Notes: generated by a model not told the origin, from the sequence alone. A stretch of 64,000 nucleotides of DNA from Botryllus schlosseri (GCA_051294905.1 CM119381.1:16430001-16494000); one strand, 5' to 3'. Counted from the stretch's first letter, positions 1 to 64,000 are shown. A program made the numbers and translations.

Positions 1-1117
1 TCGATCATATGATATTTGGACGACGTGGACGCGCGTGTGTTGTACTTGTGCGCTTTTGATTCAGAGGTAAAGAAGTCATTGAAATATTCGGGGCAACGAC
101 CGCAGTGAAACTCGTACATAAACTTGGCGATTTCTAGTTTCCGCATATCTTCTATGTTTAGGACGCCGAATCTCTTCAGCAGCGACTTATTGGATGGGCA
201 GCCAGGCCCCTTTGGGGCCCTAGCTATGATTCGGAGCACTTTATGCTGTAGTTTCTGCAGTGGCTTGAGTGCAGTTTTACTGGCAGCCCCCCAACAGAGG
301 ATGCCATAATGTAACTTCGATTGGATTAAGGATTTAAAGAGTATCAGGAGAACCCATGCTGGCATGAAGCGCCCAAGGCTGTAGAACAGGCCGCACTTCG
401 GTGATAATTTAGTTTCTAGGGACTGAATATGACTCTTCCAGGACATGTTCGAGTCCAGTAAAACTCCGAGACATTTGGCATTATCTGTGTTGGAAACGGG
501 CTGACCAGCGATATTAACGGTTAGGTTATTTTTTGAATTGACTGTCAGCTAGGCTTACCATATTTCGGAAATGAAAAAAGAGGACACTTTTTCAGAAATT
601 TCAGTCAAGCATAACTGGAGAAGAATTCTCAAAAACAGGTAAATTTCACCCGCTTCATGATCGGTTGACTAAAAAAAAAAAGGTCATCACTTCCACTCAG
701 AGCTCAAAAAAAAAAAGGTCTTCTTTTCGCTCAGAGCTGAAATCACCACTTTTCTCTCCGAAATACCCACCGGAGCTTCACTTCTGCGCTAATTTGCGGC
801 ATATCACTCGCAATTTCCTCTAAATCTGACCTAAATTTTCAAAAAAGAGGACAAAATCTCAAAAAAGAGGACAAAAGGGCGTCCTCCGAGGACACTTTCA
901 AAAAAGTCAAAAAAGAGGACAAATCCTCTTAAAAGAGGACGTATGGTAAGCCTACTGTCAGCAATTGCGATTTCGAGGCGTTTATGCAAAGGTTGTTCTG
1001 GGCCGTCCACTCATGGACTTTGGGCATTTGGTCACCAGTCAGGGCATCCAGCTCTGCCGTCGAAGATGCGGAAGAGAGGAGGTGAGTATCATCAGCGAAC
1101 AGTGTGGTTATATTAGT
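1..1117 (-). mobile_element. L2/CR1-like LINE reverse-transcriptase C-terminal fragment, split by a MITE
   Basis: Manual minus-strand translation: TLFADDTHLL (FADD at 1088-1099)...WTAQNNLCINASKSQLLTV, then after removing 550-954 plus one TSD copy the same frame continues NIAGQPVSNTDNAKCLGVLLDSNMSWKSHI...LHYGILCWGAASKT...LQHKVLRII to the window edge. This is typical of the CR1/L2 RT thumb region. Confidence 0.9.
550..954. mobile_element. hAT-type MITE family A (TIR TAGGCTTACCATA)
   Basis: TIR taggcttaccata / tatggtaagccta; exact 8-bp TSD ctgtcagc (542-549, 955-962); repeated AAAGAGGAC subterminal motif. Confidence 0.9.
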
Positions 1118-1500
1118 ATAGGGTTACCATATTTCAGCAACCCAAATTCCGGACACTCTTTAGCGCCCACTAGTGGAAATAAAATGAGTTATGACGTCAC
1201 ACTAGCAAAGCTTTGCTCATAGACCAGAGGTGGTCACGGTCCGGTTCAAGAGTATGTGGCTGTGTGTTGTGTAACCGGGCCCGAAAGCACATGTTTTCAG
1301 CCCCCTTCCGCCCAAATAAACAATGATCTGAGCCCACACTATGGGGTAATCGATGCAAATTCTGGGCGGGGGGTGCTTGCTATATGAATCTGGTTTCTAT
1401 ATGCATCTGGTCGTTAAATTATGTGAATAAATTCTGTCAATAATATTGGTCGTTCCATATATTACTATATAGATAAGCCTACTACTCTCCGCCCTCACGA
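1118..1500. repeat. Stacked truncated DNA-transposon ends
   Basis: tagggttaccatat at 1118 resembles the family A terminus and truncates the LINE; ccagaggtggtc at about 1223 resembles other hAT-like ends in the window. No matching far ends found. Confidence 0.45.
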
Positions 1501-1683
1501 TCAGAGTTAGCGGTAGTGCTGGTGGAGGATGATGAGTTCGAAAATACAGGGAGCGTAATTGCACATCGTTTAGTCATGTTCAATTGTTCATGTTCTACCT
1601 ATAAGATTGTTCATCAGCCTTATGCCGGTGCGCACCACGGAGCTTTATAAACACCCCACATCCACTGGTTTCCATCCTTTTAT

Positions 1684-3789
1684 CATAGTGTCCTATATGG
1701 TGTCGACACAAGCAAATCGCACGGTTCAATGAAATTGTATCACGTCACAGTTTCCATTTGGCTACAGGCAATTTGACGGTGATTTTTGACCAACTTGCCG
1801 AGCATCAAATTTGATGAATCGGTATCAATCGAAAGCTGACGCTGTACTGCTTGCGAAAATATAAATTTTATTCCACTCATGGCCCTAGAACCCCCACAAT
1901 CTGCCCCCAATTATTCATTGTCGAGTAGATTGGCAGTGTGACGCAACAATGATGTCTGGCGAAACGAGAGACTAGTTCAAGAGCAAGGATGCGGCCGAGC
2001 GGCGAGAGTGGGATCAGCTGACGTCGCGGCAATAGCAATGTGAAAACGCGCCACAGAGAAACGCTGCGCTGTTGATACTTTTTCTATGCGCTTCGGTACA
2101 AGCGAGCACACACCAGCCTTTCCTTGACTTGTAAGGGTAGAACTGGGTCCACAGAATGTATTAGGGCCCTACCAATTTTCGCGCAATATCCTTCAGCTGA
2201 TAAAGATATGTAGGCTAGGTCTAAGTAGTCTACATTGGATATGTCAGATTATTATGATATCGATTGCCTTAGCCCGCTTGTTGCGTAGGGCTCCAGAGAT
2301 GCGTGGCGCTGTTGATACTTTTTCTATGCGCTTCACTAAAAGCGAGCACACACCAGCCTTTCCTTGACTTGTAATGGTAGAACTGGGTCCACAGAATGTA
2401 TTTGGTCCCTACCGATTTTCGCGCAATCCTTCAGCTGTTAGAGATATTTCTAGTAAGAAGAATATACTTTCAAGTAATAAGATTCACTCAAGACAGCAAA
2501 TTTAGATAATGTAAATATATCATATTGTAGTAATACAACTACAGTGTTGAGTTTTCACTCTAGTCCCCATAAGCACCACGTCGGTGACCTTGCCAAATTC
2601 CGAGCAGGCGAAAAAGTGCAAACTCTGTTGGGCCGAATGGACAATCAGTTATTCACAGATGCGAAAAAAATACGGCAAATCCGTTTTACGTAAGTTACAT
2701 TAGGAATATATATACAGGCTACAGAATGAATATAATTCAAATATCTGTGATACCACTGTACGTATTACTTTTGACGCAAAAGGTCCCCGGCATTCAAAAA
2801 AACTATTTGGTGATTGAAAAATGCTAAACCAAATTCCAACGTCTACGTTTATAGTGATATCAGATATATTCCAGTGAAAAACAAAGGTATGAATTTGGTG
2901 GTAACATTTTGGAATCATTTGGCAGGTATGGCCCGCAAGCTTTCTAGTAACGGATTGAATCCGGACAGCAATACCAGTTTAATTCGACACTCCTGTTGTT
3001 GAACTTTATTCAACAATCAACATTTTACCTGCTGCATTCGCGGACCAAGTCCTACCCATACGGATCAAATAAAAGCTTGTAATGTATGCTCATGCTCAAT
3101 GCTCCTTGCTCACACTTAACCATAAAAGCGACTATAGAAAGTATCGACACCCGCCATCAACAGCGTGACGTGTCTCTGGAGCCCTACGCAACAAGCGGGC
3201 TAAGGCAATCGATATCATAATAATCTGACATATCCAATGTAGACTACTTAGACGTAGCCTACATATCTTTATCAGCTGAAGGATATTGCGCGAAAATTGG
3301 TAGGGAGCAAATACATTCTGTGGACCCAGTTCTACCCTTACAAGTCAAGAAAAGGCTGGTGTGTGCTCGCTTGTACCGAAACGCATAGAAAAAGTATCAA
3401 CAGCGCAGCGTTTCTCTGTGGCGCGTTTGCACATCGCTATTGCCGCGACGTCAGCTGATCCCACTCTCGCCGCTCGGCCGCATCCTTGCTCTTGAGCTAG
3501 TATCTCGTTTCGCCAGACAGCATTGTTGCGTCACACTGCCAATCTACTCGACAATGAATAATTGGGGGCTGATTGTGGGGGTTCCAGGGCCGCGAGCGGA
3601 ATAAAATTTATATTTTCATAATTAGTGCAGAGTCAGCTTTCGATTGATATCCGATTCATCAAATTTAATGCTCGGCAAGCCGGTCAAAAATCGCCGTCAA
3701 ATTGCCTGTAGCCAAATGGAAACTGTGACGTGATACAATTTCATTGAACCGTGCGATTTTCTTGTGTCGACACCATATAGGACACTATG
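1684..3789. mobile_element. Non-autonomous foldback element with about 620-bp terminal inverted repeats
   Basis: 1684-about 2305 (catagtgtcctatatggtgtcgacac...) is the near-perfect reverse complement of about 3174-3789. About 2065-2200 is duplicated directly at about 2305-2440. No transposase ORF and no TSD. Confidence 0.9.
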
Positions 3790-4675
3790 GTGCTACCGTC
3801 TCGGGTACTTGGTAGAGATGAGCGGATTTGAAATTTCTATGTCCTAATCCAATCCAAATCCGAACCTTCAAATCCAAATCCACATCCTAATCCATAACTT
3901 TTTCATATTCAAGTCCATGTCCAATCCTAATCCGATTCCAACTGAAAATTCAGAAAAAATACTAATTTATGCAATGGAGGGATTCGAAAATTTTCTTTCA
4001 CAACCAACGATTCACTTGATTCAAGATAACTTAGTAACCATAAGTACATTAATAACTGATCTGAAGAAAGTTTGTCGCCATTCGCCACACGACATTTCAA
4101 TCTCCCAGAAAATAGGTAAATCCAATCCAAATCCTAATCCGTTCCGAAAAAAATGTCTAATCCAAATCCAATCCAAATCCGTCAAAATTTCACAAATCCT
4201 GTTTTTTCAAAACCTAATCCTAATCCATGCTCATCTCTGGTACTTGGCAATCTTCGCATAATCCAGTTGGGTGACAATGCAATTTGCGCAAGTGATAATT
4301 AAGTTTGCAATGTCCGGTCCTTAATCGGAATATAGGACAGAGGGAGCTCTTCTTGTTGTTTCTTCGCTGGGATACGTTTGGTAAGCTTCCCCATTGGCTG
4401 AGAAAATTCTTCGGTATTGCGATTCCAGGTCCACTTGTATGAATTCTTCTCTGAACAGGATTTTCGCTCTTGATGTTGTGTGATTGCGGATCACGCTCAC
4501 AGCAGAGAGTCACTAGATATTCACAGGCGGGAAGCTGGGTATTGCGAGCAAACTTTTGTAACAAAGCAAGTAAAATTTTTGAGATTGTCAAGGTGCATGC
4601 ACGTTTAGTCTTGATTTTTCTATGCTGCCAGCACCATGCATAGAGTCTCTGCAGTTTAAATGCAATAAATTTCAA
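3790..4675 (-). mobile_element. I-group (RNase H-type) LINE C-terminal fragment, interrupted by MITE 3813-4239
   Basis: ORF 4220-4675 ends IFRLRTGHCKLNYHLRKLHCHPTGLCEDCQVPE and resumes after the MITE as ...ETVA; this is the RLRTGH...CxxC motif typical of I/Nimb/Ingi-like ORF2 termini. Confidence 0.75.
3813..4239. mobile_element. hAT-type MITE family B (TIR YAGAGATGAGC; AATCC/CCTAATCC subterminal repeats)
   Basis: tagagatgagc...gctcatctctg with exact 8-bp TSD gtacttgg (3805-3812, 4240-4247). Confidence 0.9.
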
Positions 4676-5369
4676 CCGAAGATGTTATAATGAAGTGGAA
4701 ATTGTAATATATGAAAAAGGTTCACAGTGCAGAACCTACCAAGGTTCGTTTGTGAACGTGAACCTCTAAATTTCCGACGTTCACACACAGAACGCGAACG
4801 TAAACCTCACGTTCACACCATCCCTAATGGATAATGCACAGTGGCACACGTGCATTGAAAGACTTGGCCAAAATCCTTTTTGCTAGCACACGTCGGGGAG
4901 TCGCATGTTGGCCGAAACGGCTTGATGTGTGCTGCCGCGATATTGGCTGGCAGTGAAATGCCTGTTTTTATAAATTATACATATCTTCATTGAGGGGAGA
5001 GGTATGCATATTCAAATCAGGCGATCTACGGACATTAAATCGCGACGCGCGAAGAAAATTCCAAGTTTATTAAATCAATCAAAAGTACTCTATAATTTAT
5101 GTCGATTTACGAAGTAATTTTTGACCACCTTCAAACTCGCTTCCACCCAATAGGAGTGTTTGGGGTCCGACTCTGGCTGGAATGAAAATCAATGGGTGCG
5201 AGAAATCGTCAGCTATAAAGTTGGTTCATGGGTATACCTATACCGTGACGTAACAACCCAATGACGTCGAATTTAAAAAATTGGTCTCTCATGAGGCATT
5301 TTCATCGCAATCGTTGTATCGTCTTTCATATGTCTTAAAATAAAAGATAAACTTTAAGAAGCAAAATAA

Positions 5370-5495
5370 ATGTAGGCTAATCGTGATTACTTTTCCCAAG
5401 TAATCGCAATCGCAATCGACTACTTTTGCAGTAATCGTAATTGTAATCGCAGTCGATTACATTCATGAAGTAATCACCCCATGTTTGATCTAATT
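5370..5495. repeat. End of hAT-like family with GATTAC/GTAATC repeats (relatives about 33757-33900, about 35280-35400)
   Basis: Clusters of gtaatcg/cgattac; termini caaacatggggtgat (minus) and cagacatgggatgat (33757) are similar. Confidence 0.6.
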
Positions 5496-5859
5496 TGGGC
5501 CTGAGTCGCATTTACGTCTGCTAAATACCATGACCCTTATGACCAATGTCCCCTCTAATTTTTCACGAGTCTACGCAAACTCACCAACTCACTGCGCGGT
5601 CGGACTCTAGTTTTTTTTTGTTGCATTTCAATGCATTTTCTACAAAAAGAGATGGTTTCGCTTCGTCTGTTTCCGTATTAGTGATTACAAATTAGTTTGT
5701 TTGTTTGTTTTTTGAGGTATTCATGGTGTTTCTCGACTACTATAGTCATTTACACCAGACTTCATTTTTATTCCGTAACTGCCGACTTATAGCACGGCCG
5801 ACTTATAGACTTTTTGTAAGACACCACTTACGCGGATGAGGTGGCGAGGAGGAGTCATT

Positions 5860-6375
5860 TTCAATTCACCACCGAGTCACGTCCAAGTCCAAGTCAGCTA
5901 TAGCAGAGGGTCGAGTCTGCGTCCAAGCCATTGTGTTGACTGCTCAGTTTCCTGTTAAAGTCTTGTTAAACCCCTTTTTTATAACTCTAGTTGGTGATAT
6001 CTAATGGTTCGCATTTATAATATACTAATTTTCCTCACTTTCAGCAGTTTCTGGTCGCATTTTCAAACCAGAACCAATAGACGAAATCCCAATATAGTCT
6101 GGTTACTTTTATATTTTTCGAAATTACAATGAAATGTCGATCTTGGCCGCCCTACTGGAGTCTCGGTACGTTTTGCCTAATATAACAGATGAGCAGCAAT
6201 GATTCTCCAAGTCAAAGTAATTCAATAAAAAAATTAAGAATTGTGTGAGCACAGGGCACCGTTTCCACAAAGGCTTGGCCGCCTGAGTCTCGCGTCATAT
6301 GACTTGGTTCGAGTCATGCTCAACGACTCGAATCGAGTCATCAACAAATCGTGACTCGAGTCAGTACAACCCTTC
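5860..6375. repeat. Degenerate copy of GAGTC/GACTC-rich hAT MITE family C
   Basis: Shares segments (gagtcattttcaattcaccaccgagtc, gtcatatgacttggttcgagtc) with 37662-38116, 38833-40080 and 62177-62695. Confidence 0.7.
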
Positions 6376-8557
6376 ACTAAACCCCAATGCTAAGCCCTAA
6401 TGACCCTATAACACAGACCTTAAGGATTGTACCTCCAACCCTAACATCATTGTGCACGCACTACTGCCCTTATTGTACGTATACAATATAACGTGGCAGC
6501 TTCCAAGCTGAAGCCTCGCATTTCTGACCTGGTGCTGCATATGGTATCTGAAAGGGAACAGCAGAAGCCACATTTCTTTGCATTCAATTGAAAAGTATAT
6601 ATTGAAGTTCTGTACCTCCAAATAGATATCCATATGTTTTCGTTTTTTTTTTGCGAAAACTATATTTTAACGGTTTTGTTATTCTAACAGTGTTGGCGAA
6701 GAGCTCATTTTGAACACCAATCTATACATACGTTAGATTGCGTATAACGGTAAATGTTTGCTTTTATCACTCGGCGAAAATTTGGGATTCCGCGAAGTTA
6801 CCAAAGTTTAAGAATCACTGATTTAAATCCATAATTCGATATAGAATTTTAAAGTTGACAAAGAAAAGTAGAATAGAATATAAAATCAGAAACGACTACT
6901 GACAGCGGTAGCACCAAGGAACACTAACTACCGCTGGTATTAGTTCATATCAAAATGCATTTATCCCGAATATTCGTCCGAAAATGCAGTTGTAACAAAG
7001 AATTCTGACATTTTCAGAAATTGCATTGAAAAATAATGATGCTGAAGAATTATTTCTGAGATCCCATCGGGCTACGCCCAAAACATATCAAATTCTGTTC
7101 CTGACCCATCTCCAAAACGTAAACAATGGCAACATTTTTGTCATTCAGCTGCTGCTGCGTTGTTGAATTGTATCAAGTTTATTGCCAGCAATGATTTCTA
7201 GAACTGATTGCCAGACCGACTCATCAGTAGCGTGGCTCCAATCTCCATGTGTTTCTTATACTGAGGTTATTGATTTAAAGTTGATTTTATCGATATATTT
7301 CATGTGGCACCCTCTCTATGGTTGAAACTATTAGAAACCAGTTATATCAAAGCAATCGTTGTTGATAATCAAGTAGAAGTAATACCTGCTGAATCTATTC
7401 AATTGCCAGTGGAAGTCGCGATTTTTGATACATGCCTAAACTGCTTCAAATGAAATGCCTAAACACTGAGCAGTAAATAAGGGTTTCGAGGAAGTAGAAT
7501 GTGACGAGTTTAGCTACAACAATTGCTTAGTATAAGTAGTTTTAAAGCAGGACTACTTGATTAAGTATAGTTCAAGTAGACAAAACCTACTTGAGTACGC
7601 TATTAAAAAGTATAAGTACCCTACTTCGTTACTTATCACCTCTGGTAAAAACAATTTTAACTTCACTTAGGAAGCAAATTAGTATCGTCAGATCTCACTC
7701 CCTAACAATACCAAGTAATCGCAAGATTTCCAGGAAACAAATTTTAGATTGTTGTGCGGATTTCATGCGGACAAAGCATAAGACAGTACGGATCAGAGTT
7801 GAAACGATTTCGAAACGCGCATGCGGTTTGGAAATACATGAATTGCATAATTACTTAGACTTGGATGGCTTGAACGATACTCAAATGCAATATAAGAAGC
7901 GTATAGTAACCGCGGACGCTCCAATTGAATGAATGTCTGGGTACACAAAACGATATCGGATAGCGGAATTTTACTATAGATAACTATAAGGTATTAGTTA
8001 TCTATAATTTGACACAACTAGGGCGTCAAATAACATAATCTTTTCTGTCACATGATTGAAATTCAATTCAATGGTAACCACATTGACTGCACTTCGTGCA
8101 ATATAATGTATAAAATATATTGTACACAATTTTAATATATGATAATAATCTCATGGATCTGTTTGTGAGTCTACGAAACACTAAACAATAACGTAATGTT
8201 TGTATATGTATAGATGGCCACGTCCACACGTCTGTGATACTATTGCGATGAGTTTGGGCTAATTGTACATCGTTTGAGAGGCTAAGCTCATAAGTGTGTA
8301 TTCGCGAATGTAAATATTTCCCTGAAAAATAAAATCCAAATCCGCATAAGCGATGTCTTGCAAAATGCCTAGGCCAGAGCAATAGTGGGCCGCGCTGTAA
8401 GGTGGCAGCTCTGGAATTATATGAAGATTATCGACCTGGTATAAAATGGCAAACACATTGAATATAACAATAACACAACAACAACTATTTGTGCAGGAGA
8501 CCGTTCTGGTTTCCTCGGCCATTCGAATAGACTTTCGTAGTGCAATTAGCCCGCAGT

Positions 8558-11500
8558 TCAATCTAAAAGCGCATGCTCATGCTCAACATCGATGTGTTCC
8601 GGCAGCGATGGCGATTTTTTCATCTTCGTAATTTGACAACAAATACAAGTCATGCTGAAAAAGAATGGATCAGATTAATACGTATTGAACTCTGTTGTTT
8701 TCCACTTTACTTTCATGCCATATAAAAGAAATCTTCGTAGGCTTACATGCTGCAAAGCATGATGAACAATTTGAAAATGCTGGGAAGAAAACAGATACCA
8801 GTTGAGAAAAGTTGGTTCATGGCCTATTTTATATATTTTATTCTTGAGTAATTCTAGTCCGACAATTTTTCCATGGGAAATATTATTTCCGAGACTGTAC
8901 GTTGTACAACAGTGATTCCAAGTGGTTTTCAAGTGGCACACACTAGAAAAACTCTAAATTCCAAAAAGAATCGCGGCATTCAGCTTGGGGATCACTAATG
9001 TACAATGCCGTCTACTGGCAGCTGAACGACGCTTCCGCCTAATCGGCTATCTAGTGCGGCATCAAGACGAGCAACCAGCCGCCGCCATCATCAATCACAT
9101 TCCCACGGAGCCATGGCGCAGAGGTGGCTGGAATCGGAGAACATGGCGTTCGACAATGGAGACTGATCTAGCGCAACGCGGGCTGTCGCTTGAAGACGCC
9201 CACGACCGCCTACGTTGGAGACGCTTAACACGAGCCCAAAACTGATTTTCTCGATGTTCTTTTGTCTCCTGTTTTCTTTTGCCCTTTTTTATTTTATCTA
9301 ATTGAAAAGTCGATATATATATATAATGTACAATGTGCATTGTGCATATAAAATTCGTTTTTGTACTTACTACGGTGGTACCTACTACGGCTAGGGTGAC
9401 AATGACAATTTCACATACCTTGCCCTCAGATGTTAACGGAAACACAAACCGATACACACTGTATGCATTATTTTGAATGGCTTATTGACAAAGTGTACTA
9501 ATCGTTATAGTTTTCTTTGGCGCTGTTATGGAAAGATAATCGCGATATGTATGTGTGCTACAGCGTCATTGTGGTGGTACCTAAATTATCGACCACCGAG
9601 AGGAATTCGAACCAATCTCAACTTCATACCTAGCCCTATCAGCGATTATTACTCACGGCTCTAAATCACCGACAGTCTCTGGAATTGCTCTCGACTTGGT
9701 TTCCGGCAAGCCAACACATAGTAATGATGCAGCAACCCCAAGTGATCCCATCATCAAATATGGGATTGATGGGTATGAGTCACCTGTGTTCGAAAAATGC
9801 ACGATTAGAGCGGTTACATGTTGTTGGCAATGAATCAATACAAAAGCCATGCGTTGGGAATACCAGTGGTTCTCAAACTATAGGTCGCTAAGGATATAAT
9901 TATGGGTCGCAACGCACCAGAGCGACTGCTTAAGCCTATAAGATGTGTTATATTATAGGCCACAAACATTCGAAATGCATTTCGTTATTCGATATTTGAG
10001 GTTAGGTCGCGAGATATTAATAAACCTCAGGTTACGGGAGCGCTCTAAAAATATTGAGATCCTCATGCCTTATAATACCATACTATACTGTTAGCCTACG
10101 TGTTACGTGTTGTTAAATGATTATGAATAGATTTACAATTGATTTACAAATACATACCCATGTACAGCAGATATGGAGCTACCATTCCTCCCACTCTGGC
10201 GGCCATAGAGCTCGAACCAACTCCCATGCTTCGCATGAGCGTGGGAAATAGCTCCGAACATACGATAAACGCCACGTTAAATGCCGCTGACACCGCAAAC
10301 TTTCCGATCATGGCAGCCACAACAGCAGCTGTTGTGCTTCCTGTAAATTAGTAAACACGCTGACCTCAAGTTCAATACGAAGGCCAGGTATTATGTCGGG
10401 CATCGGTGACTAATCTGCCGATACAAAATTTCCCGGAGACCATATTTCGGCTGCACGTTTACTGGCTTGATTTTGTGTATGTTTGGGATCAATGGGTTAC
10501 ATATGAGTAGACCTATTACAAGAAGATTTGATTCATCCAAAGAATTCAACTGTTTTCTGTATTTAACTGTGGTTTAGCCATTACAAATTGCTAAAGTGGC
10601 CTCATCATCATCGTTTTATTAAACTATTATTTATGAAATCCACCACAAGATTGCGATATAATGAAAAGATATGAGGGTGCGGAAACGCCTTGGAGTAGTC
10701 TTTTAATCAGGCAACCACCTTGGCCATCAGCATGTAAATGAAGCATGCACACTGGATTTAAGAAATGATAACATAAATGGAAGCGACGAAAATGAATGCT
10801 GCAAGTGACGGTAGGCGAGGTCGATATACGTCATATTGCGGTCCGGTAATCTTGAGGGCTGACTATAGTATTGGCCTATAGGAGTAAATTAATGTGGCTA
10901 TGACATATATTCATCATTGTCGTTATCGAGTAACGCATATAAGATACTCTATTTTCGTAACAAAAAAAAAACATTGAAATATGTGTTCGAATTCAAATTG
11001 TTGCACCAGACTACTGAGTAATTATTCCGCTGAACAGAATAATGCGGAAATTTCCACTGTTAAGAATGTAAACAATCATTTCAAAACTTTCTGTCAACAC
11101 GTCCTATTTCTGATAGCTGTAGGCTACTATCCAAATATGGCTTAGCGAGAGATCTATTATGAAGGGAAACCAGTTCAACAATGACTTGGCTAATCTTCAG
11201 AAATTTCGAAAGATATCGATTCAAATCACTCGCTATTCTGTACAAGCGGGCTTTGCGGATCGTCACAAAAATATTTTGGTGGCTGTGTTTTGTACTTCGG
11301 AACGAAGTCAAGTGAAATCACAATTTTACATCCTGAAAATTCCAAGTGAGCCTTGAGCGCCATGTATAGTATTATGTATTATTTTATGAAACTTTTATTC
11401 CCCTCTGCGTTCAGTATTTCAGTCGATTATTTTCATCATACTTCAACTGTCCTACGCTCAGGCGCATTTGCAACGTAAAAATAATTATAATGTAATGTAT

Positions 11501-14500
11501 AGGCCTACTCGTCTCGAGAAACGGCACCGCTGCGCAAGTCAAGCCTGACCCAAGTAACGTTGAGATGAGAATTGGCTTTCGACCGTGCCGTTTCAGAAGC
11601 AATACAACCGCAGCGTAGGCAGGTATCTCCACGGCCGCCGCTATAAAGCAGTTGATGTAAGGGTTTCGTCCCATGTTTGATGTGTTAAATGCCACACCGT
11701 AATAGATAACGGAACACACGAACCTGAAAAGGGATGGTTGAAGCACGGCCACAGATTTGAAACAGTATTTAAACTTCCTGCGTAATAGTCACGGAGTGGA
11801 GTATAGTTTTGACACCTCAACGACATCGCGACTTGCGAAAGAAATACAAGACCTTTATCACCCCTTGGAATTCTTATCGTAGGCCTAACTCACGCCTAAT
11901 AAGAACAAGTAATGGAATATGTGCAATGTGCATTGTGCATGTACAATATGTTAAATGTACAATCCTGCATAACATAGGCAAATAGTACCGTAAATTGTTA
12001 GCTACACACGTGTCAGTATATTTCAACTACGATATAAATAATATATGGGCCTAAAAGCCCTGCAAGATATGTATTCAAAATAGCCGATATTGGTGTATCT
12101 ACGACAGGTTTCTTTCCAATTGTTTGTTGAAATATAACTAATCATTAACTAGAATTAGGGTTGCATTTAAAACAAAAATCAATTTACAACAAACATGTTT
12201 AGATCAAGGCCCTTGTTTAAAACGTATTTTTTTTGTTTTTTTGTTTTTTCATTCATGACGTCACGAATATTTAACTGTGACGTCACAGTGGATTGACAAT
12301 GACAATTGAAAATGTTGGCTAAATATGGCTCCTTCGACAAAAAGGGCTTCCGATCACTGTCATAAACAGAGCAAAAATATCTTCATGCAAGACTACATCG
12401 TTAGGCAGCATTTTTACAGTTGGCGGTCATCATAATCAGAACACCCATTTATTACCACTGATCTATATCTACGAGCAAAAACTGTTGAATCGACGACGAT
12501 TTCGAGGGCTCCAGCCACCCCACATCGTATACGTCGAATATTTTGAGTGCAAGTCGTCCGCACGCTTATACTACACTACATGCTTTTTCGGACGTATTCA
12601 CACAATTATGGCATAATTAGACAGCGTTTGAAAAAAAGCACAATTTTGTTTTTTTCAAAAAGGCATTTGTTTAAAACACCGTTGTTTAAAACACCGTTTG
12701 TTTTAAATGCAACCCTAACTAGAATACTAACTAACTTGGATACGTAAAATATAATTCATACTATATTTCTGAAACTTTGGACTGTGCAAAATAGAACGTA
12801 CTAAGGTTCAGAGAAGAATTCTGATTCATATAGTATCAATACATTAATGTATTACAAACACTTCGCTTACCAGACACACCACATGCATAGCGTTCGAGGC
12901 AGAACAGATTTGATTAGGAATAGATCGAGAAAAGAATAACGACGGTCGTGAAATCTTGTCGCCGCGTCAGCTACTATCGTGCTTGCATCATCAGCGATCA
13001 TTGATTTGTTCTCCGGAATATGATCCTACAGGGGTCAAAACATTGTTGTCCATCGCAAGTTTTGACCGGAATCGTAACAAGACAAGTGTTATGTTATGTG
13101 TTGTTAAGCCTACGGACTTCACCAGGTCTCGCAAATACGCTACACCGCGCCGGCTTCCCTATAGCCACTCATTACGTGTTTCCAACTGACCGACTCTTGG
13201 TGAAATGCTTTCAAAAGCTGCTCCGTTCTCGCCTTCGTTACACCATTGGTTTTGGCAATCTTATGGAATAATTTGTTGAATTCATCGGTTTTGTTCTTGG
13301 TGTACAACCACCGTGGAGATTCCGTCATTAACCTAAAAAAATACATCCTAACCATAATAGCCTACGTTTAAGGAGACTGAGTGCGGTATAGCTTGCCGGA
13401 TCCGACAATATAAATATAAATATATGACAAATTGACAATAACAAGCGTAAAATTCAATATAGATATGCAGGATATGTAATATTATCATAAGGGTGCATGA
13501 GCATTGAGCAAGGCCAGTCTATTGAGTAACATGATATTTCAAAAAAAAAACAGTGTCCTCACCAAAAATATGGGATAAAACAAATTCCAGTAGACGCCAG
13601 AACAAAGCAAAGATGTCTCCAATCACCAACTAAATATGCGAACAAGGGTAGAAGCATGTATCCCATTGCGAATCCGCCAACAACCAGAGTGCCAGTCATA
13701 GCTCGATCTTTGGTATTGATCATCTCGGCCGCTTTATGAACAGAGAATATTTGATTGATCATGATAAAAACTACACATACAACATCTATAAATTGAGTCA
13801 TCGTTCACGGAAACAAGATTAAATCATCCCAGTCGCGACTACTTTATTGAGCGTTTTAATACCACCATGCCATCGTGGAGCATCTATAGTTAATTTGTTA
13901 CATGGTGACATTTAGATATTTTGCATAACTATCTGCAACAGCATTCACAAAGCTATACAAGCAAAAGAGTCGCTTCACTAGTCTGACTATATATATAATA
14001 TACATATTGAAAAGGGGGTAAATTGGTTAAAGTTGTATATACTTCTCGGTTAACACTTTATTGCTGCTAGTCACGATTATCATCGTAATTCGTAACTATA
14101 GATAACTAGTAGCCTAGTTAATCTATGCGGCAGTGAATCCGAAATTCCTATTGTGCAAATTGAAAATCCAACTATACACCCATTAGCAATGTCCAAAACT
14201 CATTAAAAAGTCACATTCGCATTAATTCCCAGGTCGAAAACTAACAGTTAAACAATCATTCAGTTTATCAAATGTCGCACTTCCAAATACGAGCGAGATC
14301 AGCGATTCCGTCTTTTTCAAATCCAAATCCATGTTCAAGTTCATTGTTCATTTATCATCTCCATAAAACGAAATTCGAAATTACAATTCATTTATTTCGT
14401 ACCCATAATGAAAGCGGTGATGTAGTTCACCATTGTGACAAGTCCGGCCACTGAAAAGAAAATGGCAAATACAGTAGGAGACGGGGCTGTTCCGCATAAC

Positions 14501-17416
14501 CCAAAAGATATGAACATAAGTACTGTTCCGGTCATGAACGTGGGATAGCGGCCGAATCTGGAATATTTATAACGCAACATTAGCATATTTCTTATGCAAA
14601 CTTGAAAATTACTGACTTGTCAGAAAATGCTCCAGTCAACAATGAACCAATGAGTACTCCGCCCATATATAGTGACGTTATAAGTGGATTTATCCATTTT
14701 CTCTCGCATACCAAATTCCACTGTAAAACACGAACGGTAGAATAAATATTTCATCACTCGTTACTCGAACAGAACTTTTATCAATGGTTCCGTTTTGTAC
14801 TCTCGGGAGCTGCGCAGTAGGCATATTATTCCCTAGGCCCCAGGACTTACACTATGCCAGTGTTGTAGGTATGCCCCGAGACCAAGATAGCATCATTTTG
14901 CATTAGGTCTTCTCTGAAAGTTGGTATTGATGGGGAAATTGTGCATCGTAAAGGAATTGTAATTAATTTATTATTATTAATATTATTAATAATATTATAA
15001 TGACGCCATTAAACATGAATTAGCTACGAGTATGCTGATTACGATTAATAACGACTTATGGGATTTTTCTTCGGTTTTCACGGTGCTGCTAAGAACTCGC
15101 TGCCGACTCCCAGTATACGTCCTACCGCGCGTGGTTAGGGTTTATGCACTGCTGATGTGGCGCGGAGAGTAGCAAAAATTCTAGAGGCCTCTGTTGGATT
15201 TGAACCCTGAAATCTTATGGTGAAGGAATAGCCTACCTGAGCCGCTCAAGTAGAGCGGACTTTCATTTGTAGCCATTCGTCGATTACCACTCCATAAACA
15301 TGTCGGGAATAGCACTATAAATATGTGCAATTGTGCATATAATATTTTTGTCAAGTGATAACTTCAATGAAATACGTTAGGCAATTACCTCCGTAACGAT
15401 ACTTGTGCGTCCTTCTTCCACCTCATAAAGGTATCCGTACGGGCAGCCGAAGTCGTTGCACGTATCATTAAAAACAGACTGAAAAATCAATCAAACTGTC
15501 ACCTCGTTGTACAGGTAGGCCTACGTTCGTCGCAATTGTCGCAACGTTGAAAAATTATAAAGATCTTCGGCATTGAAGAACTTCATAGCGTACTTCGAGG
15601 CTTTACAAAGCAATACTTTAAAATTGATGACTTTTCTGAAAGATTCTGATATTTCCTGCGTCAGAGTAACGTGATTCCGTATAGTTCGGCTATAAATATT
15701 GAAATGATGGTGATTCGGGATTTTTGAAAACATCATACACGGTAAGTCACATATAATCTAGACCAGTGATTCTAAAACTTTTAAGACACGCCCCCTTTTA
15801 TGATAGTGAACAATTTCGCGCCCGCTAGTCGTCATACCACAAAATGCAACCAGAATGCGAGAGATCCCAACGGATAGTTTGATGGCATGGAAGGTTATGT
15901 GTGATGATGGGCGAATTCTTAAATACGCAATTAGAACTATACACAGAGCAAGAACTATGAATTGAACTTTGGAGTTAAATCGCGCGGAGCACGAAAAAGA
16001 TTTTCAGTTGACCGCAGCTTTGCGCCTCACCTTCAGATGCTTTCACGCGCCCCTAATTTGAGAACCACTGATCTAGGCAGTTGCATTATATATGGAGTCG
16101 TGTCGTCTATGGACAAGTCGGGTGGGTTGTGATGACCAATGACCATAGATTGGCCGAATATGTATATTAGAATGATGATGGTGATGATGAGTATACCTGT
16201 TGTAAGGATCGTATTTAGCCAGAAGAGAAATTGTTTTTGTGACGGAAATATTTCAGCGTCACCGACCCAACTTGACGTCAATATATAACGATTTCACAAC
16301 TTCAAACTACGACGTTTCGAAAAGAGGACAAGTAAAATGCAGAGATTCCTATGCACGCACTGATTCTGTGAAATGCAAACAGTGGTCTTAGTTTCACATT
16401 ACCAAATCGGATGCGATGACCGAATCATAAATAACAAAGGAACCATGAAACATGATATCGCCGGCGGTGAAGCGTGATGTCATCGCTGATACTTAAAACA
16501 CCGGCTAATAGTCGCAATTGATGATTATCAACTATGCCGCCCAATCCTATAGTCTGACAAGAAGCAATGTCTAAAACGTACATACTCGCTGAGTCACTGC
16601 TAACGTCAATATGGAGGCAATAACGGCAATAATATTCCTATATGCGGGACAATAACTACAATGCAACGGGACGGCTACAGGCCGATGGGACACCGACAGA
16701 AAATCGATTCCAAGCGCCCGCATAGAGCAGACAGATTGTAAGTAAGAATTCCCACTAATAAGCGCAGTCCTTAATCTACATATACTTACTTGTGGTGAAT
16801 GCTGAGTGGAGTTATTTGGAGTATGGCTTTCGATATAAACTGAAAAATATACACCACTCTAGTCAAACAGATCGACATACTATTATCCTGTAGATAGGCT
16901 ATATTCTTCTAAGCAATCGTTTTGCTTGTCGAGTCATCGCAGTATAATAAGCTACACTTGTACTTCTACGTTTTCGACAGCAATTCATCATATCGTATAT
17001 GTTATCCATCGATGACCTGGATTAATATTAAATGGTAACGAAATTCTGTTTTTGAGACACGGGATAGGAGTTGAGTAGAGTACCCTTGTTATGAAGAGAT
17101 TTCGTATTTACGAGAAAAGGGTTGTAAAGTACTACGTAGTCCGAACCCCCTTTTAGACACTGCGCCTATAATCTAAACATACTTGGACAGGGGTTGAATG
17201 CTTACCAGATTGATCACGATATTCATTTCCAGAAGGTTCGAAACAAGCGAACTTCGGCGATCTCCCAACAAATACTATACATAAGGCGAAGTAGCCGTTC
17301 GGTGCCGCACTCAAAGTCAGCAGAACGCAAAGTAACTTTTGAAATTTCCCGAATTCTCCTATTTCCCTCATGAGATTATCATAACGCAGACTGCGTGGAT
17401 CACGTTCCAGACCCAT
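8558..17416 (-). CDS. SLC22A: SLC22-family organic cation/anion transporter (MFS), 11 exons, 556 aa
   Basis: Exons 17416-17183, 15478-15389, 14720-14617, 14557-14403, 13731-13563, 13332-13191, 13025-12871, 11723-11509, 10340-10158, 9783-9657, 8654-8558; all GT-AG, phases consistent, total 1671 nt. Motifs IGEFGKFQ, SIVTEWNLVC, SDKFGR, ESPRWL, SELFPT.MRS, LPETK. Subfamily member not resolvable. Confidence 0.93.
8975..9245 (+). mobile_element. 5'-truncated RTE-like LINE 3' end in SLC22 last intron
   Basis: ...RRFRLIGYLVRHQDEQPA...RRGGWNRRTWRSTMETDL...AHDRLRWRRL matches the pattern of RTE ORF C-termini. Confidence 0.8.
12156..12717. mobile_element. hAT-type MITE family D (TIR TAGGGTTGCATT)
   Basis: Exact 8-bp TSD actagaat (12148-12155, 12718-12725); homologous to 20664-21113. 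Confidence 0.9.
15060..15260 (-). mobile_element. tRNA-derived SINE-like fragment
   Basis: Minus strand carries a B-box-like GGTTCAAATCC within a tRNA-like head; no complete cloverleaf. Confidence 0.45.
15764..16070. mobile_element. Charlie-like hAT MITE family E (CAGTGRTTCT...AGAACCACTG)
   Basis: TSD atctagac/atctaggc (1 mismatch); homologous to 22880-23159. Confidence 0.85.
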
Positions 17417-17704
17417 CAGCTTTTGAGTATAGATACAGTTCCAAGGACAGGAATACACTCCAACTGTCCAACATCGACGCTTTGCCTCTGCTGTGGTGTA
17501 GTCTGAAAATGGCGAATCACTCGACAACAGACCACACTCTATTCAAATGAGAATTTGGCTGCAGAATACTTATGGGCAGCGTTATTCACACGAAACGAGA
17601 GAGAACATTTCAAGTTGAAAGGTAACGAGAGAGCAAAATATTTCGTCGGACGTTCAATACAAACTACGATATCGCACTAATAGAACAATGCAAAATATAT
17701 TAAA

Positions 17705-17830
17705 TTCAATCAATCAATCAATCAGGTTTATTAATATTTTCATCGTTTCAAAACACCACAAGACTGCGATACAATGAAAAGATAGGAAGGTGTCGAGTAG
17801 CCTTTAAGATCAGACACCCACCGTAGCCTA
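17705..17830 (-). repeat. LINE 3' tail remnant ending in AATAAA plus (GATT)n
   Basis: Minus strand ends ...aataaacctgattgattgattgattga; a similar tail at about 35720-35840 (+) and a related cagacaccc segment at about 55410-55480. Confidence 0.5.
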
Positions 17831-18456
17831 GGCGAAGTAAATAAGATTAAATGATTGCCTGGGTGATCCGATATGACATTGTTTTACATGGGAGTTCGGA
17901 AGCGACAGTTTAAACTATTGTTGATGTAAACTATGCTGGCTTATATACACAATTACACATACATCAAGTTCGATTCAATCAGTATCAGTATGAGTTTATT
18001 TATATTTTCATCATTTCAATGACGATATGCAAATAAATAAATAATGAACATAATGATTCGGGCGATATCTCTACGTTCTATGGGGCATAAGGCGAGAAAT
18101 CATGCGGGCCAATAACGATATAGCTAGACGCGAGACGTGAATGTGTGGTTTGAATTTTGTAAACCGTGCATGACTCATTATTTTATCACATTGGGCGGGT
18201 ACAGGCGAATTCGCCAAGGTTGAATGAACACAAGTTCTACTCGTCTTGTGTCGCCAACCAGCGTGTTGACTGCTGGATTTACAATGGTTAGTATCATGTT
18301 TATGATCATTTTTATGAATTCAAAGTATACTTTACGAAACGCAATACAATGAGACGAAACGAAGGAGTCGAAATGAATTGGTGAAGTCAATTATCAAACT
18401 CCCCCCTTGGCCTACAAATATATAGCTGCCACTCACAAAATGGTTCAAGAGAAGGA

Positions 18457-18709
18457 TCAGATTTTCGCCTGCACCGTTGAGATGTCTCGAGGATGGCGAT
18501 ATACGATACAACTTGGTCTAGTCTGCAGTCTCTGCACTACCAATTTTCTTCTCCATGCTATCCGTGAATGCTGACTTGCTGAGCCCATAGCTGGATAGCC
18601 GCGGTCCGTGAATACCAGTTCTCGGGTCTTTGGTCTGAACCGGCCGGGGATTGAATCCACGGCCTACTGATCAATAAGCAGGCCGTATCACCATTACGCT
18701 ATCTCGCCC
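18457..18709 (-). mobile_element. MetaSINE-like tRNA SINE, copy 1
   Basis: tRNA-like head (gatagcgtaatgg...ggattcaatcc) followed by ggttcagaccaaagac...ctggtat...tcagcatt. Confidence 0.65.
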
Positions 18710-18991
18710 GATGTTTTCATTAGCTGATAAGCTGGGCGGCTCGCGGGTAAAATAAATCTTGCGAGATGCAAGATGCTAGGAAGAGTGAATTTACTTCAGC
18801 TCTTCCATGGTTCTAGTTGCAGATTTTGAAAATTGGGTAGTTCTAGTGCTAGTTGCTAGTTTATATAATTGAGTAGTTCTAGTTGCGCTTTTTGAAAATC
18901 CAATAGTTTGTACAAGTCTAGCTGCAGAGTCGGGCTCGCTAGTAATCTTATGGTAGAGTGAGATGTCGAGTATATATGTGTCATGTTATCA

Positions 18992-19448
18992 TAGGCTTAC
19001 CATACGTCCTCTTTTAAGAGGATTTGTCCTCTTTTTTGACTTTTTTGAAAGTGTCCTCGGAGGACGCCCTTTTGTCCTCTTTTTTGAGATTTTGTCGTCT
19101 GTTTTGAAAATTTAGGTCAGATTTAGAGGAAATCGCGAGTGATATGCCGTAAATTAGCGCAGAAGTGAAGCTCCGGCGGGTAATACGGAGGGAAAAGTGG
19201 TGATTTAAGCCCCGAGCGAAAAGAAGACCTTTTTTTTTTTTTTTTTTAGTCAACCACCTGGCAATGTAGAGAGAAAAACGTTATTCGTTATTTTGAGCTC
19301 TGAGTGGAAGTGATGACCTTTTTTTTTAGTCAACCGATCACGAAGTGGGAAAAATTTACCGGTTTTTGAGAATTCTTCTCCAGTTTTGCATGTCTGAAAT
19401 TTCTGAAAAAGTGTCCTCTTTTTACATTTCCAAAATATTGTAAGCCTA
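18992..19448. mobile_element. MITE family A, copy 2 (inverted relative to 550-954)
   Basis: Same TIR and interior as 550-954; TSD not preserved. Confidence 0.85.
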
Positions 19449-19603
19449 TATATATATATATATACTCTTATCGAAAAGAGTGCGTATTTCCACCCGTGCA
19501 CCACCTCTGATATACAGGTGTTAATGTACAGTGCAGTCAGTGCACAGTGTACAATGTACAGTGTACACTGTACACCCATGGCACACGAAACCAGAACCTC
19601 TCT

Positions 19604-19912
19604 CAGACTTATGGTCTGTGGACATATGAGCAGTGAGCACTGAGCAGGCGACATTAAAGCATGCGACAATCGGGCATGCTACACATGAGCTTGTGGCTTA
19701 GGTCACGGGTTAGGGGTAGTAATGGTTGGGTTAGGGTAAGGCTGGCGTTAGGATATATAGGAGATAATCTCAGGGCTATGTTTCGGGTTAGGGTTAGTTT
19801 TTGGATTACAAAGTCACATGCTAAAGTGACGCATGCTAATGTGTCACATGCTCAACTGTCGTTTTCCATTGTGCATGCTCATATGCATGCTCATATGTCG
19901 GGCAACCCAGAC
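19604..19912 (-). mobile_element. Helentron-associated (HINE-like) non-autonomous element
   Basis: 12-bp subterminal inverted repeats gacatatgagca (19621-19632) / tgctcatatgtc (19888-19899), a terminal hairpin cagac-ttatg-gtctg and internal GGTTAGGGTTAG-like tracts. Confidence 0.55.
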
Positions 19913-20663
19913 TTGTACCGCGGTACAAATCGAGTACTACATTTTAATCCAAATTATGCATGCACGTAGAAAGGTGCATGTACGTACGTCCGAGTTCATT
20001 AGCGCAGGAAGCTGATCCGATCGATGTATTATCGGCATTGTCACATGTAATTAACCATAAATTTCTGCTATTATCTTGGTAAATTTGAAATAAATTTAAT
20101 AAATTCAACAGGATGCCGGCTGGGTGCGCGCCTGCTAGTATCGTAACTGCTAGTATCGTAACTTTGTCACTGTACACAAGCGACTATTGAGCGCTCACTT
20201 GTCGGCTCACGTGTCAATTCTGACATATTATGACGCCGCCTCTTTATGACGTCATCGATCCCGCATACCCTCAGAAAATTAGAGTTCAGCGCATATCGTA
20301 CGTGTGGGCGATTCCAATATCTTTCGAGTGCCCACACTGCAGTCATTCCCGGAGGTCACGAATAATTGCAACATGCTTCATCAAAATAGTTAATAACAGA
20401 GATTAAGTCGGATATAACCTCATGCATTGTATGTGTGGTATGGCTGATGTATAATTACGTGCCATAAATTTCTCAAGACACCACTTCCACCGGTAAATTT
20501 GATCACGTTGGCTGAGAGAGGATCCAAAATTGATAGTATGGCACATACCATTATTGATAAATTTCGCGCTTGGTGTGACAAGAAAGAAATGCGCACTGCG
20601 TTCCGTAACACTAGTACAGGCGATTTGGGTGCGAACTAAACCGATAGAAAGACATATACAAGT

Positions 20664-21113
20664 TAGGGCTGCATTAAAATCAAAAATCAATTTGAAACAA
20701 AACATGTTTAAAACATATGGCCCTATTGTTTAAAACATGTTTTTTACTGTTTTTTTTAGCCAATAAAATGTATCGGGTAAATATGCCTCCTTCGACGAAA
20801 CAGCCTCCCGACCACTGTCATAAACAGACCAAAAATATCTTTAACTGGGACTCCAGTAGCACTTTTCAGGTCGGCTGTCATCATCATCAGAATAGCCACT
20901 CCGTACCAACGATCTATATCTATGCTATAACTGTTGAACCGACGACGATTTCGAGGGTTTCAGCCGATTCACTCCACATCTTATACGTCGATTATATTGG
21001 GTGCAAATCGTCCGTAACCTCATTCTACAAGTTCTTAGAAAGTATTTACAGAATTATGACACGATTATTTTGAAAGGCATTTTTCTAAATTATTTGTTTC
21101 AAATACAACGCTA
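20664..21113. mobile_element. MITE family D, copy 2
   Basis: Homologous to 12156-12717; flanked by a (t)atacaagt duplication. Confidence 0.85.
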
Positions 21114-21735
21114 TATACAAGTCTTGCGTACGCTGTTATAGGCTCGTAATTCTACCCTTCATTGAGGGCGTGCGTTTTTGCGAATCGGGTGAACCGGTTG
21201 TCGAGCATTTCCAGCCTATTAGTTGGTGATATTTATTATAATAAACCAATTTATTAGTGACATAAGTGGCATAGTCAAGGAAGGGAACGATATGACTGTA
21301 ATTAAGATGTAGCCTACTGTTGGGACTCGTATTCCATGTGCACAAAGACATGTCTATCCAATGCCTTGAAACCTTAAATGACGGTACCACACAGGACCAA
21401 AACAGCACTTCGTCAGCTCCCCCCCAAACAAACGGTGATCTTGGGCCCAAACCCAAACTTCTGGGGGGCTGCGTCCCCAGACCCCCCATCACACTGTATG
21501 TTTTACTGTTACTTTTATCGGCGACATTTGTTGTTCTGTTTATAGTAACTTTAGTTAATAGTCTAACCGCGAGATGCGCGAGAACTTTCCATAATTCATG
21601 ATTGAATTGGTTAATATGATCGGGAATTGCATATATATTGGTATGAGATTTTTATCCTCTCTCTGCTGACGTAATCAGATTTACCGGTAGAGCTGAGTCA
21701 GGTGTCTTGGAAAATGTAGTGCCCGTAAATAATAA

Positions 21736-22860
21736 CACTGTGATGCGTTTGAAAATTAATTTTCAAAGGTCAAAGATGTTTTAACTTTTTTTGGATTATT
21801 TTTTTGCGCTGAACTCAAAAATGAAACCAGTTTTTCTCAATCAGGTCAAGTTTTTTCTCTACGGCATATTCAATTATGCCAGCTTTTGTTCATTATTATA
21901 CACAAAGAAACTAATTTATGTGGTAGCGGGGCCTACGATAACTAAGTTATTATTATTAACTTAAGTTATCGTAGGCCCCGGTGGTAGCTTAATTGCTCAT
22001 GCATGTTGTCAATTTTTGCAAGATGGTAGGCCTATTTATATTTGAATTCAAGGTTTTGCAATGACAGCCGTTTTAAATACTACTAAAATATAATAACAAA
22101 ATTGAAATAAAGGCAATTACAACTGACCAAGAAATCATAATTTTGTTCAATGGCGCTCAACCTAACAGAAAAAGGTAAAAGTTAATATGTTACACTATAG
22201 ATACGTAAACACGTAAACATCAAAAATGCGTTTTAAATGCGAAACCATTGCCAACATCAATGTGTGAAGTGTGAAATGAAAACGAAGTATCAAAATAGCT
22301 TAACAAAGAAAGCGTCGTGCGGAACCAGATGACATAAGAAACTGATGCTGATATTCCGACGACAAATACAATAACAATATAAGATACAAATGATTTATGC
22401 TGATCATAAATGTCGCTTCAAAGATTATCTTACATGTTTGGAGTTACGTGCGGATCTCTTTTTAAGCACCAATGGTTATCTGCAAACATGTTCACGTCCC
22501 TGTATCCTTGATACCCTTCTTCCATTCGGCGAAGGTCTTGGTGGAATCTCTCTCCTTGGTGTTCGGTGTAATCACCACAGTTGACTGGAAAACAATCCTA
22601 ATGAGAACTCAGAAAGTGCATTTTCACAGACATCAGGGTTCCAACTTCCAAGGGATTGAAAGCTTCCAAGCAGTTCTTTGACCTGTGGTTCGTAATCAGG
22701 GCTTCTATATGCGTTCCTGGGAATTTTAAAATGACTACTCGAAAAGCTGCCCTTGGTCATTTTTCTACTGCACCCATGTGTGCAGTGAAACCTTCGTCTT
22801 TGATCAGTTCACAGATGTGGCCTATGCCCAAAGCTGATATAAATCCTTAAACGTCTTTAC
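21736..22860 (-). pseudogene. Decayed Chapaev3-like (CMC superfamily) transposase with terminal region
   Basis: Minus strand 22400-22850 with stops and frameshifts: ELIKDEGFTAHMGAVEK...YEPQVKELL...MSVKMHFLSSH*DCFPVNCGDYTEHQGERFHQDLRRMEERYQGYRDVNMFADNHWCLKRD; terminus CACTG at 21736 preceded by TAA. Family name assigned from recalled motif HFLxSHLDxFPxNxGxxSxEQGERFHQD. Confidence 0.75.
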
Positions 22861-22879
22861 AGTAGCCTATACTATAGGG

Positions 22880-23159
22880 CGGTGGTTCTCAAACTTTTTT
22901 AGACACGCCCCCTTTTTAAAGTGAAAAATTTCGCGCCCCTTCTAGTGATATTACGAAATATTAAAGGGAGAAATAAGATTGGTAGCAATCCCAACGGATA
23001 GTTTGATGGCATTGAAGGTTATGGCTATTGATGAGATAATTCTCAAATATGAACTTCGGACAATAGACAATAGAAATACCATGAGCTGCTGGAAACAGCG
23101 GCCTCGCGACCCCCTTCAGATGCTTTCGCACCCCCCCCCCACCACTTTGAGAACCACTG
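22880..23159. mobile_element. MITE family E, copy 2
   Basis: TSD ctataggg/ctttaggg; sits at the break of the Chapaev-like remnant. Confidence 0.85.
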
Positions 23160-24568
23160 CTTTAGGGAATGGTCTTTGTCATAATTGAAGTATTTTCTAA
23201 ACTTTTCATCAAAACATCATTGCTTAATCCTGTTCATGACGTCACAAATCTTAATCGCATAACGCTGAAAGCTGCAGTTTTTGTAAATTCTAAAAATCTA
23301 GACCTGATTGAATAAAACGGATAACAGTTTTGGATTCGGCATCAAAAAGTACACTAACAACCGTCAATACTTTAGTGACCTTATAATGAACGCAGCAAAG
23401 TGTAATTAAACAAATTTAAAAAAAAACGTTGATATAATGACTTTGTTACATGATGTTATTTCGTGATATCCTGCCTGCGATACGTTTTTGAAAAATTTGC
23501 ATAAATTGTCAAAAAATACTCTATCACTAATATTAATTCACGAAACAATTTTGGGGCCCCTTCGAGGTCGGGCCACCCCAATTGAGGGGTTTGGTAGTTA
23601 CGGTTCTGGTACCACAGCATACAAAACAATTGCTTATTTGTTACAAGGTACAAATTTAACAAATATAAGCCTATCTCTAGGGAAATTCTGTTGGTGCATG
23701 CTGAATTGTTGATCGACTCGCAGTCGCAGCGTGGTCACGATAAAGAGCTAACCACGTGGTCAAAGAAACTCACAGAATAAGTTTCGGTGATGTGGGTAAC
23801 TGTCGTTATTTTCATTGTGATCGCATGATATTTAAACTACACTACGCGATCCATATTTACTGCCACGGTATTGCAACGTGAGACAAATGAGTGGTAACCC
23901 ACTCGACTATGTGATTTTAATCGAAATATATTCACTGGCCTTTTCGAATGCTTTATGTTTCGTAGTGTCAGAAGACATGTCCTCACGACAGCCTTTGCAT
24001 CTACAATATCAGGAGAATTGACCACTTGCCCTCCGAGGACGCACTATTGTCCTTTTTTATTACGTTGATTGTTCGGCGAGTGCATACAGACAACCAAAAA
24101 AGGTTATATCGCGCAAAAATACTCGTGAAATAGGTGGCAATGTAGGCCTAATTGATCCGACGGTTGACTAAAATGAAGGTCAACCAAGCCTAAATTGGTC
24201 GTGGAAAACGGTTTTCAGGTGCCCTGCCCAGTCGGGAAAATGACCTTGTTTTAATCAACCAACGAGCGATTACCATATTCTTGAAGACATCCAGTTTTAA
24301 TGTTTGTTAATGTTCCTTGTTAAAAGTGTCCTCTTTCTCCGATCTCAAAATATGGTAGCCTAACCCTAATCAGCACAAGAAGTCACACTACACATACTTA
24401 CCGTCCTCCAACGAAAATTCTCCTCACAATATGTTTTACAAATGCTATGCATCGCATGAATTTTCAATACTTCATCAAACGACACCAGATCATCCTTTGA
24501 GAATGACGCCGTGAATGAGACTTGCCAAGTCATTATTTCACATAATTTAGGCTAGGAATCGCCTGAAT

Positions 24569-24891
24569 CAGTGGTTCCCAACGGGGTCGACAATGTTGGA
24601 ACGTCCAACGAGATACATTTATCAACAAGGCCAAAATATGCACGTGAAGACGGCCTATTCTGCATATGACGCAAAAAAACGTCAACTCAACGGAAAGCAG
24701 ACGCGAAAATCGGTTTCCCGAGCACCTACTAGGAAAAATGACCCTTCATTAGTCTATTCACTAGCGATCAAAGTCACGTGAATAAATTTCCTGTTTACAC
24801 GTCCTCTTTTTCGGTTTCGGAATTGTGGGGGGCGAAAATTCGTGTCAAGCCTGATGGGGGGCGATGAGTCGAAAAAGGTTGGGAAGCACTG
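24569..24891. mobile_element. Charlie-like hAT MITE (CAGTGGTTCCCAAC)
   Basis: TIR cagtggttcccaac / gttgggaagcactg; degenerate TSD gcctgaat/tcctaaat. Confidence 0.75.
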
Positions 24892-25274
24892 TCCTAAATA
24901 GAGACGAAATTGATGACTTTCCAGTTACGTCAGTACGCGGATCCGCCTGAACAAAACGAGAAGTGGTCCGCGACCAACGAAGTTCAATCAACCCTTGTTT
25001 ACATGCTTTTCTATCTCGAATATGCCAACCTTAGTTGGGCAACAAAGTCGATTATTATTCGTCAATATCATTCATTAATATTGAAATCTAATAAATTCTC
25101 AGTGGCACGCATTCACAAAATCTACCGAACGTGATTTCATCGCGTATATTTCAATAAAATTTCATATATATTCCGTGAAGAAATGTCAGGCAAAAACACC
25201 GGTCGCAGTGGAGAACACGTAGTATCGCTAGTCCATGTCATTTGGATCTGTAAGAGAACCTTTCTCGTCAAGCT

Positions 25275-28200
25275 ATACGAACAGCTCCAAATTTCGCTCA
25301 CCGTCGTATTCGTTGGGAGGAATTTTCAAAGGGATGAAGGCATTGAAAGGTATATCCTCGACGGGTATAGGCACGCTGGGTACCGATAGACTTCCCGATT
25401 TCTGGAAGAGGAAGCAGACAGTCACTGTCAGTCAGAACCATGCCCTGGAAATAGTTTCCAACTGCAAACACACTTCGTCGACTTAGATGAGGGGTAGATG
25501 AAAAAGTTGGGCGTCTGCTGCCATTTATAACTTTGCATCGCGAGGTCTTTGGCTGATGCGAACCTTCCCCTAATCTTAAAAACGCGTTTTGTGACAAATC
25601 CGTCATATCAGAACAGACATATCTACAAAGAGCCTGGAGCGAAAGTGGGCTGGCTATGCTACAAGTAAACCGATCAGGAATCGTAAAAAAGAAATATCGG
25701 CCACCTTCAAGGTGTGATTACACGCTGCTTCTAATGAGAGTGTAGTCAAAAGATCATGAATATTAAAAAAACGAAATGAAATAAGTTCTCGGTCAACGCC
25801 TGGATTCATGTTGATGCTTGCAACTGGATGAAAACGCATTAGAAATCCAGTAAAATGCATCTTTTGAGGCCTTGGCCGCATGAAGACGTTGCGAGGCAGC
25901 CTGTGAGATACCTGCATCACGCCGTCCAGAAAATCGTTGACTTGCTTGAGCGACAACGAATTGTGCAAGGTCTCCAAAGGTCGGATGGCCGGAACTAACG
26001 TCAACCTATCTGAAACTGATGGCAGTATGGTAACAAAGCCCAGTCACACAGGCTTGCAGTAGCGTAAAGACCACTATGCTTACTTGCAGGCAAGTCGGTG
26101 ACAGTGAAGGCATGATTAAATTGCTTCTGCAAGTTCGGTGAAGATGACGACGCCTTGCCGCCGGCCAGAACTTTTGTGCTGAATAAACTACTTTGGGATC
26201 CTGTGAATAAGAAATGCTTGCTACCGTCTCAATGACTCAGGATTTAACAAAGGGCTATAATGAGGAATTGGCCTTTACCCAGCTGAAGTGCCGTGCAGGT
26301 TTGCGCATCAATATTGCACGACAGATAACCAAACATTTGTTGAACTCGGATAACATGATCCAATATTTGAAGGCGTGCTAATTCGAACAATACACGTATT
26401 ATGAAGGGATCAGGGAGGCTTTACACATATCCCTACCGCAGCTGTGTACACAAGGAGAGAACCCGGTTATCCTATTACTACTCCGGTAAACACATGCATT
26501 ATGTATTCTAGAGAAACCGGCAAACTCAACCGAAATTAACCTGTGCTCTCGCGTTTACATGGTGATAAAGGAGGAAGTGTTTACAAAATATTGTCAATAA
26601 ACTGCAAGATGGTGAAAATAATCAAAAGCCAAGTAGTATAGAATGTGAAACTCATTGTTTGCATAAGAATGAACACGTGCGGCGGGCCGTGTGCCTGCTG
26701 CCGTGCAACGTTCACGGTTTATTTCATAAGATCACATTCTTCCCATATGCCTGGAAATACCTAGTCGGTCGCTACAGCAGTACTATCCCATGAATGCTGC
26801 CACAGTCAAACCTGATTAGTAGAGCAAGTTTTTGTTGCATTAAAATCGCGAGAAAATTGCACTTAATTTTAACAGAAGATGCATTAAAAAAGTTGCATTA
26901 GTAATCTATTTTTCATTTTTAGGGTGTGAGATACTCGAAGGGTTCCGCTGTATAACCTAAGAGCATAGCCAAACAGCATAGCGATAACCCACCCTTCCCC
27001 TCCTCCTAAAACAAGTACAATACCACACCCCAAACCCCCCAGGTCTGCAAACTTGACCCACGACATTGCAGAAGAACTCAGTCTTGACGACTTTAACAAA
27101 ATCAATGGTCTAAAAAAGGTGACCCAGTGAAAATGTAATTTTCGGGGGTCTCGCCTGGGCGCCCATGAAATCGGAGACTACCTCAAATTCAAACGACAGA
27201 ATTAATAAAGCGAACTATTTACATATTGTTCGGGCACGGTCATGCTTGGCTGAGGTAGTTGAGCTTCTAGCTTGCAAGCCATTGTGTCATAGATACGTTT
27301 GAGTTACAGCTAATATATCATATAGCTCTTTTTTATTCAAAGAGAATAGAATATAGAACCATAATAGAAATAGCACGTTTTTAAATCACTCCTTTACATT
27401 TTGTGCAATATTTGATAAATTTTGCGTGAAACATCATAATACATAGATTCTGAGCATCCAGGAAGCCGTCGGAAGCTGTAAAAAAAAGTTGCAAAAACTT
27501 GCCGTACTGATTAGCTAATATAAATGACTTCTGATCAGTTGAAAGTGACTTCAAGCGATTAATGGTGTCGTTAGTAAACCTTTGTGCCGAAAATCACTCG
27601 TTAATATTACAGCAGTAGATTAGGAATTTTCGGTTTAGTGGCTCACGGCAGCACGATGCCGAGCAGCAGTGAACGGCAACCTGCAGTCCTTGAGGAGTTC
27701 CTATACTAAAGGTTCAGAATTACAGTGGTTAAGTTTACTGATGAAAATTTCAATAAGTTGATCTTTTTAATCTAGCAGTGGCCAACATGCGGCTGTCGAT
27801 TGAAAGTTATACGTAATTCAATAAGCACGTGTTGGTGGCGGCCAAAACGTACTTCGAATTTACGGGCAAGACGGCGCAGAATAATTAGCAAATTCATAGA
27901 TGAAGTCAGCTACTCCTTGAAAATTTTAATCGTGTTTTATGCGAGATTACGAAACCACTTTGTCGCCAACTTCCCAATCGCTACCTACCATGAAACTCAA
28001 GCTTGTCAAAGGTATTGATTGTAGGCCACCACTGGGTCTAATGATCAGAGTCGCGAGTTGAGAGATGTTTTTTTTCAAGTATTGAAATTATACGCTTCGT
28101 GTCACTAAGAGGTAATTTATCAAATTTATTAACGAGAAGTATTGTTCCGATACTATTTTCCACTGCAGAAGCCCTGATACCTCGATTGACTGCATTGCAG

Positions 28201-31200
28201 CATGCGGAATGTGTAGAGCAAAGCTACTCACGTTCGTGAAAATGAGGTATTCGAGAAATTGTGATCAGCCCGCACCATTTTCACAAAGCGCAATGAAATT
28301 CTCAAAAAAATTACCAATCATTATCTCGAGTGCGATGCAGAACAGGAGTTGCATTCCTTGAGGTCGCATAAAATGGTATATAATTGAACCTTCCACATCA
28401 TTCATGCAGCTATGACGTCACTCGATTACTCGACGCCTAATGCTCGAATCACTCACTTGGGTACTCGACTTTGCCCCGCCGGTGAAGGTTTTAACAGCAT
28501 CGACTCAAAACCGATATCGGTCGGACTCTAATTCACGTTGTGAAGCTCGACCACTCACCCAAGCCTCCCTGATTCTCGTAAGACCTTGACACGACGGGAG
28601 GTCGTTCGCCGGCCGAAGTCTTGCGCACAGGCACGGATTCTTTCCGTGAGCTGTGATCCACGGGAGCCGAAGGCGCGCTTCGATGCGGTTTAGAATCGCG
28701 TAGGAAAGCGCGGACAGCTTCCGATTGCTCGTTTTCGTCGTCGGACGACTCGGACCGGCTGTCGGAGTTGGCGTCGATGTCATCAGGTACAGAGAGCGAA
28801 TCCTTATATTGAACGTGAATGGCGTAAGAGAAGCACGCGAATTCCCTGCATAAATCCTATCGCTATTCAATCGCACGTCACAGTTGTTGATATTATATTG
28901 CTCACGGTGCATGTTCTACGATTGTTGTCTACTGGAACTATTGTTTAGAACATTCTGGAATTTTGAAAGCAAACCACAAAGTCTCCCAGTTTGAGTGAAA
29001 GGAAGTAGTTAGTTTTGTCCTTGATGTTTTTGCGGCATATACACCGACTCTTGATATACACATATGCACACATGAGTGAATGATGCGCATATGCCGCTGG
29101 ACAAGGTGCAGATGTAGCCTTATTCGGTTTTCTAAATCTTGCACCGCCCCTCCATGCAATCCCAGTAATGGATACCAGTGTTACTAATCAGGTCTTTGGT
29201 ATGACCCGGCTGTGGATCGAACCCACGACTTACCGATCAAGAAGCCGAACGCTTCACCGTTGCGCTATCTTGTCGTTGTAACGATGACTAGTTTGTCGAC
29301 TCACTCAAGTGGTGTGGTTTCTCAGGTAAGTTCCACGGGTTACCAGTGACTTTGGTGATAGTAATGTAAAACTAGGGCTACTTTTTGACATGCCAAAATA
29401 AGTCAAAATTTTGTCAATATTGTAGCGTTAGTAATTTTTGCCAAAAATTTTTTTACCCCTGCATTTCGTTTGTATCGTAGATTTTGCACTGTCGGTGAAC
29501 TTATCATTTTATATTTTACAGCTTGTAGCCTACTTTATAAGCACTGTACATTGCAGACGGCCATTTTCTGCTCATTGTGAATCATAAGCAGTGAAATGAA
29601 ACAAATAGGTTGACATGGTGTTATGGTCAACGTGCCGCAACAGCCTAACTGCACCAAGCCTGCTAGGGCATTGCGTGGTTTTTATATCAAGATGCGCATG
29701 ATGAAAGATAGTGATGTGGACAACATTGTCAGAATGAAGCAACACAGTGTGTCACCAGCAGTGTACGCACAACTTCAGTGCTGTCAGCCAACAACTGCTG
29801 CTGCTGATCGTTCTTTCTCCATTCTTGACAAGTTACTTGGTAAGGACAGACACTTTCTACCCGAGAATGTAGGAAAGTATCTTTTGTTGCACTACAACAA
29901 ATTTTAGTTATTTCTACCACAATACGAGATGTAACGACTGGAATTCTTCATGAAAAAATTTGTCAGTTTCCAAGTCGAAAAAGTTTTTTCAGGCCAAACT
30001 ACTTCATAATGACAGACAGTTCCAACCCGAAATGAAGATAAGTAGTACAATTTTAACATTACGTGCGAAAACGCCTAATTTGCATACATGAGGTCAAAAT
30101 TAAGTTTTTCTGAGTAAAAAAATGTCAAAATTTGATTTTTTATGTCAAAATCTTCCATTTTTTAGGTAAAAAAACTCGCCCTAGTAATTACTATTACCAG
30201 GCTCCTTGAGAGCAGGCTTAGACAACTAGGTAATTCTAGTTGTTTAATGTCAGCGACATGCCGTTAATCTAATTCTGATCTAATTTGCGAAAACTTTCAA
30301 TGCTCTAATTTTATTTCTACTCTAATTTGCAGAGCCATGATTTGATACTGACGAAACTTGATTCAATTTGCAAATTAGAGAAAACATCATTGTAGACTCA
30401 GAAAAAGCACAGGTATCGTGCTACACAACTTCACTCAACACAATCGCAAATATAACTTACAGTTGAACCCCGTGTTCTTTCCGGCACATCCGGCAATGGT
30501 GATTGCTGGCAAGAAAAGGGAGACAGATCAAAACACACGCCACACACTAAAACGCCAATGGACTCTAACCCCACGAGACGTGGGTCTCGAAGCAGGACGG
30601 AAGCCGCCCCCTTGCGGGAAGTCCACGTCGGGAAACGTGCCCCGAGCGCCGGGGCTGAAATGCAGCTCCACTCGGAACCTTTTGTCGGACTGAGGGTCTT
30701 CGTTGGGATCTTCGTATAGCATGATAACGATCTGAAACACAAGCGGCGATGCAATCAAATACGATAATAAAGCTATAATTTTAAACCATATGGGGGGGCG
30801 CTTGTTCTCTGAACAGAGGTGCTCAATAACACTTTTACTTTTTCAGATTAATCAAATGGCTTTTACCTACTTCCACTTCTATTTACACATTTACACTGTA
30901 TTTTGCGAAATGTAAATTAGTTTTCGGATATACCTGCATCGATTTTCTGAGTTAAATTGTAACAATTGTTGCGAAGTAGGCTATGTATCGCTGTAAGAGA
31001 ACATATTTTGAAAAATTGCGCCCATTTGTAGTGGCATTGGTCATTTTGCGTCGGTCACGAAAATGTCACCCGTAATTTTGGAAGAAGCCTGTTAACTGCT
31101 GATTAACGTAATATTTTGTGATACGATTGTTAATATACAATGTTCTTTCCACTTCTCTAGTAGCTGACGATTACCCCTGACGAGTATCAGCCGAAAATAT

Positions 31201-34200
31201 TCGGGTTCATTTCAATATGAATACACTATTCAATTGTATATTAAAGTTCTGTACCTGCAAGAAGCCCTTCCGATATAAGTGTGCGAACTCTGAGCAAATT
31301 AAATTTTTGAAACCACTTACCCCACAACTTTTCACACCTGCATTAACTTCCCCTTGAAGTAGTTTTGACATTGGAAATTGTCACTTCTACTTTGAACTGA
31401 GTAGAATTTACAGAATTACTTCTACTGGAGTGTCAACTCTGACGACTTTTGTCTACCTCTGTCTCTGTCTCTGCAATTGCTGCCGGTAGACCAAGCAGTA
31501 AAATGGAACTGGTTGGATCCTAATTGCAGGTTATACGGCCGAAGTGTTTTAACGCTATCAATATATCTACAGGAAATACCTTTTCCTTCAGTTTTCATTT
31601 AAACGGAGGCACGTGACGGGGGTGAGGTAGGAAGGCAAGAACTACTCTGTACTAATGGATCAAAATGCCAACCTGTGTCATGTAATTCAATTCCGATACA
31701 GCATTCACATAATCCATTGCGCGCTTCCACTGGTCATCATTGTCTTCCTGTCACGGTAACACGAGTCGTGACATATCATCCAAGATATTAGCTCACCACG
31801 AAAAGAAGTTGGCGCACTCACGTTGCATAGTCCTCCATAACGTAAAATAGTCAGAAGAGAATGAATGTGGCTTTCGCTGGTAAAGTACAAACGTGTCCGG
31901 ACGCGCCTTCCCGGCGACAGGACGCCTTTGGAATACCTGTGGAAACATTTTAGAATCTTCAACATTCTCCACAGAATATACTCAGTTGTGTCAGATATTA
32001 CTGTTATCAATAAAATAGGTGTTCAAATGAAAAAATCTGTGCACGAGGAAATGAATAAATGCACAAACGTACCAAAACGAACGAAACTAAACTTGGCCTT
32101 TATTTATATCAGACGAGGACGCAAGACTATTTGCTGCATTCGCCAAAGCAATCCCCAAATTATCCCTAAGATTACTTCCAGGTAGGGCTTAAAATCGGAA
32201 ATGTTCAGGGATTGACGAACAGTTTTATTCATTGATGTAAGCTTTGAGATCGCACACAAGCTGCTCAACTTTTAGATTATGAAACGAATTCGTGATTGCG
32301 ACGCAGACTCCTGTAGAGCCACAACTACCTGGGATTCAATCGATAAGTGTCGTCCTCGAGGTTTCTTTCCAAGTCGACTTTGATTTTTCTGAGAAGCGGA
32401 ATACAATATCCCATGGCGATGTCCAGTTTCTGACTTTTCGAAATTCCGTACTCCTACGAGGAAAACGAAAATTTATACCCCCAAAGCATCGGCAGATTTG
32501 ACAGAGTAACGACTCAGCAAATGCAGCAACAACGCACGCACCTGCGGGATAACAATATCGGCAAGAGTTTTCGCCAGACTGTAGAGTTCGACAAATTTCT
32601 CCAGCTGCAGTTTGTCGTTGTGTTGCATGTCGTATCTGTTACAAATTCGATAACAAAAACACGGACATCAGCAACAGATTTACAGAAGTGGTTACACTGA
32701 AATTAGGGCTGGGTAGATCTTCGATTCCAGGTCTAGCATCAAGCTATGAATCGCCTTGAGTATTGGGCTTATGGACTAACACTCATCAAGACTTCACAAC
32801 GGTAAACTTGGTAACCTTACATCTGCGTATTTGCAACAGCAAGGAAAAGAATGTCACTTATACGATATCAATAATAGTTTCATACTATGCTTATGATCGC
32901 TCTTTGCAACAATATTGCGAGATGATCATAGAATATTCGTGGCCTTACGCTGCGTGTTTAGAAGTTGAGATAGTTTCAGTTTCACTTCAGTTTTCGAGGC
33001 TCCCACAGTGGTAACAAAGTATCGAAACCTGACTTACCGTTACTCAAAATAATTGCCTACTGACCCTACTGATCATTGCAATTGATACTTGACTAGGATA
33101 TGAGTGATCAAACCTTTGTGCCCAGTTCTAACCTCAATAACCGATTGCCATTATTCGGCACTAGGGGACGGACAGAACTTTATCTCACTTTATACAATCG
33201 TAAATGTCCGGTATCTTGCTGATGTCGAATTTCGATTTCGATAGCTTGAAGTCCTTCTCCAGCTTGCTCCATCTCTGCAGCATCAGGCTCAGACTCTCGT
33301 TGTGATAGAGCACGACGTCTGTTCAAAGCGGGAAAAGTCGAGTCGGTACAAAACACGGAGTATTATTAACGGCTCGATTGATATCGACAAACGCGGCACC
33401 TTCCTGAGTAGGATCCAAGAGCCTCTTCTTGATCTCTCTCGTCAGTTCTTTGATTAAAATGTGCATCCGCTCCATCATTTGTAGAGGCGCTTCGGACATT
33501 TTCAGTGCCGATACAATCGACGAAGTGTGTAGCGGTACGAGCTAGGGAAATCAAGGCGAAATGGTTGTGGCATGATCCAATTACCAGAGGTAGTCAGTAA
33601 CGGAGTATTTCTACATTTTAGGAGTAGCAGTCGCAGTAGAAGCAGAGATTTCCAAGTTAAGAGAAAAAGTAGAAGTACACCGTTGATGATTACCAGAGTA
33701 CTCTAATAGGTTTGGCAACTAGCATTACGTGCTCAAGCGGTTATGGACTACTTTCCACCAGACATGGGATGATTATTTCATGAATGTAATCGATTGCGAT
33801 TACGATTACTTCTGAATCACGCGATTACAATTACAGCAAAATCTGGAAGTACTCGATTACGATTACATTGGTAAAGTAATCATGAATACTCACGACTACA
33901 TTCACGAGGGCCTCCTGTCATGCCTCAGGCCTCATGTCATGAGAATAATTTTATTTTTTGAATGTGACATCATTTGATTGTTACGTCGCAATATACCATT
34001 GCACAACTTTATAACTGACGATTCCTCACACCCAACGATTTGCATTCGAGACATGAGCGTAACTGCCGTACACCAAACCCCCAATTCAGTGGGGGCGAGC
34101 TCCATGGGGGCTCATAATTATATTGTAAATCAAAAATGATAGAGTAACTTTGAGAAATTAAATTCACTTGGAGACTTTCTTCACGCTTCACCATTTCATG

Positions 34201-37200
34201 ACGCTAGATATCTTCATTTTAATATGCATACCCCTCCCCCTCAGGAAAAAATATGCATAATTTATAGAAATATACATTGCGGTACTGGCCATTATCGCTC
34301 CACGACACACCAATATGCAGTCGGTGCCAACATTCTACTCCACAAAAGTGTGCTACCAAAGAAAAACATTGGCCCAGACTTTCTATGCATATGGGTGCAC
34401 TGTGCAGTGTCCATAATAGTCACGCTTAATGGGCGCTACGAATGGTCCTGTCCTACCAATGTGAGCTCAGCTTACAAATGACCCCAATAGAGGAAATTGA
34501 TGCGAAGAAATGACAATTCGTGTATATGCCTCACAAAAGAAATTTTAGTTCAGTCTGCTACGTTTGGGCGACGTCAATATCTTTTGACCATATAACAGAC
34601 AACGGGTCACCAATTTAATAACATTCAAAAGTAATAATGACAACAAGCCTGCCCGAAGATGTTTTAAAATAGCGCTGTTTGAACTTTGCTGCTTGGCGAG
34701 ACGTATAGGTCTATGTGCGTACACCGGACACATATTTGTAATTTTGTACTCGTCAAATGAAAAATTACGATCTCTGCAATAAAAATCAACGGCTGCTGAT
34801 ATAAATCATAACCGAGTTGTTCTTTGCCGTTACGAGTTACGGCAGCCCCAGCTCGCGGGCCCACTCCCCGCCAAGCATCAACGTTCAAACTGCGTTGGAC
34901 TAAGCATAGCCAAAGACCAATACAAACGCTACTATTTGAAACTAGCAGAGTGGTGATTATTATCATGCGCCGAAGTCATGGTGTATGGAGTGTATTGATA
35001 ACTTGCTGTTGCTGATATACGGCATGACGGTGGTTCTTACAATTATACATCGAATATCTATTTACAATGTGCGAATAATTCGTCACGCAATGACGAAGAA
35101 AGCTAATACGGTACTTGTGACGTAATAATGAGCAGTGACGCTTGTAAATACGACGTTTTGTCAATAATGTGGTATAATGTCGTACTCTTCCTTGTTCACG
35201 AATGTTCAGTTTCTTTCCTAGTTCTTTTACAAATAAAAACTAATCGTTTTTTCACAAAGAAATTGATCAGATATGTAAAATAATTGATTGCGATTACGAT
35301 TACTTGTGATTTTTTTCGAGTGTAATCGATTGCGATTACGATTACTCGAAAATGCTGTAATCGTCGTAATCGATTGCGATTACTACTCACTATTATACTT
35401 CTACTAGAACTACTCAAATTTACACTCCTGGTTTTGAAAAGTGGATATTAGGCTTGTGATGAGTTTGCATCACTTAATCATCACGACTGGATATATCTTC
35501 GAGGATGACACCAATTTTGAAAGTCGCCACCTTCTATGAACTGCTAACGAACGAATAACTTCCTGACCAAACCCACGTTTTGAAACTACTTATCCAAGTA
35601 TTTGCACAACTTTCATATTCCATTTACTATTTTAAGCAGTTCTGATTGGAAATTGTTACTTCTACTTGCTTTTCTTGTAGTTTTGTATATTTATTGTCAT
35701 TTGTTTTGTGCCATTGAATATAATGTGTATACTCCTTCAGGTGGCGACTGTGTACTAAGGCCTTGCGGCCCCTCGTCGTCATCCTGGTCCGTACCGGATT
35801 TTCACTGGTGTGACAAATAAATGATTGATTGATTGATTGGAGTAGAAATTCACGGAGTTGCTTCTAATTGAGTAGCAGTGCTGAGTACTTTGAACAGTGA
35901 ACACCCCTATCGAAGACGAAGCGATTTGATTCAGATGGCAGTCATGTGGTATCTGCGAAGATACAATTGAATAGTGTATTCATATTGAAATGAACCCCAA
36001 TATTTTCGGCTGACATTCGTTATGGGTAATCTGGGATGACACACATATGGCTTTCCATACCACGATATGAGGGTAACACTGCTCTTTTTGTATACTTTCC
36101 AACGGTAAGGGAATCGGATTTTAACTCGGAATTAGATTTCAACTGCTTCCAAATACCCAGGTGGTCTTTCTCTACTTGCATGCTTGAAATGGTTTTTGAT
36201 CATCCAGTTTTTCGGAGTTGACATAGTTGCATCTCAAAATGTTTGAGTTTTGTCACACAGAATATATCTATCAACGTGTCTCCACCTTTTTCATCAGTGA
36301 ACTTGCAACACGTCATAACCCTCCAGTAGTGTGCGACATGGTATGTTACGTGTCATTCATGCCACAAAATAACAAGCAACTCACCGTAACAGGATCATCG
36401 ATTTTTTCCTGATTCAGTATCGATTGCAGCCGCTGCTTAACACTGAAAATAGGACGACAAAGAATAATATCTCACCATCGAAAGCGCAGGATGACGAGAA
36501 TAGAATCGTCATGCAAGATTGCAATCGGCGCTAAAATCGTGAAGAAATTAATGAAAGGCCCCGTTTATGATCATGCAGTATCACACACATGCGTGTCTGT
36601 GCACAGATGTTTCGAAAATCTTCGACTACGCGGTTTCGATAATTGATGCGTTAACGCAATTACACTCGCTGACGACAATTACATGTTGCTTTGTACCGTG
36701 TGCCTGACAAGCTAGAAAATTTCTTCAACCAAACTATTACTCTATGATTGAACGCGAAAATCCCATACCGTATATCGGAACCAGATTTGCAGTGTAGAAC
36801 CTGAAGCTTACATGTGTGTGAATTTCGATTTTTTGGATGGTACGTGATTGTAGTTGAACATGCATTTTTGCAGAATACAGCCAGAGTTACCTGAACCTTT
36901 CCTGCAACGAAGTTTGCGACCTCAAATTTTCTGTATTACTGTGTTGCAACAAACCTTTCGAGTCGGTGTCAGACTAACAGTTTAACATTTTGAATAGACT
37001 TCGATAATTGAAAAAAATTGGTACTGACACTAAAATTCAATACTTCACAATAAACCTGCAATGATCTTCAACCAATGCCAGCTGAAGCCGGCAGTAAGGC
37101 TATACGTCAAATCTGAATATTTGTGTGACGACTCATCAAAGTTACCCCCTAAGGATTTACATATAATAGTTTCGGATTCGCGATTCAAAGCAATTAACAG

Positions 37201-40200
37201 AATTATTAACCCGAGTCCCATGAAGTCATACCTTGAATTAGCACTACGATGTCTACTATGCGTCACTAGTGTCACCAATACACCATGTCACCAATACAGC
37301 ATATAGTGAACTAGGAATTAACGCTACGCGGCCAAAAACCTAAAGGTTTTCATCCACAGACCTACCACATTTTAAAATTACTACCGCGCCTTCCATCTAC
37401 ATAATTGTGCCGACGCTACGTCCAAATTACTAGGGCTGAGCGCAATGATTCGAGCACTCGAATCTGAATCGAGTATTAATTGTAACAAATCGAGTCGAGC
37501 ATACAGAGACGATATTTTCGAGTACTGAAACTAAAAAGCCTTTTCAATAAGAGTTATTTCAACGAGAAGTGTACTTTCTATTTATTTCCCAAGATGCAAG
37601 CCTTGAAACCCTCAATAGGTCTTATCACAGCAACCAAATCATGCAGGATGAAGCTACACACCAGGGTGGTAATGACTACACTCAATTTGTGTATTGACTC
37701 GACTTGGACTCCGAGTCATTGCGCTTAGACTCGAACCAAGTCATATGACCCGAGACTAGGGCGGCCAAGACAGACATTTCACTGTAACTTCGAAAAATAG
37801 TAAAGCCACCACATTATTGGTATTTCGTTTATCAGTCCTGCTACTTAGAGAATAGGGACAGAAACTGTTAGGACCGAGGAAAATTATGATATTATGAATG
37901 TGAGCCATTCCATATCACTCAAGCAGAGTTGAAAAAATTGATTGGAACCAGTTTGAACTCAAAACTGAACAGTGCACGGAAATGACTTGGACTCGACTCG
38001 AGTCACAACACTATGACTCGGTGGTGAATTGAAAATGACTAGACATGACTCAAGTCAAAACTATAACAGTGAGATTGACTTGTGACTCGGAACCTTGTGA
38101 CTTGGTCACAACCCTGCTACGCCAAGTTAGGGTATCGTGATCAACCTTCAGTATTGTATCAAAGCTCGAAAAAGTGCCAAATTATCTTTATGTGGTGTCA
38201 GACTGGCATTAATTTCTTTGCATTCGCATTAAAAATAAAATACATATTTTTACATATCCTCCATACACTTTATGCCGACATAACGATTAATACTCGAATA
38301 CTCGACCCAATTCAAAGCCTAATACTTGATTCAGGATCAAATCGCTCTGGCACTCAATTTTGCTCAGCCCTGCAAATTACGCGGATGTCAAAAACGTGCC
38401 AATCGACGCGAATTGATTCGCACTTGTACGACATAAACGAGGCCCGATTACGAAGAGAGCAGGCAGGAAGAAATCACGAGAGCGGTGGTACGTACGCAGA
38501 CTGCATCCCCCGCAGACGATGATCGTTTTCACCGTCCAGGTCATAGTGAAGGAAGCTAGACATGTAAAGCGGCGTAAAGGCAAAGAAACCGAAAACGCGA
38601 CGCAAAATAACAAAAAATGCGCTTCAATCCGCAGTTCCAGCCACACGGGCCGCCTGGTTCTCTGACCGAGACTCACTTCTGCTGGCACTCGCTTAAGCTG
38701 TCGCCTTCGCTATCGAGAAGGCCGTTCATGTTGGCGCTTTTCACCATCTGCACGAGAATTGGCGTCAGCTCCCCTTCCAACGCCAGCAGGCCCTGCGGTA
38801 CGAATGCGGCAGTTGAACGGTGTGCGGCAGAATTGTAACCAAGTCATAAGGTTTCGAGTCACAAGTCAATCTCACTTTTACTCGAGTGAATGACTCAAGT
38901 CCAAGTCCAAGTCAGTGAGTAGAGCAGTGGTTCCCAACCTTTTTGGTCTCGTTCCCCCCTTGGCCGATATTTGAGCTAAAATTCCCCCTCTATGAAAAAG
39001 TCGCCTGTGACTAAAAAATGTGCTTTTTAACGCGCAACCATTTGTTGACTGAGCAATTAAAGGCCAAACATATTCAGGTATGTCCGAATTATGTCGAATG
39101 CGGACCGCACTAAACTTTGGCCGCTGACGAATAATAAATCATCAAGTCTGCTTGCTATGGACTTGAGTTGAATCGATGAATTTGGTATGTTTTTCACGTT
39201 AGCTCATATGTTGGCTTGAAAAGTTAAAAAATTACACTAGCGGCCTTGTGCTGAATTCGGTTTGACGTTTTCCTGCCTAGTAGCAATTTGGTCGAGAGGC
39301 TGTCCCGGGCCCAACGAAATCGTCTCGTGAGTCTCACTTTATCAGTGGGTGAAATATCTACGGAAGGCATTTAAACATACACCTAGCTTGAAATCCGCCA
39401 AAGAAACATATAACTGTAAAGAGCTAATATCTACTTAACAGTTCTATAACATAAAAATCTAAAAACCTTGGGAACCCAGTGTATCTTCCGATACATTGTC
39501 AAAGCCATATTCCCCCTAAAAAATTTAAGCCAGATTCCCCCCTAAAACTTTCAAAATTCCCCCCAAGGGGGGAATTCCTCCCCGGTTGGGAACCACTGGA
39601 GTAGAGGGTCGATTGAAGTCACAGTGACGTGACTCGAGTCCGAGTCCAAGTTGTTGTGTTCACCGTTCAGTTTTGAGTTCAATCCGGTTCGACCCACTTT
39701 TTATAACTCTGCTCAAGTGACATAGAATGGCTCGCATTCACAACTATCGTAATTTTCCTCAGTCCCAAAAGTTTCTGGCCCTATTTTCCAAGTATCAGGA
39801 TCGATAGACAAAATACCGATGACGTGGTGACTTTACTATTCTTCGAAGTTACACCGAAATTTATTGGTCGTCCTGGACTCGAGTCATATGACTTGATTGG
39901 GGTCATGCAGAATGACTCGAGTACAAGACGAGTCAATACACAAATTGACTCGAGAGTCGAGTCATTTTACAAATTTGAAAAAATGACTATAGCGTCAAGT
40001 CGAGTCACCAACAAATCTAATATCCCAAAATCTGTTTTGGCACATCCTCGTCTACTGATAAAGTCGAAACTGATTGGAACATCTTGTTAATGATTGATAA
40101 TGAAAAAATACCTCCTAAATATTCAACCATCTCTACTAATTATGCAATGCATCAGAGCTGGTTAAGTATTCATCATTGGTTCTGAAGTAGAAGTAGAAGT

Positions 40201-43200
40201 AACAATTTCCAATACTACTTCAGATGGAAGTAGAAAATCAGGTTTTAAAAGTACTCAGAATTTTCAAAAAGCAGTCCAAACCGCTCCAAAAAAATGGAAC
40301 TGCGTTACTGACCTGACTGGTGAGTAGAATATTTGTGGTGGGAAATTTTGACACGACATACCTTGGCAAAAGCAGCAGCAGTCATCTGTACCCGGCCCTC
40401 ATCGGAGGCATAAATCTTCAAATCATGCCGGTACGTGCTGTGTAGCCGCAGCAAACCGCATCCGGGATATCCAGCATAGTCTCCTGCAACAAACAACGTA
40501 CTTATCGACAACTAAGCGTGAAACAACGTCATAATGTAACGCCGCCACGTCACACGTGTCATAAGCCTGATTCAAATCAGTGATGTCACGTCGATTCTGA
40601 CAATCGGAATAATTCGGGAATGCACGATTGCTCACGATCAAATTCATGCACAGACATGATGCGTTACAGCAAAATAACGGTAATTTTGAACACAATATAG
40701 TGTTAACAGTAATTTTGAACACGATATAGTGTTATTTACAACGGAGCCTCGTTTACTGGGGCATTGGCAAGATACTACAAGCTTGGAATTTCCAAAGAGA
40801 ACCCTTCGGAACGCATGGTTAATGTTCCAGCATGCCCCTGTTAGTTTTTCAAAACTAATAAGAACAGAGTGGTGTGCTAACATACTCGTACTGCTACCTA
40901 ACATGTTCCATCAGCAGCTCGCATCTACAATGGTAAAAGGTGATATCAAAGCCGTAGAAGACTGAAAAATCGGCCAATATCCTTCAGGAAATGCGATGCA
41001 CTATTAGCTTCACTACAAATAGGCTATCCAACATGTTTTTAAATCTTTAATTTATGAAAGTGGCCACTTTTGATATTTACTTAAATCTTTCGAAGAATGT
41101 TAGTTATTCAGTACTGGTCAAAATATATCCAGAATTTCGAGGGCTGGCTTTATATAATCTATTACATAAAATATCGGTTGTAGACAAAGACACTGATGGT
41201 TTGTGTTAGTGCGTTACACATAGGTACAAATTAATGAAGCAGTTACCACTAGATATGCATGTGTTTATTAATGTATTTATTACTATATTTCTTTTATTTA
41301 TATATTTATATAAACACTAAACAGTTAAGAAACACAAAGTGTTGTCAAGTGATGAACTAACACTTCTCAATTGTTCAATTGTAAGTGTTCTATCGCTAGT
41401 ACCGCTACATCACATTTACAGTACAGGGACAGAAATCTGATTGCTAACTGAAATCGATAGCATGCTTATAGAAGGATCCATCACAAAATCATGCCACAAA
41501 TGCAGATCCGGAATTCAAAGCACAAAGCCCGAACTATTTATCAATTACCTGTGAAATGTCCTTCCACTAGACAAATACCGAAAGAATCAGTTGAATTTCG
41601 ACTGTCAGAACACAAACTACACGAAGAACTTTTACCTTTGCCGCCCGGATACATGCACCGAAACGCACGGCCCAGGTCTTCCGCTTGCTTGCGGCCCGCC
41701 GGCGTCAGCTCTCCGCCCCATTTCAAAATCAGCAATAGCGTTGGCCTTTTCAGAGTCCTTGTGTCTGTGGCACGGAATTATTGAGTTATGATAATAGTGA
41801 AAACACATCGGAAATAACGATTTGTAAGAATAGCAGATGATCCTAGATTCAATTTTTCGTCTTTTGATTTCACATTCATTACAACCAGATCGTTTAGAGC
41901 TGTGGTTTTCAACCTGTGGGTCACAAAACCTGTTTCCCAATCAGGTCATGAGTGAGTCTGGTCTGACCTTATTTCATATTAAGTAATCAGCTTCCCAAAT
42001 ACACCATAAGTATGTCTGGGAAAAGTGCTGACCTTGTATTTTTTTCTCAATCAGCTTCCGAAACGGGGTGAGAGTAAGTCTCCAAGGGTGTGATCAAAGT
42101 TTTTTTAGAAATCAGCTTACCAAATTTAGAGTTGGGCCTCAAAACATTTCAAATCAGAAATCGAAACATAAAATAGTTGAAAACCGCTGATGTAGATAGA
42201 GTGTATTTGTTTGATACAGGTGTGATCAGACTAGTTGACCCTTTGGGTCATATCGATCTTTCCTATCCGAATACTGTGAATGAGTATTCTTTTGCATCAT
42301 CATAGATACTGTCTGCTTATTATGCATTTCAGTAGGATGAAGAAATAAAATCTCGCTAAGCAACAAGGTCAGACTAAAATGTTGCCAATTGGCAATAAAT
42401 GCGGGATGTTAATTCAAGGCGTATTCTAATCTTATATAGATTTTTGATGGTCTGATCAGTAACAACTAATTCTTATTATATCCCAATTGGCAATAAATGT
42501 GGGATGTTAATCCAAAGCGTATTCTAATCTTATAAAGACTTTTGATGGTCTGATCAGTAACAACTAATTCTTATTATTATCCATTAGTGTTTTCAAATTA
42601 GACATCTCACACATTTGAACAGCACTGAGGCAGTAAGCGCTAATGCAAAATACTTACGATCGCTATCGTCGGAACTAGAAGTGATGCTTTTACCGCCGGT
42701 CACTTCTTTGAACTGAACTTTCCGATTGATACCGGAGAAATGTCCATACCTAACGGCATTGGCGCAAGTTTCAAATGTATATTTTGGTACATATCACAAT
42801 TCATCAAACCCACATTTCAAGAACGGTCTTCAACTGCTCGAGTTTCTGATGCCTTTCGCACAAAATTTCGTTCGGCTCCGCCAGTAGATATCTCGCAACG
42901 TCCAATACTTCTTGCAGTTGTTTCGGACGCTTCAGTTTTAAGCATCCACTTTGTTGGCCGTTGTATTTGTGAAAAACATCGAAAAATCTGCGACAACGCG
43001 TACAGATAGCGATGATGCCAAAGCCTGACGCATTGTACACTGAACAGAGCTTACTTGAGATGCTGAACTTCCATTTTGAGCTTCTGCTTCGGAGTACGGT
43101 CGCCGTGTCGAATGACTGCTATCACACATCGGAGTTCCATCCTACAAGAAATTACAACTCTGATATAATACCAGCAATTGGCTCGGTGATTGTTTCCACA

Positions 43201-46200
43201 TATAAATCAATAAATTCCCTTCTTGAACTGCAAATGAAAAATCCAAGGCACACTCCTTTGCTGTGTGATACTCAAAAGTTATTATTTATCCAAAAGCACA
43301 AAGGTGGTCGGTAATAAAGTACATCTGCTTTTTCAGATAACTCAAAAGACATTAGATTATTTATTAGAGCAATGTTGATATTTGTGATAGTATTGAAGTG
43401 GAAATACATACTACGATACTTTTTGAACCTTCGCGTTTACAGAGCAACTTTTGGATATGGCTACATCAATTATATTATATAAAGCAAACAACGGAGAATT
43501 CTTTTCAACCCTGTCGCTCTTTACTTTGATCAGCGTGACATATCGTCCGTAGAATCAATACCGGTATCTAGAAAGTGCACACATTTGAAAGTTTTAATGC
43601 AAGTTCAAGGTCAACAATTATATGTTTGAACGTTTTCAAGCGTCATCATCCGTCAGACAAATAACAGCCTGCAAACCGTACTCACATCGTTCCTGACGTC
43701 GTAGGCACGATCGGTATTTCATCGTCGGTGGGTATGGACCACGGAATATGAAATTGCGGCGCTAGATTTCGTATTATTATATTTCTGAAACAGAATCGGC
43801 CGTGGTTATAAGCACTTGCACCAATTCCAGCGGAACCAAAAAAAGATAAAACGATCGCAACGCTTACCCGAGAACTTTCGCACAGTCGTCATAATATTTT
43901 CTGGCGTTCTTCACAAAACTAAAACCATTCACGTCGCACACGTATGACTTTCCGTGAGCCCGCAAGAAATCGAATCCGCACACGGTTTGCTGCAAGACAA
44001 AAGAAATGATCGGAGTTGGTCAGTAAAGAAGTACTTTTCAGTACAACACGTTTTCAGACAAAACAATAAGTGTTTTCTACTTGCACTGCATACTCAAGTG
44101 GTGATGTTTTCAGACTGCTCGCATTTCTTGACAACTTATCCATCAAGATTAGCTACATTTTGCACTTATGGTTATTGCAGCAAACAATACGTTCATATTG
44201 TTAAATTTATTCCACTGGAAGCTTTTCGACTGGCTCTCTTCAGCAGTGAACGCCAGTAAATGAGGTTAACCAAGTTCGGAATATAGAAAGAATTTTGTCG
44301 TTGTGACGTAATAATGACAAGTACACAAGTCGCGAACGACAGTACTTGTCATTATTACGTCATTATTGTGTACTTGACATTATTACGTCACAACGACAAA
44401 ATTCTTTCTATATTCCGAACCTGGTTAACCTCATTTACTGGCGTTCAATGCTGAAGAGAGCCAGTCGAAAAGCTTCCAGTGGAATAAATTTAACAATATG
44501 AACATATCGTTTGCTGCTATATTGAAGTTCTGTACTTCGTAAGGCCTACTTATGGTTGTTTAAAGCAGAAAGCAATTTTGGGATATGTTTGCATTACCCC
44601 TATGAGTGAAACAGCCCTGAATATGTTTGAAAATTGCGCAAACTTGCAATGTCATTTATCAGTCTTTTTGAGTCAGTGATACGAAAGTAACCACCTCCGA
44701 TTAACAATTAAAAGTACGCGATGCCATGGCCTAATCATGAGAAGTCTTCATACCACTAATTTTTACTTCCACTCAGAGCAGATTTGGCAGGACTTGGGAA
44801 TGGCTATTTCTATCTGTAATTGAGAATGAATTTACTGCGATGGTTCTCGTTCAATATCAACGCTGACTACTTTGCACCTTGACCACCGCTAGAGATGACT
44901 TCGTCGGCTGGAGTTCGTCCGATATGAACGCGGAACGTATCAAGAAAAAGGGGATCTGTCAATTCTACCTTGAAAGCCAAACAGACTTTTCGCGCTATCA
45001 ATTTTTCCTTCGCCGACAGAATGACGGGAAAGCGAACTTCCTTCCCGTCCTTATCCCGTTCAACCTTTCCATCGAGGGCCGGCGATTTTCTGGCTTCCGC
45101 GTGAGCGTACTCGGGCCCGACAGTGTAAACCTGAAGGATAGAATAGAGATTTATGTAGCTCCGCTGCAAACAGCACCAAGTAGAAAAAGGCAGGTAAATC
45201 ATCGTAATTAAAAGACAGTGGCATACACTCACACAGAGAAGTGTTCAGTAACGAAGTACTTCTACCATTTCAAGGTGCTCAAATAGGTTTTGCCAACTTG
45301 CAACTGACTCAAGTTGATCCATTTTAACACTGATTACTACTTCCACTTCACAGTTTTTCAGCTAACACTACTCGCTTGTAATTGAGCGGAATTCAGAGCG
45401 TAACTTCTACTTTCATTGAGTACTTTGACTACTAAGGTCTTGTCCAAAATTCGTGAAATTTAAAAAATTCTGCATTGTTAAGTATCATTCTGTATGTAGA
45501 TTATCAATAAAAAGCATCAATGACCCGGCAAGAAGCTCATGGGAACGTCTTTTCCTTTCGCAAGAAACGTTTGAAAATAGCTGACCAAGGAACACGGAAT
45601 CACGGGTCTTGATTGGATAATCGATTATGGTTCAATGGAACTACTGCACGGCTTCAATTTCTTTCTATTTGTTTTATATCCCTCCTAGCAAGCATTCGTT
45701 GTGATCTAACAGGTAATGATTTATGATTCATTCGATACATGTTGAGTTGCAAGGTACATGATGAACAAGTTTAACACCTGCTTCATAAATGCCTTTAAAG
45801 AATGACCGGATAATGCGAAGGAAACAGCTGTACATGCCTTGCGTTCACCGGGAAAGCAAGGAAACCAGAGAATATTGCAAAGGCCCTTATACAAGTGGCG
45901 AGCAAATTTCATAATTCAGAGCTGGTCCATAATCATTGAATACAAAGATAAAGCTTAACAAGGCGGTACTTTGTCTGATCTTATTCAGTCTAAGCCCTGG
46001 TATGTCATTGAGTTTTTGAATGCTCTGGGGATTGGCTGTAACAGCCGTTAGATGTCTGGCACTTATCAGATTCTCACAAGAAGTTAATTCCTAGGAAAGT
46101 GAGCTGTCACTCAAAGAACTAAACAGCAAGTCTCCGTCGTGATCATTGAAGCATAGGCCATTAGCCAATCAAGAGCCGTGATTCCGTGTTTGCTAGTCAC

Positions 46201-49200
46201 GTCCTCTCTTCGGCAGCTACTATCAAACGCCTTGCAGAAAATGCGAGCTTCTTGCTGGCTTGTCAATGCTTCCTGTCAATAATCTATCGAATGCGACATT
46301 GCAGCACAGCATTTTTGAAATTTTGGACAACCCTCTTGACCACCACTGGCTGCATACAAGACTAGACGTTATTACCTTTACATCGGTACCGTCCGTGGGC
46401 ATGAATTCTTCAAAAATATATGACCCGGATTTTCTTATAGAACTGTGAGAGGAATATTGACTGCTACGATTTCCTACCTGAAAAGCAAAGAGAAGCAGGT
46501 TACATGGATATAAATATTCAGTAATAAACATATTTTATCTATACGAAACACTTACTTACTTAGCTGACGATTGCCCGTGAAGAGTGTCAGATTGAAAAGC
46601 GTCGGGTTCTAATATATTTACATGATGAATATATTATTGAAACGTAGGCCCTATATTAAAATAACTTAGCTGATGACAGAAACAGAACCAAGCTGCACCA
46701 AAGAAACTGATTTTCAATATACAAACTAGGCAACAAAGGGCATCGCTGGCGAATTCAATTGACCAATTGAGCAACTAAAAACACTACGAATGTTTGTTGG
46801 ATTCGTAAAAGGAATTCCGATTTGTTTCATGGTTGCAGTTTGCATATTTGGATTCAGTAATTGCTTTAGAGCACTGTTTCTTAACATTTTTAGCGATTCG
46901 TAACCGCTTGAGGTTTAAATAAAATTTATCTGTTCCTTTCCAACACAACCTCTGATGGTACTTATATTGAAATCACAAACACCATTGACTAAATTTGCCC
47001 AAAAAATATTCCACTGTTTGCGGGTTCACAAAATAATTTAGGGCTCAAGATAGCGTATAGGGCTAATTCAAAAGTGCATCGCGTACCCACTGATTTGGTG
47101 CTTCATGCCCCAAGAAGTTCAGGGACCCATGGCTATGAACCCATGATTTAGAGAAAAGCAGTCTTCACTCAATCATCATCGAATATCATTCTCAGTTATT
47201 GATGACATTTCATCATGGCCAATGTATCAATTTAGTTCAATAGCCTACAGAAGTAAATTCAAGGCGTACTTTTCGGAATAACTTTTGGCATCCACCACCA
47301 GCTGATGAAGGGTAATAAATGTGAATGTTATGATCCTCAGCGTCTATCGGCTTCTCAACAAAAGGTTTATGAAACGTTTCGTCACCAATCACAATATGGT
47401 CATCAAATTCCTCGAAGTTTTGTTCAGCTTAAATTCAAAACGTCATTCATTAATTGTTGGACGAAGTTGCATGACAACATCCTCCATACCTTCATCTCCG
47501 TTCCTATTGCAGACTGCATACCTTGGAGTTTCAATACCATTCTCTTTCAGAATTTGATAGACTTTCCTGCGGTCTTGAATCGAAAATTGTATGTCGAGGT
47601 CGTTGATTAAGAAAGGCTTCCGGAGTTTCGCATATTCAACAGCCTTATCAAGTGGAAAGCCTGCGAATGCATTAGTTATGATGTAGTGGGAGTCCAAGAC
47701 AAAAACTACATCCAAATCGAGTAGCATAAAAAAAATCAAGCTGAAATCTAGTTCCACAAGAAGACCACAATATTTTTAAAACAAAGAGTAAATAATTTTT
47801 TTGTGAAATGGTGATCAACGATACAACTGCTGGATCATCAAGTCACTAGGTAACAAATATAATTATGATAATTATTATAAAGGTAGATGATATGTAAGAA
47901 ATATAGATACATGTAATGGGGCCTTGGCCTACAATGACTTATCATCTTCTCAGATTCGTAGGCCTAAGTTGCAAGAATGCAATATTAACAGCATCTACCC
48001 ACGCGACCCTGGTTCAAGTCTCGTTGTCGACGGTTATTCTGGGCCCCTCCTACCCCGTGTCACTGTTGTCACGGCGACAAAAAAGTCCCGATAAAGTAAG
48101 AAAAAAAGCAAGAAATAGCTTAAAAAAGCACCGACGAAGAAAGATCATCTTCGAAGAACACTGTGACTTCGGGCGATAGGTCAACGTGAATGCCAGTTTA
48201 AGAGACCCCAACTGGTCATTCGTTCGGCATCCCCCTATTTGTTCATTATATGACATTGTGTGTCTTGTATATCGCATTGTAGGCTACATTGTGTGTGTGT
48301 CTGGGCAGATGAAAATATAAAATGACGATTATTGACTGATTAACAAATGTGGATATTTATAATAGTATTATATATATTTGACGAGACCTACTTACTGTTG
48401 TCAGTCAAGCTGGATGAACATGGAAACTACGACATACAAAGACAAGGCAAACAAAAAATTTTTGATTTGGTAATCAAAGTAACAAAAATTATCTACAAAA
48501 CAATAATTTTGGAATCTGAAATATGGTAGCCCTAATATAGTGAAATGTCATTTATTTTTCAAAAATATCATCAGTGGTTCTTCAAAGAATATCAACGTGA
48601 AGTTTCAGACTGTAGGCCAATAACTCTCAGTAAACCAAGCGAGAAAAAAAAAGTATCGGAGCAACATAACCAGCGTGACACATGGTCAATCTACTAACAG
48701 CAAAAACATCAGTAACAGCTGAACAAAGAAGAAATCAACCGAAAATATGTACCTGACGAGTGAAAAGAAATCAAGCAGTCGCACAGCGGCCATTCTTCGA
48801 CTGGACAGTCGAGTATCGTATCTTGACTGAAAACTTCAATTGTAAGATACTCAAATAAACCGAGTCTGCTCAGGATTTCTCTCATCGGCCGAGCGGCAAC
48901 TTTCTTGTCCATGGCACATATTCCAACCACAATCTTTTTACGATTGCCCTGTACATAGATATACCAGACTACATCACTAACGTTAACCCAACGCTCAAAT
49001 ACAATGTAAACCGATGTTACATATACAATATCCCCCTACCGACAAAAGCTCTGGGCAATATAACAAACAACTCATGCAGATCGTCAAAATCAATAGAACC
49101 AAATTCACACAACAAATAGGCTCACCGATGACCGTCTCATCATGGAACGTTCAGAATGACCATACGCACCAAATGCAGGATTACCACTGGAGACTGATAT

Positions 49201-50754
49201 CTCATGCAAGGATCTTTAGCATGGGCCTAATAGTATTTCTTCTCCAGCCAATTGCTATTATTGCCTCGTATCTTAGCATAAACTAGTAGCATTACATTGA
49301 GGGTGATGCTACCGTTGAAACTAACAAGAGAATGCAGTAGCCTTATATGCTTTCAACAACTTACGAGCTGATGGAGAAATCAATATGACATACGGCTATC
49401 GATCTGATAGTCATTTACTGCTATTGCTCAGTCACTAAAAGCATCAATTGCAGCAGGATAGCAAGCTACTTCAGAAAGGTTAGATATGAGCAGCGAACAA
49501 ATTACTTGCGACATCATACTCACAAGTGACATTTTAAGGCTAGAGATTATCGGTAATTCATCGCAGCTATATTTCATGGTGTCACTACAGCAATGATAGG
49601 CATGCCCAGGTATTAGTTAACTTGTGGAAAATATTACCATTCAACCTGGTGAAGAATCAAAGTATAGTTCTTTAGTAATTTTACTGATCTACATGTATGA
49701 CTATGGCTGGCAATGTTGCTTGATAACAGAAGACTAGGGCTGGGCACAATGATTCGAGTACTCGAATCTGAATCGAGTATTAATTTTGATGATTCGAGTC
49801 GAGTAGTAAAAGATGATTTTTTCGAGTACTGAAATTATACGCTCCTCGCAACTGAAAGTTAATTTACTAACGAGAGTTATAGTTTTGGTAATATTTTACA
49901 ATGAGGAAGCATTAAAACCTTGATTGGCGGCATCTCAGCATACGAGACATAGTACAAAGCTAGGAACGTTACTGGAAATAACACATTTCCGAAGTCATGA
50001 TCATCCCACCACATTGTCAAGAAGTGCAATGAAATCGGTATGGTCGAAAAAATACCAAAGTATCTTCAATGTGACGGATAAGAGGCATTATGTTCTTCGT
50101 GGTGGCATAAAAGGTACATATTTTAACTTTGACATAGTACATTCGGTTGTGACGTCATAATGAGTGATACTCGAATACTCGACTCGACTCGGAGCATTTT
50201 ACGTGATTCAGAATCGAATCACCCAGGTACTCGATTTTGCCCAGCCCTACAGAAGACATAAAAGTTTAAATGTATTTCACAAGTAATAGGCTTAGCAGTT
50301 GCTAAAATTGATCCGTAAAAATGAGCTGTAAGCTAGACATTACTTTCACCAACTACTTTCGACTGGTTACATAATTTAGCTGCTAGCACTTGTGATAGCA
50401 GTTAACAACTATCCGGATACAGAAGGCAATTCACTGCTTTAATTATTCTGCAATATAAATCTAACAAACAATCCCTTTCAACTCTCCAGCACACACATGA
50501 TACAATTAAGCCTACTGCTTTCAGTAATAGCCTAAATCCCAGATGACTATCCAGTAGGAAATGGAAACAGGCTTTAATAGGTCTAATAGGAATTAGAAAG
50601 TACTCACCATACACATGTCCTCATCATCATAGTAGGATTGTTGATGCAGGAATTGCTGAGAAGCTGTGTTAGCCTGAGGCATTGCATAGTTTGTTTCACT
50701 TTCATCTTCGCCAATGAAGAAGGCTGCTTCATGTTTATTCACTTTATCACTCAT
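25275..50754 (-). CDS. PPIP5K: Inositol hexakisphosphate/diphosphoinositol-pentakisphosphate kinase (PPIP5K/VIP1), at least 25 exons
   Basis: Exons 50754-50608 ([18 protein letters not shown]), 48948-48753, 47660-47490, 47427-47270, 46477-46376, 45130-44969, 43989-43868, 43784-43686, 43141-43055 (RHGDRTP), 42987-42814, 42749-42658, 41764-41636, 40483-40362, 38792-38677, 36442-36385, 33541-33400, 33318-33189, 32635-32542, 32453-32329, 31936-31822, 31747-31673, 30731-30570, 28802-28559, 26200-26084, 26009-25912 ([15 protein letters not shown]). All GT-AG, phases consistent. Final exon(s) about 25635-25275 are uncertain. Confidence 0.95.
29017..29275 (-). mobile_element. MetaSINE-like tRNA SINE, copy 2
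   Basis: A box tagcgcaacgg, B box ggttcgatcc, then gggtcataccaaagacc...ctggtat; body shared with 55713-56018. Confidence 0.75.
29373..30183 (+). mobile_element. Internally deleted hAT transposon retaining the C-terminal dimerisation-domain coding region
   Basis: TIR-like tagggctacttttt / aaaaaactcgcccta; ORF 29623-29907 [33 protein letters not shown] resembles the hAT dimerisation motif (ERSFS...R). Confidence 0.75.
31163..31206 (+). ncRNA. Minimal type I hammerhead ribozyme, family 1 (intact core)
   Basis: gctgac-gatt-accc-CTGACGA-g-tatcagc-c-GAAA-atat-TC-gggt: stem I accc/gggt, 1-bp stem II, palindromic AATATT stem III, predicted cleavage after C31202. Confidence 0.8.
35961..36031 (-). 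ncRNA. Degenerate hammerhead family 1 copy
   Basis: Minus: attaccc-ATAACGA-atgtcagcc-GAAA-atat-TG-gggttcatttcaatatgaatacactattcaattg; core mutated. Confidence 0.65.
37662..38116. mobile_element. MITE family C copy
   Basis: cagggtggtaatgact...ggtcacaaccctg; homologous to 62177-62695. Confidence 0.8.
38833..40080. mobile_element. MITE family C copy carrying a nested Charlie-like MITE
   Basis: GAGTC-rich family C sequence on both sides of 38925-39598. Confidence 0.75.
38925..39598. mobile_element. Charlie-like hAT MITE nested in family C
   Basis: cagtggttcccaacc...ggttgggaaccactg; exact 8-bp TSD gagtagag (38917-38924, 39599-39606). Confidence 0.9.
41899..42190. mobile_element. Charlie-like MITE with AATCAGCTT repeats
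   Basis: ctgtggttttcaacc...agttgaaaaccgctg imperfect TIR; TSD not clear. Confidence 0.6.
42385..42583. repeat. Two-copy 98-bp tandem duplication
   Basis: ccaattggcaataaatg...aactaattcttatta at 42385 and 42483, few mismatches. Confidence 0.9.
44213..44257 (-). ncRNA. Minimal type I hammerhead ribozyme, family 2 (intact; sense to PPIP5K pre-mRNA)
   Basis: Minus: actggc-gtt-cactg-CTGAAGA-g-agccagt-c-GAAA-agct-TC-cagtg: perfect 5-bp stem I, palindromic AAGCTT stem III. Confidence 0.85.
44437..44481 (+). ncRNA. Minimal type I hammerhead ribozyme, family 2 (intact core, one stem I mismatch)
   Basis: actggc-gtt-caatg-CTGAAGA-g-agccagt-c-GAAA-agct-TC-cagtg. Confidence 0.8.
46563..46607 (+). ncRNA. 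Diverged hammerhead family 1 copy
   Basis: gctgac-gatt-gccc-GTGAAGA-gtgtcagatt-GAAA-agcg-TC-gggt; C3>G and stem III palindrome broken. Confidence 0.65.
49735..50249. mobile_element. hAT-type MITE family F (TAGGGCTGGGC; GAGTACTCGA repeats)
   Basis: Exact 8-bp TSD cagaagac (49727-49734, 50250-50257); partial relatives at about 37432-37570 and about 28040-28475. Confidence 0.9.
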
Positions 50755-52229
50755 TGTTCTTTCAGATCACTCTCAATTTCAATGATTCATGGCAGAAGAG
50801 GCCAGGCTTCAAGTCACATTATGGTGTTCTTACATGGCTGTGGCATTGCTGAGATAAGAGAGTTGATAATTATTCAGTGTCATTCACTGGATTTCCACCT
50901 CCTAAATATCCAACTGCACCGTACTGACGCATTCGTCTACCAGGCAATACCTTGAATAAAACTCAATGATACCTTATTCTGAATACTGCAATCAGCGCTG
51001 CAATGTAAGCCTATAGTAAGTTAATAACAATAGTGCAACATCGTAATTGCATACCTACACTACTCCGAGAAGTTACAGATTACAGTTATAACTCAATGCA
51101 GATCAATACTGTATGATTACCAAAATAATTTGAAGTTTCTTAAAACTGACTGCATATATCTTGAGTCAGTAAAAATAGAATGAACCAATTGTAGAAGTGA
51201 AAATGTGACTAGCAATTGATGGTTGACCTGAATCTATACTTTACAAAACTACTAAACAGAGTACCAAGCCTGTTATTTTATACTTCAAGTAGTTCATTTT
51301 ATTTTACTTCTACTTCTACTTGAGTAACGACAGTTTAAACTGGCTACAACTGTTACAGCTCATTTGATACTAAGTTCAAAAAACAAAATAAATTATGACT
51401 GTCGTATCAATCAAATACTTTATCAACACTTTGCCGCAGTGTGTTAGGAGGACGACTTTTACTCATGACTGACAGTGACTGGAGTAGGCCTATGTGGCCA
51501 TTTCAGATTAGAACATACATTGTTGATTGTTCAAAATACAAATGTTCGTTATCGTTATAAGTTTCATACAGCACCTGAATAGCAACTGTTGCAAATTGCA
51601 AAGCCACCAAGACGATACGGAGAGCTATTCAGCGTTTCCTGATAGGAGCATATAATATACGAATACGACTACCGCAGCATCTGCGTTGGGAAATGAAGCT
51701 CGGAAATCACGGTCTGTTATTGTAAATATAGCCATCGTATCGTTATGTGTTTTCACTTGCGTCATATCCAAATGTCTCATTTGGGTCATAGTACTACTAG
51801 GCCGAGGAGGATATTAGATCAACTAGGTCGTTTCGACAACCGCCGATATATTTATTACATACCTTCGAAGTGCCTCTACTCTAGCAAAGCCACTCATGGC
51901 ATGAGTTGAATGACTTTGGTCTCTCCACTAATGTACATTGTACGTACAATAACAAATCCACTGCACTTAGAACCTGCGAGCACCACCTGCCGGACTCCAC
52001 CAACAGCAACTTCACATTTATCATGACGATGCCTATGTCACATCCGCATTCCGCACCATCCTCCAAGAATCTAGTTGCCGGCACTGTACCACATCGGACG
52101 GATTAATTCTCCAGTCCTCGTGAGTTATTGATCGACGTGATCGTAATTCTCACATGACCAAACTCCATCAGTGTCATAAGAATGATTACATTTATCACTT
52201 GGGCAAGTAAGGAATACTGAGAGTACGAA

Positions 52230-52285
52230 TATTGGATCATAGCAATTTATAGTGTAGCTACGATGTAAATTGCTATGATCGGATA
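52230..52285. other. Stand-alone stem-loop with a 15-bp perfect stem
   Basis: gatcatagcaattta (52235-52249) / taaattgctatgatc (52266-52280), with further imperfect pairing inside and outside. Confidence 0.7.
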
Positions 52286-53734
52286 GTATGGAATGTCGTG
52301 TCACATCTTCTGAGATTTTTAGCAACGCCGATTGGGGAGCAAGGTCCAGACTAGAGTCATTAGCGTCCAACCGTCTACAGATTTTCCTCGCTGTGCCTTA
52401 CGCACCCAATCCGTCACATCCTCTACCGCAGTGTGGAAGCGATAGATACCGTAGTGTCGAAGGCATCGAATAGATGCTAATAGTATATTGCTATCCAAAC
52501 GGTTTTTGAATTGAAGATATCTTAGGCAGGCTTTTGCCTCGCCGACGCATAGCCTACTACTCGTTTCTCTGACATAAGCAAAAGGCAGCAGTTGCAGATG
52601 GAACAATATATTCTTGGTAGAATTTTTCTCAAGTTAATACCATACACCAGGATCTGTGCGCATGCATTGCACGAATTACACCAAGAGAGATTGCGATTAA
52701 TAACCACATAATTTTACATTGTCGAATATAGTTTTACCAGTGTACGACAACAGCACTAATTTCACCAAGCTTCATCATGCTTTGAGGACAGATTTTGATA
52801 TGCAGTACTCGCAGCACCATGCACTTATCGTAAATTCTTTCTCAGTTACAAAAACAGGAAAGACGTGAGCAAACGCAGTTGAGATCACAGTGCCTAACAT
52901 TTCGCTAAAACAAATGAAGTAAAGGTATTGAAACGAACAATGAAACATCGCAGACGTGCCACCACCGAAAACAACTGTTACGAGGCAGAATAGTAGAGTA
53001 AATATGCTAGTGACAAAAATATGGCAAACCGTAACGAAAATCCAATGAAAATTGAGTAACACGGAGCCTAATGAATACAAATCAGCTGCAGTAGTCGTCT
53101 TCAAAAATTTCATAGCGTACATGCAATGATGGGAGTCCAAAATCAGTAGCTAAATTCGACATGGATAAACGCAACTGTCATGTTGAATAGAAACACCTGC
53201 GATGCTGACGACAAGCCAGGTACCGGTACCGCATTCTCTCACACAAGATTTTTCATTACAAACTACCAAGCAACCCGGCCAGCAGGAGTTTGAAGTCATT
53301 CAAAACAAGATCACACTCTATACAGGGGAGATCGCAATCCGGAAAACAATGGCCCACGACAGATCATCTTATGCAAATACAGTATAGGTTCCCGCACGAA
53401 TACCTTTGTGACGAAACCAGAACGGTTGTTATGATTGGAAGCCTGCCATAACTGATGCAATATTTCACGTCTCGGTGTATAAAACAGTAAGGAGTCCAAC
53501 AGAGGAACTTTAAACAAACACACGCAACGAGTTAGAAATAATGCTGCTGATAACGGCGTACAAGAATATAACGCTTGACTTAGCGACTAATTTCTGAAAA
53601 TAAAGTATTCCGATACGACGGCAAGCAATACGAAGGAACACGGCGACCAAATATGAATAAACGAATTCGAAGTGAGGAATATCCGTCATCGATTTCCGCT
53701 ACTTCGCAACAGAGAATGTCCACACGGATGGCCG

Positions 53735-56700
53735 TTATTGCGAAACACAAAAGTCGGCCGGGTCCACTTGATCTTCGGCGCAAATTCTTTCGAGAGAAAC
53801 GCCGATGCCGACCTATGGATTAAAAACGCGAGCTCATCAAACTTATTTAGGTCGAGACGCGGCTCTCACAAAGTCTACTCGGTCAACAGTGGGATTGGTG
53901 GAATAATACATAAGATGACAGAAATTACGGGTATAAATTCAAACCAATATTGTGGTTTTGTAGGGCATGACTATCGTATTCATTAAAATATTTATATCCT
54001 AGTGTAGAACTATTTATGCTCAAATTTATATGTACCTCCAAGAAACTCTTCAAATTAATATACACATATAGATATACTACATATTAAACTAATTAGAGGT
54101 CGACCGATTATCGACATGGCCGATTATCGACGCCGATATTTAGAGCTTTCCCGGTTATCGATATCGGCCTACGAAGGCCGATATATTATATTTGAAAAAA
54201 ATTCAAAAATTTCGGAAATGCAATGTTCCGTGTTCTCAATCTCAAGAAATCGACGACGCAAATGGCGATATATGACAGATTTACCCTTGCAGGACGAGTT
54301 TAGCTGGGTGAGCACTGAGCATGCATAGAAACAATGCTTCCTGCATTACAATCTACGTTTTCTGGACTGATCTGCAATTCTGTATCATATTTTGCTTTTT
54401 GGGTTATCCCAAATTTCATCGAATGTGCACAATTAAGCAATAATTCTTTTCAATTTCAGATTTCTCGTTTGTTATTTACCTTTCTGTGACATGTACAAGT
54501 GCCATCTTGCCTAATATATAATATTTTTGGTGAAATTTTTCTCTGCTCCTTCCATATTAATATCGGCCTATGATATCGGTATCGGCCTTGTGAGTGAGCC
54601 GATGTATCGGTATCGGCCTGTAAAAATCAATATCGGTCGATCTCTAACACAAATGTTCCAATAACATACCGATATGAAATCTTTGACACACTCTCATGTA
54701 TGGATCAATATCGCACCAGATATCAACTTCGAAATTTGGATTAAAATTTCAAAAATACCGTTAAGTACCGCAAGGGTGTCTCACCAGACACTGTCTAATT
54801 ACATTCTTGGAAGGGTCAGGACTCGGGACCTGATTTCTTTAAATAAAAATGTAAAAATGAAGGGGCTGAAGTCTCGCTGCGTGAACTTTTCACAACTTTA
54901 AAATATTTGTAACATTGTGCTCCGGTAAACAAGCTGCTTTTAAGAAGCTGAACTTGCTTTCATACTCAATAATCAAACTTATTCCGCAACACAAGACACA
55001 GTCTGAGATGTAAACTGAAGAAGCATCACTACCAAAGTCGACGCAAGCCAGCGTAACACTCACCTTGTAAAAATAATGCGATTGATACGACACAAATTTT
55101 TCGGCCCTGTCCGTATTCGGCAGGCATACGGATCGCACGCACACTTTCGACGCCGTCGGGCCGACCATCGTATACTCGACTTCGCAATTCTTGAATTTCG
55201 GATCCAACCCTCTTTCGTCTGGACTGTCGCTGCTCGCGTTAACTTCACGTAACCTGCCGAGTTCTTGATCGGACACAAGCTCCATGCGGCACGTGAAGAC
55301 ATGTGGAGTGTTTTGAGCTGTCAAAGTAGAATTGTTGTCGTAGAATCGTTTCGCGCCGCAGTAGCTTTCGAGGCAGGTTCGTTTCATTATGGCTCCATCA
55401 TTTCAAGACACCAGAAGATTGCGACACAATGACATGGTGTCGTAATGACTTGGAGTGGTCTTTAGGTCAGACACCCAAATAGGCAACTGGCACTACTCGA
55501 CAGAAGCATGATTGGAAACTTGTATATAGAGGTGGCCAAAGTAGTCGGCGTCGTTACTCGAGTATAACTATCGCTGTAAATTTCAACTCAATTACAAGTA
55601 GAAGAAGCAATTTCCTAGACACGTCAAAACTACTTCAGGAGGAAGTAAAAAACAAAAAGACTGAAATTACTCGAGTAAGTAGTTTCAAAAAGAAAAGATG
55701 TAATATACTTTTCTACTTGATGTTTTTTGGGCATATACACCGACTCACGATATTACATACACACAATTTATGAATATGCAAACCATAAGTGCATGGTGTG
55801 CATACGCCGCTGGACAAGGGAGGTGCAGATATAGCCTTGTAACGCTTTCTAAGTCTTGCCCCACCCCTCCATTCTATCCCAGAAATGCTGAGTGCCAAAA
55901 CGCGGAAGCCACACATACCAGTTTTACTGATCAGGTCTTTGGTACGACCCGGTCAGGGATTGAACCCACGAACTACCGATCAAAAAGCCGGACGCTCTAC
56001 CACTGCGCTGTCTTGTCGGTTGTACATTCGGCCGAAGGCTCGCATAGTTATAACAGTTAATCGGAAGCGGCTACATGAAAAATTGAAAGATGGATTTTCA
56101 CAACTCATGTAGGTAGTATCTTCGAAAATATATTCACTTATTCACACGACAAGATCAAAATTCCCGCCCCAATAAACATGAGGGACGAGGAACATCTCAT
56201 GTCTGACATACCTGCGCCTTTTTCCGGCAAACGCGGAATTCTCCACACGATAGCCTGGTACGCTTTTTCATACTTTGCCACGCCCACCGACGCCTCCATA
56301 GCGACTCCGGCCTCGGTAGGCGCTTTGCTGGTTGGTTTTGCGGCTCTCCTTGCGCGAACCGAGTGATGCCGAAATTTCCCCTCCACACGAAAAAACACCC
56401 CCCATTCTTCGGGCACCGGGAATCTCACCATGACGTCGTCGCAAGAAATCTGAATTATTAACAATTTTAAACGTACAAACCGCAGTGCCAGTCTCGGCAG
56501 TAGCGAGTTTTGAAGTGTAAGAGGTTATCTGAGCCCATTCTCGCTTGCGACTTTAAAAAAGTCCAGAGACTAACTCGATGAAGGAGGAATGGGTAATCGT
56601 CAACAACTATCAGAGATTTCCAAAGAACTGTGTACAGTACACCAACTGTCGTATCGTCATACATAAAATCACTAGCATAACAATTCGAAGAATCTATGCG

Positions 56701-59700
56701 AACATTATTCGAAATTTAGTAAAACACACTATTGGATATAAACATAGAAGGGCAACGACCGATTTTGCAGCTTGGTTCCGCTTCGCTGCGGCTTTATTCA
56801 GAATTGTTTTGTGTCAGCGACTGTAGGATTTCTGGCAATCCAAAGGTCTTCCAGGGCGCAGATTTTAATGAATCTGGTCTTGATCGGAAGGTACTATCAC
56901 ACTGATTCCGAAAATATGAATTGAAATATGGTCAGGATCCGGACTTTGACGAAAAATCACCCTAAACATCTGAAATCTGCATTGTTCAGAACCGCAAAAC
57001 AATGAACATAACAACGAGCCATTGCGGCTCTCCGATTGTACGGACAATGCCGATATTTCAGACTTGGAAGGCGAATTCTGGGTGGTTCAGGGCCTGATCC
57101 TAGTTCAATTTATGTTTTCGGAATCGGTGCGTCAGTAGCTTTCGATTCAGTAAATTCAGCGCCCTGGAAGATAACTTTTGGGTTGCCAAAAATCCTACAG
57201 ACGCTGCCGCAAAACAATTCTGAATAAAGCCTCAGCGAAGCGGAACGAACCTGCAAAACAGGCCCCTGCCATTCCATGTTGACATTCGACAAATACACAA
57301 TTCACTAGTGTCCGCCGAAAATATTTGGGTTCATTTCAATATGAATATTCAATATTGTCTCGGAGAATACAAGAGAATGAAAATAGCGAGGAATCGCCAA
57401 AAGAATTAAAGTCAGACGGATCAATATCGAGCACTCTTACGTCGTGCATTAATACCAGTAGGCCATGGTAGGAGTTAGATTGTTAAACCGTACTTGGTCA
57501 CAGGGGTGGTCTGTTACGAAGTACTACTTTTTTAGAGTACTCAAGTTGCCTACGTGCACTACTTACTCAAGTGGTTATGATTTTAGATTATTTCTACTTC
57601 AGTTCTTAGTTTTTTTTACTTTCTTGGAAATCATTACTGTAACTAGTACACGAGTGGAAATTTAAGACGTCGCTTCGATTTCTACTTGAGTACCAACGAT
57701 GACTAGTTTGACCACCTCTGCTGGGTCGGTGGTACTACATCTCCCTATCTATTCATTACATCGCATATTGTCTCGCGTATCGCGTTGTATATTTAGGCTT
57801 ACCATATTTTGGAAATCTAAAAAGGGGACACTTTTTCAGAAATTTGTGACCTGCAAAACCGGAGAAGTATTCTCAAAAACCGGTGAATTTTTCCCACTTT
57901 GTGATCGGTTGACTAAAAAAAAAGGTCATCTTTTGCGCTCAGAGCTCAAAATACCGTTTTTCTCTCCACATTGCTGGGTGGATGACTAAAAAAAAAAAAA
58001 AAGTCAACTTTCCGCTCAGAGCTAAAATCACCGTTTTTCACTCCGAAATACCCGCCGCTAGTTTCATACTTAAGGATTCTGCAATGAAATAAATTTGGAA
58101 AATTTTGTTAGTTCAGCAGTACCTTACGGCCTTAAAAAGCAGGACGTTTGGCTGACTGATCGGGACGCCGGGACAAGACGTTATAAAGCGGGACTATCAT
58201 GGTAAGCCTATGTATATTGTGTGTCTTGACCAGATGAAAATAACGGAACCGCTGATTATTACGATTAACAGACAGCAGAGCAGACAGGAAGTGGAAGACA
58301 GCACCTGTTTCAGAGGGTCTTTGCTGGCGGTGATACTTCCACGGATGCGTAACAAACACCGTAGCTGTAGCCTCGCCCCTTTTACCGTGACATTGGACTT
58401 GACAATGACCGGGAGCTCCGATTCAGTGTAGTTTGTGGCAAATCTGAAAAAATGAAAATCATCATTTCAGATTTACAAGCTATAAGCAGCAGTGGTCACT
58501 GCCGCTATTGCAGTAGAAGTGACATCATAAATATCTACTAGATTACAATTAGAAGTAGTTTGAAAAAGAAGATTTGGTCAAGATGCTTTTACCAGTTTAC
58601 CAGGCGACTACTTCTGGAATTACACGATGAGTCTTCGCAACTGGTGCAAAATGACTAACGACATTACAACCAGATGCAATTTACCACAACAGAGGGAAGT
58701 CCAAGATGCATAAACTTGGTACTGTTGCTGAAGAATCGTAGCAATAGAACTAGTCTAAACTAATTGCACAAGAAGGCAAAACCTACTGAGTACGGTACTC
58801 TGAAAAACTAGAAATACTTAGTTAGCGATCATCTCTGGTTTAAAGTAGAAGGGAGAAAAGTAGCATGTAGCTAGTAGTGTGATTAGAGAGACCTCAGCAA
58901 GTGCCTTACATGTGAAATATTTGTCGCGAGAGCTCACCTCAATAGTTCAAACCTACAGGCGTCGGGCGGGTAAAGAGTGCAGGTTCCGACGTTATCTCCG
59001 TCCAGACTATTCGACGTGCAGCATTCGTGCAATTCCGGATCCCGTACATCGATCCAACCGTCGAGGCTCGTGGGAATTATGTCTTTCCTGCGAACCACCT
59101 CCTTACCTTCGAGCTGTCATTGGCGTGATGTGTTAATCAGCAGAAAAAAACATGATACAGGACTACATGGGTCATGTGAATGATGAAGTTGGTTAGTTAT
59201 AATCAAGCTGCCAAAGAGATATTATCTGAGTAACGAGCGTGAGCTGATAAAATAAAATAAATATCCTTTTTTATTTTGATTCAAAGCACTGGTGCAGCGC
59301 CATTGCTAGTAGAATAGCTTCAAGGAGAAAAAACTAGGAATTTACAAGCACAACAAACTCATTGCCTTTCTATAAAATGACATCGGAATGAATCTTAATT
59401 GAGGTTAAGCACATCATTGGACATAATTCTATCGCCAAATTCAAAACAGACTTTCAAAGAAACCCAATTATATTCCAATCCCGCTAGCCCCGGGGTATCT
59501 CTATTAAGGTATCGAGTGAAATTGACGAAGATTAGCCAGCATTATAATCAAACATCGCAACAGATGCATCGCGAATCACTCCCGACATGTACTAAACTAC
59601 AAAAACTACAGCGAAGCGTAGCAAGAAATCCACGGGCATAATCAGATTAGAGACACACTGCATTGTCGAAACGAATATACTTTTAAAACATCCTGAAAAA

Positions 59701-62700
59701 TCTATGTGCATTACACACTGACGGCAATTTCATGGCAAACGGCTAAAAACGAACGTCCTTACGATGTTTTGATGGAATTTCGGACGTCAAAGCGCCCCAG
59801 AAACACAAATCACCCGTCCCCGGAGGAGCATTAATATTTCACAAGGTAGAGAATAATTGCCTAGCACCGAGTACGCGCTTTCAATATCCACCTTTCGATC
59901 GTTGATTGTAATTTTTGCCATCGGATCACCAGAGAGAAAGGAGCCCACAAAGAAACGAACTCGTACTTTGCATGCGTCCATCGCGCCAGACTCGCTTACC
60001 GCGGCCTGGGAAGAGAAAGGAAAGAGATGAAATATGAGTCGGGAAATAAGCGGCAAGCATCCGGCAGTGTATTCAAATGTAAAGTTGACTGTAATATAAT
60101 AGGTGGTGGCTAATATGTCAACATTCAAATTTCACATTACAGAATGTTTGCCTCGCGTTGGCCAACAAAATGACTGAAGCAATTTCTAGGAATCGAAATA
60201 GTCAAGCTTTCACCCAGATTACAGTAGGATTACATCAAAATGTAGACTGCTAATGACCCAGCGGAATGCAAGAGATGATTATTTTGGCAATTGATGGCAG
60301 ATTGCAGATTTGGGTGCTACTGTGCGGTATTCGAAATAGTACAGACGAAACATGTGATGACATTCTTTAACAAATTCGGTCAGATAGGATGACTCCACAA
60401 GGCGTTCTGAAGTCTAGACATCAGAGTCATGTCACCCTACCTGTCAGAAGCGTGACACAGAAAGCAGAATGATTGTAAAATATGACTCATAAAATATTAC
60501 CCTCTGTCCACACTACTTTTGAGCTACAGCCAAATGCTGGCGCCATGACTCCTACAACTAATCCCTTATTGTGATGGTAAGAAAAAACAACATGCATGAT
60601 ATAGAAAAGAGAATAACAAGCTTTAAAATCATCAAAATGCCTCGGCCTGTATATTTTGTATTGTTAGTTTTATAAGAATTTGACCAAGAGCTGCGGCAGA
60701 AGTCCATCTCGAAAGAAATGCAAAAGAGAATAGAATTCTTTTCTACTTTCTGGCACCAAATCGGATAAATAAATGCAGTTAATTTGTAAAGAGGGAGAAT
60801 TCAGAATTTTTGCTCAATCAATATGCATCGTAGACCATATCGCTAGTGCTTATAAAATTGACAGTACCTGAACTTCATCTAAAACATCGACAAGAAACTC
60901 GTCGCGGGAATGATACTTCACAGTGGCAGTGTGCTCGTCGACGTTCAACTTTGGCTTCAACTTGTGCGCGTAGAACATCGCATCGCCCGTAACTTTCACG
61001 AACGACATCACGTCGTAGTGCAAAGAGAATCCCAACTTGACCGTTTGTTTTCCTTTGCTGGCATGCTACGCCACGGAATGGAATAGAGGAAACATGAATA
61101 GGATTACACGTGAAAAAAACAGACGGAACGCACTTTGAAGCCGGCGGCGTTTCTCGTTAAGCTCTTTCCGGGGCTGAACGTTTGTTTTTCCTTGTATTGA
61201 ACGACGAGAAGCTTCAAAGAGTGGAGTTTTCCCTTGAAAGTGGAAAAGTACGCCTTGAAATTTTGATGGGCCAAAATAAAAATAACAGATAATTATGATA
61301 TATTAGTAAATTATAAGTACGGCAATGACACTACATGGCGCTCAGATACTTTTTGTATCCAATTTACGAAGTAAATGTGACCGCTGACTAGTACCCACAC
61401 TCGGTAACAGAGTATTGGAGTACTGTTTTTTATGAAAAACTAGGCAGAGAAAATTTAAATTTTTTGCTTACTTGGGAATTGCTACTTCGGCTTACACATG
61501 CGTAAAAATGACATTACTTCCACTTTTACTTGACAATGACTCCTTTGACCGCCTCTGTCCATACTTTGATAAAATCCAATGAAATATGTTGAATTAGTGT
61601 TTCATTATAATTATCTTCCGCGTGATAAAAACCGGCCTAATCATCGGTGATTTTCAAAACTACAATTGTCAAAAATTACAAATTGCGAAAATTAGGACAC
61701 AAACGAATCGCGCAGATCAATGACACTCTGTATATAAAGTGATTGTTGACAATTACCAGGAGCTGTCCGTCATCCGAATAGTGCGGCTGTAGCTTTGGTT
61801 TCGTGATCTGGATATGTTGGTCGGCAAGCGATATTGTGCGAAACGCTTCCCTCGCTTCCGAAGTGTAATACAGTTTTAGTCTGGGAACGTCGACCTGCGG
61901 AATACGAAAAAGAAGAATGTGCTAAGCACACAGATCAGGGCTATGGAACAGAAATGTAACGATGCAACTAATTCAAAACGACATGGCATTACTCATTATA
62001 AAGATATCTTCGAAAATTAGATTTAAGGCCGTGTAATCTGTGACCAATCACGATTCACATCGACAGTCCTACACAGAGTAAGATCGAATTACCGCGTTCA
62101 AGTTATCGCGTGGGTATTTGCAATCGATAATGATGTCTAATGCAAGATTTTAGACCGAAAATTATTGGGCTGAAATCAGGGCTTTAATGACTCCAGTCGT
62201 GATTTTGTGATGACTCGACTCAAGTAATTATGAATGACTCAAGCCAAGTCATATGACTCGACACCAGGACGGCCAAGACGGGCATTTCATTATAACTTCA
62301 AAGAATAGTAAAGTTACCACATTATTGGTATTTCATCTATCAGTCCTGATGCTTGAAAATAGGGCTAGAAACGATTAAAACTGAGGTAATAACTATTTTA
62401 GGAATGTGAGCCATTCTATCACACTCAAACACAGTTGGAAAAATTTGATTGAACCGGACTGAACTGAAAACTGAACAGTGAACATAATGACCTGAGCTCG
62501 AGTCAAAATACTACCACTAGGACTCGACCCTCTACTAGCTGACTTGGACTCAGATTTGTCTCGGTGGTAAATCAAAAATGACTCGACTTATTTGTCTCGG
62601 TGGTAAATCAAAAATGACTCGACTTGACTCAAGTCAAAACGATAAAACTGAGATTGAATTGTGACTCGGAACCTTGTGACTTGGTTACAACCCTGGCTGA

Positions 62701-64000
62701 AATGATGACTTTAAGAATGCAAATGGCACGCAACGAGATTAAGTTTGAGAAGCGAATCCTGCGTGTAAAATGGCTTGCTTTAATCACGTCACCGAACGCA
62801 GACTCACGACATTAATGCAAAACGACTTCAAGCTAATGATACGTAAACCAGGAAGCCACCATCGCGAGCCACGTAATGATGCCTTTCGATTCACTCTCCT
62901 GATTTAATCAAATACTAAATGCGGTAAATTTCCCAGAATCAGAAGTGCTGCCCTGTCAGCCACAAATGTAATCAAGATTAAAGAGTATTTGAATAACCTG
63001 CCATCAAACAAACCATAAAAGGCACCACACACGGCCTCTCATATCTAGCAGGCCCGCAGAACAAATTCACCACTCCACACCAAATATAGACGAAAATCGT
63101 AAAATGTCATGAAAAGGCCACAAAACGAAACAGTCACCTTATCGACAGCCAGCTTCACGTGAATCGGGACCCATTTCCGATTGCTCATCGCACGTTTCGT
63201 AGGCGGGAACCTCATGAACACGTCCCAACTGCTTCTATCCTCCACGAGATCGATTTCGGGCGTCACCGACTGTTTCTCAACAGGCAGGCTATCGACAGTA
63301 CTTTCCACAAGTACTCCCTCGGTCGACTTCAACAAATCTGACGCGAGAGGGATTTGATCCGAAAGTTCGTCAGCAATATCTTGACCGATACCGGATATCA
63401 AAGTGTCTTCTGGAGGATGCGTATGAGCGTTTGTATTGGAATTTTGCGACGGCGCATCGTCTAATCCGCGGATATCGCGGGCGTCGTTTGCACGTTCCAC
63501 GCTATCAGCTGATTTATTCGTGGCGCTGTCGACTTCGGAAAATGCCTTATCATCAAGCCAACTGAACGGGTCGTCTTTATTAGTGTCTAACGTGCTGTGC
63601 CAAGATTCTGTTGGAAATGGCTCAAACGCGCTGTCGTTATTACCCGACATGTGCGGCGCGTCTGCAAAAACCGCGGCGTGCACCGGCGTCTCGGCACGCG
63701 ACAATGACAAAGTGGACACACTCTGATCGAAATCGGACACGGAATCGAGGTCCAGGCGTTTTCGCGAGTCGCGATTCGAGTCGCGCGACAAATGTCTCGT
63801 TCTCTCGCTGGCCCGAGACGACCGCCTCTGCCTGCTTGAGGACCTAGACCCGGACGACGGGGGTGGCGGAATGCGTATCAGCGGCGCGGGGCTTGCGGAG
63901 GAAGGGGTTGGGTTGATACGAATGGGGGTCACCCTGGTTTTTGAAGAAGCGAAAGTGACATTGTCGAAAGGGGTGTCGGTCGATGCTGACCCGGGAGATG
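53735..64000 (-). CDS. STON2: Stonin (stoned-B/stonin-2-like mu-homology endocytic adaptor), 5'-partial
   Basis: Exons >64000-63138, 61896-61757 (approx.), 61232-61134, 61065-60868, 60005-59892, 59113-58938, 58443-58305, 56449-56212, 55317-55064, 53812-53735. Motifs WDVFMRFP...RKWVPIHVKL (stonin-homology domain), PPDACRFELLRF, KDPLKQISCDDVMVRFPVP, AKYEKAYQAIVWRIPRLPEK, C-terminal FCVSQ*. Paralogue number is nominal. Confidence 0.93.
54094..54646. mobile_element. hAT-like MITE with TATCGG repeats
   Basis: tagaggtcgaccgat / atcggtcgatctcta TIR; TSD not preserved. Confidence 0.75.
55713..56018 (-). mobile_element. MetaSINE-like tRNA SINE, copy 3
   Basis: tRNA head (gacagcgcagtggtagagcg...gggttcaatcc), then gggtcgtaccaaagacc...aaactggtatgtgtggcttccgcgttttggcactcagcatt, matching the recalled Meta-domain pattern. 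Confidence 0.75.
56763..57258. repeat. Diverged about 500-bp palindrome (old foldback/MITE)
   Basis: ttttgcagcttggttccgcttcgctgcggctttattcagaattgtttt... pairs with ...aaaacaattctgaataaagcctcagcgaagcggaacgaacctgcaaaa. Confidence 0.85.
57307..57350 (+). repeat. Truncated hammerhead family 1 remnant
   Basis: gtgtccgcc-GAAA-atat-TT-gggttcatttcaatatgaata; CTGANGA box lost. Confidence 0.6.
57794..58210. mobile_element. MITE family A, copy 3
   Basis: Same TIR; exact 8-bp TSD tgtatatt (57786-57793, 58211-58218). Confidence 0.9.
62177..62695. mobile_element. MITE family C, complete copy
   Basis: cagggctttaatgact...gttacaaccctg; exact 8-bp TSD gctgaaat (62169-62176, 62696-62703); internal tandem duplication of about 35 bp near 62553-62622. 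Confidence 0.9.

What the first reader, a model, noticed from the sequence alone, without database searches (positions are those of the whole stretch)
31163..46607. Two families of minimal hammerhead ribozymes sharing a covarying 5'-flank/loop II pseudoknot
Seen: family 1 (31163-31206) reads gctgac-gatt-accc-CTGACGA-g-tatcagc-c-GAAA-atat-TC-gggt (other copies have loop gtgtcag, so the consensus loop is tgtcagc). Family 2 (44213-44257, minus) reads actggc-gtt-cactg-CTGAAGA-g-agccagt-c-GAAA-agct-TC-cagtg. Outside the core almost every base differs, yet the geometry is identical: a 1-bp stem II, a 7-nt loop II, a 6-nt palindrome as stem III (AATATT vs AAGCTT), and a 6-mer ending exactly 8 nt before the core that is complementary to the last 6 nt of loop II (gctgac/gtcagc vs actggc/gccagt). 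Established: tiny type I hammerheads with reduced stem II and palindromic stem III occur in Penelope-like elements and cleave as dimers. Inference: the pseudoknot is a selected tertiary contact replacing the usual loop I/loop II interaction, and these are probably uncatalogued families. I cannot confirm novelty without a search.
Basis: partly seen in the sequence, partly recalled or inferred. Interest (0 to 1): 0.88.

Follow-up and report, generated by a model that had tools for sequence, protein, structure and literature searches.

The report
Penelope-type mini hammerheads with pseudoknot helix
These are dead, truncated copies of a very abundant retrotransposon tail carrying a tiny hammerhead ribozyme motif; that association is known, but here the ribozyme's second helix seems to be built by pairing with a short box just upstream instead of by a hairpin.

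Summary
There is one intact family-1 motif (31163-31206 +) and two decayed copies (35988-36031 -, 46563-46607 +). Family 2 has an intact copy (44213-44257 -) and a twin with one stem I mismatch (44437-44481 +), inside a 156-nt inverted repeat in an intron.

All show the type I core, a 4-5 bp stem I, a G-C-only stem II and a palindromic stem III. A 6-mer ending 8 nt before the core complements loop II. Rfam finds nothing.

Family 2 is a dispersed repeat of roughly a thousand copy-equivalents with a 5'-truncation gradient, which fits Penelope-like element tails. No Penelope ORF lies in this window.

The two families are homologous: 4 of 6 pseudoknot pairs are identical and 2 changed compensatorily. 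A third variant from a metagenome contig has the same geometry and a third Watson-Crick pair at position 1.

The pairing adjoins C11.1, giving a 7-bp helix II equivalent. A natural type II hammerhead with a 1-bp stem II and an essential 6-bp pseudoknot is already published, so this is a new variant of a known kind. Cleavage is untested, and RNA reads showed no ends at the site.

The scan has noted this motif repeatedly elsewhere in this genome.

The parts
31163..31206 (+). Family 1a intact minimal type I hammerhead. Pseudoknot 5' strand 31163-31168; linker 31169-31172; stem I 5' strand 31173-31176; CUGACGA 31177-31183; G10.1 31184; 1-nt linker 31185; pseudoknot 3' strand 31186-31191; C11.1 31192; GAAA 31193-31196; AUAU 31197-31200; U16.1-C17 31201-31202 (predicted cleavage after 31202); stem I 3' strand 31203-31206.
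31207..31242 (+). 3' tail of the family 1a repeat unit, shared with the inverted decayed copy
   Evidence: (I4: 74 nt, 92%)
35958..36031 (-). Family 1a decayed copy. It starts at 'attaccc' and so lacks the 5' pseudoknot strand. Core is ATAACGA, 10.1 is A, TG replaces TC at the cleavage site, and the loop keeps gucagc.
46563..46607 (+). Family 1b decayed copy (core GTGAAGA, one extra base before GAAA, stem III AAGCGT). It is 86% identical to metagenome locus L070.
44213..44257 (-). Family 2 intact hammerhead, in the sense of the host pre-mRNA. Pseudoknot 5' strand 44257-44252; stem I 44248-44244 with 44217-44213; core 44243-44237; pseudoknot 3' strand 44234-44229; predicted cleavage after 44218.
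44437..44481 (+). Family 2 twin hammerhead with an A.G mismatch in stem I (44448). Predicted cleavage after 44476.
44173..44521 (.). Head-to-head inverted pair of two 5'-truncated family 2 elements (arms 156 nt, 96% complementary). It lies in an intron of a minus-strand gene and folds as a hairpin of -271 kcal/mol.

Best explanation
These are 3'-terminal relics of a very abundant, 5'-truncating retroelement, most likely a Penelope-like element or a passenger of one. Each carries a minimal type I hammerhead.

Shown by the sequence:
- The core is complete (CUGANGA, GAAA, U16.1-C17).
- Stem I is 4-5 bp and covaries.
- Stem III exists only as a 6-nt palindrome, so an active ribozyme would need two copies pairing through it. 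This is the double-hammerhead arrangement known for Penelope and newt motifs.

Inferred:
- Helix II is not a hairpin. After the G10.1-C11.1 pair, a single linker nucleotide crosses the groove.
- The next six loop nucleotides, which run directly into C11.1, pair with a 6-mer lying 3-4 nt upstream of the stem I 5' strand.
- This gives a 7-bp helix II equivalent and also ties the far ends of helices I and II together. That does the job of the usual loop-loop contact.

The copies in this window are dead insertions. They are truncated or mutated, or locked in a long foldback inside an intron, and they have no tandem partner. They are not expected to cleave here.
For: - Motif against chance: 3 matches against 0.01 expected.
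- Pair counts on six copies: 93.8% of cells pair, falling to 13-38% when the 3' partners are slid. Stem I has 4 of 5 pairs changed on both sides. In the pseudoknot helix, 2 of 6 pairs changed on both sides and 96.7% of cells pair.
- Independent variant: among 108 metagenome pattern hits, only L070:33-77 has a stem I and a palindromic stem III. It also has a 6/6 Watson-Crick pairing at the same 8-nt offset, with U-A at pair 1.
- Control: among 113 random pattern hits in viral contigs, none combines these features, and 3 of 113 reach 6/6 at any of 9 offsets.
- The total distance from 6-mer to core stays at 8 nt while stem I is 4 or 5 bp and the linker 4 or 3 nt.
- Duplex energies of the 6-bp pairing are -5.8 to -8.5 kcal/mol.
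- Repeat nature: DNA contig word depth is 24,978 over 44175-44285 against 12-20 in the flanks, and about 6,000 further upstream. Many contigs end at 44173/44175, and others continue past 44327 with a shared consensus.
- The best-supported variants among copies inside the ribozyme are structure-neutral. They are N7 (44239), loop C>U giving G.U (44233, 44461), and 44477 C>G with 44450 G>C, which are the paired positions 1.1 and 2.1.
- Literature: Penelope hammerheads have a 4-5 bp helix I, a 7-8 bp helix II and a palindromic helix III, and inverted truncated copies are typical (PMC4209133, PMC8557442). A natural type II hammerhead with a 1-bp stem II and an essential 6-bp pseudoknot cleaves at more than 1.2 per min (PMC3088659, Fig. 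4).
- From my own knowledge: one nucleotide suffices to cross the deep groove of a 6-bp stem in H-type pseudoknots (Pleij 1985; the SRV-1 pseudoknot).
Against: - No cleavage data exist. The raw RNA reads showed no pile-up of ends at the predicted sites at about 20x family-level depth (table 6).
- Only three related lineages support the pairing. Three of six pairs never vary, and my search pattern fixed CAG in the third lineage.
- Pair 1 is confounded. In family 2 and L070 the linker nucleotide could pair with the same loop base, giving a 2-bp hairpin instead.
- Nested alternative folds compete. In family 1 the loop UCAG pairs with the core CUGA. In family 2 ACUGG pairs with C17 plus the stem I 3' strand.
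- Monomer folds are no more stable than shuffles.
- No Penelope RT or GIY-YIG ORF lies in this window. The Penelope link therefore rests on architecture, on literature and on unverified earlier notes.
- I could not read Lunse et al. 2017, so I cannot exclude that this variant is already drawn there.
Confidence: 0.6

Rival explanations
1. The hammerheads are real, but the upstream 6-mer/loop II pairing is an on/off switch or misfold rather than part of the active fold. The loop strand would toggle between the upstream box and the catalytic CUGA (family 1), or the upstream box would compete for the stem I 3' strand (family 2).
For: In family 1a the upstream box gCUGACGA duplicates the core box CUGACGA, and 10 of 13 nt are repeated in tandem. 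The minimum-energy fold pairs CUGA of the core with UCAG of the loop. In family 2 the minimum-energy fold pairs ACUGG with CCAGU across the cleavage site.
Against: The competing pairings are not conserved between families: loop to core is 5 bp in family 1 but only 3 bp in family 2. The pseudoknot register and the 1-nt linker are conserved in all three lineages. A validated precedent shows that a 1-bp stem II plus a 6-bp pseudoknot is an active architecture (PMC3088659).
Confidence: 0.12
2. The complementarity is inherited baggage with no structural role. The ribozyme, if active at all, would work slowly with a 1-2 bp stem II and an unstructured loop, like the short-helix II type I hammerheads of chrysoviruses.
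For: All lineages are homologous and share CUG/CAG. Type I hammerheads with 0-2 bp helix II occur naturally and cleave at 0.001-0.01 per min (PMC13725137). Reviews describe Penelope hammerheads as lacking tertiary contacts (PMC7761336).
Against: There are three compensated substitutions at two pairs and no uncompensated one among the intact copies. My rough estimate for this arising by chance is about 1 in 10,000. The common population variant at the loop keeps a G.U pair. The offset is fixed despite changes in stem I and linker length.
Confidence: 0.15
3. The carrier is not a Penelope-like element but another non-autonomous repeat, such as a retrozyme or a SINE-like element.
For: No Penelope ORF lies in the window. 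The copies are very short, about 80-180 nt.
Against: The copies are dispersed or inverted, not tandem 170-400 bp units with canonical loop-loop hammerheads as in metazoan retrozymes (PMC7229834). The 5'-truncation gradient and the head-to-head inverted pairs are Penelope hallmarks (PMC8557442). Earlier scan notes, which I did not check, place the same motif just after a GIY-YIG ORF elsewhere in this genome.
Confidence: 0.1
4. These are chance look-alikes and not ribozyme motifs at all.
For: There is no Rfam hit and no cleavage evidence.
Against: The full core occurs in roughly a thousand copy-equivalents, and variation is confined to N7, wobble and compensatory sites.
Confidence: 0.03

Closest known systems
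Minimal type I hammerheads of Penelope-like elements (Cervera & de la Pena 2014, PMC4209133; Lunse, Weinberg & Breaker 2017, not readable here)
   Same: Type I topology with the full core and G10.1-C11.1. Helix I is short (4-5 bp). Helix III is absent or palindromic, which implies dimer action. The motifs are massively dispersed, mostly as truncated single copies, and some occur as pairs on opposite strands.
   Different: The published motifs have a hairpin helix II of 6-8 bp with a bulged base after A9, and they are described as lacking tertiary contacts. Here the hairpin is 1 bp, and the remaining 6 bp come from a strand upstream of stem I.
Pseudoknot-stabilised hammerheads, especially the metagenome type II ribozyme with a 1-bp stem II and a 6-bp pseudoknot (Perreault et al. 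2011, PMC3088659, Fig. 4)
   Same: Stem II is 1 bp and is extended by a 6-bp Watson-Crick helix whose other strand is tethered to the far end of stem I. In that ribozyme the pseudoknot was shown to be essential.
   Different: That ribozyme is type II. Its 3' tail after position 10.1 pairs with loop I, it is a monomer with a proper stem III, and it comes from bacteria or phage. Here the loop strand before 11.1 pairs with the 5' tail of an open stem I (the mirror arrangement), in a dimer-requiring eukaryotic retroelement motif.
Short-helix II type I hammerheads of chrysoviruses and fusariviruses (PMC13725137)
   Same: Type I hammerheads with 0-2 bp helix II occur naturally.
   Different: They have a long helix III, no pseudoknot is reported, and cleavage is slow. 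They sit in the 5' UTRs of RNA viruses.
Non-circular hammerhead permutations SGC, CSG and GCS (Eckert & Weinberg 2023, PMC10085705)
   Same: Core helices are formed as pseudoknots, and stems I and II are joined by a short linker.
   Different: The block order here is the ordinary C-G-S (type I). Only the 5' strand of helix II beyond position 10.1 is displaced, a case their block scheme excludes by assumption.

Membership tests
Hammerhead ribozyme, type I | Conserved core CUGANGA ... GAAA ... U16.1-H17 in the order C-G-S, with G10.1-C11.1 | tested here: met
Hammerhead ribozyme, type I | Stem I closing the motif, supported by covariation | tested here: met
   4 of 5 pairs changed on both sides; 44450 and 44477 are a compensatory variant pair.
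Hammerhead ribozyme, type I | Helix II of several base pairs | tested here: inconclusive
   As a hairpin it is 1 bp (2 bp possible in family 2 and L070). It reaches 7 bp only if the pseudoknot is counted.
Hammerhead ribozyme, type I | Match to the Rfam hammerhead covariance models | tested here: not met
   gathering threshold, 0 hits; E up to 10, no hammerhead family
Hammerhead ribozyme, type I | Self-cleavage 3' of position 17 | tested here: inconclusive
   table 6: no pile-up of RNA ends at about 20x family-level depth. All reads came from other copies.
Penelope-like element minimal hammerhead | Helix III absent or a short palindrome (dimer-competent) | tested here: met
   AAUAUU and AAGCUU
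Penelope-like element minimal hammerhead | Long hairpin helix II (6-8 bp) with a bulged base after A9 | tested here: not met
   definition from PMC4209133
Penelope-like element minimal hammerhead | Location in the pseudo-LTR or 3' end of an element encoding RT plus GIY-YIG endonuclease | tested here: inconclusive
   No such ORF lies in the window. The 5'-truncation gradient, the common 3' end and the head-to-head inverted pair fit. Earlier notes of a GIY-YIG ORF next to the motif elsewhere were not checked.
Penelope-like element minimal hammerhead | High-copy dispersed occurrence, mostly as truncated single motifs | tested here: met
   1,265 DNA contigs were laid, and word depth over the motif is about 1,000 times that of the flanks
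Pseudoknot-stabilised hammerhead (Perreault 2011) | Watson-Crick helix of 4 or more bp linking the stem I side to the stem II side, maintained by covariation | tested here: met
   6 bp, with 2 pairs carrying compensatory change, in 3 lineages. The sample is too small for a formal significance test.
Pseudoknot-stabilised hammerhead (Perreault 2011) | Pseudoknot required for fast cleavage | not testable with these tools
   This needs mutant kinetics.
Metazoan retrozyme | Tandem 170-400 bp repeats with canonical type I hammerheads and loop-loop contacts | tested here: not met
   no tandem units, and copies are dispersed or inverted. Definition from PMC7229834.
Non-circularly permuted hammerhead (SGC, CSG, GCS) | Block order other than CGS, GSC or SCG | tested here: not met
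   The order here is C-G-S (PMC10085705).

The most novel reading that the evidence does not exclude
A previously undescribed hammerhead connectivity. In it helix II is split: G10.1 stays with the core, while the rest of its 5' strand lies upstream of stem I, and a single nucleotide crosses the groove. This would give Penelope-type dimeric hammerheads a built-in tether between helices I and II. These motifs are reputed to lack tertiary contacts and to be nearly inactive in vitro. The tether could explain how they work in vivo. It would also add a strand-displaced form outside the six block permutations now recognised.
Probability: 0.3. Interest if true: 0.6.

Novelty: new variant of a known kind. 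Interest (0 to 1): 0.42.

Why it matters
Penelope hammerheads number in the tens of thousands in animal genomes. Their activity in vitro is poor, their role is unknown, and reviews describe them as lacking the tertiary contacts that make hammerheads fast at cellular magnesium levels.

A subfamily in which a covarying pseudoknot both supplies helix II and tethers it to helix I would be a natural candidate for an efficient Penelope ribozyme. It would offer a simple experimental handle (delete or compensate six bases) on whether these motifs cleave in vivo.

It also shows that current descriptors and Rfam models, which demand a hairpin helix II, miss a family with about a thousand copies. The loci in this window have no functional importance in themselves.

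Tried and rejected
- Rfam at the gathering threshold and at E up to 10 gave no hammerhead hit. The microRNA-like hits only reflect the 156-nt foldback.
- A relaxed in-window descriptor and a pseudoknot-signature scan found no further real copies. The 6/6 hit at 57119(-) lacks a cleavage site and a stem I, so it is chance; shuffles give 2.1 hits.
- I looked for a Penelope ORF in 165 stop-to-stop frames and ran Pfam on the ten longest. None was found.
- That blocked the protein route to related loci. Splicing the host gene by hand to query the protein databases would have meant pasting a long constructed sequence, so I left it out.
- The viral-contig and prokaryotic-genome scans returned only random matches.
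- The upstream CUGACGA box of family 1 cannot be the true core, because no 10.1-11.1 pair or helix II can then be drawn.
- There is no conserved distal extension of stem I in the flanks.
- Lunse 2017 and Arkhipova 2017 are not held in the library, and no supplement is held for Cervera 2014.
- My first regex scan failed because of lazy matching, and I rewrote it.
- One hand-written structure string (the family 1 pseudoknot hairpin) was mis-registered, and I ignore its value.
Full report
**What is there.**
The quoted letters are present at the quoted coordinates. The strict pattern CTGANGA-N9-GAAA-N4-TC occurs three times in the 64-kb window against 0.01 expected, and none of 100 shuffles reached three.

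A descriptor that also requires a 4-bp stem I and a palindromic stem III keeps two fully intact motifs, 31163-31206(+) and 44213-44257(-). The third pattern match, 44437-44481(+), is the inverted twin of the second and has one A.G mismatch in stem I.

Two more family-1 copies are decayed:
- 35988-36031(-) has core ATAACGA and TG at the cleavage site, and begins only at 'attaccc'.
- 46563-46607(+) has core GTGAAGA and an extra base before GAAA.

Rfam finds no hammerhead, either at gathering thresholds or at E up to 10. The only weak hits are microRNA models that respond to the foldback.

**What carries the motifs.**
The two family-2 copies lie head to head in a 156-nt inverted repeat that is 96% complementary. 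As RNA it folds into a hairpin of -271 kcal/mol.

I laid one raw RNA run, two RNA contig sets and one DNA contig set on 41400-44700. This showed three things.

1. The region lies in an intron of an expressed minus-strand gene. The spliced joints have CT..AC ends, and the exons are 41635-41764, 42658-42747, 42812-42987, 43055-43140, 43685-43784 and 43868-43991. Translated frames look like a PPIP5K-type kinase/phosphatase, read by eye.
2. Family 2 is a very abundant dispersed repeat.
   - Summed DNA word depth is 24,978 over the ribozyme plus tail, against 12-20 in the flanks and about 6,000 over the upstream part. The tool warns that summed depth is not a copy number.
   - Many contigs break off at 44173/44175, which marks a common 3' end.
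   - Others continue past 44327 with a shared consensus, so longer copies exist.
   - This 5'-truncation gradient, the common 3' end and the inverted truncated partner are what the literature describes for Penelope-like elements (PMC8557442). The literature also describes minimal hammerheads found 'close to each other but in opposite strands' (PMC4209133).
3. RNA reads covering the repeat all come from other copies, and 99% run on into unlike sequence. No position shows a pile-up of molecule ends, so there is no sign of cleavage, though power is low.

The family-1 units are even shorter, about 80 nt from the 6-mer to a 36-nt tail. No Penelope RT or GIY-YIG ORF is in the window. The Penelope assignment is therefore an inference here. 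Earlier notes of this scan report the same motif just downstream of a GIY-YIG ORF elsewhere in the genome, and I did not verify them.

**The pseudoknot.**
In the intact copies the strands are:
- family 1: gcugac / (a/g)ucagc
- family 2: acuggc / gccagu

Four of the six pairs are identical in the two families. The two pairs that differ are both compensated: G-C becomes A-U at pair 1, and A-U becomes G-C at pair 5.

To obtain an independent variant I scanned the metagenome collection with CTGANGAGNNNCAGNCGAAANNNNTC. Of 108 hits, exactly one, L070:33-77, has a stem I (5-6 bp) and a perfect palindrome (AAGCUU). That one also has a 6/6 Watson-Crick match, ucugac/gucaga, ending exactly 8 nt before the core, with U-A at pair 1. 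It shares upstream sequence with family 1 and is 86% identical to the decayed 46563 copy. It thus represents a third subfamily.

As a control, 113 random matches to the looser pattern in viral contigs gave no candidate combining these features. Only 3 of the 113 reached 6/6 at any of nine offsets.

Formal counting on the six copies gave:
- 93.8% of cells paired, against 13-38% when the 3' partners are slid;
- pseudoknot helix: 3 invariant pairs, 2 pairs with change on both sides, and 1 pair departing only by the C.A in the intact family-1 copy;
- stem I: 4 of 5 pairs changed on both sides.

Among genomic copies of family 2, the best-supported variants inside the ribozyme are all structure-neutral. 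They are N7, a loop C>U that keeps G.U at pair 5, and the compensatory pair at positions 1.1 and 2.1. The table is truncated, so this is only suggestive.

**Geometry (inference from established structures).**
The 3' strand of the pairing runs without a gap into C11.1, so the new helix stacks on the single G10.1-C11.1 pair. Together they give 7 bp, which is the helix II length reported for Penelope hammerheads (7-8 bp, PMC4209133).

The one nucleotide between G10.1 and the far end of the 6-bp helix is the classical minimum for crossing the deep groove of a 6-7 bp stem in H-type pseudoknots. This point comes from my own knowledge (Pleij 1985; the SRV-1 pseudoknot).

The 3-4 nt linker from the 6-mer to stem I joins the distal ends of helices II and I, which lie side by side in the active fold. 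The summed distance stays at 8 nt while stem I and the linker trade one nucleotide.

The closest validated precedent is the natural type II hammerhead of Perreault et al. [quoted passage not shown] The present motif is the type I mirror image of that arrangement.

**Caveats.**
- The sample is three related lineages.
- My pattern fixed CAG in the third lineage.
- At pair 1 the linker base could alternatively pair with the same loop base in two of the three lineages.
- Nested alternative folds compete. In family 1 the loop pairs with the core CUGA, and the upstream box is a near-duplicate of the core box with 10 of 13 nt repeated. In family 2 the upstream strand pairs with C17 plus stem I.
- These competing pairings differ between families, so I rate a conserved switch as less likely than a structural pseudoknot, but it is not excluded.

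**Function here.**
Stem III can form only between two copies. No copy in the window has a tandem partner.

The one intact copy in the pre-mRNA sense (44213-44257, minus strand) is embedded in a near-perfect 156-bp foldback with its inverted twin. That foldback should out-compete the ribozyme fold. I therefore expect no activity at these loci and regard them as relics.

**Novelty.**
Each of the following is published:
- hammerheads in Penelope elements, and their dimer requirement (PMC4209133);
- pseudoknots linking stems I and II, and a 1-bp stem II with a 6-bp pseudoknot (PMC3088659);
- type I hammerheads with almost no helix II (PMC13725137).

Reviews describe Penelope hammerheads as lacking tertiary contacts (PMC7761336). 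The non-circular permutation scheme of Eckert & Weinberg assumes that the strand next to CUGANGA is uninterrupted (PMC10085705).

I found no description of a Penelope-type dimeric hammerhead whose helix II is supplied by an upstream strand. However, I could not read Lunse et al. 2017. I class the finding as a new variant of a known kind. The scan has already flagged the same motif many times elsewhere in this genome, and two follow-up agents reached the same reading.

Noticed in passing
window 31164-31189: In the intact family-1 copy the 13 nt CTGACGATTACCC are followed directly by CTGACGAGTATCA, with 10 of 13 identical. The pseudoknot 5' strand therefore sits in a near-duplicate of the catalytic CUGANGA box. 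The loop can pair either with that box or with the real core. The origin (a small tandem duplication?) and the meaning are unexplained.
   Followed up: partly
window 42200-42240: A repeat of about 40 nt in the same intron is extremely abundant. DNA contig word depth is about 10,000 and RNA contig depth about 2,400, and both flanks carry a shared consensus in other copies. Its identity is unknown.
   Followed up: no
window 33953-34415 (+) and 4827-5281 (-): A dispersed repeat of about 470 nt at 70% identity contains TA(G/A)CTGACGATT. This is the same box as the family-1 pseudoknot strand plus linker, but no hammerhead core follows it.
   Followed up: partly
window 37728-37977 and 39658-39904: Long inverted repeats with about 250-nt arms in three blocks (80-84% complementary) enclose about 1.7 kb. 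This looks like the ends of a DNA transposon or foldback element (I2, I3, I7).
   Followed up: no
window 42385-42577: Two tandem 95-nt units spaced 98 nt apart, 95% identical (D2), lie in the intron.
   Followed up: no
window 41635-43991 (-), probably on to about 49035: Spliced exons of an expressed minus-strand gene are supported by RNA contigs with GT..AG introns. The translated frames look like a PPIP5K-type inositol pyrophosphate kinase/phosphatase, read by eye and not searched.
   Followed up: partly
window 56141-56524 (-): An open frame gives a weak Pfam match to the adaptor complex medium subunit family (E = 7e-07, just under the curated cut-off). It is probably an exon of a neighbouring gene.
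   Followed up: no
window 3-548 (-): An open frame of 182 aa running off the window start reads by eye like the C-terminal part of a non-LTR (LINE-type) reverse transcriptase. Pfam gave no hit.
   Followed up: partly
L070 (JGI24021J15306_10061451) 33-77: A 3.6-kb metagenome contig with eukaryote-like composition (41% GC) and no long ORFs carries an intact hammerhead of the 46563 subfamily near its end. It comes either from environmental DNA of the same animal or from a relative.
   Followed up: partly
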